This document shows, one piece after another, positions 1-64,000 of a DNA stretch of 64,000 nucleotides; position 1 is the stretch's first letter, and every line of letters begins with the position of its first letter. The notes under the pieces are model-generated. The model saw only the letters and a program-made list of their open reading frames with translations. It was not told where the DNA came from and did no database searches. This stretch comes from Eledone cirrhosa (lineage: Eukaryota), in assembly GCA_964016885.1 (NCBI GenBank), contig OZ024741.1, positions 95,790,001 through 95,854,000 of the forward strand. The letters are read 5' to 3'. A program made the position numbers and the translations under genes.

Positions 1-1704
1 GTACATACGAGGAAAAAGTACTCAATACCAAAGTAGAGAGTATATATATTTTCTATATTAGTGAGATTACTGTCTATTTCACCAGTTCCCGCTGATCACG
101 TAGCTAGAAATAACTTTTTTACACGACACAGAATATATGAGAAATATAATGGGTGTAACTGATAAAATAAACTAGACATAGAGTTTTTTTTAAAACCAAA
201 AAAATACCTTTAGCCAATGAATGTTGAGATATGAAAGTAATTGATAATGAAAAATTGTTGCCGTAAAGTCTTAATGTCAATGCCATAGTTTACACCGAGA
301 CACTAAACATGGTTGTAAAGACCTGGTTCGAAGAGGATGGCGTGGAGGAGGGGCGTCGTTAGTGGGAGGCTGTAAGTATTCCATCAAAATTCTTCTCACT
401 CCCATACAGCTTACAGGACGCTGGAGTAGCTGGCCAAAATGTTTACGATCATTTGACCTCTAATAATTGGTTTCCTAGCACTCCTGGGCTACTACGTCAC
501 AGCCAAGGACTCATTGAAGACTGTCATCGGATCCCTATAGACACATCTTATGCCACTTCAAAGTCGTTATTAAAGAGGTACGTAGTTTTATCGAGTAGTC
601 TTTTGTAATATATATATCTAGGAATATAGCTACTAAATTCTGCAAAACTATATTGTTTTTATTTTAAATTTATACAGTATACGCGAATAAAAATGTTGTT
701 CTCAAAAAGGTGGCGCACATTGTGTGTGTATGTATGTATGTATGTATGTATGTATGTATGTATGTATGTATGTATGTATGTATGTATGTATGTATGTGTG
801 TGTATGTATGTGTGTGTATGTATGTATGTCTAAATAGAAAGAAAGGGGCAGATGACATATCGACCAGTATTTGACTGGTACTTTACACTGGGTTATAAAA
901 AAGTTTTTTTTTGTAAATCGTTTAAGATTTTTCAACTGATTTAGGACAATTTTACACCGCTGAATCCGAAAATGACATCCGTTTCTCTTGATCAGGTCAG
1001 GGTTTTGAGCTAAGTCAATTTATAATACTTATTTATCGATCACGAGAGAATGAAAAGCAAAATTGACCTAAGCATGATTGGAACTCAGAAGGTAGTAAAC
1101 CGGAACCTCTGCAGCTATACAGGCAGATTTTCAGAACAGATTAAGAAACTTTCATGAAAAGACAGAACACATTTGCACATGAAATGTAGAATACGAGGAC
1201 AAAACTAACACACATACACATGCATACATACATACACATGCATACATATACACATGTGCATATATATATACATATATACATACGCATACATATACATATT
1301 TACACATATGCAAACATATTTACACATATCTTCATATACATACACACATGCATATATATTTACACAAATACATACACTCAAACACGTATATATCTAAACA
1401 TATACATACATACTCATATACACACATGTACATGCGTATATACATACAGACACAATAACAAAGAAACGAAATTAAAAATAATATAGTGTAACTGATAAAA
1501 AAAAATTCATAAAAAAGCCAAGTTGAAAAGGAAATCTATGAGAATGGAATGTTTTTTTTAAGAGTAAAAAGTCTATAAAAATGAATATAAATAATAAACC
1601 TTACAGCTGAATTGTAATTTATTTATTGAGAATGACTGTGATGTGTTTTGTGTACCTGTGTATATCTTTCAATGGAGTTGGAATTGCGAATATAGATGAA
1701 TGCT

Positions 1705-1923
<219 letters not shown>

Positions 1924-2071
1924 AAATTTCCATATGTATCATATAGGTGTCCATTCCGTTTTGGCGGCTGACGGGTGAAGAGAATGTTGTTTCTGTCCAC
2001 AATCAGAACTGTTCACTCCTCATTTTTCTGGTGGAAAACAATTTTGGTTACATATACCTACACAAACTCAC

Positions 2072-2125
<54 letters not shown>

Positions 2126-2227
2126 GTATGCATATATCTATATGTTCATATGTTTGTATATATATATATATATATATTTATATGGCAGCTACAACTTCGG
2201 TTTATACCAAATATATACATACATACA

Positions 2228-2305
<78 letters not shown>

Positions 2306-2434
2306 GAGGTTATATTTAATTTGCTGGGATACAACAAGCAAATATTTTTATAACTGATATAAAGCACTCAACAAATTATTGGAGTAAAAATACAATATAT
2401 TAACAAATGGAAACTATATTTATAAAACCATATT

Positions 2435-2499
2435 TATTTCATTATACATATTTCAAGGACACCAAAGCAAATTATGGTGCGCTTTCATCAGATAAAATA
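2435..2499 (-). ncRNA. Type I hammerhead ribozyme motif (family A, left arm)
   Basis: Reverse complement of 2646-2710. Confidence 0.8.
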
Positions 2500-2645
2500 T
2501 AATATAGATCAGTTTTAGAAACAAATATTGACATACCCTTAAAGAATGCGACCATGTCGGTTGGAAGCTCCCGGAAGCTTCCAACCGACATGATCGCATT
2601 CTTTAAGGGTATGTCAATATTTGTTTCTAAAACTGATCTATATTA

Positions 2646-2710
2646 TATTTTATCTGATGAAAGCGCACCATAATTTGCTTTGGTGTCCTTGAAATATGTA
2701 TAATGAAATA
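2646..2710 (+). ncRNA. Type I hammerhead ribozyme motif (family A)
   Basis: TATTTTAT-CTGATGA-[AAG..CACCA..TGGTG..CTT]-GAAA-TATGTA-TA-ATGAAATA. 8-bp stem I, self-complementary stem III, AUA triplet. Confidence 0.85.
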
Positions 2711-2751
2711 AATATGGTTTTATAAATATAATTTCCATTTGTTAATATATA

Positions 2752-2839
<88 letters not shown>

Positions 2840-2879
2840 GATATTAAACAAATGGAAACTATATTTATAAAACCATATT

Positions 2880-2945
2880 TATTTCGTTATATATATTTCT
2901 GGGATATCATATTAAAAATATGGTATGCCTTCCTCAGACAAAATA
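2880..2945 (-). ncRNA. Type I hammerhead ribozyme motif (family A, left arm)
   Basis: Reverse complement of 3083-3148. Confidence 0.8.
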
Positions 2946-3082
2946 CAATATATAAGCTGTTTTATAAATAATTTTGACATACCTTAGAATAATGCAACTT
3001 CCATTTAAAAAGTTGATTTTTAAATGGAAGTTGCATTATTCTAAGGTATGTCAAAATTATTTATAAAACAGCTTATATATTG

Positions 3083-3148
3083 TATTTTGTCTGAGGAAGG
3101 CATACCATATTTTTAATATGATATCCCAGAAATATATATAACGAAATA
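3083..3148 (+). ncRNA. Type I hammerhead ribozyme motif (family A)
   Basis: TATTTTGT-CTGAGGA-stem II-GAAA-TATATA-TA-ACGAAATA. Compensatory A-U to G-C change in stem I relative to 2646-2710. Confidence 0.85.
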
Positions 3149-3503
3149 AATATGGTTTTATAAATATAGTTTCCATTTGTTTAATATCGTAAACCTACTC
3201 CAAAAACTGTTGAGTGCTTTTATATCAGTTATAAAATATTTACTCGTTGTAACCCAACAATTTTAAATAAAACTTTTGCATATATATATATATATATATT
3301 AGAAAGTGAGGTTTTTTTTACAAAATAAAAGATAACCGAGGTGTCCTACACAAGTGAAAGTATAAGGAAAAAAGATGAAATCGAAAATGCGACTGGAGTC
3401 TTTTTTTTTTAAATTTATATTTATTTGGTTCCTTTACCGGTTTCGCAGTTCTTCTGCTTTTCAAAAGTAGAATTGAGATCGCGAGCCTGTGGTTTTTCTC
3501 ACA

Positions 3504-3591
<88 letters not shown>

Positions 3592-3670
3592 CTTGGTATA
3601 TTTTCTGTTAGTTAATCAACCGACACTAGTATACGCAGGATAGCGCACTCGATGAAATATATATTATATA

Positions 3671-3867
3671 TAACGAAGGAAATGTGGTAAGGAACCAGAT
3701 GGACCATAACGCACCAAAGTACTCAATACTTAGGGTAGTAGAGTAGGTAATAGGAACGAGTAGGACCCCGACGGCTGAGCTCAAGCCGTTTCGACGGCTA
3801 ATTCTGGACTCAGTCCAGAATTAGCCGTCGAAACGGCTTGAGCTCAGCCGTCGGAGTCCTACTCGTT

Positions 3868-3872
<5 letters not shown>
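3671..3872. mobile_element. Fold-back element, family B (arms 3750-3810 / 3812-3872, tail 3671-3749)
   Basis: 61-bp arms around a 1-nt apex. Each arm carries the 3' half of an HHR (GAAA-CGGCT..AGCCG-TC). TA-repeat flanks. Confidence 0.85.
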
Positions 3873-3924
<52 letters not shown>

Positions 3925-3936
3925 AAAAGAGTCAGG

Positions 3937-4032
3937 ACCCCGACGGTTGATATCCGGCCTTTTCGACAGCTATATCCGAACTAAGCCAGCATCATTAGTA
4001 CGGCTGGAATCTAGCTGAACGTATCAAGGGGT
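3937..4032 (-). ncRNA. Degenerate hammerhead motif, family B (U3-A8-type core)
   Basis: Minus strand ACCCC-TTGATAC-..CAGCTA..TAGCTG..-GAAA-..CCG-TC-GGGGT. Stems I and II present, core position 9 altered. Confidence 0.5.
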
Positions 4033-4266
4033 TCAGTCCATATATGGGCATGCTGTCAAAAGAAAAGAAGCATGCCTATATATATATAAAAGAGTTGAGA
4101 GAACCAGGCAAAGTACTTGTGGAGACGGCAAAAAGTGAACAGAGGCACTTACTTCCACTTTTATTTGTTTTCGGGAGTACTTTATCTAATTTCGTCAACT
4201 ATTACTTATAAATATATACATACACGTTAAGACTGATGATCTGAATGCCGTTCTTCATTTCCTTCC

Positions 4267-4339
<73 letters not shown>

Positions 4340-4616
4340 TTGGCTTCGTTTATTATAAATTCTCTGCTATATATATTTCAGTGACAGGTATTATTGGCTG
4401 TGACTTTTTCAGGCAGTACGAATTAATGTAGAGAGAACAGGTAAACATGGTGTTGAAATGTGTTCCACTCTCTCAATTCATCGATATGTCCAGCTCCTGG
4501 GTGTGTTGTTAGTCCTACGAGGAACTGGAATCATATATATATATATATATATATGGACTGGTGATGCGACAAAAGATCTTTTATTCACAACAAAAATATA
4601 TCTTTTGTTGCATCAC

Positions 4617-4704
4617 CAGTCTGATGAGCAGATTGACACTGGAGTCGGGTCCATAACTCCTATGGGTCACCTTAAGCCAATTCTCTGCGAAACGCACATA
4701 ACAG
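4617..4704 (+). ncRNA. Hammerhead-like motif preceded by a 22-bp hairpin (4556-4621)
   Basis: CAGT-CTGATGA-GCAGA..TCTGC-GAAA-CGCACA-TA-ACAG. Stems I and III imperfect. Lies in a ~215-bp insert between (TA)n tracts. Confidence 0.6.
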
Positions 4705-4876
4705 TTCGATACGCAATAAATATTTTTCATACGTAAACGAAACTTCCTCGTTTTTTCTGTTATACATAAATATATATATATATATATGTATATGTGTATG
4801 TAGAAAATATCCGTATTGCAGAAAAAGGAAAAAAGGAAAACAGTGCTCAATCGGGAAGAGAGCTGATATATTATAT

Positions 4877-5050
4877 TATTTATTTAGGTTCATTCACAGA
4901 ACAAAAGCGGTACCTTAGGTTTCAAAACTCATTTAAGCACCTGGAAATTATGTCACAATTCTGATCCCTCTTACAATCTGGAGATATGGTCTATTGGGCC
5001 TTGAAACCTTAGGTAGCGCTTTTGTCACGTGTAAGAACATAAATAAATAA
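4877..5050. mobile_element. Decayed fold-back element with HHR remnant
   Basis: Imperfect inverted arms (ACAAAAGCGGTACCTTAGGTTTCAA / TTGAAACCTTAGGTAGCGCTTTTGT). CTGGAGA..GAAA-CCTTAGG-TA at 4978-5015. Confidence 0.55.
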
Positions 5051-5060
5051 ATAAATAATA

Positions 5061-5114
<54 letters not shown>

Positions 5115-5884
5115 CGCATCAAAACATATCAAATATGTCTGATTTTTGTGCTTCTCAATAAAACAGCTCAATAGACTATGTATATTTATATATATGCTGT
5201 ATATTATAAATATAATTCGCCTTTGAATCTAATGGATTTTTGATATGTCAGTTTTCCTGTGACCTATTAATCAGGAAGAAGGACAGCGTGGTTGACATTT
5301 TTCTGGTCCTTTAAAACAGTTGGAAAGAAAGGCGGTGTCTTAAACTGGATATTCAGCACATATGCTTGCAAGATAGGGGATTTCAATAAAGTCCTCCATG
5401 TGCCATGGACCCTGCGACCACTTATACCTACCACTCGAGCAGATCACGACAGGTTGGGAACATAATGCAAAGTTTTGAACTTGGCAATTTTTTACAGCGG
5501 TCTAGCGATTCCACTAGTTGACCACCCTAGTTTGTGATTTTATTTATCGGCTACGCGATTTGAACTCAAAATGCAAGAAAATGGAATAAATATCACAAAG
5601 AATTTCATCCTACCATTTAATGCTCTTGTGAATTATTCCTTAAACCTTGCTTCTACCGATTAAAAAACGAGGTGAAGAATAAATTTCTGAAATTGTACAC
5701 TTAGTTATCTTCTGATCTTACAATATTACGAGCGCAAGAGAATATAAAAGAAGCAGGATTGTGTATGTAGACAATCTGTCAGTCTATCTCTCTTCTTCCT
5801 TCTATTCTACTCATCTGCGAAATATGGCTAAAATATATATATTACCATCCCTCTCTCACTCTCGCTCTCTCTTCCTGTGTATGT

Positions 5885-5928
<44 letters not shown>

Positions 5929-6289
5929 TGTGTACATACATACATACTTATTTTTTTAATTTCCGCTTGAGTGGGTAATAGAAAATAAAGTAGCCAGAAA
6001 CCATGTTCCCTATTCCCAAATAGAATGGGAGATAATTCTAAGCAGTCAAAATTATATTCTCGAATAATTGAACACACTGTAGAAGAACAGTCTGATATTT
6101 GTTGCAAGAAAGGGACGTAACGGTTAGTTAGATCTCGTCAGCATTTCACAGTTTCAAATTTCTTGCGGATCAGAGATTACATTTATACACTTAGAAAAAT
6201 AATCAGTGATATATATTTTTTTTACCAGAGCAAAAGACCGAAAGGATCCATTGCGGCTCTCATTGCTGAAACAAGAATCATTTCTTACA

Positions 6290-6490
6290 TACGAGAGTCG
6301 GCTGAAAAGTTCATTGGCTGACTATGAAGGAGTAACGCTAGAGCTGTGAAATCTTGCATGTATTAATTTCAACTCTTCTTATTAATAACTGCTTTGTTTC
6401 TTTCCAGGAACTATTTTAGGAAATAAACCTCATTTGGTCATTCCATGAGAGTATCTTGGTCAGCCTATAAACTTTCGACCGACCCTCGTA
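6290..6490. mobile_element. Mariner-derived MITE
   Basis: ~30-bp imperfect TIRs (CGAGAGTCGGCTGAAAAGTT / AACTTTCGACCGACCCTCG) with TA at both ends. Second copy at ~29028-29218. Confidence 0.8.
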
Positions 6491-7504
6491 GGTATAAGAC
6501 CCGACACATAGATGGGTGGGCTGGATTTAATTTTTTCCCTGTATTTAACTGGTACATTATTTTATCACCCTTAGCTCCAGTAGGACAAAAGATAAGGTTG
6601 ATCTTCGTTAGAAATTTTGTGGAGAGGAGAATTCAATTATATCACACTCCGGGATTTAACTGGTAGATTATTTTACCTATCCTAGAAAGACAAAGGTTAG
6701 GAAGTTGACCTCTGCAGGATTGGAACTCAGAAGGTAATAAGGCGAGATTTAGAAACACCGCCCGGCATTTATTCTGCGCTCTAACGACTCTGCCAGTTCA
6801 CTGCCTTTACAATGTTTATACCATCAAAAGTATCATTACCTTCTCTGTCATTCAAACCAGAGCATGGAACAACCTTCATGTCACCTCTGTGTCAGCTCTG
6901 TGTCATTTCTCTGTCCTCGTCGTTCACCAAAAACACACGAATCAAAACAAAGGAAAAACAGTTGAAAGAAAACTAAACAAACAAAATAACAACATAAAAA
7001 AATAACACAAAACCAAAACAAAAGAAGTGTTGACGGTAATTATCTCATGTCAGTGTTTTCATTTCGTGATTGTAATGTTGCTTGTGTTGGTATTGTTGTT
7101 GTTGCTGTTTTGTCGTCACATCTTTCACCCCGCCCCCCTTCTCCACAACTCCCTGTCGCTAGCTGCTGCTGCTTCTTCTGTTCCACCATCACACATCGAT
7201 GTTGTTGTCATGGGACAACACGCAGAAGGGTGATTCAGTGGTGTAATTGAATATATTATCTCAAACGGTGTCAATAGACGGAAGGTGAACTGAGTGGTTT
7301 GTTTTTCGACAGTAGAGTCGATCGAGGATAAGGGCAGGGAGGGGGGGGGGGGATGAGGAAGTAGTAGTAGTAGTAGTAAGAGTAGATGAAGAAGAAAATG
7401 TAGATGATGATGGTGGTGATGATGACGTTGATGATGATGGCGACGATGATGATGATGATGATGATAAAATCAAGGTTGAATAAGAGAAACATCTTAAAGA
7501 ATAA

Positions 7505-7866
7505 GAACAACAACGACAACAACAATAACTTCAACGACAGTGACAACAACAACAACAACAATAACAATAATAACAATAACAACAATAACATCAACGACAG
7601 TGACAACAACGACAGTGACAACAACGACAGTGACAACAACAACAACAACAACAATAACAACAACAACAATAACAACAATAACATCAACGACAGTGACAAC
7701 AACGACAGTGACAACAACAACAACAACAACAATAATAACAACAACAACAATAACAACAACGACAGTGACAACAACGACAGTGACAACAACAACAACAACA
7801 ACAACAACAATAACAACAACAACAATAACAACAATAACATCAACGACAGTGACAACAACGACAGTG

Positions 7867-7898
<32 letters not shown>

Positions 7899-7938
7899 AA
7901 CAACAATAACATCAACGACAGTGACAACAACGACAGTG

Positions 7939-7979
<41 letters not shown>

Positions 7980-8241
7980 AACAACAATAACATCAACGAC
8001 AGTGACAACAACGACAGTGACAACAACAACAACAACAGCAACAATAATAACAACAACAACAATAACAACAACGACAGTGACAACAACGACAGTGACAACA
8101 ACAACAACAACAACAACAATAATAACAACAACAACAATAACAACAACGACAGTGACAACAACGACAGTGACAACAACGACAGTGACAACAACAACAACAA
8201 CAACAATAATAACAACAACAACAATAACATCAACGACAGTG

Positions 8242-8276
<35 letters not shown>

Positions 8277-8355
8277 AATAACAACAACAACAATAACAAC
8301 AACGACAGTGACAACAACGACAGTGACAACAACGACAGTGACAACAACGACAGTG

Positions 8356-8387
<32 letters not shown>

Positions 8388-8427
8388 AACAACAATAACA
8401 TCAACGACAGTGACAACAACGACAGTG

Positions 8428-8468
<41 letters not shown>

Positions 8469-8730
8469 AACAACAATAACATCAACGACAGTGACAACAA
8501 CGACAGTGACAACAACAACAACAACAGCAACAATAATAACAACAACAACAATAACAACAACGACAGTGACAACAACGACAGTGACAACAACAACAACAAC
8601 AACAACAATAATAACAACAACAACAATAACAACAACGACAGTGACAACAACGACAGTGACAACAACGACAGTGACAACAACAACAACAACAACAATAATA
8701 ACAACAACAACAATAACATCAACGACAGTG

Positions 8731-8765
<35 letters not shown>

Positions 8766-9315
8766 AATAACAACAACAACAATAACAACAATAACATCAA
8801 CGACAGTGACAACAACAATAACAACAATAACATCAACGACAGTGACAACAACGACAGTGACAACAACAATAACAACAATAACTTCAACGACAGTGACAAC
8901 AACGACAGTGACAACAACGACAGTGACAACAACAACAATAACAACAATAACTTCAACGACAGTGACAACAACGACAGTGACAACAACAATAACAACAATA
9001 ACATCAACGACAGTGACAACAACGACAGTGACAACAACAATAACAACAATAACATCAACGACAGTGACAACAACGACAGTGACAACAACAATAACAACAA
9101 TAACATCAACGACAGTGACAACAACGACAGTGACAACAACGACAGTGACAACAACAACAATAACAACAATAACTTCAACGACAGTGACAACAACGACAGT
9201 GACAACAACAATAACAACAATAACTTCAACGACAGTGACAACAACGACAGTGACAACAACAACAACAACAACAACAATAATAACAACAACAACAATAACT
9301 TCAACGACAGTGACG
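7505..9315. repeat. Complex (AAC)n satellite with interspersed GACAGTGAC motifs
   Basis: 1.8 kb of AAC/AAT triplets punctuated by AACGACAGTGAC, with all units multiples of 3. Confidence 0.95.
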
Positions 9316-9518
9316 AACACCAATGACGGCTATTAAACAATGTGAACGACAACTAAAACGTCATTAGCAGTGCTAACAATAACAGTTAACGCCAACATTA
9401 ATATGATTAACACCACCACCACCACCACCACCACCACCACCACCACCACCACCACCACCACCACCACCACCACCACCACCACCACCAACACCACCACCAC
9501 CACCACCACCACCAATGA

Positions 9519-9551
<33 letters not shown>

Positions 9552-9560
9552 CCCCCCCCC

Positions 9561-9597
<37 letters not shown>

Positions 9598-10322
9598 TTT
9601 GCATTTGTTTTTCAATAGTTTGATGTGAAATCCTGCGCTGAAAAAATATTGTTATTCGTAGGGAGGGACCTGCTACCAATGAAATCAGAATCAACAGTTG
9701 AATTTCACTTCCGTTTTATTATTAGTTTGGTAAGCAATCCATTCATCGGCTGGTTTAGTAACAGGATGGTAATTTAATTGTCAACAATCTTTCGTCACCA
9801 TTCTATGTTTCATATATTCCTGTATATATATATATAATTGAATATATGAGAGAGATGAACACAGATATAAGTATACATGTGTTCCAATTGCAAATGACCA
9901 AGTTAGCTAGGTTGAAAAAATACTAACTTAAAACAATATTGTTTACCTGACTCGATTTAAAGTAATAAATCAATAAGAATAACGAACCTATATCGGGCAA
10001 CAGCCTTTGATACCCAGACAGACCTAAATCTGTTACGCAAGAATTATTAAGTGAGAGCCACCATTCCTGTGCTCTTCAGTAGGTATCCAGATTTTCGTAC
10101 CTTTCACTTCAAAGGATCTAAGAAGACTGAACGATATACTGATATAAAAGCAAATGTTGCAGCTCCTAGCGCGTCTCATACTCATGCTGCTAAAAATAGC
10201 AGCCGGGTGTATGAGACTAAAGTTAGCTTTACGTAAGGAGCTATACACCACCAGAGGGCGTTAGCCCCCCGGTGTTTGGATAGCTACGGCTTCCTAAAAG
10301 CATATTTCTTTAGAAATACGAA

Positions 10323-10511
<189 letters not shown>

Positions 10512-10618
10512 ATAATAATAAATTTGAAGACTAAAATCCAAAGAGGGCTCGATAAGGATAAATATATATCAGACATATAAGAACCGTAGAGCAAATATTT
10601 ATTAAAATAACAGATTAA

Positions 10619-10669
10619 AGTTTAAGCAAAGAATCGCTGCTTTCACCCTTAACGGCATCTTCTGAAACT
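10619..10669 (-). ncRNA. Hammerhead motif with CAGAAGA core in the 3' pLTR
   Basis: Minus strand AGTTT-CAGAAGA-TGCCGTTAAGGGT-GAAA-GCAG..TTGC-TT-AAACT. Confidence 0.7.
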
Positions 10670-10759
10670 AAAAAAGTCAATCTGTAAACGCAGAAGTAAA
10701 TATTTCAAAAAACGTTGCAACCGAAAGAAGACAGGAAGACGATATTTTGGTTCGTGGAA

Positions 10760-11031
10760 ACGTTCCCTGGCAAAGAACGGGAAAGAAACGAAGATAATAC
10801 GTCATTATTTGGTACGTTGAAAACAATTACACGCAAAGACAAAACCACGTTTATGGTATAAATGAAGTCGTAGACTAATATTCTATTAGGTGGTCATGGA
10901 GACATTCCCTGGCAATGAACGAAAAAAACGAAGATAATACGTCATTATGTGGAGCAATGAGAACAATTACACGCAAAGACAAAACCACGTTTATGATATA
11001 ACTGAAGTCGTAGACTAAAATTCTACTTAGG
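10760..11031. repeat. Two-copy ~140-bp tandem duplication in the PLE 3' UTR
   Basis: TTCCCTGGCAA..GAAGATAATACGTCATTAT..GTAGACTAA occurs at 10763 and at 10905. Confidence 0.85.
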
Positions 11032-11686
11032 AAACCGAAAGATTCTCGGCTTCAGAGTTAAGAATAAAGTAAATAAAATACAGAGGTAATTGAAATTAAA
11101 TATATACATACATACACAAGCATACGCGAAAACACTCACCATGGGTATGCAAATACAAGCACGTACACAAAAAAACACGCACGCACATACAGAACCCACG
11201 CAACGCCTTTACCCGCACACATACGAACGTATACACCAAATACACATAAAAACATATATAAAAACATATATATATATATACATGTGTGTGTGTGTGTGTG
11301 TGCGTGTATACATAATTAAATAAACGTATATAAATATACACACATAAATACGTATATAACGCGCGCACACACATACCCACATGTAAATACACATATGTTC
11401 GCAGACGTACGTCAACTCAACCAAAACACACACCCTACATACGTACGAACCCGCATACTCACACAGACGCAAAACTCACGTATGCACATAACCAAATGCA
11501 CATGTACCAGTATATATAATATATGCGCCAATAACATATACAAGCAAATATACGTACGAGAAAGTATACGTACCTTCACAAAACATACAGGTAATATATA
11601 CTTACCTATACGAATAAGTAATGGTATTAACATAACATATACTTAGCTACCACATCAAGACGTAAAATATCCGCGTATAGTTGGTA

Positions 11687-12277
11687 CTATCCGTTAGGGT
11701 ATAATGTGGGGCTGTAATACAGGAAAGTTTTGTGCAATTTATGTTTACAAGCCGAAATTGCTTCAGATATTTTGTTTAAGATGTGGTCTTTGGCGTAGAG
11801 TATTTCCAGGGCCTCAGTGGCGCAGAGGTCACATGGTCTTTTATTTCCGTTATACGATTCAGCCTCAGCTAGGATCTCCCAGTGTAACCTAAATTGGGTG
11901 TGGTTGTCTTTTAGACTCCAGATATAAGCTGAAAGTAACGTCATATTCCATCTTAAAGGGTTAAGAAAAGAATGGGCACAGCATGTAAAGACGCTGCTTG
12001 AATCTATTGGCGGTTAACCCTATGTAGGCCCCCACGGGACGTGGGTGTTTCAACCCTACCGGATGGGGGGCAGTCAACCCGATTCCTACAATTACAGTTA
12101 GTACTAGCTACAGGGTTGCACGTGTTCCTACGGCTAGGTAATTTAGCTAAATTTGAAGCTGTGATGTTATGTGCAAGGGTAGGAGTCGTAGAGTAAGAAA
12201 TTTTAATGGTATTTCTATTAAAAATGTTACTATATTTATGTGGTGGGAGGAAATGCTTTATAATAAGGGAGAGAAAG
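11687..12277 (-). pseudogene. PLE RT-thumb/linker plus GIY-YIG endonuclease remnant
   Basis: Hand translation FLSLIIKHF..IFNRNTIKISYSTTP..CNCRNRVDCP..YIGLTANRFKQR, then track ORF LSAYIWSLK..WEIL..CDLCATEALEI..LNK. Frameshifted and partly deleted. Confidence 0.9.
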
Positions 12278-12303
12278 ATCTGCGTTCACAGATTGACTTT
12301 TTT

Positions 12304-12354
12304 AGTTTCAGAAGATCCCGTTAAGGGTGAAAGCAGAGATTCTTTGCTTAAATT
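12304..12354 (+). ncRNA. Hammerhead motif with CAGAAGA core in the inverted 5' pLTR
   Basis: AGTTT-CAGAAGA-TCCCGTTAAGGGT-GAAA-GCAGAGATTCTTTGC-TT-AAATT. Confidence 0.7.
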
Positions 12355-12367
12355 TTAATCTGTTATC

Positions 12368-12398
<31 letters not shown>

Positions 12399-12401
<3 letters not shown>

Positions 12402-12617
12402 AAAGGTAAACAGAAATAACAACACAATCGGTACAGTATATGGAAGGTATATATTAGGTTAACGCTTGATATAGCAGGAAGAGGGTCTTCAGGTTTCGGA
12501 CGCTAGTCCTTCATCAGAAGAAATAATGAGAAATAAAATAAATTAAGGGGACGGGCGGGATGGAATTGGAAAAAAATGTCTTTAGATAAAAATAATAGGT
12601 CCATTCATGTTGACATC
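12399..12617 (-). mobile_element. Family D pLTR-like repeat with minimal HHR at 12486-12521 (cleavage triplet mutated)
   Basis: Close homologue of 58497-58717. Minus strand TCTT-CTGATGA-AGGAC-TAGC-GTCC-GAAA-CCTG-AAGA. Confidence 0.75.
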
Positions 12618-12641
12618 TCTTGCAAAACTGCTGGAGCTGGC

Positions 12642-12725
<84 letters not shown>

Positions 12726-12729
12726 GTCA

Positions 12730-12920
12730 CCAGTTGGTGCTACTGGTAACATGTATCCCAGTACAACCTGTCTCATGGTCGGGTCGTTGGCGACTAAACT
12801 GGCAACCCCACCAAGGTTTCTTGGTGAGGAGGGTGACTTTGGACATCCTGCAGGACTAAAAACAAAACCTGTCAAAGGGCAAAGGAGCTCTTAAGAGTCA
12901 ATGGCCATCCAAAATCACCG
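12730..12920 (+). mobile_element. Dispersed repeat, possibly a LINE (RTE) 5' region
   Basis: Homologous to 31565-31745 on the opposite strand (CCCAGTACAACCTGTCTCATGGTCGGGTCG). Confidence 0.55.
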
Positions 12921-13326
12921 GGAGAGATGACCCCTTAGCCTTTGTCAAGGCAGAATTCTAGGAGAAGGAAAACTCTGATATAACACCTGCAACCCTGATG
13001 GTATCCAATGATGTTGACTTGTTCTTCTTTTTGGTAAATATCATATTGGTTAAGAGAGTGGGACTGGCTTTGTGCAGTGCCTTTGCTCACTATAAAAGCT
13101 TCACGGCACAGGCATTGCTTTATATCTGGAGATCTCTCTGCACTTGTCGTCACATGGTACCATGGGCCCAACACTATGTGTCAATAATTGTCACAAGTGT
13201 AGTCTTTGTACCAGAGTTTTCAAGTCGCTGGCTGGACTAAAAAGTCACACTCGTTCAGCGCATCAGTAGGGGTTCTCCTACATGGATATAAAGTAGTGGC
13301 CGTACTCGAAAACGAGTTGGCAGCCA

Positions 13327-13364
<38 letters not shown>

Positions 13365-13485
13365 GGATTATATGATTCAATTCAGGAAAGTGGGTTGATC
13401 AGATAACCCAACTACTGGTGGACGGCAATGTAAACACAACCCTAACCAAGTAACATATGAAAAACTAAAACGCCGCAATGTTCAA

Positions 13486-13556
13486 TCTGTCTGAAGAGAA
13501 ACCGTTTAAAGGTTTTTATGTAACCACTCTGACGTCTTCGAAATGCGTATAACAGA
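13486..13556 (+). ncRNA. Type I hammerhead motif with family-A-like geometry
   Basis: TCTGT-CTGAAGA-GAA..TTC-GAAA-TGCGTA-TA-ACAGA, followed by AATAAA. Confidence 0.75.
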
Positions 13557-14086
13557 ATTATGTAATAAATAGAGGATATACACATTAAACCGTCTCTCTA
13601 ATCTCTCTCTTTCTCTCTCTCTCTATATATATATATATATGTGTGTGTGTGTATGTGTGTCTGTATGTGTGTGTGTGTGCAAGTGTATTTTGTCTGTGTA
13701 TGTATATGGATATATAAGTGTACGTTTCTGTATCTGTGTAGTTGCTTTCATTGTTTCGTAGTTATGACAAAGGTTTTTTTTCAAAGCTCCAGCAGAAGAC
13801 TTTCTGAATGACAAAAAAAAGGTATAGTTATCATTATCTATAAAACATGGGGGAACGCTGTTTCAATTCAACTTCTTAGCTGTAGGGGTTAAAAGGTCCC
13901 TGCTATAGAGAAGAGTGAGGGCCAGCAACAGATATGAAGATAATTTAAACGAACTTTCTCATAGTATTCCCAGCAAGGAATTGGCCGACAGCTAAATCGA
14001 ATACAAATCACCTGAGTTCTTCAAGAATGAAATGGAAAAATGCAAGAAGGCATTTTGACAAACGCACACCGCCGTATGTATGTATG

Positions 14087-14138
<52 letters not shown>

Positions 14139-14182
14139 ATACCTAGTACATATATATATATTAGAGTATGCATCGTTTTGAG

Positions 14183-14258
<76 letters not shown>

Positions 14259-14453
14259 CATGTGCATTTTACTCTGTTTGGGAGTAAGTATGAACTTCTA
14301 AGCTTTCTTACATCCTCATATAAGCACACCCATGCACAAAAACACATATACACACATATTTACACATAAATGACTATTGAAATACACATTATAATATGTT
14401 TGTATGCCTCTACACTTGTAGTTGAGTGTTTAGAGACGCACATAATTTTGCTT

Positions 14454-14551
14454 TATAAAGATATGTGTAAATGTATTCCGAAGTTAAATTGTGTATCTGT
14501 ATGTGTGTATAGTATAATATATTTACATTTATATACATATATGAGTATATT

Positions 14552-14600
<49 letters not shown>

Positions 14601-14677
14601 ATGTATATATACATATATGTTCATACACATATGTACATATATATATAATGTACATATATATATATATAAATATATAT

Positions 14678-14772
<95 letters not shown>

Positions 14773-14794
14773 TCATAGATAGATATTATATATA

Positions 14795-14829
<35 letters not shown>

Positions 14830-14877
14830 TATATATATATGTACATATATGTATGTATATATACATAAGTGTGTGTG

Positions 14878-14930
<53 letters not shown>

Positions 14931-15025
14931 CATACTCATATGTGTATATAAATGTAAATATATTATACTATACACATATACAGATACACAATTTAACTTC
15001 GGAATACATTTACACATATCTTTAT
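14454..15025. repeat. Inverted duplication centred on (TC)n(TA)n(GA)n
   Basis: 14454-14650 is the reverse complement of ~14826-15025, including the (CA)n/(TG)n tract. Confidence 0.85.
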
Positions 15026-15051
15026 ATATATATATCTTTATATATACACAT

Positions 15052-15114
<63 letters not shown>

Positions 15115-15513
15115 AACTTATGAAAGGTTGTATGACCTGAGGGATGTACATTATATATATGTCTGTTGTCAAATTATTATTAGAAAGCAATGACGAAGTA
15201 ATTTAAAAAATAGATATTTTACGTTGTTCATTACTAAAATCACTGCAGGGTACACTTGATAATATTGCAATGGCATACAGGAATGGAACAACGTGACGTC
15301 ACCGCCCATGTCATGGTCGTTATCATTAGCTTTCTCTGTGTGGAAATGTGTTTGTGAATATGTATTAATACATGTCCGCGTATGCTTGTAAAATGTAGCT
15401 ATTAATATATACATGCATATAGGCGCTCACACCACACAAACACACACACATACACACACACTCACACACACACAAATCTCTCTCTCTCTATATATATATA
15501 TATATTATATATA

Positions 15514-15927
15514 TAGACAGTCGATCGACTTTCGTCAAATCGAACCGAGGAAACAATGTTTCCATTGGACTTTACAATTGCTAATTCTATCTATGAGTCG
15601 CAACTCCAGGTAGAAGAAACAACATGAAATAAGGTATTTTGCCAAAGGGCATAACGCATCGCCCGATCCGAGAATCGAACTCACAACCTCACGATTGCAA
15701 ATCCAATTCTCTAACTACTTCGCCTTCATATATACATATATATATTGGATATATACATATAGAATTGGATTTGCAATCGTGAGGTTGTGAGTTCGATTCC
15801 CGAACCTGGCTATGCGTTATGTCCTTGAGCAAAACACTTTATTTCGCGCTGATAGTATTAGCAATTGGAAAGACCAATGGAAACATTGGTTCCTTGGTCC
15901 GATTTGACGAAAGTTGATCGACTGTCG
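15514..15927. mobile_element. Inverted head-to-head pair of a tRNA-derived SINE head fused to another segment
   Basis: Arms 15514-15710 / 15761-15927. B-box-like GTTCGATTCC at 15791 followed by GTCCTTGAGCAAAACACTT. Confidence 0.7.
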
Positions 15928-15940
15928 ATATATATATATA

Positions 15941-15994
<54 letters not shown>

Positions 15995-16199
15995 TGAGTG
16001 AAAAAAAAACGATATTTTTTGTCAACTACAGGAAAAATACTGGCTTGTATAATGCTTAACTGATACATCACACTCTCCGACACCCATCTTCCCGAATCTT
16101 GTTAATGCTATGATCTGTGTTTTCCAGATATAAGTGAGATGCCATGAGATTCACCAATATTTATACATAGTTTTCTTTGACATTATCGTTATTTGGTTC

Positions 16200-16625
16200 C
16201 ATAGATAACGGAGCGCTTTAGAAAGTGTCAACAAAAGGGTAGCTCACAAAAAGTCAAGACAATCACGTAGCTTCTACACTAAAATAATAGACGATACAAT
16301 GCAAAGTCAGTGTTCCACAACAAATTAGATTGAAATAAGAACTGGGAAGGCTTAATTCCCCCTTACATTATTTTCCATTTTCGTATCAGCTATTTTTGAG
16401 CTCACTGTAGACAATATTCCATCTGGCGTCCAGATATCACACATTACAGATGGAAAGTTACTCAACTATAGAAGCTGCTGCGCTATTACACGGACCATAG
16501 CTACATTGGTAATAAAACTTCGGTACACAGATAATGCTACGTTCAGTGCGGCTTATGCACAAAGGCTACAGTTAACTATCGACAGTTTTACTGACGCATA
16601 TTGGAGCATATATCTAACTTTAAAA
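16200..16625 (+). pseudogene. Degraded LINE reverse transcriptase fragment (RTE-like)
   Basis: P.LFSIFVSAI..DGKLLN..LRYTDN (YADD-like)..LQLTIDSFTDAY..LTL. Confidence 0.65.
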
Positions 16626-16879
16626 ACACAGTTATTCTCCATCTACCGATCGATTACTTCATTCGTATCCTGTTTGCTAAAACTGCTATTCTCCGTATTT
16701 CATAAATATATCCGAACTTATTAAAAAATAAATTTATTCTACTATCTGTAAAGTGAAATCACTTCTTTTCATCTGTGCATAAAGGGTGGCATTGTCTATT
16801 ATTACCCAGTCTATATATATATCCTTTACCCTAAAGTAAAAAAAATGAGCTTAGGTTAAGATATTGCGTCCCTTCTGTA

Positions 16880-17560
16880 AATACTGCAGAATGTGTTCAT
16901 TTGTTGTGGTCCCAATATATACTGTTGCCGTGTTGACTACTTTTTTCTCTGCCAACTTCCATCTAGCGGGTATGGCTTTGATCCGTTGCAGCTACATTTG
17001 TTTTCGACATAGGATGTGAGTTTCTAGCATTTGGATGTCTATAGCTTGTATAATGTTTTTGGTTTTGGTGAAACTATAGCTAACCTTTTGTTGTTGATAT
17101 TGAATAGCTTGTGATATCTATAGTCTTTTGAGAAATGTTTTGTGATTAGTGTCAAGAGAATGTTTGCAACTTTTATCGCTACGCTGAAACCGCAGACGAG
17201 TACCGGTTGACTTAAATAATGTTTCTTTCCCTGGATTTGTTTGAATTATGGTTCATTTGAGAGGTTTTTGTTTGTATTCCATATTTTCTTTGAAGCTGCT
17301 CAATTTTATGGCTTCCTTGCAGAAGGGTGTTGCTTGGTGGAATATGTTTTTTTCTCGAGAATATTATATAAATATATAAATATTTCTGGCCATTTATATT
17401 TGGGGAAATGTCTGCATATTGTCTTCTTTTCTTGATATACTTAAAATAAGATACATGTGAGAAACTAAGTGAAACCATTTATTGAAATCTAACTACATAA
17501 TAAATCGTACATAAAGGCTTCAGTTATGCTTCTTTTCTGGTTTCGAAACGAAATTGCATG
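16880..17560 (-). pseudogene. Degraded Neptune-type PLE ORF fragment
   Basis: Hand translation RNII..KVANILLTLITKHFSKDYRYHKLFN..KCSC..PLDG..VYIGTT. Confidence 0.75.
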
Positions 17561-18110
17561 CTTACAAACTCTGACATTTCATGATTACCTCTTAAAGATT
17601 TGGTATTACAACTACATACCCAGGAATTTAGTAAGAGAGTGAAACTACTGTCTTGTTCTGGTTTTTGAACAAAATGTCAGCTCTACTTGGATAGATTTAT
17701 GATCACGATTTTCGACTTGTTCTATTTTCTCTCTTTTACCATAGTATACATTATTCAATGTATCCTTTTTTTATTTTAAGACGTTAGTTTATGAAGTAGA
17801 TAAGATAAGGCTGCTATTTTTAGCAGATCGGGTGACAACGTAGAAACTCCCTGTGTAATTGGGGTTGATAATAATGTTTCTTTTGCTGTATAACCCCAAG
17901 TAAGGCCTGATCAAGCGAATTATAAACAAAAGAGTGCCAACTCTACATCCTCGGTATTTTTTTATCATCTAAGTTGCTTAAAACATTTGGATGATATTTT
18001 TATCAGCTAGATAGAAATATCATATAATTCTTAAGTACCTAGTGAGGATAATAGTAGTGATAGTGGTATTATGACTTGTGGTGGTGAAATAGAAAGAGAG
18101 TGAGAGAGAG

Positions 18111-18155
<45 letters not shown>

Positions 18156-18527
18156 GAGAGAGATAGCTAGATAGATGGAGAGGGATAGAGAGAGTGAGAG
18201 AGAGAGAGAGTGGGGGAGAGCAGGAGACAAAGCGCAGTGCTCTTTTGAGTGACCTGAGGAAATGGTAGTGTAGGAAAGGGGAATTTTATAATTGGGTTGT
18301 GGCGTTACTGACAATGATGTTCATGGCGGGTTTTTCAAATGTAGAGATGGTGTTGGGTAGCAACACCTGATTCAATATTGACTGGAAAATATGATTCACC
18401 TTTCTCAAAATGGCTCTAATAATATTTGGATTTAGAAAGAATTCCTGCAAATGCGTGCGCACACAAACACTCATAGTCAAACTCACGCATGTACGCAAGC
18501 GCGCGCACATACACACACACACACTCT

Positions 18528-18647
<120 letters not shown>

Positions 18648-18764
18648 GAAACAGTCATATACTTCTATATATATGTATGGGATGTGTGTATTCCCCCTCT
18701 CTTTCTATCTCTATATATGCGTGTTTATCAGTGTGTATATAAATATGTGTGTTTGAATGTATAA

Positions 18765-18865
<101 letters not shown>

Positions 18866-19474
18866 TGTGTGTGTGTGTGTGTGTGTATATACATGCATAT
18901 GTGTGTGTAAATTAAAGAAAGAAAAGAAAGAAAGAGAGGAAGAAGGGGTGAGAAAAAGGAAAGGAAAGGAAAGAAAATGAGGTGAAAGGAGAAGTAGGGG
19001 TATGTAACAACTCTATCACATCATAGAGTAAGGAAGCCTGAGTGATGGATGATGTGGACCTCATCTAAGTGTACACATTGACCATAATTCTCACTTGGCG
19101 TGAGCTTTCTTTGATTACTGTCACATGATTTATTGTCCAACTTACAGACAACAACAACTACAACTATAACTACAACACCACCAATAACCAAAATAATAAT
19201 AATAATAATAATAATAATAGCACGAGGAAAGAGAAGGATAAAAAAAAAAAGAAGAAGAAGAAGAAGAAGAGAAGAAGAAAATTCGCCATCAGAGTTTTTA
19301 ATAAAAATGTCAATATGTTTATATGCATCAAAACACAAACATACATACATGCCTGCATGCATACAGATATACATACATACATATAAACATACATACATTC
19401 ATACATACATTCATACATACATATATAAATATATGTCTTTATATGAATGTATATATATATATATATATATACAT

Positions 19475-19559
<85 letters not shown>

Positions 19560-19659
19560 TATATATTTATTTATCTGTTTATCTATCTATCATCAACCAA
19601 TATCTCTCCCTTTCGTCCACCATTTATATATATATATATATACATACATATATATATAT

Positions 19660-19772
<113 letters not shown>

Positions 19773-20529
19773 GTATATATATATATGTATATATATATGT
19801 ATATATATATATATATATATACAATATTGCACTACGTTCTATTATGCAATACCTACAACTTATTACAGATGTCATCATTTATGTATAATATTGAAATAAA
19901 ATGTCACTCATGCAGCTTCATCTTCTCTTGTGGAACGTAGAAGACATAAAGTACGTGGCATGTGTATATGTATATATATGTTTATATATGGATTTTTATG
20001 TGTAATTCACCTGAAGGCATAACTTGTCTCTGCTTGTTTTGTTATCCTAATGTGCATTGGAATGAACGGTATGAACTTTAATTTCGGTAAATTGTAGTGA
20101 TTTTCAGAGGTTGAATGAGTAGATAGGACTGTCCGTCTTTTCATTGTTTTTTTTCATTGGCTTTGTCCGAAAACTCACTGGGAATAGTTAACAAGTGTAT
20201 CTCCGATTTCATTGATATTATATTATATTATAATACAATCTACATTAAATACAGATCTCTTTGTGTTTCTATAATATAAGAAATATTTTGAGAAATGTAT
20301 TAAAACATAAATGTGTTAAACTCTCTCGTCAAGTAAAAAAATATTTATATTTATAAGCACAAATAACGAGGTGAGTATAATGATGTATTTATTATTCTTA
20401 GATTTACCACACTAAAAACTCATCAAAAGACTTTCTTTCTAGGGCGGTAAATTACAAATATAACAAAAGGACATTACCATTAATTTGGTAATAAATAACA
20501 ATTCGGTATTCGTGCCTATAATCATGAAT

Positions 20530-20715
20530 CTTGAGTAATGACCGAAAGAATAGGATCGCGAAAAGAAGCGGCCGAAATGGGGTTCCTCCAAAGGGTCTTT
20601 GGAGTAACGTTACTCACTCAATGGAGTAACGTTATTCTAAAGATCAGAGAGTCACTCCAGGTTGAACCGCTGCAATTTTATGAGCATATGGTTAGAAATT
20701 CTCAGAAAAAAAAAA
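20530..20715 (+). pseudogene. RTE-type LINE C-terminal fragment
   Basis: MTERIGSRKEAAEMGFLQRVFGVTLL..IRESLQVEPL resembles the post-RT region of RTE ORFs. Confidence 0.7.
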
Positions 20716-21769
20716 AACAAATTGCAAAAGAAGAAGAAGAAGAAGTAACAATCCAACTAAACATGCAGCTGTAGTGTAACTCACATCACTTTGATCAGTC
20801 ATGATTGTTCAATGCCGCGCAAAAAAGATTACTTGGTATAAAATGAATATTTATATTAGTATAGATGTTTGTATTTCCGCATGTATATTCTTAGCTGTAT
20901 ATTTGATTCCATTTAAAACTTTCTGTAATAAAAAAGATTTTGAGCGAAAAATTGTTATTCAAATAGGGATCTTTAATTCATAAGTGACATATGGCCGTGA
21001 TATGTGAAACCTTCAAAATCTGTAAAACATTCTTTCGATTCAAAGGTTGAACACTTACACAAGGGACAACGAGAATTTCCTTTTCTTTACAAATTTACCA
21101 CCGGGAAGATGGCCGGTCAAAAATACACTCATACATACATACATTCCTATGTACGTACATACATTCATGCATTTATACATACTCAATATACGTTGTACAG
21201 TTTGTTCATTTATTTGAAACTGAGAGGTCACTCGGTCGTTCCTTCCAGTTTCTATGGTACGTATTTTATTGGACGACGCTTTATCTAAGGATTTCTTATC
21301 GGCTGACTTTTATCAAAACGATTTATCATATATTACTTTTTGAAATAATCTAAACTATAAACTATTTTAATTATGCATTAATTTTAGTACAACATAAAAC
21401 TAGAATTTTCATCCAAATTTTTATTTCTTTATCAAAACTACATTTCGTAAACTACTATATTGTAAACATATTATTTTGTAGAATTATATTTTTTATCTGT
21501 TTGCCTCATGTATTATATTTCACATGCATTCTTGTTTATTTAAACTTGTCTTTTTTTGACACAATAAACTGTCGTCTATACGCCATGTGCTAGACAAGAT
21601 TAATTGTATTACTATTTTGTTTATCGAATTATTTCAAAATTTCTTACGTTTTTTATTTAAATAAAATTTTCTATTCAATATAAAAAATAATGTTATGTTC
21701 AAAATTGTAATTGTTCTGTTTAAAATTATTTTACGAAATATTTAAAAAATATTTTATTAAAAGTCATTC

Positions 21770-21955
21770 AGTAATTAGTCGTTTTGACAACAGTCAGTTT
21801 GATAGAAGTAGTTTCGACTAAACCTCGCTTTGACAGAAATTATTTTCGACTGATATCATTTCAACAAGAAGCAATTCGATGAAAAATGTTTCGAGAAAAA
21901 GTCCTTTCTATGCAACATCATTCGATAAAAAGACGTTCGATGAAAAGTCGAGGTA
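21770..21955. repeat. Degenerate ~20-bp tandem array (TTCGA..AAAAGTC)
   Basis: Recurrent TTTCGA/TTTGA motifs at roughly 20-bp spacing, with a weak inverted counterpart near 21270-21330. Confidence 0.55.
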
Positions 21956-22510
21956 ATCTCACAGTATTTCATTAGCTGTGGGCACAATCGCCTCTACCTT
22001 TTCTGTCATTACTCCAACGAATCTAATATTTTCATCTGTCCTTCCTCCTTATTTCATCTTTATCAGTCTCTCTTAGCCTCGCGTTTGATAATTTTAATAC
22101 TTTTTTATGCACATACATACACATACATTCTCTCTCTATTCCATTCCAAAATATTTTATATCAACACATCTGTGCAAAATATGCCCTTGCTAAACCTGCT
22201 GGAAATAGCAGTTAAATTTGTATCAAATCACTTCCTGTCACGGGCCTGTAACTTGTGATTGAGTCGTAGGAGCACAGCATTTACATAATGCATGTCTAGG
22301 GTATTTAAATCTGGCAGAGACCATTTCTTTGCAGGTCTGAACACAGTCAATTTATTTCAGAGAAAGAGGGAGGGAGAGAGAGAGAAGGGGGGGGGGTAAG
22401 AGGAAGAGAGAGAGAGAGAGCGAAAGCGAGAGAGAGAGCAAGAGAGCAAGAGAGAGAGAGAGGGAGAGAGAGAGAGAGAGAGAGAGCGAAAGCGAGAGAG
22501 AGAGAGAGAG

Positions 22511-22573
<63 letters not shown>

Positions 22574-23062
22574 GAGAGAGCGAGTGAAAGAGAAGGAGTG
22601 AGAAAGAGATATAGAAGAATCGACCCCAGTACTGAACTGGTACTTTATTTATCGACCTCGAAAGGACGGAAACGGAAGGAGGAATACCAAGAAATATTTT
22701 AACATTATAAAAAGAAACATTCTAACATTATAAAAAGAAAGATCACACTACGTACCGTATGGCACATGGCAGCTGGGAATTCATTGGTTACTGCTGGAAA
22801 ACCTTCGATGATTGATCTACTGGATCATGACTGACCCGAAACAAAGACAAAAAATGTGGTACGAACAAATTCCCCATCTCCTATACCTTATAACCTCCAA
22901 AAATCAAATGATAAATCCCCTGTCTGGTCATTGGACTGTTAAAGTTAGCAGAACATTCTCTTTAAAGTCACAGCTCACCGTCTTGAATAAGAAAAATACA
23001 GAGTTACAATATATAGGTTAAAATTGTATCGTTCTCATAAACTTGAGCAATAGATATGTAAT

Positions 23063-23837
23063 AATTGTTTCTACTTTTGGCACAAGGCTAGCAATTCTCC
23101 CAGTGCATTACTGGTGCTTTATTTTATCGACCCCGTAAGGATGAAAGGCAAAGTACGACCCTCTACCGGTAGAGTATGAGTAATATTTGTTTCTACTTTT
23201 GGCACAAGGCCAGCAATTATCCCAGTGTATTACTGGTACTTTATTTTATCGACCCCCGTAAGGATGAAAGGCAAAGTTAACCTCGGCGGGATTTGAACTG
23301 AGACCATAAAGGGCCGTAACTCTTTGCTTGCAAAGCATGGCGTCAGACCCTCTACCGATACTGCCAATCCACCGCAGAGTATGAGTAATAATATGAATTT
23401 CTCCGCTTCTGTCAAACACTTGATACATACATTCTGCAAACAATTTGAACTATTTAACCATTTTATTATTAGCTCTTAAAATGCCCTATATGATCTGAGT
23501 TCAAATCCCGCCGAGGTTAACTTTGCCTTTCATCCTTAAAATAAAGTACCAGTAACGTAATGGGGGTCGATTTAATCGGCTTTCCACTCCCACCAAATTA
23601 TTGGCCTTGTGCCTATACTAGAAATAATTATTAGCTCTTAAAATCCTGTAGCACATAAAACCACGTTAGTTTGACATTCTTGAAAAGTACAAAACAGTAC
23701 TAACTGCATCATATTAATAACTGATTCAAATCCCGCCGAGGTTGACTTTGCCTTTCATCCTTACGGGGTCGATAAAATAAAGTACCAGTGAGGCACTGGG
23801 TAGTTGCTGGCCTTGTGCCTAAATTAGAAACAATTAA
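23063..23837. mobile_element. Cluster of four tRNA-derived SINE copies (two minus, then two plus)
   Basis: B-box GAGTTCAAATCCC, then GCCTTTCATCCTTACGGGGTCGATAAAATAAAGTACCAG (Meta-domain-like, from memory), then GGCCTTGTGCC tail. Confidence 0.9.
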
Positions 23838-24719
23838 TAACTGAAATATTTACTCCAATACTCCAAATATTTACATTGATCTGCAGATCAATAAAGATGT
23901 TATACACATTTGAATTAAGAATCCTATTTTTTAAAATATTTTCGGCTAAATCATTACACAATGTTAAGAATTTATTACGTCGGGCGCCCAAGAAGCCCTG
24001 CCATAGTCTTTCTTGTAAGAAAGCAAACTTTCAACCTTCACAAAATGTTTTATATTTCAGAAAATTTTCAAAAGTATATTTGGATAATTCAATAATTCCT
24101 TTAATATATTTTAAAAGACAGATGTTGTTGTTTTTTTCTTTATTTCCTTAATTCTACTTATAAAAATATTATCTCAGCCACTCAAGGAAAGAAAACAATG
24201 AATATATAGACGTACGCTTATATTTATATCAGTAAACACACATACGTAATTACTTGATTGAACAACGGTGGAGGTGATCAGATAGACAATATACATTATG
24301 AAATAAGAAATAGATAAATTATTATAAAGGAAATTAATTTATTTAAAAAATAAGCAATAAAGATCAGAAATGCAAATATAATTAATAAGGGTACAAATAT
24401 AGATAAATGATATATGAAGTATATCTAGAAAATAGAAAATAAAAGATAGATAGTAAAAAAATATAAAATATAGATGTAAATATATAAGAATATAAAAACA
24501 ATAAATAATTAATAAAAATCAATAAGAAATCAATAAATTAATTAATGAAAGCCTAACTATCAGATTCATAGCCAAGTAAATGTAACTGAGTCTCCTAGAT
24601 ATGATAAATATGTGTAGTAATTATAGAGAGGGGAAAATACCAAATCCAGAGTAACTAAAGGCGTTTTGACTATACCCAGGTAGTCCCACTCTACCCGGAT
24701 TAGTTTATGTATACTTGTG

Positions 24720-25035
24720 CGGGTGCAGCATAATCAAATGGTTGAGAGTTTCACTTGAAAAATCATCGGGGCTCGGGTTCGATACAACTGCATGACGTCT
24801 TTAACAAGTGTAATTCACCATAGCATCGAGTCGATCCCTGCCTTGTGAGTGAAACTAAATAGATGGAAACTGTTTGGAAGCCCATCGGATAGACTCTGCT
24901 TGTAATTCCAAAGGCGTGTATTGTCAAATACTGCTTAAGATAAATCCCATGAGAATTATATTAAGGGCACACATTTGTTGAACGCTCAGCGATTTACACG
25001 TTAATTTCATGATCAGTCTCTTCCGTTGATCAAGT
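24720..25035 (+). mobile_element. Second, degraded tRNA-derived SINE family
   Basis: A-box-like TGG plus GGGTTCGATAC, followed by GCCTTGTGAGTG..GATGGAAACTG..GAAGCCC. Confidence 0.6.
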
Positions 25036-25046
25036 CCAGTCCATAA

Positions 25047-25520
25047 TGTTTATACTTTTGGCACAAGGCCAGCAATTACCCCAGTGTATTACTGGTACTT
25101 TATTTTATCGACCCCGTAAGAATGAAAGGCAAAGTTAACCTCAGCGGGTTTTGAGCTCAGAACGTAAAAGGCCATTACTCTATGCTGCAAAGCATGGTGT
25201 CTGACGCTCTACGAATACTGCCAAACCACCGCCCTAGAACTAATAATAATTGTTTCTGATTTAGGCACAAGGCCAACAATTTTTTTTTTGGGGGGGGGGG
25301 GGGGTGTCAATTAAATTACCCAGTACGTTACTGGTACTTTATTGACTCCGTAAGGATGAAAGGCAAAACTAGCCTTGGCAGGATTTGAACTCGTGGCAGA
25401 GAAAGAAGAGACGAAGTAGTGTGAACAATTTAAGAATCAAACAATTAAAGGATGAGAAAGAAGCATTCCCACTGTCGAGACAGTGGAAAGGAGCGAAAAG
25501 GAGGGAGAAAGAGAGAAAGA

Positions 25521-25579
<59 letters not shown>

Positions 25580-25832
25580 GGACTATGGTGGAAAATTAAC
25601 ATGTGAGACAAGCAAGGTTCTAATAGTCCCTAAATATGTAAATACAACAAATAATTGTTATTACTTTTGGCACAAGGCCAGCAATTATATCAGCACATTA
25701 CTGGTACTTTATTTTATCGACCTCGTAAGGATGAAAGGCAAAGTTAACCTCGGCGGGATTTGAACTCAGACCATAAAGGGCTGTAACTCTTTGCTGAAAA
25801 GCATGGCGTCCGACCCCCTACCAATACTGCCA
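25047..25832 (-). mobile_element. Three SINE copies (25047-25233, 25247-25392, 25652-25832)
   Basis: Same consensus as the 23063-23837 cluster. Confidence 0.9.
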
Positions 25833-25968
25833 AGTAATGATCAATGATACAGACTTGCTCTTTTCGATGTGTGTGTGTGCAAAAAGTAATCGAAAAAAAA
25901 CAAAGCAAACAGTACAGTACAATGGAGAAATATATTACTTTAACGCTTGATATACTAGGAAATGAGCA

Positions 25969-26000
25969 TTAACGTTTCGAACACTAGTCCTTCATCAGAA
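25969..26000 (-). ncRNA. Minimal hammerhead motif, family D
   Basis: Minus strand TT-CTGATGA-AGGAC-TAGT-GTTC-GAAA-CG-TT-AA. Stem I is short. Confidence 0.6.
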
Positions 26001-26570
26001 GATAAAATGAGAAATAAAAGATGAAAGGGAAAAATAGAGAGTAAGAAGAAGGAATGGAGAAATGGTTTTTCGAATGGGATCGTAAAGAAACTACCGCTAA
26101 ATAAGGTACTCGATATACGACTAGAGCTGGGTACATATAAAGAGAGAGTGTTTATGTGTGAGTGAGATCCTCGGGCGCAGGTATTTTCTTTGATATATGC
26201 ATATATGTGCGTCTGAGAAGCGGGGAGAGGAGTGTGTGTGTGTGTGTGTGGTACTATTTATCTCTCTATTTCTTTCTACTCCCCCTCTGCCCTCTTCTAG
26301 CTAACTGCTGTGGATTTTTTCACTCTCTCTCTCTTTTTCTCTGTCTCTTCCTCACTCTTCCTCCTCACTCTCTCTCTCACTCTCCCCCTCTCTCTCTCTC
26401 GTCCTCGTTCATTCTTTCTCTTGCTTCTACCCTCTCTATATTTATCCTTCTTCCACACTTACACACGCTCTCCTAAACGATATATATAAATGTGTGTGCG
26501 TGTGTGTATGTGTGGTATGTGTGCGTGTATGTGTGTGTCTGTGTGCACATATGTAGATGTATGTATATAT

Positions 26571-26662
<92 letters not shown>

Positions 26663-26869
26663 GCATGTAGACATATATGCATGTGCATTCAAATATACTC
26701 CAAGTCCATCTCAGTACACGGCGCGCTGATGCGTAAGCAGAAGCGGCAAGTCGCGCCAACATTTTCTAAAGCGAGAGTCGAGTCAAACGCGCTAAAATAC
26801 CGTTTAATTGTCAGCATTCATTTATCGCCCTCCATGTTCTTGCCTCGTTTTCCACACGACTGCTTTGTT

Positions 26870-26922
<53 letters not shown>

Positions 26923-26937
26923 TTGCTGTTGTTGTTG

Positions 26938-26997
<60 letters not shown>

Positions 26998-27139
26998 GAA
27001 TTCCTTGGTGTCATGTGACAAAGACAAGCTTTTAAACACCAGTGGTGTATCAGTGGCATTTTTGTTCGAGATGTCTCGTTCAAGTTCCATTATTGAGTCT
27101 CCATGACAACAAGTGTTGACAGAAAGAATGGCACATGAA

Positions 27140-27800
27140 ACAAGTGGTGGTGATGGCGGCGGTACTTGTACTGCTGGTGATAGTAGTGGTAGTGATGGTT
27201 GCAGTGGTTGTGGTGGTGGCGGTGGTGGTGATGGTGGTGGTGGTGGTAGTGGTGGTGGTGGTGATGTTTGTGGTGATGATGGTAGTGGTGGTGATGGTGG
27301 TGATGGTGATGTTAGTGGTGGTGATGGTAGTGGTGGTGAGGTTGGGTGGTGGTGGTGGTGATGATAGTAGTGGTGGTGATGGTAGTGTTGGTGATGGTGG
27401 TTGTGGTGGTAGTGGCGGTGGGGGTTGTGGTGGTGGTGATGGTAGTGGTGGTGGTGGTGGTAATGTTAGTGGTAGTGGTGGTGGTGGTGATATTAGTGCT
27501 AGTGATGGTGGTGGTGGTGATGGTAGTAGTGACGGTGGTTGTAGTGGTGGTGGTGATGATGGTGGTGGTGATGGTGGTGGTGGTGGTGATGTTAGTGGTG
27601 GTGATAGTTGTGGTGGTTGTGGTGGTGGTGTTTGTGGTGGTGGTTGTGGTGTTGGTAGTGGTGATGTTAGTGGTGATGGTAGTGGTGGTGAAGGTTGTGG
27701 TGTTTGGGGTGGTTGTAGTGGTGGTGGTTGTGGTTGTGGTGGTGGTGGTTTGGTAGTGGCGGTGATGGTAGTGGTGGTGGTGTTGCTGTTATTGATGTTG
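27140..27800. repeat. Degenerate (GGT)n low-complexity tract
   Basis: GGT/GAT/AGT triplet mosaic. A complementary-type (CCA/CTA)n tract lies at 28100-28430. Confidence 0.9.
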
Positions 27801-27873
27801 TTGGTGAAAGTTTTAGATTCGACACCATCGTTTTGATATTCTCGGTGAAGTGAAAGACATTATTTATTTCCTT

Positions 27874-28060
27874 GTGGATTGGCAGTATCGGAAGCGGGTC
27901 GGACGCCATGCTTTGACGCAAAGAGTTATGGCCCTTGCCATTCTGAGTTCAAATCCTGCTAAGGATAACTTTGTCTTTCATCCTTAGGGGGTCGATAAAA
28001 TAAAGTACCAGTAATACACTGGGTAATTGCTGGCCTTGTGCCAAAAGTAGAAACAATTAT
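27874..28060 (+). mobile_element. SINE copy
   Basis: GTGGATTGGCAGTATCGG..GAGTTCAAATCC..GGGGTCGATAAAATAAAGTACCAG. Confidence 0.9.
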
Positions 28061-29027
28061 TATTTCAATGACTATATTACACTTTCTAACATCACCTCAT
28101 CCACTACTACACCAGCACTACCACACCATCACTACCACACCACCACTACCACAGCACCACTACTACACCAGCACTACCACACCATCACTACCACACCATC
28201 ACTACCACACCACCACTACCACACCACTACTCCACACCACCACTACCACACCACCACAACAACACTACCACTACCACACCACCACTACCACACCACCACT
28301 ACCACACCCCACCACTATCACACCACCACTACAACATCACCACAACCACACCACCACTACCACACCAACACTACCACACCACCACTGCCATACAACACCA
28401 CCACTACTACCCGACAACACCACAACTAGACCAATAAAACCCCTAACACGACCTCCTTCCTCGATTACACGGCATCAAAACAGCATCAAAACCATCCCCG
28501 CGAGCTAATAAAGAAGCCTTTTCGCAGTTCTATTTGCAAAACATTTCAGCCAAATCTTTCTCAACTGCTATGACACTGTCTCCAAATATGGTAAACTATA
28601 CAAAAGAAACTAATACTGAATATAATAAAGCAGAAATGTAGGCGTGGTCATGGTTAGAAGACCGACCGAATGATTTGTACTTGAAACGTGTAAATATTGT
28701 GACAGAATGACAATGGCTAGGAATCTACATGAATCCTTCTCTAAAATAAGTATAAAGATGTGTTACAGTCTTTAAAATGATCTCACAAGCAGCCTCAAAC
28801 AAAAAGGTTTGCAAATACTCCGGTAAAATTCACGACTTAATCGAGAATATAACAACAACAGTGACATCAATTCTACTAATATAAACATGAAGTTCCCTTG
28901 TTATCTCCCCTGCAACATAACAGTCCCACACAATATATTTTAAAATAAACGCTAACTCACAAAACTAAATATTGTTAACACGACACAAATTGAATTACAC
29001 ATCACAACATCAAGGACATAACAAAAA

Positions 29028-29218
29028 TACTGGGGTCAGCAAAAAAGTTCATATGCTGACCAAAATACTCTCATGGAATGACCAAATGAGGTTTATTTTT
29101 AAACAGCCATGAAAAGAGACAGTGCAGTTATTAATAAGAAAACTTCAAATGAATGAATTCACAGCTCTAGCATCAATCTTTCATAGTCAGCCTATGAACC
29201 TTTCAGCCAACCCTCCTA
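29028..29218. mobile_element. Mariner-derived MITE, second copy
   Basis: Reverse-orientation homologue of 6290-6490. Confidence 0.7.
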
Positions 29219-29253
29219 CATACAAACATTCATACAAACAGACACATAAAAAC

Positions 29254-29362
<109 letters not shown>

Positions 29363-29514
29363 TAGACGGGTGTGTATGATTGTGTATAGAAGATTATATT
29401 AATAAGAGGAATTCCAACTTTGTCTGATTTACTCGTTTTATTTACAATCCTTTAAAATTTATAATGGTATTATAATGAAATAGTATGGTAGAATATTAAA
29501 TGTTAAGTGTTAAT

Positions 29515-29553
29515 TGAACAAGTACTTTCATGGTTTCGCAATCTTCAGGTTCA
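29515..29553 (-). ncRNA. Minimal hammerhead motif (left arm)
   Basis: Minus strand TGAAC-CTGAAGA-TTGCGAAACCAT-GAAA-GTAC-TT-GTTCA. Confidence 0.8.
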
Positions 29554-29643
29554 TAATGTGTGGTGACAGTCAAGTTTGCAATTTTCACAATTTTCACAAT
29601 TTTCACAGTTGAAAATTGCAAACTTGACTGTCACCACACACTA

Positions 29644-29682
29644 TGAACCTGAAGATTACGAAACCATGAAAGTACTTGTTCA
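29644..29682 (+). ncRNA. Minimal hammerhead motif (right arm)
   Basis: TGAAC-CTGAAGA-TTACGAAACCAT-GAAA-GTAC-TT-GTTCA. 5-bp stem I, palindromic AGTACT stem III, weak stem II. Confidence 0.75.
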
Positions 29683-29794
29683 ATTAACACTTAACATTTA
29701 ATATTCTACCATACTATTTCATTCTAATACCATTATAAATTTTAAAGGATTGTAAATAAAAGGAGTAAATCAGACAAAGTTGGAATTCCTCTTA

Positions 29795-29919
<125 letters not shown>

Positions 29920-30083
29920 TAACCTCTACGTGATCACCTGACTGTTAGAAATAGAAGACAAATTTCCTCTAATGACTCACTAACATCACTAAAAAACGAA
30001 GCTCATATTGGCAAATGTAGTTCGTGTTATACAAAACAAATTATACAGTTATAGTGTTAATGAGTACCAGGGATGTCCTTGGG

Positions 30084-30146
<63 letters not shown>

Positions 30147-30597
30147 AACAGCCACAGTAACATCGCAAGCAACATTGCTCACAGCCACAACAGTAAAACA
30201 CCAACACCATTATAAGACAATAAAGTAGAATTCCTATAAAGAATAAAAGCCGTATCATTATCCCATTAGCAATAACACATTCAATAAGATCTCAAGACAA
30301 GAAGAGCAAGAAGAACAATTAAACAATGAAGAACAAGAAAGCCACTACAGCAACAATGACGTTATCATCAACCTCATCAACAACAACAATAAAAACAACA
30401 ATAACAACAAATAAAAACATTAGCTGCCAATCAGAAATACTAACAAGGTAGGGAATCATCATTGTGAGGTTAATGTCCCTTCCCTGTGGAGAATGTGTCA
30501 GCAGGTATAGTCGTTAGACTTGATGCAATTAGCAATATCAACAAGCCTCAAAATGGTGGAAATTGTTTGTGCATAAGAGCTTATTATTCAGCTAATA

Positions 30598-30748
<151 letters not shown>

Positions 30749-31564
30749 TGTGCGTCACTCTACAAGCTTTTCTAGTCATTTATGTTATAACGCGCATCCA
30801 TGAACACATATGTATATGCATGTTGCCTTGTTTGCATATATATATATGTGTGTGTGTGTATGTGTGTGTGTGTGCATATATACATACACACACTCGTGTT
30901 TATTGTGTGTGGCTATAGCATGCCTGTATATGTGTGTCATTTTTTTGTATACGTTGTTTCGTGTGTATGTATGAGTGTGTGTGTGTGTGCATAAGCGAGA
31001 GTATGTATGTGCACAGATGTCTGTGATAGTTGTAGATAAGCAGATATATTGACTCATAGTCATTCAAGCATAACAAATTAACAGATAGACAGATAGACAA
31101 GTAGATTGGCAAGCATGCAAAGACGATGGAAGAGACGCAGAGAGAGATAAACAGGGGAGAAAACGTTGTACGGAAAGGGGCATACATACATGCGTACATA
31201 TAAACATACGTACATATATGATGGCTGCAAACTCTGCTAAGAGTATTGATATCGCTTGTCAGATTACAGAAAATGGTGCACTTTTAGGCTACGGCCAACC
31301 ACACAAATGTGTAACATATCCTTACCAAGCAGCGCCTGTGCTTTGAAGGTTTTTTAAGTGGGGAAAAGCCTTGCACTCGACCAATCCCACTCTGTGAGCA
31401 TCGAAAACACTACCTAAAAAGGAGAACAGGTCAACATCATCGGATGCTTCCAAAGCCGCAGGTTTTTTGGGTTTTTTTTCAGAGTTTCCCTCTCCTAGAA
31501 AGGTGTTGTGACAACAACAGGGGGCTTTTCACTCCCAGGTAAAAATAAAAATAAATAAATAAAC

Positions 31565-31745
31565 TATTTGGATGGCCATTGACTCTGCCGAGTTCCTCCG
31601 CCCTTTGCCGGGTCTTGTATTTCATCCCGCAAGGTGTCCAAATATCCTCCTCCTCACCAAGCAAGCTTGGTGGGGTTGCCGGTTTAGTCGCAGGCGACCC
31701 GACCATGAGACAGGTTGTACTGGGTTACCTGTTACCAGTAGCACT
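31565..31745 (-). mobile_element. Dispersed repeat homologous to 12730-12920
   Basis: Direct sequence similarity on the opposite strand. Confidence 0.6.
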
Positions 31746-32549
31746 CGAATTTGACCAGACATACATACAGCAATCTTGTGCAAACTCAATAGATCCGTTA
31801 TAGTTCTGGGGGACAGGGACCTTAAGTAATACATTGACGGATGTCAATGTAACTTATCAGATTGAGGAAAAAATAATGCATATTGTAGTCTAATACGGAA
31901 CTCACAGTTCTTGTATCCTGAGTATAGATTTTCGTTTATACCAAATATCTTAAGTGCATTGGATTACGTAACTACTGCTTTGCATAAAAAAACTGGAATA
32001 GTTGTGCTTTTCCAAGTAACAATAAAGAAATGGACTCGCCTCCTCCGAATCCTATCGAATAGTGGTTCGGAAAAGATGAGAAAACATTCTAAAAAAAATC
32101 TACATTTGAATTTTCAGGAATGAAATATGCATACAATTACACGCGTGCATAGGTAAGCAATTACTCATGCACACACAAACATCCGTGTCAAAAGTGGCGT
32201 GTATATTAGTAAAATATACGCAGGTATATACACCTATAAATATATATATCCTTTTACTTACATACATGTGCTTCTCCTCGTGTTCCCCCCTTTTTTCGGA
32301 GTGTTCTCTGCGGTTTTTCCCTTCTGTTTTGTTTAATTTTTTCTCTCTCTCCTTTTTTCCTTCCCCAATAACTTTCACAAGTTATTGACGCACTGGAATA
32401 AGACATATTGTCTTTGCGTTGAAATGTCGTTGACCTCCAGCTGACAACTGAAGAAGGGACTGTCCCTCGTTTGTACTTTCCTTTTATTTCTAAATACACT
32501 TTATCTAGTAACCACACAGCCCTTTGTTTCTTCTAAATTTATATATGTA

Positions 32550-33075
32550 CTAGCCAAATTACCCGCGCGTTGCTGCGTTTCAGACAATTTTTTTTTTTGT
32601 AAGAAAATTATTTTTGTTGATAATTTTTGCTGTCATGATACTAGTGATGTTTTGCCATAGATAAAATGTCTAAATTAGCCGAATTTTACTATAAAAGAGA
32701 GGTGCTTATTTTTGTTGATTTACCTTTAATTAATAGAAAAACCCCGTAATAATAGAGGCTCCAATATTCCAGTTATGGGCTTCCAAAATGTTCACTATAG
32801 GGGGTTTAACACCCATTAGGGTGTCTTTATTATTGAAATTTGCTGAAATTTTGTGAATCGGCATTATATCTTGTCATTTATCTATGGTTTAAATTTCATA
32901 TAAATTGAAGGGAAAAGATTTTCAGCGGGGGTTTGTGCCCCCGGGGAACCCTTTGATTGAAATGAAATATACTTATCCAAATACACTGGGCATTTTAGTT
33001 TCAGAATATATATGGTTATCCAAAAGCATAGGAGGCGTTCGTGAACAAACAAATACAAAACAATCAGGAACTACA

Positions 33076-33090
<15 letters not shown>
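32550..33090 (-). mobile_element. Probable non-autonomous Helitron
   Basis: Minus-strand 3' end is a GC-rich hairpin (CGCAGCAACGCGCG) followed by CTAG-T. The other end merges with TATATATAAAG. Confidence 0.55.
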
Positions 33091-33136
<46 letters not shown>

Positions 33137-33570
33137 CCTGACCGCTGCTACGTCACGATTCTTAACCATTTTTGAATGTATTCTTGGCGCGATCACTTCG
33201 GAAAATTTATTGCCTAGATTTGAGCTAACTCCTGAAGAGTCCGGTGCTCAAGGTTCCGAAGCTATCGGATATCTTAAAATGCGGACGAAACCATGGTCGA
33301 GGTAAATAAATGTATTCTCTTTTCTCCTAGTTTATTTTACACCTAATTCTGTTTAATTGACTGTATATCTGGGCGATTACGCTGTCGAAATATTCGATAA
33401 ATATTCCGTCGCAGCCGGCGCGAAGGGCTGGTTTCGGTTATTATTTGTTGGAGATTTCTTCATAGAAGCCTTATTCTTATAGCCTGGTCTATTCGATTTT
33501 TTATATGGTTAATTATGCTAATTGGGAGAGGAAATGGTATATATTTTATCTGGTGATTCTATAGACATGT
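33137..33570 (+). mobile_element. Family E HHR-bearing element
   Basis: Lies between (TA)n tracts. Homologous to 47245-47695 on the minus strand. Confidence 0.8.
33229..33301 (+). ncRNA. Type I hammerhead ribozyme motif (family E)
   Basis: CTC-CTGAAGA-GTCCG..CGGAC-GAAA-CCATGG-TC-GAG. GUC triplet, palindromic stem III, followed by AATAAA. Confidence 0.85.
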
Positions 33571-33574
33571 TTTA

Positions 33575-33651
<77 letters not shown>

Positions 33652-33657
<6 letters not shown>

Positions 33658-33766
33658 AAAAGGTTCAGGACCCTGGACCTTTTCCTATTACCCACTCTAC
33701 TACCCAAAGTATCGTGTACTCTGGTGCGTTATGGTCCATCTGGTTCCTTACCACACTTCCTTCGTT
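33652..33766 (+). mobile_element. Family B minimal fold-back plus tail
   Basis: ATAGGAAAAGGT..ACCTTTTCCTAT mini-palindrome followed by the family B tail. Confidence 0.75.
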
Positions 33767-33816
33767 ATATATATATATACTGTAGAAGTGGTTACACAAC
33801 AGTTAGTTCACCATAC

Positions 33817-33854
33817 CGAGAACAATTGTTTCACCTTAGTGGATCCTCAGTTCG
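33817..33854 (-). ncRNA. Minimal hammerhead motif (family C, left arm)
   Basis: Reverse complement of 33943-33980 with 2 substitutions. Confidence 0.7.
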
Positions 33855-33942
33855 TAATGGACATGGTTATACGGAACAGGAAGGACAACCGTACGAACGC
33901 ACATGCGGTTGTCCTTCCTGTTCCGTATAACCATGTCCATTA

Positions 33943-33980
33943 CGAGCTGAGGATCCGCTAAGGTGAAACAATTGTTCTCG
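33943..33980 (+). ncRNA. Minimal hammerhead motif (family C)
   Basis: CGAG-CTGAGGA-TCCGCTAAGGT-GAAA-CAATTG-TT-CTCG. Confidence 0.8.
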
Positions 33981-34476
33981 GTATGGTGAACTAACTGTTG
34001 TGTAACCACTTCTACCTAACTTGTCCCATGGACTGAGTGCTCTACCACTACAGATATTACCTTCCAGTGTTCTACCACTATATATATACTGTATATATAT
34101 AGGGAGAGAGAGAGAGAATCTGCGGTACTGAGACTGAGGAGACCACCAATGATGAGAGCACTCTATACATGGCTAGATGCAGAGGGGGTATAGAGGGATG
34201 TATAATCCCTACTGCGGTGCCAAGCGGTTTCGGCTTGTGTAAGCTTTGTGCCTCCGACATAATTATAGCTAACTCTCAATATATATATATGTATACATGT
34301 ATATATAAAAAAAGAATTTTTCGCTCTACATGGCTGAATACAATAAATGTAATCTGAGTTTTTTGAATATTAATAATAATATTCGATTCGTTTACAATTA
34401 TGCAAACGCCCTCATTTTTAAAGCCATTTCAGTAGAATGAGCCCCTCAATCTTGGTCTTGTGTTGGCATGTAAACA

Positions 34477-34526
34477 GAACTGCAGACAATAATGTTTCTG
34501 GGTATCACCCTTCATCAGTACATCTC
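34477..34526 (-). ncRNA. Hammerhead motif (family F, left arm)
   Basis: Reverse complement of 34584-34633 with minor changes. Confidence 0.75.
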
Positions 34527-34583
34527 ACTGTTCACCTGCCAACTGCCAGAGCTAGTGAAAATATATGTGAAAATATATACAGT

Positions 34584-34633
34584 GAGCTGTACTGATGAAG
34601 GGTGATACCCAGAAACATTAGTGTCTGCAGTTC
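34584..34633 (+). ncRNA. Type I hammerhead ribozyme motif (family F)
   Basis: GAGCTGTA-CTGATGA-AGGGT-GAT-ACCCA-GAAA-CATTAGTG-TC-TGCAGTTC. 8-bp stem I, GUC triplet. Confidence 0.88.
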
Positions 34634-34756
34634 TGTTTACATACCAAAATAAGAACAAGAATGAGTAGCTCATTCTACTGACGTGGCTTTTAAAATAAGC
34701 TTGTTTGCAAACGAATCGAATATTATTATTAATATTCGAAAAACTCAGATTACATC

Positions 34757-34846
<90 letters not shown>

Positions 34847-35729
34847 GATAGATAGACAGACAGATAGATAGATATAGGTATACTCATATATACTAGTTCA
34901 CTTTATCTCCTCAATTTATTAGTGAATACCGTGAATTCTACGAACATCCGGTAGTCATTTACTTAATTATATTATATTTTATTGTCCAAGTAAATGTCTT
35001 CATTTTCAACCAAAAGGATAAGGTTAGTTAAAGAAGAGAGCAGGAAATACAAAATAAAAACAAGAGGTAAATTCACACATAGTTTTAGACATATAAACAC
35101 TTTTGAATGTACTCAATTCATTTTCTTTTACTCTCCAAATCAAATGTAATTAGTTCACGTCCAAATTTAAGAGCGTACGCACACATAATATATAACTAAT
35201 CTACATATAAATTTGAGCGACTTCCGTCCGTCAAACAATGTGTGTGTTTGTGTGAATATATGTGTGTGTAAAAGGAAGGAAGGGGATGGTGGGAAATTTA
35301 TAGCGAAACAGCGGCTGGCGTTCCATTTGCTGTGTTGTGTGTGAGTGTATGCCTATGTGTGCGTTTGTGTAAATGTGTGTGTTTGTTTGAATGTATATGC
35401 ATTTTTGTGAATGTATGTCTGTGAGTGTGTATTTTTGTAAGTGTGTCTGTGTTTGCGCGTTAATATTTATATACTCATACATATATGTAGGCAAATGCAC
35501 CCCCCCCCCCCCACACACACAATCCTAGTGATGGAAAATATTTAATTTTGAACTGAAACTTATTGCTTTGATCTCGACAAATAAAGAAAATGAGTTGAAG
35601 ACATTCAAAATTGTTTCCTTCAATCTCTAAAAACTATCTTTGACTCTATCCTTTTTCTTTTTTTCCTTCTTTCGCTTTTCTCACACTCTATCCTTTTTAT
35701 TTAAAATTATATATATATCTTTGATAATC

Positions 35730-36065
35730 CAAACCCCAAATCAAGGGCCTTCTCACTCTTATTGGAGGAACCACTCCCTGTTTGACCTCCACGGCTTCCT
35801 ATCTCTGGCCATATTGGACCATGTGTAGCCAAGGTATCAGGTCAGATCGTCGTCCACTATCTTGGTGTCCACTGTATTACTCTAATAGTCCACCTGCTGC
35901 CCCTGAAACGAGATAAATGGCAGGCCTATCTATGTTTGCCCTTTCTTAATGGTCTTGAGTATGTCCTTTATTCCAATCTGTTGTTGAATCCAAGCGCTGC
36001 TCTTCTTGTCACGTTAGATGATACCGAGCATGATTCGCTCTATTTTACGTTGGGGCATTGCCATT
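35730..36065 (-). pseudogene. RTE LINE 3' ORF remnant
   Basis: Hand translation QRKIERIMLGI..KDILKTIKKGK..HLSR..SRWTIRV. Confidence 0.65.
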
Positions 36066-36317
36066 CTTTAATAATATAAAGAAGTAGAAAGTACAGAAAG
36101 AGTCTGGTCTGTGGATATGGAAGTAGTGAGAATTATTAAATATTATAAATATTGGTCTCAGTGAAAACTATATGTACTCCTTAGTATGATGTGAGTGTTA
36201 TTCAATTCGAACTTACTTTAAAACTGGGTATGTACTGATTCAGTTGCCTGACTTAGCATTGTGAGTATGTGAGGGGAGTGGCTTACAGACACACACACAT
36301 ACGAAGAAGAAGACGGA

Positions 36318-36321
36318 CGAC

Positions 36322-36383
<62 letters not shown>

Positions 36384-36670
36384 GGAGGAGGAGGAGGAGG
36401 AGGAGGAGGAGGGAGGAGGAGGAGGGGGACATTGGAAAAGGATGGGAAAAGAAGGAGGAACCTAAGAATGAGGAGGTGAATGAGCTTGGGGGAGGATAGC
36501 GATCTGGAGGAGGAGGAGCCAGAATGAAAAGACAAAGGAGAAGGAGCAATGAGACGACGACGACGACGACGACGAAGAAGAAGAAGAAGAAGAAGAAGAA
36601 GAAGAAGAAGAAGAAGAAGAAGAAGAAGAAGAAGAAGAAGAAGAAGAAGAATGAGGAGGAGGAGGAGGAT
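36318..36670. repeat. Compound trinucleotide microsatellites (GAT)n(GAG)n..(GAC)n(GAA)n
   Basis: Directly visible in the sequence. Confidence 0.95.
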
Positions 36671-36855
36671 AACGAAGTGATAGAGAGCTATATTGATAGA
36701 TAGAAAGATAGAGTTGTCAGGGAGTGAGGTTAGAACAGTGAGAGCGATTGTAAGAAAAATGAGAGAAAAGTTGATTTGAAGGAAGAGAAAGAGAAAGTCA
36801 AGGAAGAGCAAGTCACTGGAAAGATATATATATATATGTATATATATGTATATAT

Positions 36856-36982
36856 AAGGAAGTGTGGTAAGGAACCAGATGGACCATAACGCACCAGAGT
36901 ACTCAATACTTAGGGTAGTAGAGTGGTCCAGAAATAGCCGTCGAAACTGCTTGAGCTCTGCCGTCGTGGTTAAACATTTTCC

Positions 36983-36984
<2 letters not shown>
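36856..36984. mobile_element. Family B element with collapsed centre
   Basis: Tail in the same orientation as 3671, joined directly to the right arm (GTCCAGAAATAGCCGTCGAAAC..TTTTCCTAT). Confidence 0.75.
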
Positions 36985-37060
<76 letters not shown>

Positions 37061-38169
37061 CATGTATATGTATATATATATATAGAGAGAGAGAGAAGAG
37101 AGAGAGAGAGGAGGAGGGAGGCAGGCAGAGATAAAAAGATAGAGAAACAGGGGGAGATGATAGAGAAGACAAGTGTTGAATGAGACAAAGAGTGAGAGCG
37201 TAGAGATGAGAAAGAGAGAGAGCTTTTAGATTTGAATGCAGAAGAATACAAAAGACGTGTTAGGTTCAATCTGTGAGCTTTCAGCACATGCGTGTATATA
37301 CTCGTGTTAGCTTGTGTGTGTAAGTTTTCAGGATTGTTGTACGTACCTGTGTGCCTGTGTCTTTGTTTGTTTGTGTGTGTTGTATTTATGTGTGAATGTT
37401 TGTGTATTTGTGTGTGTTTGTGTGTGTTTGCCTTTCTGAATGTATGTGTATGTATACGTATTTGTGAATGTAAGACTTTGCGTATGAATATCTATGAACG
37501 TATTGGAATTTGCATTAATGTGTGTTTTGTGAGCTTGAGAGAGAAGGGAGAGAGAGGGAGAGAGAGAGAGAGATTATGGTTGAGAGTGTGAATGTAAGTG
37601 AGTATGAATATGTGTGTGTATGTAATTGGTTGTTATATATGAGTTTCTGTGGCTGAACACCTGTGTGTTTGTGTGTGTTTCAATCAAAATGATTAAGATA
37701 TGTTCATTAAATTGCCATTCACTGCAGGACTTCGGCGACCATCGGCCGCCATATTGCGTTTTATTCAAACGGAGATTGTCAAAGCAGTTTCCGTTGAACA
37801 AAACCTGTAATTGGGAAATCATCCAATCCTTAATCAGGAAACACTAAACATCATGTCACGTGACTTGAACTTATCGATGGTAACATACTGTTGCGATCGC
37901 CTTAATTTCTTCCGTTCATAGACGTTGTTGTTGTTGTTGTTTTGTTTAGCCCTAGGTCAGCTATGTTCATTCCAACCAGGTCCATTCCATCTTTTTGTAT
38001 ATTAGAGAATACAGCAAGGTGTAATTTAGGTGAAATTTGGCTGCTATTTCTTGCCGATCGAGCAAACATCGTCATTGGGTATAATAGCTGAGCTGTGTCT
38101 ATGTACGTATGTTTGCCTACATATTGTGTGTGTGCGTAAGCGTTCGGTGCGTGTATTTATAGTGTGCGT

Positions 38170-38735
38170 GAGTTAGGATATATTTAGGGTTAGAGTTTGC
38201 GTTAGGATTAGTGTTGGTGTTATGGTTAGTGTTAGGGCTCACGTTAGGTTTAGGGTTAGGTTGAGTTTGATTCGCAGTTGATGTCGATATTGGGTTAGTG
38301 TTAGATTTAGTGTTATAACTAGTGTTAGTGTTATGGTTAGGGCTAGTGTTAGGTTTAGGGTAAGGTTAATGTTGTGGTTAGGGTTAGGCTTATGTTTATG
38401 TTCGGATTAAAAATAGGGTTAGGGTTAGAATTAGGCGTCATTTCAATTTTATAGCATGTTTCAGGGTTAGAGATATGGTTATATTTGGAGTTAGGGTTAG
38501 GGTTAGTAGTAGGATTAGGTTTATGGTTTGGTATAGAGTAAGTCTTATAGTGCTAGTTTAGAGTTAGTGTTAAGGGTTAGGTATAGTGTTATGTTTAGGT
38601 TTCATTTTAGAGTTAGGTTCAGTTATTTTTAGGGATAGGATTATTGTTAGGGATAAGGTTAATGTTTGGTTTATGATTATGTTTAGGGTTAGGTTTAGCT
38701 TTAAAGTTAGAGTTAGTGTCATAGTTAGGTTTGGT
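38170..38735 (+). repeat. Degenerate interstitial (TTAGGG)n-like tract
   Basis: About 560 bp of TTAGGG/TTAGTG/TTATGG hexamers. Confidence 0.85.
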
Positions 38736-39561
38736 GATGAGTAGTGTGTATTGTGTTCTGTATACTGTGTGAACATATTTGTGAGCATGTGTTTTGTTGT
38801 TGCTGTTTTTTTGTGTATGTTTGTGCGTTGTATAATGTTTTCTCTGCTTTATGTACAATACATACTGATTGTTCTTGCTTTTTTTCTTCTTTAGACCTAT
38901 GTGAACCTTCATTAACAAACCTACGATCATAGTAGGAATATCTAGAATTATATTATAAATGTATCCTTTGTTTTAATGATGATAATTTTATGTGAGGCTG
39001 CTATTTCTATGATGTCAAATATCCACGTTGGCTAACAGAATATGATGTTAGTTTCATTAATATTATTTAACTACTCCAGTTCTGTACATCCCGTTACTGT
39101 TTCCGTATATACGGTATCCAATATGTCTTATCCAATATGTCTTACCTGGTTTTAGAAGATGTGGTAAGATATCAGAGGGATTTTACCCCAGATCAACCTT
39201 AATTAGTTAAATCTATGATCAATGTTATTGCAGCTGAGTCCAAATTTTGATAAACTAACTGCTCCTAACGGAAATGCTACATGTCAGATGTGAAATATTT
39301 TGATGGCAGGAAAAATAGTTTTCCCTTTACTTTCGTTGCTCATCGCCTTTTTGTCAATAAAAATGTTATTGGGGGAATGGTACAGTACCAGCCTCAGTTG
39401 CATCTTCGCTGGTACCACATGAGATATGTGTGTCAATATATATATATTTCTCTATATATGAATGAAGGTTGGTGAGTTGGCATATCTGTCTTTCTCTTGC
39501 TCCCCACCTCCCTCTCTCTCTATATATATTTGCAGGTATCAATATGCACACACACACACAC

Positions 39562-39714
<153 letters not shown>

Positions 39715-39827
39715 GTTGTTGTAGAGTCAGGTTGGATCTGTAACAGATCCTGCCTCGAGCTGATCGACGGAGAAACATATGTAATATGTTAATAAATTGT
39801 AGTTTGCTGCAATTCTGATTCCTCGTT

Positions 39828-39869
<42 letters not shown>

Positions 39870-40215
39870 CACGCACGCACATACCGACCTACACCCTACC
39901 CCACGCACACACCTTTTCCTGAACACGGAACCTCGTTGTTCCTCCAACTCTCACATTCACATACACACGCACACATACACACACGTACACCTACACACAT
40001 ACACAAACACCACTTTCAGCCCTCCCCGCTCGGACCCCCGCCTTCCTCTCCATACTCCACCCGCCACCACCCCTACACGCCTCACACCCTTCCACCACTT
40101 GTTTATCTATATGTTTATTTTTATTTTTATTTGTATCCCCTCCACCCCCCTTTTTTTCTAAATGTCTCTCCCCCACTCCCCCACACACCCTCGGAACTCT
40201 CTTCCTACCCACTTT

Positions 40216-40247
40216 TCTCCTGATGAAGGGCTTATGCTCGAAACGTC
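40216..40247 (+). ncRNA. Degenerate minimal hammerhead (family-D-like, stem I partner lost)
   Basis: CTGATGA-AGGGC-TTAT-GCTC-GAAA-CG-TC. Downstream AGCGTGAACCTAATA resembles family D. Confidence 0.5.
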
Positions 40248-40351
40248 CTCCCCCCACTCTCAAGAGCGTGAACCTAATAAACTTTTATTTATACTGCCTC
40301 TCTGTTTTTGTTCCCGTCCAAGTTTTCACTATATATATATATATATATATC

Positions 40352-40427
<76 letters not shown>

Positions 40428-40431
40428 TGTG

Positions 40432-40525
<94 letters not shown>

Positions 40526-41104
40526 TGTATTATGAGAGCTGACCAGACGGAAAATGCCGCACCATAAAACTAGCGCTCCTTTCCTCACAACAATTACATT
40601 TATATTACATTTAGGTTTAATTGTGTTGACGATTCATACCCACACTGGATTCCTACGATTCTTGATTTCCCCTTACGCTGCTTACACTCACGCCAACACA
40701 CACAACATGTATGCACATATGTATGCATTCATATATACATATATAAAATTGTAATAATATGTGATATTCAACAATATATATATAAGTACGCATGCACGCA
40801 TTATTATGTATTTGTACTGTTAAAATATACACAACAATAGTGAACATTGCCTAACACTTCTGTCTCTCACACACGTACACATTATATAGTTATATATATG
40901 CACACACACTCACATACACACCTTATACATACACACACACACACATATACATATATATATATATATATAATAAATATAATCTGAGTTTTTCGAATATTAA
41001 TGATAATATTCGATTCATTTGCAATTATGCAAACAGCCTCTTTTTTAAAAGCCATGTCAGTAGAATGAACCCTTCATTCTTGCTCTTGTGTTGGCATGTA
41101 AACA

Positions 41105-41154
41105 GAACTGCAGACACTAATGTTTCTGGGTATCACCCTTCATCAGTACAGTTC
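41105..41154 (-). ncRNA. Type I hammerhead ribozyme motif (family F)
   Basis: Minus strand GAACTGTA-CTGATGA-AGGGTGATACCCA-GAAA-CATTAGTG-TC-TGCAGTTC. Confidence 0.88.
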
Positions 41155-41218
41155 ACTGTTCACCTGTCAACTGTCAGAGCTAGTGAAAATATATGATATT
41201 TTCTAAAATATAGAATGA

Positions 41219-41325
41219 CTGATCGGCCTGATTTGCATATTAGCAGACTGGCTGATCAGTGAGATCTGCATATTAGCAGATGCACTGATCAGCCAGATTT
41301 GCATATCAGCAGACTGGCCAGTCAG
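41219..41325 (-). promoter_or_regulatory. Three 33-bp repeats carrying octamer (ATGCAAAT) motifs
   Basis: ATTTGCAT at 41231 and 41297, variant ATCTGCAT at 41264. Function is inferred only. Confidence 0.4.
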
Positions 41326-41475
41326 TTTCCTGTACACGAGCGATTAATGGCCGGCTTTGCCATATTCAAATAGAAAAAAAAAGATTTTCGCTCTACATGG
41401 CTGAATACAATAAATGTAATCTGAGTTTTTCGAATATTATGTGTGTGTGTATATATATATATATATACATACATA

Positions 41476-41512
<37 letters not shown>

Positions 41513-41514
41513 TT

Positions 41515-41560
<46 letters not shown>

Positions 41561-41595
41561 CATAAGATCAAAAAGATGGTTAAAAGAGTTCCATG

Positions 41596-41666
41596 TATTT
41601 TATTATGCGCATTTCAAAAACAAATATCATCATGCAATAACATTTGCGTTTTCGTCAGATAAAATA
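41596..41666 (-). ncRNA. Type I hammerhead motif (left arm)
   Basis: Reverse complement of 41765-41835, stem I fully Watson-Crick. Confidence 0.82.
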
Positions 41667-41764
41667 GGGAGACATGATATGAAGGTTAAAATACACTTGT
41701 GAATAGTGCAGTTTTAAATCAACACTATTCACAAGTGTATTTTAACCTTCATATCATGTCTCCC

Positions 41765-41835
41765 TATTTTATCTGACGAAAACGCAAATGTTATTGCATG
41801 ATGATATTTGTTTTTGAAATGCGCATAATAGAATA
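41765..41835 (+). ncRNA. Type I hammerhead motif (right arm)
   Basis: TATTTTAT-CTGACGA-..CAAATGTTATT..GATGATATTTG..-GAAA-TGCGCA-TA-ATAGAATA. Confidence 0.85.
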
Positions 41836-41957
41836 CATGGAACTCTTTTAACCATCTTTTGATCTTATGTATTATTTATACTCCAGTCCTACAAACTGTA
41901 GAGTGCTTCTTATCCGATATCTGCATTGCTTTATTGTACTACAATAAAACTCACCTC

Positions 41958-42066
<109 letters not shown>

Positions 42067-42109
42067 GATGCATACATACATATATATGGAATGTTGGAAT
42101 CCAGCCATT

Positions 42110-42420
42110 CTGGTGCACCTCTCTCCATTCGATTACTGATCCTAGGTTTTTAATTGCTTGATTAAGAGGGCTTCCTTAATTCTCAGCGTGCCTATACTGC
42201 GTTCAGTAGCTAGGATTGTGGTGGTAATCTTGTCCCGGATTACACATTTGATGATGTGATAGCGGAAGGAAGAGGAGTTGGTGTTAACATGCTCCTTAAT
42301 ACGGAGATGTAACGGTCGAATAGTGGTGCCTATATTTGGCGGGGACACCCTGTATATATAGATTGCACATGTTACGTTATAGCCTGTATACTACGTAGGT
42401 AGAATGAGTGTTGCGGATAG
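42110..42420 (-). pseudogene. PLE GIY-YIG endonuclease remnant (non-Neptune type)
   Basis: [35 protein letters not shown], interrupted by a CAGGGTGTCCC TIR fragment. Confidence 0.85.
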
Positions 42421-42553
42421 GGCAATTGGCTAGGGTGAATCCTAGTTTTTAAACCCGATTTAATGTTCTTCCTAACGCATTGTTTGGTTTTCAAAATTAT
42501 TTAAATTTGTGTTTCCTATTCAACAATGCTTCAAGCAAGCTACAAAACACTGA

Positions 42554-42624
<71 letters not shown>

Positions 42625-42674
42625 CTTCCCAATAATCGTCTCTTTCTCCCTCAAGCGACTTAAAGAAATTTACC

Positions 42675-42737
<63 letters not shown>

Positions 42738-43358
42738 CGTACATATATATATATATATATACATACATACATACGTACATACGTACATACGTACATACGT
42801 ACATACATACATGCAAAACATTCTTGCGATTCAAGGGATGACAATTTCTTTTCTTTTACAACCTTGCCACCAGGAAGGTGGCCGGTCAAAAAAATATACT
42901 CGAAATTAAGAGAAAGAGAAAACATACACACATACATACATACATACATACATACATACATACATACATACACACATACATACACACACACATACATACA
43001 TACATATTTACATATATATATATATATATACACACTCACTCGCGCCATATATTCAAATGAGTTTTCTCACGTAAACCTTTCACGTTATTTTCCACCGATA
43101 TGATATCGCGTACCGCACATACTTCAAGTATACATAGTATGGATATTATATGATTATATACACCTTAAAAATATAACAGTGCCGCATCGTGACAATATCT
43201 AGTGATATATCACCTCCATTAAATGAGATAGTATCACGTGACTAATGTGAAAATCAAGTTTCTACAGGTGAGTCATGAATTGTTGTAAAGTGATCCATAA
43301 TCTCCGAAGATAGATTTAATATTATACATACGTACGTATATACATTCCCCCATATATA

Positions 43359-43411
<53 letters not shown>

Positions 43412-43416
<5 letters not shown>

Positions 43417-43516
43417 GGTGCCCCCCCCCCCCATATATACACACTTCAACAGCATTCTAATAAATATTGTCTGACAGGTAATCAAAGTGTGTATACATTT
43501 TTTGGGACACCCTGTA
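43412..43516. mobile_element. ~100-bp Tc1/mariner-type MITE
   Basis: TA-CAGGGTG..ATACACACTT / AAGTGTGTATAC..GGGACACCCTG-TA. Second copy at 53734-53835. Confidence 0.8.
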
Positions 43517-43604
43517 TATGTACGTATGCATGTATGTATGTATGTATGTATGTATGTATGTATGTATGTATGTATGTATGTATGTATGTATGTATGTGTA
43601 TGTA

Positions 43605-43659
<55 letters not shown>

Positions 43660-43674
43660 CATAGATAGATATAC

Positions 43675-43772
<98 letters not shown>

Positions 43773-43797
43773 ATATATATGTATATATTTATATAAG

Positions 43798-43830
<33 letters not shown>

Positions 43831-44403
43831 GTACACATGCGTGTACAAATATACACGTAACAACGTTAAATACGTGTGTCAGATGATAGTACATATGATA
43901 TTTTAATTACATGTTACACACTTACACATACATACACAATACACGCACATTCACATATTCTCATACACATATTAACCACACATATACACACTGGATACAA
44001 AGCACTATACGTATGTTGTCCCTACAGCCAAATCTCTTACAAAAAACATGGTATCTTAAAGGTTATTATCGACTGAATCGGTGGTTCCGAAACTGGTCGG
44101 AGGAACTAAACCTCGGGTCGGACACGTGGCCCGATGACTACAGAGTGGTCATCACTAAGGACAGCCTAGGGTTAGGTGATGGTGTTAAACTGGGTGGTGT
44201 ATTAAGCTAATTATCACTCTCTTGATGTGTACATCTTTGATCATTGGTCTGTTCAAAACAGAATGGACCTAGAGCTAAAAAAACAAGAACAGCACACATA
44301 TATGCAAACACACAAACGCACATACATACATACATATATACATACATATATATGAATAAATAAATATATATTTATAAATACACATACATACCTACATACA
44401 TAT

Positions 44404-44510
<107 letters not shown>

Positions 44511-44545
44511 TATATATATATGTCTATATTTATTAATATTTTGAA

Positions 44546-44624
<79 letters not shown>

Positions 44625-45540
44625 ATATATATATATGCACACACACACAAGCTAATTCCTATATATTGTTATTAGGCTTGTCTCTTGAGTGCTTTCAATA
44701 GAAACCGTACGCACGCACACATAAATGTATACTCATACACGTTCACACACATATACTCGTATATATAAGCATCTTACTCAGCGTTAAATAACTGTGTCAT
44801 TGCACACAAGGTATTTTAATTATATGTCTTACATACTCATAGAATTGCGTCCGCACACATCTACACCACATAAACACATACACTCATATACACATATCTT
44901 TGTTATTCAATAAATTTTCTCATGTTGAGAGATGTTCTTATATATGTGGCTATACAGAGAAACACACACAAATATGTGTGCGCAATATATATTGAAATTT
45001 CCTTCAATTAAATATTCAATTTTCAGAGAAGTTCTTATATCTGTGCCTGCATATACGCACCTATTTATATGTATATATATATTCACACATAAGGCAAAAC
45101 ACACAGCCAGATTTGCACACAAACAGCGATACAAAAACACCACGCATACATACAAACATGTGCACACACACACACACACACACACAAACGGGTATGTGTA
45201 ATTTCCTATGAATCTGTATAAAGAAACATATTACTATAGCAACGTTGTATGTCAACCAGGATATAGACTATAGCTGGAATAATCAGTCACAATTTGTATG
45301 GCGTATATAAATTTGGCCACGTATTTGATAAAATAATAACTATTTACACAGAACACAACGTCTAGTAGAAGATTTAAAGTAAACTAAATCACTACAGACT
45401 TTTAATTAGAATACTTCGATGAGTAAGCAATGAAGTGTAAACACTTTCAAGCATTCATCACGACACAGAAAAATACGAGATTACTTTTTTGCACTACGGA
45501 AATAATAAAACTACTCTCATGATGTCGTATTGTCGTATAC

Positions 45541-45592
<52 letters not shown>

Positions 45593-45596
45593 ATAT

Positions 45597-45781
45597 AAGT
45601 AGTTCCACAACAGTTAGTTCACCATACCGAGAACAAATGTTTCACCTTATTTGGATCCTCAGCTAGGTCTAAATCTGTTCTCGGTATGGTGAACTAACTG
45701 TTGTGGAACTACTTCTACCAAACTCATCCCATGGACTGAGTATTCTACTACTACGGATATAACCCACCAGTGTTCTACTAT
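45597..45781. mobile_element. Family C fold-back element, short-apex copy (HHR at 45628-45666, minus strand)
   Basis: Arms 45597-45635 / 45676-45714 and the same tail as 34016-34080. Confidence 0.85.
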
Positions 45782-45787
45782 TATATA

Positions 45788-45885
<98 letters not shown>

Positions 45886-46459
45886 AGTAAAGTATAAGTT
45901 ATAAGTTTGAAAGGTAAAAAAACGAAGGTAGGGTTGGGATGGGAGGGGGGCTCGGGGGAATATGTTTAATGTTTAATGTCGATTTCGTTGTCTTATGGGA
46001 TCCTCGTTCAGGGGGACGAACTGGTCTATATGACTTGTAAGTTGCATAGTTTTTGTGCATGCAATTCGGGCAGTCTATTGAGTAAGGATCCTTTGGCGAA
46101 TAGTATTTCGTAACTCTCGGAAATACAAAGGTCACAACAATTATGGCCTCCTGTGTAAGACCGCGCTCTCTGGATTAGTTTCCATTTGAGCGTAAAGGGG
46201 ATGGAGTTCCTTTTTAGGTCCCAGACATGGGCGGCGAGTGTTGTTTGGTTGGACTTGTCCGGGCAGTAGGTTATTTGTTATTAATACATAGAACATCTCA
46301 ATGACTCAATAAAGATATTGTTAAAAATACCTAATTCAGAGAAGAGTATACATATAGAATAATTTATACAAGGAGACCGATGGAAACTTCAGTAAGGGAA
46401 AAGGTGATAGTGAAGCTTTCCTGTTTTAGTTTGCTTTACTAGGAATCTAGTAAAACAAA

Positions 46460-47065
46460 CTTCAAGCAAGGAATCGGAGATAGAAATCCACTGGGTGAGG
46501 TTGGCTTCATCCAATTCATGGGGAACCCAAACATCGAGCCTGTTGACGTAACCAAGTTTATGTAGAAAGTTTTTCAACTCTTGATTTGGATATCTGGAGA
46601 TTATCTGCAATCTCTCTGGTTGTACGACGGGAGTTAGTGTCGACTAATTCCTTCACTTGGCCGCTGTTAATTACATTTGGCCGTCCAGAGCGAGGTGCAT
46701 CATGAATCGAAAAATGTTCCGATCGAAATCTTGAAAACCACTTTTGGTATACACATTCTGTAACAGAATCGTCTCTCAAACATCGCATATGTTCCTGCAA
46801 GTTTCTGACGCTTTCTTACCTTTTTTTAAAATAAAAAAAGCAAGCATGGTGTGTCGATAATATTCATTTTGGTTTTCCAATTTGAGGGTTAAGATAAACG
46901 CACAAAATATTATCAATGTAGTCGGAGTTTCGCTAAGAACTACTGTGAATTATCAAGTATTTAATTATTGCATACTCGGAAGGAAAAATGTAAAGCTAGC
47001 AACTATAAGTGCGCCTGAAGTTTAGTGTTGGCAAAAACCGAACGGACTTTTTGGTCAACCCAATA
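46460..47065 (-). mobile_element. Mariner transposon 5' remnant (TIR plus N-terminal transposase, frameshifted)
   Basis: TIR TATTGGGTTGACCAAAAAGTCCGTTCGGTTTT. QKWFSRFRS..DAPRSGRP..TTREIA and WVPHEL motifs. Confidence 0.92.
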
Positions 47066-47244
47066 GTAATTATTTTAGTTATTGCTCGCATTGATTTTGA
47101 GGTATCTGGTCTTTAATGCGAAGAAATACCGATGATAGTCAGAAGATCACTGATAATGGACAGTCCCGTTTCTAGCTCTATTTTTCATTCATATGTATCA
47201 CACTCGCAACAACGCAGCACGCCATTTTTTCATTCATTTTTTCA

Positions 47245-47695
47245 TTCATGTCCTTAGAATTATTAGATAAAATATATACCATTTCCTCTTCCAATTAGCA
47301 TAATTAACCAGGTAAAAAATCAATTAGACCAGGCTATAAGAATAACGGCTCCTATGAAGAAATTTTCGACAAATAACCGAAAGCGGCCTCTTCGCGGTGA
47401 CCCCAATAGAGTATTTATCCAACATTTCAACAGCATGTAGAAACTGACTAAATATACCGTCAACCATACACAATTAGGTGTAAATTTAAACTTAGAAGAA
47501 ACGCGTACATACCGTAATTATATCTCTACCATGGTTTCGTCCGTATTTTTAGATTTCCTATTGTTAGGATGTATCCAGAGTAACAGACTCCCAGGAGAAA
47601 ACTCAAGATTGGACAGTTAATTTTCCAAAGCGATCGCGCCAAAAATAGATTAAAAATTGGCTAAGAATCGTGACGTGGCAGTGGTCAAGTTAGAA
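47245..47695 (-). mobile_element. Family E second copy with degenerate HHR (47523-47598)
   Basis: Minus strand TCTC-CTGGGA-GTCTG..CGGAC-GAAA-CCATGG-TA-GAGA. Confidence 0.75.
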
Positions 47696-47779
47696 AGAAT
47701 GTGATTAGTTGCTTACGGCGGGTAGGCTTGTTGCTAGAAAGCGCAGCCCAATATCGCCCAATATATATATATCAACTTC

Positions 47780-48275
47780 TCTTATGGCTTCCATCATTTT
47801 TTCTTCTCTTTCTTCCTAGCACTTCTAAAGCTGTTTCATGATGTGTTTCCTTGATGTTGTCTGTTAAGTAGTTAATATCTTATTCTAGAAGGTTAAGGTC
47901 TGCATATCTGATATCTACATTTGTCTTACACATTGCTGCAACACTAGGATCTCTTGGGTCCCATTTTTTGGATCTTTTTCTGTTTAAGATTTAGTGTCAT
48001 CAAAAACAGATCATGATCACTATTGAAATATGCATCAGGGAAGGTATTAGTCCTTGCCTTATTGATACTGGACTTGAAGAATGAAGTCAATTTGGTTGTG
48101 AGTCCTGCCATTTAGTGCATGCTATTTGTTCTCCGTTAGGTCCTGTGTTGGAAGAGTATGTTGGCTAGGATCAGCTTGTGCGTGCTGGCAAATTGTAGGA
48201 GGCGGAGTCCATGATCATTTGTTTCTCCAATTCTAAATCTTCCCACTGACTCAACCCAATCGTTTCTCACTCCTG
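47780..48275 (-). pseudogene. LINE (RTE-like) AP-endonuclease fragment
   Basis: VGRFRIGETNDHGLRLLQFASTHKLILANILFQH..TFPDAYFNSDHDL. Confidence 0.85.
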
Positions 48276-48416
48276 GCGAGCTAGCCATGCGTAGAAATAT
48301 CCAAGGTATAGAGATACTCAAATCCGCAGGACAAGTTTTAATATAATTATAGTTGAAATTGCATAGTTATTTAAATTTATGTTTCCTATTCAACAATGCT
48401 TCAAGCAAGCTACAAC

Positions 48417-48490
<74 letters not shown>

Positions 48491-48729
48491 ACAGGTAGAA
48501 AGAGACGATTATTAGGAAGAAAAATATTTTTTTTTCCTTTTTTTCTCTCTCTCTTTTTTCTGGGTTAGAAAATGATTAGAACGAAATGTTTTACTTTGAG
48601 TATGTATATATATATTTGTGTGTATATATATATATATATATATATTAGTATTGGTGCTCTGAAATAGCGATGTATATATGGATGTATGTGTAGTATATTT
48701 GATAATATACTGTATGATTAATTAAAAAC

Positions 48730-48946
48730 ATTTTGAAGACCATTAGCTATGAATTTAAAGTTGAATATGTCACTACCCGGCAAAAACAAAGGGGAGTAAT
48801 CGACAGTCTTGTTTCTCACTCGTTAGCGGTTATCAAGACTACTCATCCCTTCACTTCTGCCGATAATTATAGCAGCTTTGTTTTTACCGAGAATAAGTAA
48901 GTGACATAGTCACTACTTTAAATTCATAGCAAATGGTCTTCAAAAT
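48730..48946. mobile_element. Fold-back element with an HHR in the spacer
   Basis: Imperfect arms 48730-48791 / 48876-48946. Confidence 0.8.
48794..48844 (-). ncRNA. Type I hammerhead motif, U3-A8 core variant
   Basis: Minus strand GAGTAGTC-TTGATAA-CCGCT-AACG-AGTGA-GAAA-CAAGACTG-TC-GATTACTC. Confidence 0.8.
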
Positions 48947-49008
48947 TCATATATATTACTCTTTTACTCTTTTACCTGTTCCAGCCATCCGACTGAGACC
49001 ATGGTGGG

Positions 49009-49096
<88 letters not shown>

Positions 49097-49115
49097 ATAT
49101 ATCTATATATATATA

Positions 49116-49151
<36 letters not shown>

Positions 49152-49411
49152 CTAATTTAAAGTATCATGACATATATAAAATGTATGATGAATATGTTTC
49201 TCAATGAACTTTTGTCCAGAATATCAATAATTCAACGCGGTTCTAGGAACTGTGAAACAGCGCCGTAAGGAATATAATAACTTTCCCACATTGAAGAACA
49301 TAATGTTTCTTAAATATTATATGCTTTTTATATACACGTACAAAATACTATGAGTTACTATAAGTTTAAAGATATATGGTTATATACTTTTTTTTTTAAA
49401 CTTTGAATTAA

Positions 49412-49447
<36 letters not shown>

Positions 49448-49629
49448 TATATATACATATATATAAATATATATACATATATATAAATATACATACATTT
49501 ATATACACACACACATATATCATTATCTATGACTTCCATGCATGTCATAGGGTTAATCATAGTACACATATATAACTACTTCCTGTGTATGTATATATAT
49601 ATACATACATAGACACGCGCATGTGTATA

Positions 49630-49642
49630 GCAGTAGTGGTTA

Positions 49643-49680
<38 letters not shown>

Positions 49681-49734
49681 ATAATAGTAGTAGTAGAAGT
49701 AGTAGTAGTAGTAGTAGAAGTAGAAGTAGTAGTA

Positions 49735-49798
<64 letters not shown>

Positions 49799-49833
49799 AA
49801 GTAGTAGTAATAGTAGCAGCAACAGCAGTAGTT

Positions 49834-49867
<34 letters not shown>

Positions 49868-49940
49868 AAGCAGTAGTAGTAGTAGTAGAAGTAGTAGTAG
49901 TAGTTGTTGTTGTAGTAGTAGTAGTAGTAGTAGTAGTAGT
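49630..49940. repeat. (AGT)n-dominated microsatellite
   Basis: Directly visible in the sequence. Confidence 0.95.
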
Positions 49941-50146
49941 GTTATGACTGAACACATCTACGTAACAATATGCGCACACAAATATAGACACACGAATAAG
50001 TGTGTGTATGTATGTATATTGTGTGTATCTATAATCATATATAGGTGTGTATATAGTTGCCCTATATAGACTTTGTTTATTATTGTTTCTCTTTGCCCCT
50101 CTCTCCTTCTCCACCCTCACTCTTTTAATATATATTTATATATATA

Positions 50147-50230
<84 letters not shown>

Positions 50231-50259
50231 TGTGTATTATATCAGATGCAGCATCAATC

Positions 50260-50422
50260 AACGGCCCTTTATGATCTGAGTTCAAATCCCGCCGAGGTTA
50301 ACTTTACCTTTCATCCTTACGGGGTCGATAAAATAAAGTACCAGTCACGCACTGGGGTCGATTTAATCGACTTTCCCCTCCCCCCAAATTTGCTGGCCTT
50401 GTGCCTATATAAGAAACCATTA
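50260..50422 (+). mobile_element. SINE copy
   Basis: Same SINE consensus as the other copies. Confidence 0.9.
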
Positions 50423-50685
50423 TCTTGACTGGAATCCATAGCTCGTTCTTTTATTGAGAAACATATTACATACGCACACCCACAGACAAGCACACACACA
50501 CACACATGCACACACACGAGCACACACACTCACAGAGAAGCACACACACACATGCACACACACGAGCACACACACTCACAGAGAAGCACACACACACACC
50601 CACACTGACCCCCCCACACACACACTGGCACACAAACACACACACACACACACACAGACACACCAACAGACAAGCACACTCTGAC

Positions 50686-50728
<43 letters not shown>

Positions 50729-51292
50729 AACACACAGACAAGCACACACTAACACACACACGCATACTCACACACAGAGACACACACACACGCATACTCA
50801 CACACACAGACACACACACAGACAGACTAACACAGACAGACACACACACACACAGACAAGCACACACACACACACAGACAAGCACACACACACGCACACA
50901 CATGTATATATACACACACACAGACAAACGCACAGACACACAAATACACAAACACACACACACAAATACACTCTCACAGTCACACTGACGTACAGATGCA
51001 ATAGAGGTATTCGCTCACTTACACTAAATACAAGAATAACATATACACCGAAATAAACTTACATACTAAGTCATTGCATTGAATACTCCCCCGCCCCCCA
51101 CACACATATATATATATATATACATATCTTGTTCCTATCAATCAAATATATTTTACCAACTTGGGTATAAAAAGGGCACAAACATACTGTTTGACCCCCG
51201 CAACCTAACTCATAGCAAGTGAACACTGCGGAACTATACTCTCTCTCACACATATACACGCATAGCATAATAAATGCATAATATATAGACAC

Positions 51293-51351
<59 letters not shown>

Positions 51352-51492
51352 TATATATATGCAAACAAGAGAAATATATCACAAAACATAACGCAGACTA
51401 TATGTATTTATATATGTTTATATATATTCATATATATTTATCAGCCGCGAAGCTTCAGAGCGTGGAGTTTCATGCCAATGAACCTATCAAAC

Positions 51493-51539
51493 TTGTTTGA
51501 TAGGTACAGTGGTACGAAACTCGGACCGTTGAGTCATGG
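51493..51539 (+). ncRNA. Hammerhead-like motif (TTGATAG core) inside a small fold-back (51465-51522)
   Basis: TTGT-TTGATAG-GTAC-AGTG-GTAC-GAAA-CTC..GAG-TC-ATGG. Confidence 0.55.
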
Positions 51540-51553
51540 CAGTTTATCGGTTA

Positions 51554-51685
<132 letters not shown>

Positions 51686-51708
51686 GTATTTATATATACG
51701 TATCTATA

Positions 51709-51740
<32 letters not shown>

Positions 51741-51741
51741 C

Positions 51742-51822
<81 letters not shown>

Positions 51823-51865
51823 TATATATATAAATATACATATATACGTATATATATATATATAT

Positions 51866-51924
<59 letters not shown>

Positions 51925-51965
51925 TATATGTGTGTGTATGTATGTATGTATATATATCTCCGATA

Positions 51966-52016
51966 TTAAACCAGCTTTCTAAATAGCTTGGCAAGCTATT
52001 TAGAACGCTGGTTTAA
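51966..52016. repeat. 51-bp near-perfect palindrome
   Basis: TTAAACCAGCTTTCTAAATAGCTTG-G-CAAGCTATTTAGAACGCTGGTTTAA. Confidence 0.85.
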
Positions 52017-52228
52017 CCGCTTTACTTCTCTCCGAAGAAGAGATATTATCTCAAAAATTAAGGACATTTAAATAAATTTAAGGTAAAAGACTAATTGTCA
52101 ACAATATATTTTGCATTAGCATTTATATTCTATGTCCATACCTGCATTGTTTTGGCTTTTCAAATACAAACGTCTATACCTCATTACACAATGCTTCAAG
52201 TGAACTATAACTTCCTCCCTTCATATAT

Positions 52229-53151
52229 ATTTTGTTATACTTGGGGAGGGTCATATTGTTGTAATAATATTGCCAGAATTAATAACAGAACACACTCACT
52301 GTCAAAAATACAGATATAATATAGACACAAACACATATATATAGTCTAACAAAGTTCTTTCGTGGCACATCTGCAACATGGTCAGTGGTGCTATTATGTT
52401 TCCTCCTTTTGTATTGTATTTCTACGCCATCTTTATTTAATCTGTTTATTTATGTATGTCGCCTATGTATGTTGTTGTCATGTTTCTGCAAGTACCCTCT
52501 GTACATCTTATGCTATAGACTACGTTTCTAGTTTTACAGTTTATCCGGGAGTTTACTTTACATATAATACATTTCCTATTAGTACCCTTTTAAGAAAACC
52601 CACTGTACTAATAGGAAATGTATCATATGTAAGGTGAATCCCCGGATAAACTGTAAAACTAGAAACGTAGTCTATAGCATAAGATGTACAGAGGGTACTT
52701 GCAGAAACATGACAACAACATACATAGGTGAGACAGCTCGTAGCATAGGTGAAAGGATAGACCAACACTGGGGGGAACTAAAAGAACGAAAAAAGGGTTC
52801 AGTACTATACGAACACGCATGCGCAGAGAAGAAGACAAAAATAAATAAATAAATAAACAGATTAAATAAAGATGGAGTAGACATACAATACAACAGGAGG
52901 AAACATAATAGCACCACTGACCATGTTGCAAATGTGCAACGAAAGAACTTTGTTAGACTATATATGTGTTTGTGTCTATATTATATCTGTATTTTTGACC
53001 ATTGGTCAGGCAATGGTAAACATTGAGGACCGAATAAATTAACTGATATAAAAGATACATAAGCAAAAACCAACCAAACAGTGAGTGTGTTCTGTTATTA
53101 ATTCTGGCGATATTATTACAACAATATGACCCTCCCCAAGTATAACAATAT
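52229..53151. mobile_element. ~0.9-kb fold-back of a deleted PLE (apex ~52586-52604)
   Basis: Left arm is the reverse complement of the right arm minus two blocks. HHR-like CTGACCA-TGTTGCA-AATG-TGCAAC-GAAA at 52915-52952, mirrored at 52350-52387. Confidence 0.88.
52604..52830 (+). pseudogene. PLE Cys-rich linker plus GIY-YIG fragment
   Basis: CTNRKCIIC..NCKTRNVVYSIRCTEGTC..YIGETARSIGERIDQH..SVLYEH. Confidence 0.9.
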
Positions 53152-53556
53152 TTGTTTCGACACACGATTTCGTATCAAAAACCTCGCAAAACAAATATAT
53201 ATATATATAAATAAAGAAAAAATATTTTTCTTTCGTGGTTATATGTTTATATGCAATAAATATATACTATGCTTATTGTATATAATAGTCTAATCCCAAT
53301 TATGACTAGCCTGTATCCCAATTATGACGCACTGTATGCAAATGAGCATATCCAGGCGATGTTTTCTATTTCTGTTTGCTATATGCAAATGATCTTCCCC
53401 AGCAAATGTTATTTTGTAAAATCTATATAGGCTCTAGTTTATTTTCATTTACTATTTGCGTGAATGTCACTGCTGAGATTAACGAAAAATGTTTTCTTTG
53501 ATAGCAAAGCTCACACATATTTATTGTATATATACATGGTACATGCTCTCATATAC

Positions 53557-53642
<86 letters not shown>

Positions 53643-53733
53643 TATATATTCATATATATTCATATATATAATGTTAATTCCATAGCATATTAGCAAACCT
53701 TGTTATATATACATATATATATATATTTATATA

Positions 53734-53833
53734 TAGCGTGTCCCAAAAATGTATACACACTTCAACAGTATTCGAATAAATATTGCCTGTACAAGTAATC
53801 AAAGTGTGTATATATTATTTTGAGGACACCCTG

Positions 53834-53835
<2 letters not shown>
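53734..53835. mobile_element. ~100-bp Tc1/mariner-type MITE, second copy
   Basis: Homologue of 43412-43516. Confidence 0.8.
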
Positions 53836-53909
<74 letters not shown>

Positions 53910-53982
53910 AATACACACACACACACACTGACACGTATATATATATATATATATATAAATATATATATATATCCGTATATAT

Positions 53983-54021
<39 letters not shown>

Positions 54022-54023
<2 letters not shown>

Positions 54024-54687
54024 CAATAAACACTTTACAACTTCACATAAATACTATAAAATCTTTAACTCGCGCACCATTAGACTCTCATACTCCACTG
54101 TACCTAACATAGAACAACTAATTAAAAAACTCAACTCAGCAATACTGAATAAGTACATCCCTAATGACTCAGCGCACCAGCATAGCAACATACAACGCAC
54201 TAACACGCAACTACAACCCCACCAAACTATCCAGGATTCTACTGCAAAACATAAAAATAATTGTAACTGCACCAAACCAGGTACGTGCCCACTGAATAAC
54301 CAGTGCCTAGCACGCAATAATGTCTACCGATGTACAATAAATTCCGGAACCAACAAATGGTATTACGTCGGATGTACCGCAACTTCTTTCAAGGCTCGCC
54401 TATGCCAACATCGATCTTCGATCAGGCACGAGGAAATGCGCTCCGTAACAACCCTCGCCGATAAAGCCTGGCAGCTCCGGAGGAACAATCAAGCATTCTC
54501 CCTTGATTGGCAAATTATTGAAGCTGCGCCTGCATATAAGCAAAATCATCGATTCTGCAAGTTATGCAATTTAGAGATATACTGCATTTTAACGTCGGTA
54601 AACAAACTTTTGAACAGCAAAATTGAACGTTCTCTATACTGTAACCATCGTTTGAAAACGACTTTTTCTTTTTTTAAATGCATATAA
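54022..54687 (+). CDS. 5'-truncated but stop-free C-terminal ORF of a Neptune-type Penelope-like element (linker plus GIY-YIG endonuclease)
   Basis: About 221 uninterrupted codons: [77 protein letters not shown]. Confidence 0.9.
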
Positions 54688-55097
54688 TGTTACCTTTTTA
54701 CACCACCGTTTGCAAATTTCTGTTTTATATGTTTATACACAAGATATGGCTTTCTATAATAATAGTACTAAACACTGTTTTCTGGACGCCTTTAGAGATA
54801 ACCTGCTACTATAATAGCCCCAATAACTTGTCTGTGACACTGTACCACTTTGACCCCTTTAACTAAATTTTGTCCGAACAACACCACTAGAAGAATTTAC
54901 TTCCCCCGCCAACCCTAATACGCCTCATTAAGCTAACTGCTGCCAAAACATTCTCTCCTTACAATCTCTACTAGTCTGACAGTCTTAAATCCTAAGACTC
55001 CCTCCACCTTACTCACTTCCCTCTTCCCCTTCTCTTCCTACCTCCTTCTTTATCTTTTATCTAGTGTATAAAATATTTTCATATCATTCCAATACAA

Positions 55098-55214
55098 GGG
55101 TCTGACGACATGGTGTGTCTGCTTACAGTGTACCTTCGGTTTATGATAATATTTTTATATTATTCAAATAGCGAGGTATAGGTAACCCATACACTATAGA
55201 AACAATTGTTACCT
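55098..55214 (+). ncRNA. Type I hammerhead motif with ~90-nt extended stem II
   Basis: GGGT-CTGACGA-CATGGTGTGT..ATACACTATA-GAAA-CAATTG-TT-ACCT. Confidence 0.8.
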
Positions 55215-55248
55215 AATAAATTCTGTATACCCGCATTTCCGTTTCATA

Positions 55249-55335
<87 letters not shown>

Positions 55336-55728
55336 GCACGTATATACACATGACTTAATAGATATACATACAAAAAACTTACATATACAATACACATATG
55401 TATGCATCCACATATTGTGAGTTATTAATTTATTATTTCTAGATATTTGTGCAATATGTCACAGTTATCTGATTTTTGTCACAAATATATTTTCAAAACA
55501 TATATTTTCGTAGTCAGATTATGGAAGAATAGTCAAACAACGTTTGGAGATTTTTGCCGGATTGGTTTTTGTAGCTTTACTGCATTTCGCAATTAGTTAC
55601 CTGGAGTTGTATTAAGAAAATATTCACAATAGCAAAAGTCATTCTCCCACGACATAGGTTATTCTCACATGCTATAGGAATGGACTTTGATTATTCATAT
55701 TTTGTATTCAATGCCCCTCCCCAACTAT

Positions 55729-55914
55729 TAATTGTTTCTACTTTTGGCACATGGCCAGCAATTATACAAGTGCATTACTGGTACTTTATTTTATCGACCC
55801 CGTAAGGATGAAAGGCAAAATTAACCTCGGCGGGATTTGAACTCAGACCGTAAAGGGACGCAACTCTACACTGGAAAGTATGGTGTCCGACCCCCTACCG
55901 ATACTGCCAATCCA
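55729..55914 (-). mobile_element. SINE copy
   Basis: Same SINE consensus as the other copies. Confidence 0.9.
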
Positions 55915-55929
55915 TGTTGTCCTGAAGGC

Positions 55930-56510
55930 CCCTCTATGTTTTGTATTTCCAATGACGAATACCATGAGCATTTCAGAACTGATGAGGATGTTACATATGT
56001 TGGTGCTATAAGTAAAGCTAGAACGACGAAGGAATAATTCACCAGACTTCGAAAGTTATGGAAGTCAGAAGCTTGAAGATGTTTACTAAAATGCCAGGAA
56101 GAGTAGCCTTTCTTGGAACTGTGATATATAGATCACATCCCACATAGAAAGATATACATTTGTCATTCAAGAAAAGGAGGTAGCTATTAAATAGCTGATC
56201 AATAAAAAAGATACAGATGGATGCATCCAAACCTCCATTTTGTAACACAAAATGTTAATTGCACCATATCAACATGAAGGATATCACTCGCATCATCACC
56301 AACTGCTCAAAATTATCAGAAGAATATCACATTCTCAAAAGAGATGATATTGCTGCCCAAACTATTTACAATGCTATTCTCAGAAAAGATTGCTCGGATT
56401 GGCCATGCAAAGGCAAGCCATATCTGGAATGTATCCACACCTTTAAAACAGTCAAATAAAAGAGCAATTCAAGGAAAGCACAACAGGCTTGATATAGTTC
56501 TAATGAGAAG
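55930..56510 (+). pseudogene. Degraded C-terminus of a restriction-like-endonuclease LINE (R4/Dong-like)
   Basis: DITRIITNCSKLSEEY..RDDIAAQTIY (CCHC/RHD-like) and KHNRLDIV (PD-like). Confidence 0.65.
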
Positions 56511-57432
56511 GAACAACATTAATACGAAATACAGAACTGATTTAGCCGATCAAACATATCAACTGAATAATATATTAAATACATATATCTTCCCCGAAAT
56601 CAAATTGGTTGAATACTAAAAATAAAGACATCTGCAAATAAAATATAACTTTATCAAATCATTATAGTAGTGTGAGAATGCGTTTATTGGTTAGAAAACT
56701 AAAATTCTACAATTTGACTGTTGTTAAAATGGATTACGCTATGTTGCCCACAATATTATGTTCCTTTAAAAATATTTTATTTTGATAACTCACTCACTCT
56801 TGTATCTTATAATTTGAACAAATTAGACGTTTTCTCTTAGTTTATCTAAAATTGTTTTAAAGGTGGCATTATTTCGTTGTTAGGTCTTTTAGTATTGTTC
56901 CTGATTATATAATTTATACAATTTTATTTAATTTTGTTATATATATCAAGCTAACATCTTTTCTTTCTCCTTTCCCAATTAAATAAAATAACAAATTGAA
57001 TAAAATCTAATCAACTGAAGCTATCAATCACAAATATATATAGCAAATTTTATATCATCTGATTTGATAATCCTCACAATTTCCCTATTCTCAATATAGT
57101 AAAATATCCTCTAAGAGAAATCAACTTCCCTTATTTAAACAACCTTGTTATTACACCCAATTTAGTAAAGTTTCGGTCCATCCTCTCTGTAACCAACATA
57201 ACTAAAGATTCTGAGGAGATTACTAGATCTTATTTTGGTGTTAGCAATTAATAATGTGACACTCTGAAGATGCTGTTAGCAAACTGTATTATTAAATACG
57301 TTTTTTCTCTTTATTCGTTTAAATCTCAAATGCGTTGTTTGTCTTCTGTTGATCTTGTTCGCAAAGAAAAACAAATTAAACCTGTTTCATCATCATCATC
57401 ATCATCATCATCACTATAATCAACAACAACCT

Positions 57433-57482
<50 letters not shown>

Positions 57483-58384
57483 ATTTTTTGCTTGATCTGT
57501 ATTCGTCTCTGATGTATGATATTTGCATTCCACTAGAAATTAGATTTTACATGCCATACGCTAGCATCCTTATTTTGTAGTATCAAAATACATATACTGA
57601 CACACACACACACACACACACACAGGAACACACACACAAAACATTCGCGCACATTGAAACCATCCATACAAACTTCCACAGACATACAAACAACACCCTC
57701 CTTACACAAACAAACCCACACGCATATATACAAACCGATACACACAAACCCATACGTCCGCACATACACATATATACATACTCATGCATATTCTAACGAA
57801 TGGACGACAAAACACGCAATCAGTATCACGGAAAACTGCAATTCTGTTAAGATGTCTGCCTGTTTAGTAAATGTTTGAGTTAACAACAGTTTCACAGAGT
57901 AATCATCAGTTTTGCAAGAAGGAAGTCTGTTGCATGTGTTGTATCAATATTAGGAAGTGTCTCTTCTTTCATCATTTAATTTTCTTTCCTGTTTCTGAAG
58001 TAATGAACATACATGTTGTTATAGAGGGGAGGGGAGCAAATGAAGGTAAATATAGACTACATCAAGCTCCCCTCTCCCATAACAGTCATTAAGCTCCCCT
58101 CTCCCATAACAGTCATTACTTTTTTGCATATATTGTTATTTTTTCACTACTACTAGTATGTAATTCGTAATGTTTCTTTATTCCGCCCAGAATTATCTAC
58201 ACATGTACCAAGAATAGTTAGTGGGTTTTTTAGATATTGCAGTAATCAAACTCGCCAGATGGATTAAAGAAAATAAAACCATGGTGGTATGATAAACAAA
58301 ATGAAACCTCTTGCAAATTAGAAATAGATCAGAATTACAAGTTAACAAATATCAATATCAACATCAATAGCCCCCCCCCCCCCA

Positions 58385-58717
<333 letters not shown>

Positions 58718-58759
58718 GTGTGTATGCGTGTGAGTGTGTGAGTCTCGGGTTCAATCGGG

Positions 58760-58932
58760 GGTAACCACATAAAGAACTCTCATACATTAGTAGAGTGTAA
58801 ACATCAAGTTTAATATAGAAATGGCTTCTACAGGACTAGAACTGTTTCACTCAAAAGAAATCATCAAGATAATTTCGTTTGAATGAAACAGCTCTAATCC
58901 TGCAGAAGTCACTTCTATATTAAACTTGATAT
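58760..58932. mobile_element. Fold-back element (arms 58803-58861 / 58872-58930) with HHR remnant at the apex
   Basis: 59-bp arms with several transitions. Minus strand TTGATGA-TTTCTTTTGAGT-GAAA-CAG-TT. Confidence 0.75.
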
Positions 58933-58945
58933 ATATGTATTTATA

Positions 58946-59552
58946 TATAAATTTAAGAAAATTAACAAAGTAAGAATAAGACAACGAACGAAAATCAAAT
59001 TTTTAAGGGGAAACCTTAAAAATTATTTTAAAAAAATAAAAAATACAAATGACACAGAACTCCAGGGTCATCGGCTTTTAAGGTGGGCTTAGGCAGTTTT
59101 GACCCCTACCAACGGTACTGCTAGTCCGCCCGGGGTCACAGCGTCTGACACAACACAAATGCTGTCCAATGGAGTAAGAGACGAGAGACAAAACATTAAT
59201 TTATAGCAATTAAATTACAAGTAGACTTGGAACTTTATGTGACATCAAGGAAAAAGTGTGGTGCCTCTTATAGCAGGAGAGTCATGAATGAAAAAGAAAA
59301 AAAAAGAAAAGAAAGGAAGGAAAAAAGCAAGAAGAATAAAGCAGGATGTGTGAACAATCTGTAAGCCATTTCAATAAATGGTGGGGTGGGGGGATAAGAG
59401 ATAACACATTCGTCATATTATTATTAATAAACTTAAGAAATTTAACGAAGAGAGGACAAGACAACGAACGAAAAACAATTTTTTATAGTGAAACCTTAAT
59501 AAATTACTTTGAAGAAATAAAAATACAAACGAAGGACACAGAACTCCAGGGC
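58946..59552. repeat. ~120-bp direct repeats 480 bp apart
   Basis: AAGACAACGAACGAAAA..GAAACCTTAA..GACACAGAACTCCAGGG at ~58980 and ~59460. Confidence 0.8.
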
Positions 59553-59583
<31 letters not shown>

Positions 59584-59597
59584 GGTTATTATGTGAG

Positions 59598-59629
<32 letters not shown>

Positions 59630-59703
59630 AACGCACGCAGACACACGTACACGTACACGTACACGTACACGTACACGCACACGCACACACACACACACAC
59701 TAA

Positions 59704-59819
<116 letters not shown>

Positions 59820-59979
59820 CAGCTGAACGAATAAACAAATCCAATGAAACAATCACAGAACTTTGGTCCTCTGCCACCTATTCCGGGTTTCGAGAGGAAA
59901 CGTGGTACACAACATAAATCCGCAATTCTGTTGCAGTAAAAATTAAAATTTAGGCTATTGACTGTCCAAAAAGTAAGAG

Positions 59980-60525
59980 ACAAGAAGTGGAATTCCAAAG
60001 AGTTGTCACCGAAAATGGCCACCCTAATTCTCTCACCAAACACCAAAATGTCAAGGCAGCAACACATGAAAGAACAAGGAGAACACGCGTGCCTAAGGAT
60101 GAAATATGCTACCTAAGACTACCACATTTCAATGAGAAGACGACACTGCCATCAGACAAGTCATCCGTAAAGAGGGATTGAATATACGACCGGCACACTC
60201 AGGACCCTCTGTGAGGAGACGCTCCACACACACAAACTCACATATAGAGATATATGCACACTTTCTAATTCTCCCGTCAACAACTCAGAAGTGTGCATGA
60301 GAGCATATGAGGTCTATGTGCAAAAAAGATTTGCCCCTCATACACCAAAAGTACCATAACAAGGCTGCACATACGGATCAAGGAACACGTGACAATGAGA
60401 GCCTCTTCCGATAACAAGCATCTTGATAGATACCGCATCTGAAAGAAATGTAGGAAATTTTATGATTAAGAAGACCATTTTCATCAACCGAATAAAACCA
60501 AAGATAAATAATAGGTCTGAAATGC
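59980..60525 (+). pseudogene. Degraded PLE C-terminal ORF related to 42110-42420
   Basis: YLRLPHFNEK..IRQVIRKEGLNIR.AHSGPS..STITRLHIRIKEHV..IFINRIKPKINNRSE. Confidence 0.75.
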
Positions 60526-61029
60526 ACTGTAGCGACCGCGTGCATACATATGTGTTTTGCAAACACATAGACCAGGGAAGAAAACTCTGATTGTTTGTTT
60601 TATCTTGGATGCTTCGCATCTGAAAACAGTGATATAGGCCTAAAATAGCATGCTAAAATACACTGGGTAAAAATGACTTTTCTTTGTTTTGTTTCATTTG
60701 CCTTTTGTCTTTTTTCTACTTCATTTTACTGGTTTAAAAAAAAATTATCTGCCATTTACTAAATATTTCACAATGCTTCGTATTAACTACATTACTCTCT
60801 CTCTGTATATATATATATATTATATATATATATATATATAAATTTGAGTATGTGTTGGTTAGTTACCGACACTTCATTATGCAGGGTAGAGCACGCAACG
60901 AAGTGCGCAGTTGGGTCTGTTTACTCCGGAGTAATTTAAAAACAAGTGTAAGTCAACAGTTTAAGATTAACTGCGTTTATTCATTTTCACTGTTATACAT
61001 ATTTCGGTGATAACCATCATTCAACAGCT

Positions 61030-61205
61030 ATGACCTCATCAGACAGCTTGAACTTGAACAGAAAAAACAGAAATAGATGTCGAAACGGCTTGAGCTCTGC
61101 GGTCGGGGTCCTGACCTTTTTCCTATTACCCACTCTACTACCCAAAGTATCGAGTACTCTGGTGCGTTATGGTCCACCTGGTTCCTTACCACACTTCCTT
61201 CGTTA
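61030..61205 (+). mobile_element. Family B copy (HHR 3' half plus tail)
   Basis: GTCGAAACGGCTTGAGCTCTGCGGTCGGGGTCC..GAGTACTCTGGTGCGTTATGGTCC. Confidence 0.8.
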
Positions 61206-62257
61206 AATATATATATATATATATATATATATGCATAAACAAACGTCGAGTGCGAAGTGTGTACATTCGAACTCCCAAAACCACGAGGGAATAAATTTAT
61301 ATAGGATGTAGGATGATCAAAAGTAGAAAACAATTGCAAGTACACTCAGTTGCTACAAAACAGCTTATAAAAATAGGGTGAAGATCCTTTGAGGCAGAAA
61401 AATCAGTTTTCAGAGCCCGTTATGAGGAATAGAACCTCGTGTTACTCAGATACCGGCCGAGTGTTCTAGCCATTGAGCTAAAGGACTTCTAACCGTCTAA
61501 ATTAAGGAGCTGAATCTAATAGCTTTTGGGAATGTATACGCTAAGGGACTAAATTTTTATAATTTATTTTATAGCAGCAAACTACTTTTTTCTATGCATC
61601 TTACATCCATAAATGCCTTTAACCATGTACCTGCTGAATCAGTGCCGACCTGGGACTAAATAACAACAGCAAAAAACAATTAGAACAAAGGAGGTCTTCT
61701 ACTTTCCACATATTTAGAATTTTCCTGTCTTGTTAGTCAACAATTCCCCATCTAAAAATCTATCACTTCTGTCCCTTACTTCTCTCTCCATTTTCCCTAA
61801 TCAACAAGCATTTACAAAACAATGTCTGTGACATGGTGCATCAAATGCTTGTATAGTAAAGAGCATTATTTATATTTTTAATGCGTCTTTTAATTAAAAT
61901 TATTTAGTAAGAGAGTTGATGTATTTCAACGTATTTAATACGTTGGCAATTGAATTTTATAATTCCTAGATTTCTATTCATATCAATAAATATCTGCAAG
62001 GCCAATTGCTTTTGTGTAGATGAGAATTAAAGACATTCGAGAGACATTTTATGTCAGCTGTCTCAGACATCTATAAAAGTTTTCATTGAAATAATGTCGC
62101 ATTAAACAGCCGAATTCATGTTTCATACCTTCGGGAGATACAAGTCTATGCTTTATGGAATAATTATAGCTATGAACACACAAAACTATATAGTGGCTGT
62201 AAGACAACAACAACGTCAGCACTTATGATGATGATGATGATGATGATGATGAGGATA

Positions 62258-62315
<58 letters not shown>

Positions 62316-62652
62316 CAATTGGCTATGGCAAAAACAATTTTTCTGAAAAGTTATAAACATATATTGAGCTATGCAAAGTATTCGGATTAAACATAACTTT
62401 GAAAAGCCCCTTTCTTAATAAATAATCTAAGTGCAAAATCAGAAATATTAACGAAATGACACCCCTTTGATAAGTACTTCTAAAATAATTGAAGAATTGA
62501 AGATAATAATTGAAGATATTACCGTTCGATTAAAGGAATAAACATTTATCATCGTTACTCTTTATTTTAGGATTTCAAATACTCTATTATTTTTCTACAT
62601 CATATTACAGATAATTATTCTCTCTATCCTCGTTTCTGTTTCATCAATTAAT

Positions 62653-62682
62653 CTTCTTCTTCTTCTTCTTCTTCTTCTTCTT

Positions 62683-62713
<31 letters not shown>

Positions 62714-62915
62714 GAGGGTCCTGTGGGCAGAGTCCTCACACCCTCCTTTCAGCGGGTCCTGTCAGAAGCAACCGACTCCAACTGATCAGGATGGACTCCC
62801 AAGCGTGACCAGCCAAGCTTATGGATGTTATCCAACCATCTTCCTCGGGGTCTTACCCTGGGTCTCTTACTGGTTAGGTTTGCTCGTAAAATCTGTCCAG
62901 CGTTTCTAGAGTGGT
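62653..62915 (-). mobile_element. RTE LINE 3' end with (GAA)n tail
   Basis: PRGRWLDNIHKLGWSRLGVHPDQLESVASDRTR, followed by a (GAA)n tract. Confidence 0.7.
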
Positions 62916-63161
62916 AGGGTCACGCATATAAAATTGTGTGAAGATCCTTAAAGCGGGAAACAGAAGTTGATATCGGCCGCTACGAAGAATCGAACTTCGT
63001 ATCTCCCAGATACCGGCTAATAAAAGATACAGTATGTTAGAAAAAAAAAAAGAAAATAGAAATTGTTGGATGGCTTCTATAAGATGTTCATCGTAAGGTG
63101 TTTCTTAGTATTTATAGTATTAGAATTAGGGAGTAATGCTTAGTATTCATTATAATTGAGC

Positions 63162-63340
63162 AGTGGATTGGCAGTATCGGTAGAGGGTTGGACACCATGC
63201 TTTGCAGCATAGAGTTACGGCCCTTTATGATCTGAGTTCAGATCCCGCCGAGGTTAACTTGCCTTTCATGCTTACGGGGTCGACAAAATAAAGTACCAGT
63301 AATACACTGAGGTAATTGCTGGCCTTGTAGAAACAATTAT
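63162..63340 (+). mobile_element. SINE copy
   Basis: Same SINE consensus as the other copies. Confidence 0.9.
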
Positions 63341-63954
63341 AATTAAGGAAACCTTAAGAAAACAGGTCAATGTATCATGTCTAAACCATATTTATGTGTT
63401 CTGTTTATTACATTTGTTGTTCTTCGGATCTGAAATCCCGAATGCAGTTTAGAATTTATTGAAATGTCTTTTAAGCGCATCATAATTATGTCTGTCTTTC
63501 ACCTTGAACGTTACAACAGCGATAGGAATGATAATTTCTATCCACAAAACTGTGTTTAGTAAAGACGAAGATTAACTCTACTCATCGAGGACATCTTTTC
63601 AAAACATGAGTTTATTTATTAACCCGTCGCCAATATTGCATGTCATTCACGTCAATGCATGTTTGCTGTTACTACTACCACCACCACCACCACCACCACC
63701 ACCACCACTACTACTACTACTACGACTACTACTACTACTATTACTACAACTACTACTACTACTACTGCTACTACTACTACGCCTGCTGCTACTACTACTG
63801 CTGCTGCTGCTGTTTCTGCCATTGTCTCGCGATTCCTAGCGATAGAGATAAAATAGATCTGTCTATGTCTTGTAATAAAGACAGAAACATGCAACAATTC
63901 ATTAATGAAGAGTCAAATGACTCTAACGAAAGATGGTCTCCAGCGCCAAACACA

Positions 63955-64000
<46 letters not shown>

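Follow-up and report, generated by a model that had tools for sequence, protein, structure and literature searches.

Near-perfect hairpins in (TA)n tracts of the Eledone cirrhosa genome: assignment to a Penelope-like element family and probable origin from two separately primed cDNAs

How do near-perfect palindromes come to stand side by side in a single simple-sequence tract when the two copies are clearly diverged from each other? Two such hairpins lie near the start of the window (the whole 64,000-nt stretch analyzed here, from the repeat-rich, 3.0-Gb genome of Eledone cirrhosa). Copy 1 has 175-bp arms (2395-2569 and 2576-2750) with 2 mismatches (2414, 2552) and a 6-nt loop, and copy 2 has 175-bp arms (2837-3011 and 3017-3191) with 0 mismatches and a 5-nt loop, in agreement with the original observation of few arm mismatches per copy. 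Each copy carries a one-sided extension, or tail, of ~90 nt (2303-2394 on the minus strand in copy 1; 3192-3281, 90 nt on the plus strand, in copy 2). Both tails point outward across the tract between them, and the copies are therefore oppositely oriented, as originally claimed. The TA tracts around them are (TA)14 to the left of copy 1 (2275-2302), (TA)47 separating the two independent insertions (2745-2838), and (TA)10 to the right of copy 2 (3280-3300). Within the element, positions are counted from the end of the tail, which is site A (0); site B is ~90 nt upstream, so that the tail of copy 1 spans site B to site A. The tail-bearing arm of copy 1 (2303-2575, minus strand) covers -272 to site A (2303) of the element 3' end and is the source of the loop at 2570-2575; the tail-less arm (2576-2750, plus strand), which holds both arm mismatches, covers -266 to -92 and ends in ATATAT beside site B, the join being blunt (L031: x -272, y -266). 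In copy 2 (L010), the tail-less arm (2837-3019, minus strand) runs from site B (-90) to -272, is the source of the loop at 3012-3016, and shares a 3-nt microhomology (3017-3019) with the tail-bearing arm (3017-3281, plus strand; -264 to site A).

A genome search with copy 2 returned 1,944 candidates, of which the 40 scored were 99-100% identical; the search with copy 1 returned 1,191, with 98-100% identity among the 40 scored. These samples consist of the best-scoring matches, and young copies are over-represented in them. Since identity within each subfamily is 98-100%, copies 1 and 2 belong to two young subfamilies and represent two independent insertions. The divergence noted between them is real (80.2% identity over 248 nt), but the ~20% gap is a subfamily difference rather than a matter of age. 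The argument originally drawn from identical arms in diverged copies, which come from different young subfamilies, proves little.

Walking upstream led to a parent copy, L061, with a pLTR-ORF-3'UTR-pLTR layout, a long 3' UTR, and a unit of 3739 bp, whose last 265 nt are the tail-bearing arm of copy 2 at 100% identity. The single ORF codes for a reverse transcriptase (RT) with a C-terminal GIY-YIG endonuclease (EN); it is frameshifted in L061 and forms one 681-aa frame in L067. Both carry the YRDD RT motif and the YVG..R..E..N endonuclease motif. L061 has RWR and DKT (RWK/RWR and DKT/DKS in homologues), and L065 contains CNCRDRSKC, corresponding to the CxCX5C linker, as well as CDLC..E and N....CRH, corresponding to the CxxC and CxH that flank the E and N residues of the EN; inspection of the ORF by eye revealed no CCHH motif. 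Altogether, 163 homologues were found, with identity up to ~44%. The RT model (pLDDT 89) has a predicted fold that matches L1 ORF2p/L1 RT and TERT, although Pfam gave no family for the two ORF pieces and a PDB sequence search gave no match. Partial tandems forming the pLTR, 5' truncation, an inverted 5'-truncated copy, and a tail (~90 nt) on one end only are all present in the family; 93 of the 124 tallied tail ends continue into ATATATAT, and 16 are read-through copies. By this motif set, the hairpins are assigned as 5'-truncated insertions of a Penelope-like element (PLE) of the Hydra clade. They represent a new family of a known clade, and their layout (inverted copy plus tail) has already been published for the class.

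The Hydra clade, in the sections of Craig et al. 2021 devoted to it (PMC8557442), comprises C-terminal EN+ PLEs in which RT is followed by GIY-YIG, with RWR/RWK, DKT, CxCX5C, CxxC, and CxH motifs, a hammerhead in the pLTR, (TA)n targets, and a unit under 3 kb. PLEs are described there and in PMC8969392 as having partial tandem copies, a truncated copy in inverted orientation, and a tail on one side, with a tail length of 30-40 nt (PMC8557442). The present family shares the RT/GIY-YIG order, the motif set, the pLTR hammerhead, the (TA)n targets, the partial tandems, the inverted 5'-truncated copy, and the one-ended tail; it differs in its ~3.7-kb unit with a long 3' UTR and in its ~90-nt tail. 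The hammerhead motif listed for Hydra-1_oBim is different, so it is not that family. A non-LTR retrozyme, which would consist of tandem ribozyme-bearing monomers lacking an ORF, was also considered and rejected: these copies are stubs, arranged head to head, of an element with an ORF, and the sole tandem array (L003, G000:C13:38431680-38433400) lacks the ribozyme 5' half. In that array, the final 150 nt of the element occurs nine times in tandem, with (AT)n between the copies, and the unit begins in the TA run where the hammerhead is predicted to cut.

A pattern search among the fetched loci identified a hammerhead of type I layout with a paired stem I in 182 arms. All four window arms carry it, at 2435-2499 (minus strand, tail-bearing arm) and 2646-2710 (plus strand, tail-less arm) in copy 1 and at 2880-2945 (minus strand, tail-less arm) and 3083-3148 (plus strand, tail-bearing arm) in copy 2. 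The stem I pair is G-C in 83 of these arms, A-U in 72, G-U in 25, and mismatched in 2. The swap noted originally does pair as claimed (A-U in copy 1, G-C in copy 2), and such changes are inherited, not independent events. In 84 of the 182 arms, the first pair of stem II is an A-A mismatch, which is characteristic of subfamily 2 and present in the tail-bearing arm of copy 2; self-cleavage of the hammerhead is a prediction, and most copies extend past the predicted cut. At E<=1, Rfam did not list the hammerhead but gave 67 matches, every one below the gathering score and mostly to miRNA models, which fit any hairpin; such stubs could be mistaken for miRNA hairpins or for MITEs. A conserved ACTC..GAGT motif, predicted to form a small hairpin, follows site B in most of 109 arms (2364-2385, minus strand, in copy 1; 3197-3217, plus strand, in copy 2), and its sister motif GCTC..GAGC, present in read-through copies, follows site A in 17 of 18. 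The MFE structure contains the fold of the A-site motif but not the one predicted for the B-site motif.

The outer ends of the insertions are fixed. The 71 subfamily-2 loci include 46 with two adjacent arms, 17 without an adjacent inverted arm, and 8 without a tail-bearing arm. In 40 of the 44 non-duplicate two-armed insertions, the end of the inverted arm lies at -90 to -92 (site B), and five subfamily-2 copies are lone B-ended arms with no partner; duplicates (L158, identical to L062; L024, identical to L023; and ten repeated loci in the apex-chosen hairpin set) were removed before counting. Both sites lie on TA or ATAT, matching the (TA)n target. In raw reads of two other individuals (from one study; reads 92% or more alike), the sequence stops at -90 and continues into (TA)n in 4,490 and 5,216 reads, respectively, and opposite-strand joints occur at 13 listed position pairs; the hairpin structure is therefore not an assembly artefact. 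Long copies were chosen only on the ORF start; among the 22 examined, 12 show an inverted arm together with both of their ends, and every one of these has one A end and one B end, six each way with respect to which arm is longer (p 2.4e-4). For five long copies with a short A-ended inverted arm, a B end on the far side was predicted before fetching and was found in 5/5. Of 21 hairpins chosen on the apex alone, 16 could be classified, and every one of them combines A with B; the 58 mismatches scored for L234 in this set stem from an anchor error. The exceptions are L057 and L055, in which two A-ended (tail-bearing) arms of different variants are joined head to head; these could reflect a single event that used two templates, or else insertions that happen to be neighbors. 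The inverted arm of L023/L024 ends at -142, in the hammerhead TA run, and not at site B. In L191, L193, L203, and L202, the long arm begins within ~12 nt of the upstream site A, and in the first three a short A-ended inverted arm adjoins it, an arrangement close to non-overlapping twin priming on tandem RNA. No informative sites distinguishing the upstream from the downstream pLTR as the short-arm template were present in 12 loci.

When an arm is followed 5' to 3' starting at the target, its sequence is antisense to the RNA, which is what target priming of a cDNA on that strand would yield; this holds for each arm. A single priming event followed by self-priming or snap-back would produce arms of one haplotype and the short symmetric loops seen in L015 and L019, and self-priming on an antisense template is the reading given to head-to-head PLE palindromes in the part of Arkhipova et al. 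2013 (PMC3846280) that deals with the inverted pLTRs of Adineta Penelope. Those elements resemble the present family in their head-to-head inverted pLTR, shorter than the direct one, the one-ended tail, and an Inr-like TCACT in the pLTR; however, the counts obtained here favor two sense-templated cDNAs. A single priming does not account for a second end placed precisely at -90 or for the existence of lone B-ended copies, and it leaves unexplained both the A/B swap between the long and the short arm (12/12) and the inverted arms with sequence absent from the tail arm (22/41). The snap-back of one cDNA alone, proposed originally, fails on the same observations, including the partner-absent sequence in L153 and L143, and single priming in any form appears quite improbable.

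Both arms of an insertion derive from the same haplotype. In 34 subfamily-2 insertions, the arms differ from each other by 0.61% and from other copies by 1.84%; in subfamily 1, an older and more mixed set of 27 insertions, the respective values are 2.7% and 5.8%. Lineage variants of subfamily 2 are found in both arms at 34/34 sites in 12 insertions, compared to 5.0 expected if the templates were independent. Of the 92 lineage-variant sites in subfamily 1, 63 agree between the arms and 29 disagree, many of the latter being C>T or G>A, with one hypervariable site and one poorly aligned copy among them. Private changes are mostly one-armed (49 of 62 in subfamily 2 and 49 of 63 in subfamily 1), indicating a single source for the two arms, followed for the most part by divergence of one from the other. 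Homogenization of the arms after insertion, by gene conversion or cruciform repair, might be invoked for the private changes that do appear in both arms (13 in subfamily 2, 14 in subfamily 1), but with most of them one-armed, conversion is not needed. It is mostly refuted as the main cause: the divergence between arms rises from 0.6% to 2.7% in the older set, variable apexes and the A+B rule remain without explanation, and the idea, also raised originally, has very little probability.

In contrast to the outer ends, the inner ends are variable, ranging from -42 to beyond -3,500. In 22/41 cases it is the B arm that extends further 5', and in 13/41 the A arm; the samples being biased by the choice of query, only the existence of each class counts. 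Differences in arm length of thousands of bases are common, and in L153 and L143 the arms do not overlap at all. Among 72 inner ends for which the end itself had no part in the selection, 22/66 fall between -282 and -259 (9.8 expected), and only 6 lie beyond. A CACTA(C/T) motif, resembling the Inr-like TCACT noted in PMC3846280, stands at the edge of this pile-up in subfamilies with differing upstream sequence. We infer that the pile-up at -260 to -282 marks the RNA 5' end, that is, the transcription start, which would make arms of ~175 bp a common product. A clear untemplated G, such as a cap could leave, is seen only in L106 and L122 of the 16 non-natural 5' contexts, several of which are unrelated.

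The junctions show microhomology. Among 41 joins, 19 are insert-free, and only these were tested, because the exact-match parser mislabels some joins as inserts near SNPs; microhomology of at least 1 nt is present in 17/19 and of at least 2 nt in 12/19, against null values of 50% and 21% (p 7e-5 for at least 2 nt). Several junction inserts are copies of nearby sequence, which is typical of polymerase-theta end joining.

The two window copies have different apexes, as noted originally. The exact apex of copy 1 is unique genome-wide; that of copy 2 recurs exactly at 41 loci, and a third apex occurs at 6 loci. Many copies with one apex had been regarded as the sign of a fixed MITE, and a MITE or fold-back DNA transposon copied whole would indeed give such sharing. 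It would also fit L050 (C21:32476704) and L060 (C5:90446250), which have the same apex and, in the ribozyme core of one arm, the same C>A change (found in 2/27 inverted arms and 0/50 forward arms) despite unrelated flanks and may represent rare whole-hairpin copying. However, the 10 loci examined among the 41 span at least four sublineages, each with its own variants in both arms, and differ in which arm bears the tail, with seven loci of one kind and two of the other. Furthermore, the ends are asymmetric, apexes and arm lengths vary widely, and the sequence comes from an element that encodes RT, being its 3' end, which refutes the MITE for the family and leaves it scarcely any probability. 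The copy 2 apex is a recurrent join, a hotspot at the 5' pile-up: among 49 listed loci in which both arms reach -264, 6 have it exactly, and ~10 more differ mainly in homopolymer length. Variable apexes, same-source arms, and a common apex in several sublineages bear out the original view that the palindrome is made anew at each insertion rather than inherited as a fixed terminal inverted repeat.

The commonest apex, with its 5-nt loop and 3-nt pairing, has the geometry of an intramolecular fold-back. This favors a variant with two primings in which one cDNA snaps back, extends into the sense strand, and anneals to the second cDNA, giving the same end products; the 13 two-armed private changes of subfamily 2 point the same way. 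As a general route it is unlikely: it is inapplicable to non-overlapping arms, the arms often differ in length by thousands of bases, and the private changes are mostly one-armed.

The hairpins are thus most economically read as products of two primings joined directly: each is probably one 5'-truncated insertion made from two cDNAs of one source, separately primed at sites A and B and joined head to head. The enzyme of the element would cut both strands of a (TA)n tract, presumably as a dimer, and one cDNA would be primed from each DNA end at the two internal start sites ~90 nt apart, implying priming on both strands. The template for both would be RNA from a single source copy, likely one molecule rather than two from the same locus. 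Microhomology would then guide the head-to-head joining, with host end-joining as the putative agent and a fold-back step possibly assisting some joins of overlapping arms. The mechanism as a whole is what we infer from these counts, and of the three routes originally proposed, one resembling twin priming fits best (A+B in 12/12 and 16/16). Several observations count against it, namely, the 29/92 disagreeing sites of subfamily 1, the L057/L055 joins, the 17/71 loci without an inverted arm, the 13/62 two-armed private changes (also expected from fold-back or some conversion), the fold-back geometry of the commonest apex, and the unfolded B-site motif. In LINE-1 twin priming, both target strands prime cDNA and the inversion junction has microhomology; the internal site at which the second primer anneals varies, and there is no overlap between the pieces. 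In the present family, by contrast, the second start has a fixed position, and the two pieces, which usually overlap, form a palindrome.

This model agrees with the in vitro behavior of PAc, a Poseidon PLE of the lizard Anolis. In the experiments outlined by Frangieh et al. 2024 (PMC11167929), PAc cleaves and extends each of the two strands, uses two internal start sites that bound the tail, and has no need of ribozyme cleavage; the protein is predicted to dimerize. The two internal RT start sites bounding the tail are thus common to both systems, as is independence of ribozyme cleavage, most copies here passing the predicted cut. PAc belongs to another clade and initiates at RNA without homology to the target, whereas the sites of the present family are TA or ATAT and able to pair with (TA)n; the portion of PMC11167929 dealing with the two sites does not link them to an inverted copy or a one-A-one-B rule. 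A two-cDNA model of this kind for PLEs was not found in the relevant parts of PMC8557442, PMC11167929, PMC3846280, PMC4209133, PMC13282606, PMC8969392, and bioRxiv 10.64898/2026.07.22.740005; older reviews and supplementary figures may hold one. The origin of the inverted pLTRs and one-sided tail is named an open question in the corresponding section of PMC8557442, and two-ended priming would explain these long-puzzling mirror-image ends of the class. It seems somewhat more plausible than otherwise that PLEs in general integrate by concerted two-ended reverse transcription, in which a dimeric RNP would hold one RNA at two hairpin-marked start sites and make one cDNA per end of the double-strand break, with host end-joining fusing the two. 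If so, the tail, the inverted pLTR, and the MITE-like stubs would be products of a single reaction, distinct from both LINE target-primed reverse transcription and LTR integration. The family being young and abundant, its counts (A+B per insertion, same-source arms, microhomology joins) separate the models and yield precise predictions that an in vitro system of the PAc type could address; its stubs also seed near-perfect palindromes across the E. cirrhosa genome.

The right flank of copy 2 (window positions 3302-3500) is itself a dispersed repeat (729 candidates, 90-94% identity), and no second haplotype of the locus (empty site) appeared in a genome search with this flank. Six more long hairpins, with arms of 39-193 bp, occur in the window at 3660-3872, 29395-29802, 33650-34080, 41571-41930, 45597-45790, and 52462-52728; several are next to (TA)n and have a one-sided extension, and by eye they look like other PLE-like families with the same layout. 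Positions 7500-9299 are occupied by a long AAC/AAT-rich tandem array with 156- and 15-nt periods.

What the first reader, a model, noticed from the sequence alone, without database searches (positions are those of the whole stretch)
10530..12372. Missing link: PLE endonuclease remnant bracketed by inverted HHR-bearing ends
Seen: a Neptune-type GIY-YIG remnant (minus strand) with a downstream HHR and tail, and at its truncation point an inverted ~94-bp copy of the HHR segment. This matches the short hairpins except that the loop is 1.6 kb. It supports a PLE origin for the whole class.
Basis: partly seen in the sequence, partly recalled or inferred. Interest (0 to 1): 0.7.

Follow-up and report, generated by a model that had tools for sequence, protein, structure and literature searches.

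The report
Two-armed Hydra-clade Penelope retroelement insertion
This is a broken copy of a very abundant Penelope-like jumping gene joined head-to-head to a short second copy of its own end, a known insertion shape, and its many relatives suggest that each such insertion is likely built from two separate DNA copies started at two fixed points on the element's RNA.

Summary
In detail: 10595-10694 and 12279-12378 are inverted copies (94/100), and 12281-11690 is a broken GIY-YIG endonuclease end. It is Hydra clade, not Neptune (CxCX5C, CxxC, CxH, no CCHH; DKT in longer copies). The family has a 3.26-kb RT-EN unit and at least 17,933 ends. An inverted 5'-truncated copy at the junction is published PLE anatomy (Craig 2021). 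The arm shares no sequence with the window's other hairpins, so it is no link by itself. Tested separately, 4 of 5 hairpin families lead to PLE ORFs (three Hydra, one Neptune).

In a position-ordered sample, 34 of 36 head-to-head pairs combine one short end (E1) and one tailed end (E2). 5' ends pile up at the hammerhead's first base, mostly after a non-templated G, likely the RNA cap. Both point to two separately primed cDNAs rather than fold-back. The hammerhead core carries U4A in 99% of copies; cleavage is untested.

The scan already noted these stubs, uneven ends, RNA-start folds and U4A elsewhere in this genome. I found the extra G in no note or paper searched.

The parts
10475..10508 (.). 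(TA)n target run at the long arm's 3' end, beside a (TC)n run
   Evidence: sequence
10509..10594 (-). 'Tail' between the two preferred 3' ends E1 (~10595) and E2 (~10506-10509). In full-length copies it is the 5' UTR that precedes the ATG by about 45 nt
   Evidence: L151-L154
10595..10694 (-). 3'-terminal segment of the long arm, the part repeated in the inverted arm
10619..10669 (-). Type I hammerhead-like motif with U4A core and a private stem II mismatch. Its first base (10669) matches the family's 5'-end hotspot, the likely RNA start; predicted cut 10624/10623
10695..11686 (-). 3' UTR with an internal 140-bp direct repeat (10752-10890 / 10894-11031, 88%) and a CA/TA-rich tract, both shared by family copies
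11687..12281 (-). 5'-truncated ORF remnant: end of the linker and a Hydra-type GIY-YIG endonuclease (CNCRNRVDC, CDLC..E, N..CKH), broken by a 33-bp deletion and two frameshifting insertions
12279..12281 (.). Head-to-head junction of the two arms with 3-bp microhomology
   Evidence: (gap -3)
12279..12372 (+). Inverted short arm: a second 5'-truncated copy of the element's end, without tail (E1 end)
12304..12354 (+). Hammerhead-like motif (U4A core) in the short arm
12371..12398 (.). (TA)n target run at the short arm's 3' end, shared with an unrelated HHR-bearing repeat that starts at 12399

Best explanation
This is a decayed, 5'-truncated copy of a Hydra-clade Penelope-like retrotransposon in a (TA)n run, joined head-to-head to a 100-nt second copy of its own 3' end, likely because both ends of the cut target primed reverse transcription, one at site E2 and one at site E1 of the element's RNA. 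Shown: clade motifs, a 3.26-kb RT-EN unit, the tail as 5' UTR, one E1 plus one E2 end per palindrome, freely varying arm lengths, a 5'-end hotspot at the hammerhead's first base with excess non-templated G, and a fixed U4A core. Inferred: the RNA is capped and starts at that base in the upstream pLTR. An RT-EN protein (a dimer by analogy with the Anolis PLE) cuts both strands of (TA)n and starts one cDNA at E1 and one at E2. The two cDNAs stop independently and are joined by microhomology end joining. cDNAs primed near the RNA's 5' end run off at the cap and give the shortest hairpins (arms of about 75 and 160 nt). cDNAs primed at a downstream repeat of these sites give long, lopsided ones such as this copy (1,776 + 100 nt). 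Both start sites lie 3' of the predicted hammerhead cut, so the template must be uncut, and self-cleavage is likely dispensable for this family's spread.
For: Clade and unit. Orientation: among the first 100 exact motif matches on C1, 16 neighbour pairs within 5 kb are head-to-head (spacing 198-4,943 bp, a continuum), against 1 tail-to-tail and 4 same-strand. End rule: 31 of 33 resolved pairs among 52 junctions in 88 similarity-picked loci (p 6.5e-8). In the position-ordered sample 34 of 36 (p 1e-9 against 0.47 expected). In family C 31 of 33. All 7 other HHR palindromes of the window show one tailed and one untailed arm (read). 5' hotspot: 12 of 100 arms end at 10669-10671, against 2 in 10672-10700. 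Extra G: 15 of 24 non-T flanking bases (p 1.3e-4), or 12 of 18 after removing four non-end rows and one duplicate palindrome. In 3 of 4 junctions where both arms end at 10669, both arms carry it. U4A: 17,933 exact A matches against 181 with C/G/T; 39 of 39 arms picked through the endonuclease have A at position 4. In vitro, the Anolis PLE cuts and extends both strands, has two RT start sites that bound the tail, is predicted to be a dimer and does not need HHR cleavage (PMC11167929).
Against: No RNA data: the RNA start and cap rest on genomic junctions only. The pile-up at 10669 lies at the edge of the search motif, so shorter arms were seen only as mates. The extra-G count is small and T-flanked ends cannot be scored. 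The Anolis study saw no difference in start site between the two strands, so the one-E1-one-E2 rule is not explained by published biochemistry. Paired arms are only modestly closer than unrelated copies (0.059 vs 0.078; 17 of 22 below the median; p 0.0015), and this window's pair is not closer (rank 0.62), so one RNA versus two is open. For 12 of the 36 pairs direct adjacency was not checked, and 2 of these broke the rule. Long copies with E2 ends need templates that extend past E2 (tandem sources such as L154, L341); this was not shown to be the source. Pfam gave no hit for any of the 6 proteins tested, and no RT tree was built.
Confidence: 0.7

Rival explanations
1. One cDNA folds back on itself and copies itself into a hairpin; lopsided forms arise by later deletion or template jumps.
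For: Many short palindromes are nearly symmetric (L031, L041, L053). Paired arms are somewhat more alike than unrelated copies. One pair shares a rare variant in both arms (L305).
Against: Arms end at different fixed sites in 34 of 36 pairs. Arm lengths vary independently with clean junctions (gaps mostly -15 to +15). At RNA-start junctions both arms carry their own extra G around a non-palindromic spacer (L187, L278, L343). Some mates differ at core position 4 (L278, L282).
Confidence: 0.12
2. Two independent insertions of the same family into one (TA)n hotspot, adjacent by chance.
For: TA runs do collect several elements: an unrelated repeat shares the run at 12371-12398, and two palindromes share 2745-2840. 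The window's arms are no closer than random copies.
Against: There is no TA at the junction, only a 3-bp microhomology. Orientation is 16 head-to-head to 1 tail-to-tail. The E1+E2 rule holds across families.
Confidence: 0.05
3. The U4A motif is a slow but working ribozyme, for example protein-assisted or dimeric, that processes or circularises the RNA, and a circular RNA supplies the sequence beyond E2.
For: Stems I-III and the rest of the core are kept across the family. A natural U4C variant keeps some activity in a viroid (PMC3088659). The Anolis HHR needs protein to cleave. Circular templates have been proposed for PLEs (PMC4209133).
Against: The cap-like G and the fixed RNA start point to a linear capped template. 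No mate 5' end listed falls at the predicted cut (10623). The canonical family C shows none at its cut either (0 of 100), so this test does not separate the cases.
Confidence: 0.2
4. Assembly artefact (chimeric inverted read) or a DNA-transposon/MITE with terminal inverted repeats.
For: Inverted terminal repeats and AT-rich flanks.
Against: The arms differ at 6 of 100 sites and have different ends. Arm lengths vary from under 50 to over 2,000 bp. The interior encodes PLE RT-EN. Public contigs hold over half of the sampled words of the stretch in 3 of 4 listed runs (one study, possibly the same sample).
Confidence: 0.02

Closest known systems
Hydra clade of C-terminal EN+ Penelope-like elements (Craig et al. 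2021, PMC8557442), e.g. Penelope-2_HM, Hydra-1_Obim, Penelope-13_HM
   Same: Single RT-EN ORF with DKT, CxCX5C, CxxC and CxH and no CCHH; (TA)n target; HHR with an extra base before stem II; partial tandem pLTR; inverted 5'-truncated copy at the 5' end (annotated for Penelope-13_HM in supplement S1).
   Different: A distinct family: its sequence differs by eye from Hydra-1_Obim (identity not computed). Unit 3.26 kb (most are under 3 kb); RWR instead of RWK; tail ~86-90 nt instead of 30-40; core U4A where all 24 Hydra families listed in supplement S2 have U4.
Poseidon PLE of Anolis (PAc), Frangieh et al. 2024, PMC11167929
   Same: Two RT start sites bounding the tail, 3' of the HHR cut and near the pLTR-ORF junction; AT-rich target; both strands cut and extended; HHR cleavage not needed in vitro.
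   Different: Different clade. In PAc the start sites lie inside the ORF, here in the 5' UTR. No strand-specific use of the two sites was seen in vitro, whereas genomic pairs here take one of each.
Metazoan PLE hammerheads (Cervera and de la Pena 2014, PMC4209133)
   Same: Type I motif in pLTRs, mostly solo copies from truncated PLEs, and pairs on opposite strands 100-700 bp apart.
   Different: Non-palindromic 4-bp stem III with a 9-nt loop, CUU triplet and U4A core. The core variant named in the parts I read is U3-A8.
Neptune clade PLEs
   Same: C-terminal GIY-YIG; head-to-head stubs with a one-sided tail (the window's 29271-29918 family is of this type).
   Different: Neptune has a CX2-5CxxC linker and CCHH; this element has neither.
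LINE-1 twin priming (recalled)
   Same: Two target ends prime on the element's RNA and give an inversion joined by microhomology; extra 5' G from the cap is known for L1 (recalled).
   Different: In L1 the two parts do not overlap. Here both arms usually hold the same 3' segment, and the two start sites are fixed.

Membership tests
Hydra-clade PLE | Single ORF with RT and C-terminal GIY-YIG EN | tested here: met
   L018, L022 and L023 run from RT or N-terminal region into EN in one frame; no fully intact copy among the 12 long loci fetched
Hydra-clade PLE | CxCX5C linker | tested here: met
   CNCRNRVDC in the window; definition
Hydra-clade PLE | CxxC and CxH around conserved E and N; no CCHH | tested here: met
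   CDLC..E..LNK..CKH; matches supplement rows
Hydra-clade PLE | DKG modified to DKT | tested here: met
   HSDKTGN in L010, L018, L022, L028
Hydra-clade PLE | RWK motif | tested here: inconclusive
   RWR at the same place in L022, L152, L153; a conservative change
Hydra-clade PLE | (TA)n target | tested here: met
Hydra-clade PLE | Placement in RT/EN phylogeny | not tested
   reference proteins seen only as supplement text; no tree built
Neptune-clade PLE | CX2-5CxxC linker Zn finger | tested here: not met
   present in L248/L257 of another family
Neptune-clade PLE | CCHH motif within GIY-YIG core | tested here: not met
   family copies read IVYKCKVETPTSRRAYIG with no C-x-x-C between the half-motifs
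Canonical type I hammerhead ribozyme | Stems I-III around the core | tested here: met
   12 of 12 pairs in L152, 11 of 12 in the left arm, 12 of 12 with one G-U in the right arm; not the MFE fold
Canonical type I hammerhead ribozyme | CUGANGA core | tested here: not met
   CAGAAGA; 17,933 vs 181 genome-wide
Canonical type I hammerhead ribozyme | Self-cleavage | not testable with these tools
   needs an in vitro assay
Non-LTR retrozyme | Non-coding tandem units each with a complete HHR | tested here: not met
   the unit is a 3.26-kb coding element; definition

The most novel reading that the evidence does not exclude
PLE integration is a two-primer reaction with assigned roles: each target end starts its own cDNA, one always at E1 and the other at E2. 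cDNAs primed near the RNA's start are copied to the cap, leaving an extra G on both arms. This one rule generates the whole range from 150-bp HHR hairpins to multi-kb inverted structures. A family can reach more than 18,000 copies with a crippled (U4A) hammerhead, so the motif would serve as an RNA-start or RNP landmark rather than as a needed ribozyme.
Probability: 0.45. Interest if true: 0.62.

Novelty: new member of a known kind. Interest (0 to 1): 0.36.

Why it matters
The locus itself is ordinary dead transposon debris of a published shape. Its value is as one of more than 18,000 natural products of PLE integration, a reaction whose later steps are still open (both Craig 2021 and Frangieh 2024 say so). 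The one-short-end, one-tailed-end rule, the RNA-start hotspot with a cap-like G on both arms, and the family-wide U4A core each give a sharp prediction for the existing in vitro PLE assay. They bear on how inverted pLTRs and tails form and on whether PLE hammerheads must cut. They also explain the many 'double-hammerhead hairpins' in this genome as PLE stubs rather than a new element class.

Tried and rejected
The shared start at query position 92 looked like a fixed 5' end. It is an artefact of my query's junction, since other copies continue into RT. Rfam showed only microsatellite-driven miRNA hits in the rows listed. Pfam gave nothing for 2 + 4 proteins. Idea that an active hammerhead brakes copying and leaves 5' ends at the cut site: 0 of 100 family C arms end within -5..-1 of the motif (predicted cut at -3; one mate at -1), so there is no footprint in a canonical family either and the test is uninformative. 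The -35 and -353 peaks there come from variants of my reference copy. Twin hairpins after E1 and E2: both sites are followed by a similar TATTTG(G)CTC..CGGTT motif and a later GAGC. The E2 hairpin folds, but the tail's fold is no better than shuffles (z -0.38) and was not recovered in L152, so this is only partly supported. An ancestral canonical-core subfamily: U4 copies show no private variants and are about a third of the 181 non-A matches (34 of the 100 listed). Family D: no linked ORF in 30 loci. A direct genome-wide count of short palindromes was not obtained; spacing was taken from the first 100 matches instead. Paper searches for U4A, twin priming (62), octopus + Penelope + hammerhead (60), PLE transcription start (81) and untemplated/cap (83) listed nothing that, from titles and abstract starts, reports the E1+E2 rule, the extra G or U4A. 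Subscription papers (e.g. Evgen'ev and Arkhipova 2005, Schostak 2008, Ruffner 1990) and bioRxiv supplements were not seen and may bear on this.

Full report
Observation. The inverted repeat is real: 10595-10694 pairs with 12279-12378 at 94 of 100 positions. Between them the minus strand carries a 3' UTR and a 5'-truncated ORF end (12281-11690). The left arm continues with an ~86-nt tail to 10509, and both outer ends abut (TA)n. The junction has a 3-bp microhomology. The ORF end is 88% identical to family copies, with a 33-bp deletion over the first half of the GIY-YIG motif and two frameshifting insertions. It is dead.

Clade. The remnant reads CNCRNRVDC, then CDLC before the conserved E and CKH after the conserved N, with no CCHH. 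Craig et al. 2021 (PMC8557442; I read passages, sections 6 and 11 whole, supplement part 2 and supplement passages) define exactly this set for the Hydra clade. Neptune has CX2-5CxxC plus CCHH. Longer genomic copies continue upstream in frame into an RT with YRDD, DKT and RWR. Two motif copies in tandem lie 3,259 bp apart (L341). In 4 of the 12 long loci fetched (L151-L154) the tail is followed directly by about 45 nt and the ATG, so the tail is the start of the next unit. Pfam found nothing, and no tree was built. I did not try to name the organism; the genome is 3.0 Gb in 1,796 contigs.

Abundance and known anatomy. A 30-nt motif of the end occurs 17,933 times exactly, and the reversed control 0 times. 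Craig 2021 describe an inverted 5'-truncated copy adjacent to the 5' end, and a tail often at one end only, as typical of PLEs; they annotate it for Penelope-13_HM. Cervera and de la Pena 2014 (PMC4209133; parts 1-2 of 4) report opposite-strand HHR pairs 100-700 bp apart. The structure is therefore already known.

Continuum. Among the first 100 exact matches on contig C1, a position-ordered sample, 16 neighbour pairs within 5 kb are head-to-head, with spacings from 198 to 4,943 bp. One pair is tail-to-tail and four are same-strand. Short palindromes of this family were seen directly (L031, L041, L060, L339, L343).

Does it speak for the class? The arm has no blastn match to the window's other hairpins, so I tested five families separately. 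33782-34015 (with 45594-45717) leads to a second Hydra ORF (L071, L072, L076 among 30 loci). 2395-2750 leads, through a second search step, to a Hydra EN about 1.7-1.9 kb upstream (L198, L200, L201, L209 among 20 loci). 41550-41880 leads to a third (L235, L241 among 25). 29271-29918 leads to a Neptune-type RT-EN (L248, L257 among 25). 34273-34832 gave no linked ORF in 30 loci and reads as a non-coding unit of about 430 bp in partial tandems. So 4 of 5 are PLE ends. 2837-3191 (75% like 2395-2750) and the palindromes without an HHR core were not tested.

End rule. Arms end at one of two sites: E1 (~10595) or E2 (~10506-10509). In 88 similarity-picked loci (14 overlapping loci dropped), 52 head-to-head junctions were found. 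Of the 33 with both ends resolved, 31 were E1+E2 (p 6.5e-8); a few arm merges there are imprecise. In the position-ordered sample ends were 61 E1, 36 E2 and 3 other. All 24 unique adjacent pairs with both ends resolved were E1+E2 (three further mates did not reach an end), as were 10 of 12 longer pairs whose adjacency I did not check (34 of 36, p 1e-9). Family C gave 31 of 33 pairs, hand-picked from the 100 rows as those with a true mate. The window's seven other HHR palindromes each have one tailed and one untailed arm (read). Frangieh et al. 2024 (PMC11167929; parts 1-2 of 4) show in vitro that a PLE cuts and extends both strands, starts at two internal sites that bound the tail, and does not need HHR cleavage. 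They saw no strand difference in site use.

RNA start. 12 of 100 arms end at 10669-10671 (8 exactly at 10669), against 2 in the next 29 positions. The search motif starts at 10669, so shorter arms appear only as mates. That base is the A of TTAGTT (Initiator-like, recalled) and the first base of hammerhead stem I. The element has T before it. Among 241 distinct arms, 40 did not continue upstream. Of the 24 with a non-T flank (two whose G could come from the mate left out), 15 had G (p 1.3e-4), or 12 of 18 after removing four rows that are not true ends and counting a duplicated palindrome once. In L187, L278 and L343 both arms end at 10669 and the spacer reads C...G, so each arm has its own G; L339 has a single one. 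A copied cap is the usual source of such a G (recalled from LINE-1). The start site within the pLTR agrees with Penelope and Chlamys-3. In family C, 36 of 100 5' ends fall in the 21 nt at the HHR's 5' edge (my count). Two arms each copied to the cap fit two cDNAs and not one fold-back.

One RNA or two. Paired arms differ by 0.059 against 0.078 for unrelated copies (22 pairs scored, 17 below the median, Wilcoxon p 0.0015). This window's pair is not closer than random (rank 0.62). Shared source, shared RNA and later gene conversion cannot be separated.

Hammerhead. The motif keeps stems I-III, but position 4 is A in 17,933 matches against 181 for C, G or T (of the 100 listed, 34 T, 40 G, 26 C by my count). 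Among 39 arms picked through the endonuclease, 37 read CAGAAGA and 2 TAGAAGA. Perreault et al. 2011 (PMC3088659; passages) note that U4C lowers activity considerably; U4A does not occur in their main text. Both start sites lie 3' of the predicted cut, so arms that contain the core came from uncut RNA. A search for cut-site footprints was uninformative. Unexplained: 12 of 29 canonical-U4 arms examined (of 34 listed) are RNA-start stubs, against 12 of 100 A arms and 0 of 12 G/C arms (Fisher p 9e-4). This could reflect a minor source with U4 in its 5' pLTR, or a 7-nt micro-inversion of the quasi-palindrome at the junction.

Earlier notes. The scan had already read such palindromes in this genome as Hydra stubs with uneven ends, twin hairpins, folds at the RNA start and U4A cores. 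These are unreviewed and not independent evidence; I saw them after stating my reading, and they prompted the RNA-start and hairpin checks. A word search for the cap G found no note. The retrozyme preprint (10.64898/2026.07.22.740005; part 1 of 5) argues for a PLE origin of HHR repeats in vertebrates.

Verdict. A real but ordinary two-armed insertion of a new Hydra-clade family. Interest 0.36 rests on the family-level rules, which make PLE integration steps testable.

Noticed in passing
window 54028-54675 (+), 46074-46262 (-), 16958-17197 (-): Three more Hydra-type linker/endonuclease remnants of other families in the same 64 kb (tblastn).
   Followed up: no
window 2283-3299: Two related HHR palindromes (75% alike) sit back to back in one TA run, each with its tailed arm outward, which mimics a 1-kb nested palindrome.
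   Followed up: partly
window 34273-34832, 40924-41195; L102, L107, L108, L110: Family D is a non-coding unit of about 430 bp with a canonical HHR in partial tandems and with the one-sided tail; it looks like a retrozyme-type passenger of a PLE.
   Followed up: partly
window 29271-29918; L248, L257: Neptune-type family whose HHR core has almost no stem II and a tail of about 35 nt; it obeys the same one-tailed-arm pattern.
   Followed up: partly
window 12399-12618, 25878-26030, 58470-58717: Another repeat family with a canonical HHR on the minus strand; one copy shares the TA run with the finding's short arm.
   Followed up: no
L059, L173, L192, L197, L276, L277: A recurrent composite with fixed boundaries: this family's last 125 nt (from 10719) and an opposite-strand 51-nt tail piece about 100-190 bp away, likely carried by another repeat.
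   Followed up: no
L060, L154, L284, L292, L369: Some tailed mates stop at or next to E1 (10596-10601), as if the E2-primed copy halted at the other priming site on the same RNA.
   Followed up: no
L271, L272, L278, L282, L284, L286, L292, L294, L295, L301, L306: Copies with the canonical U4 core are enriched among stubs that begin at the likely RNA start (12 of 29 vs 12 of 100).
   Followed up: partly
window 23058-28065, 50247-50423, 55723-55914, 63130-63344: A ~190-bp repeat with about ten copies in both orientations, clustered in 23-28 kb; not identified.
   Followed up: no
window 3750-3872, 14454-15026, 15489-15960, 52229-53151, 58803-58930: Further palindromes without an HHR core in both arms; 14454-15026 is mostly microsatellite. 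Origin not tested.
   Followed up: no
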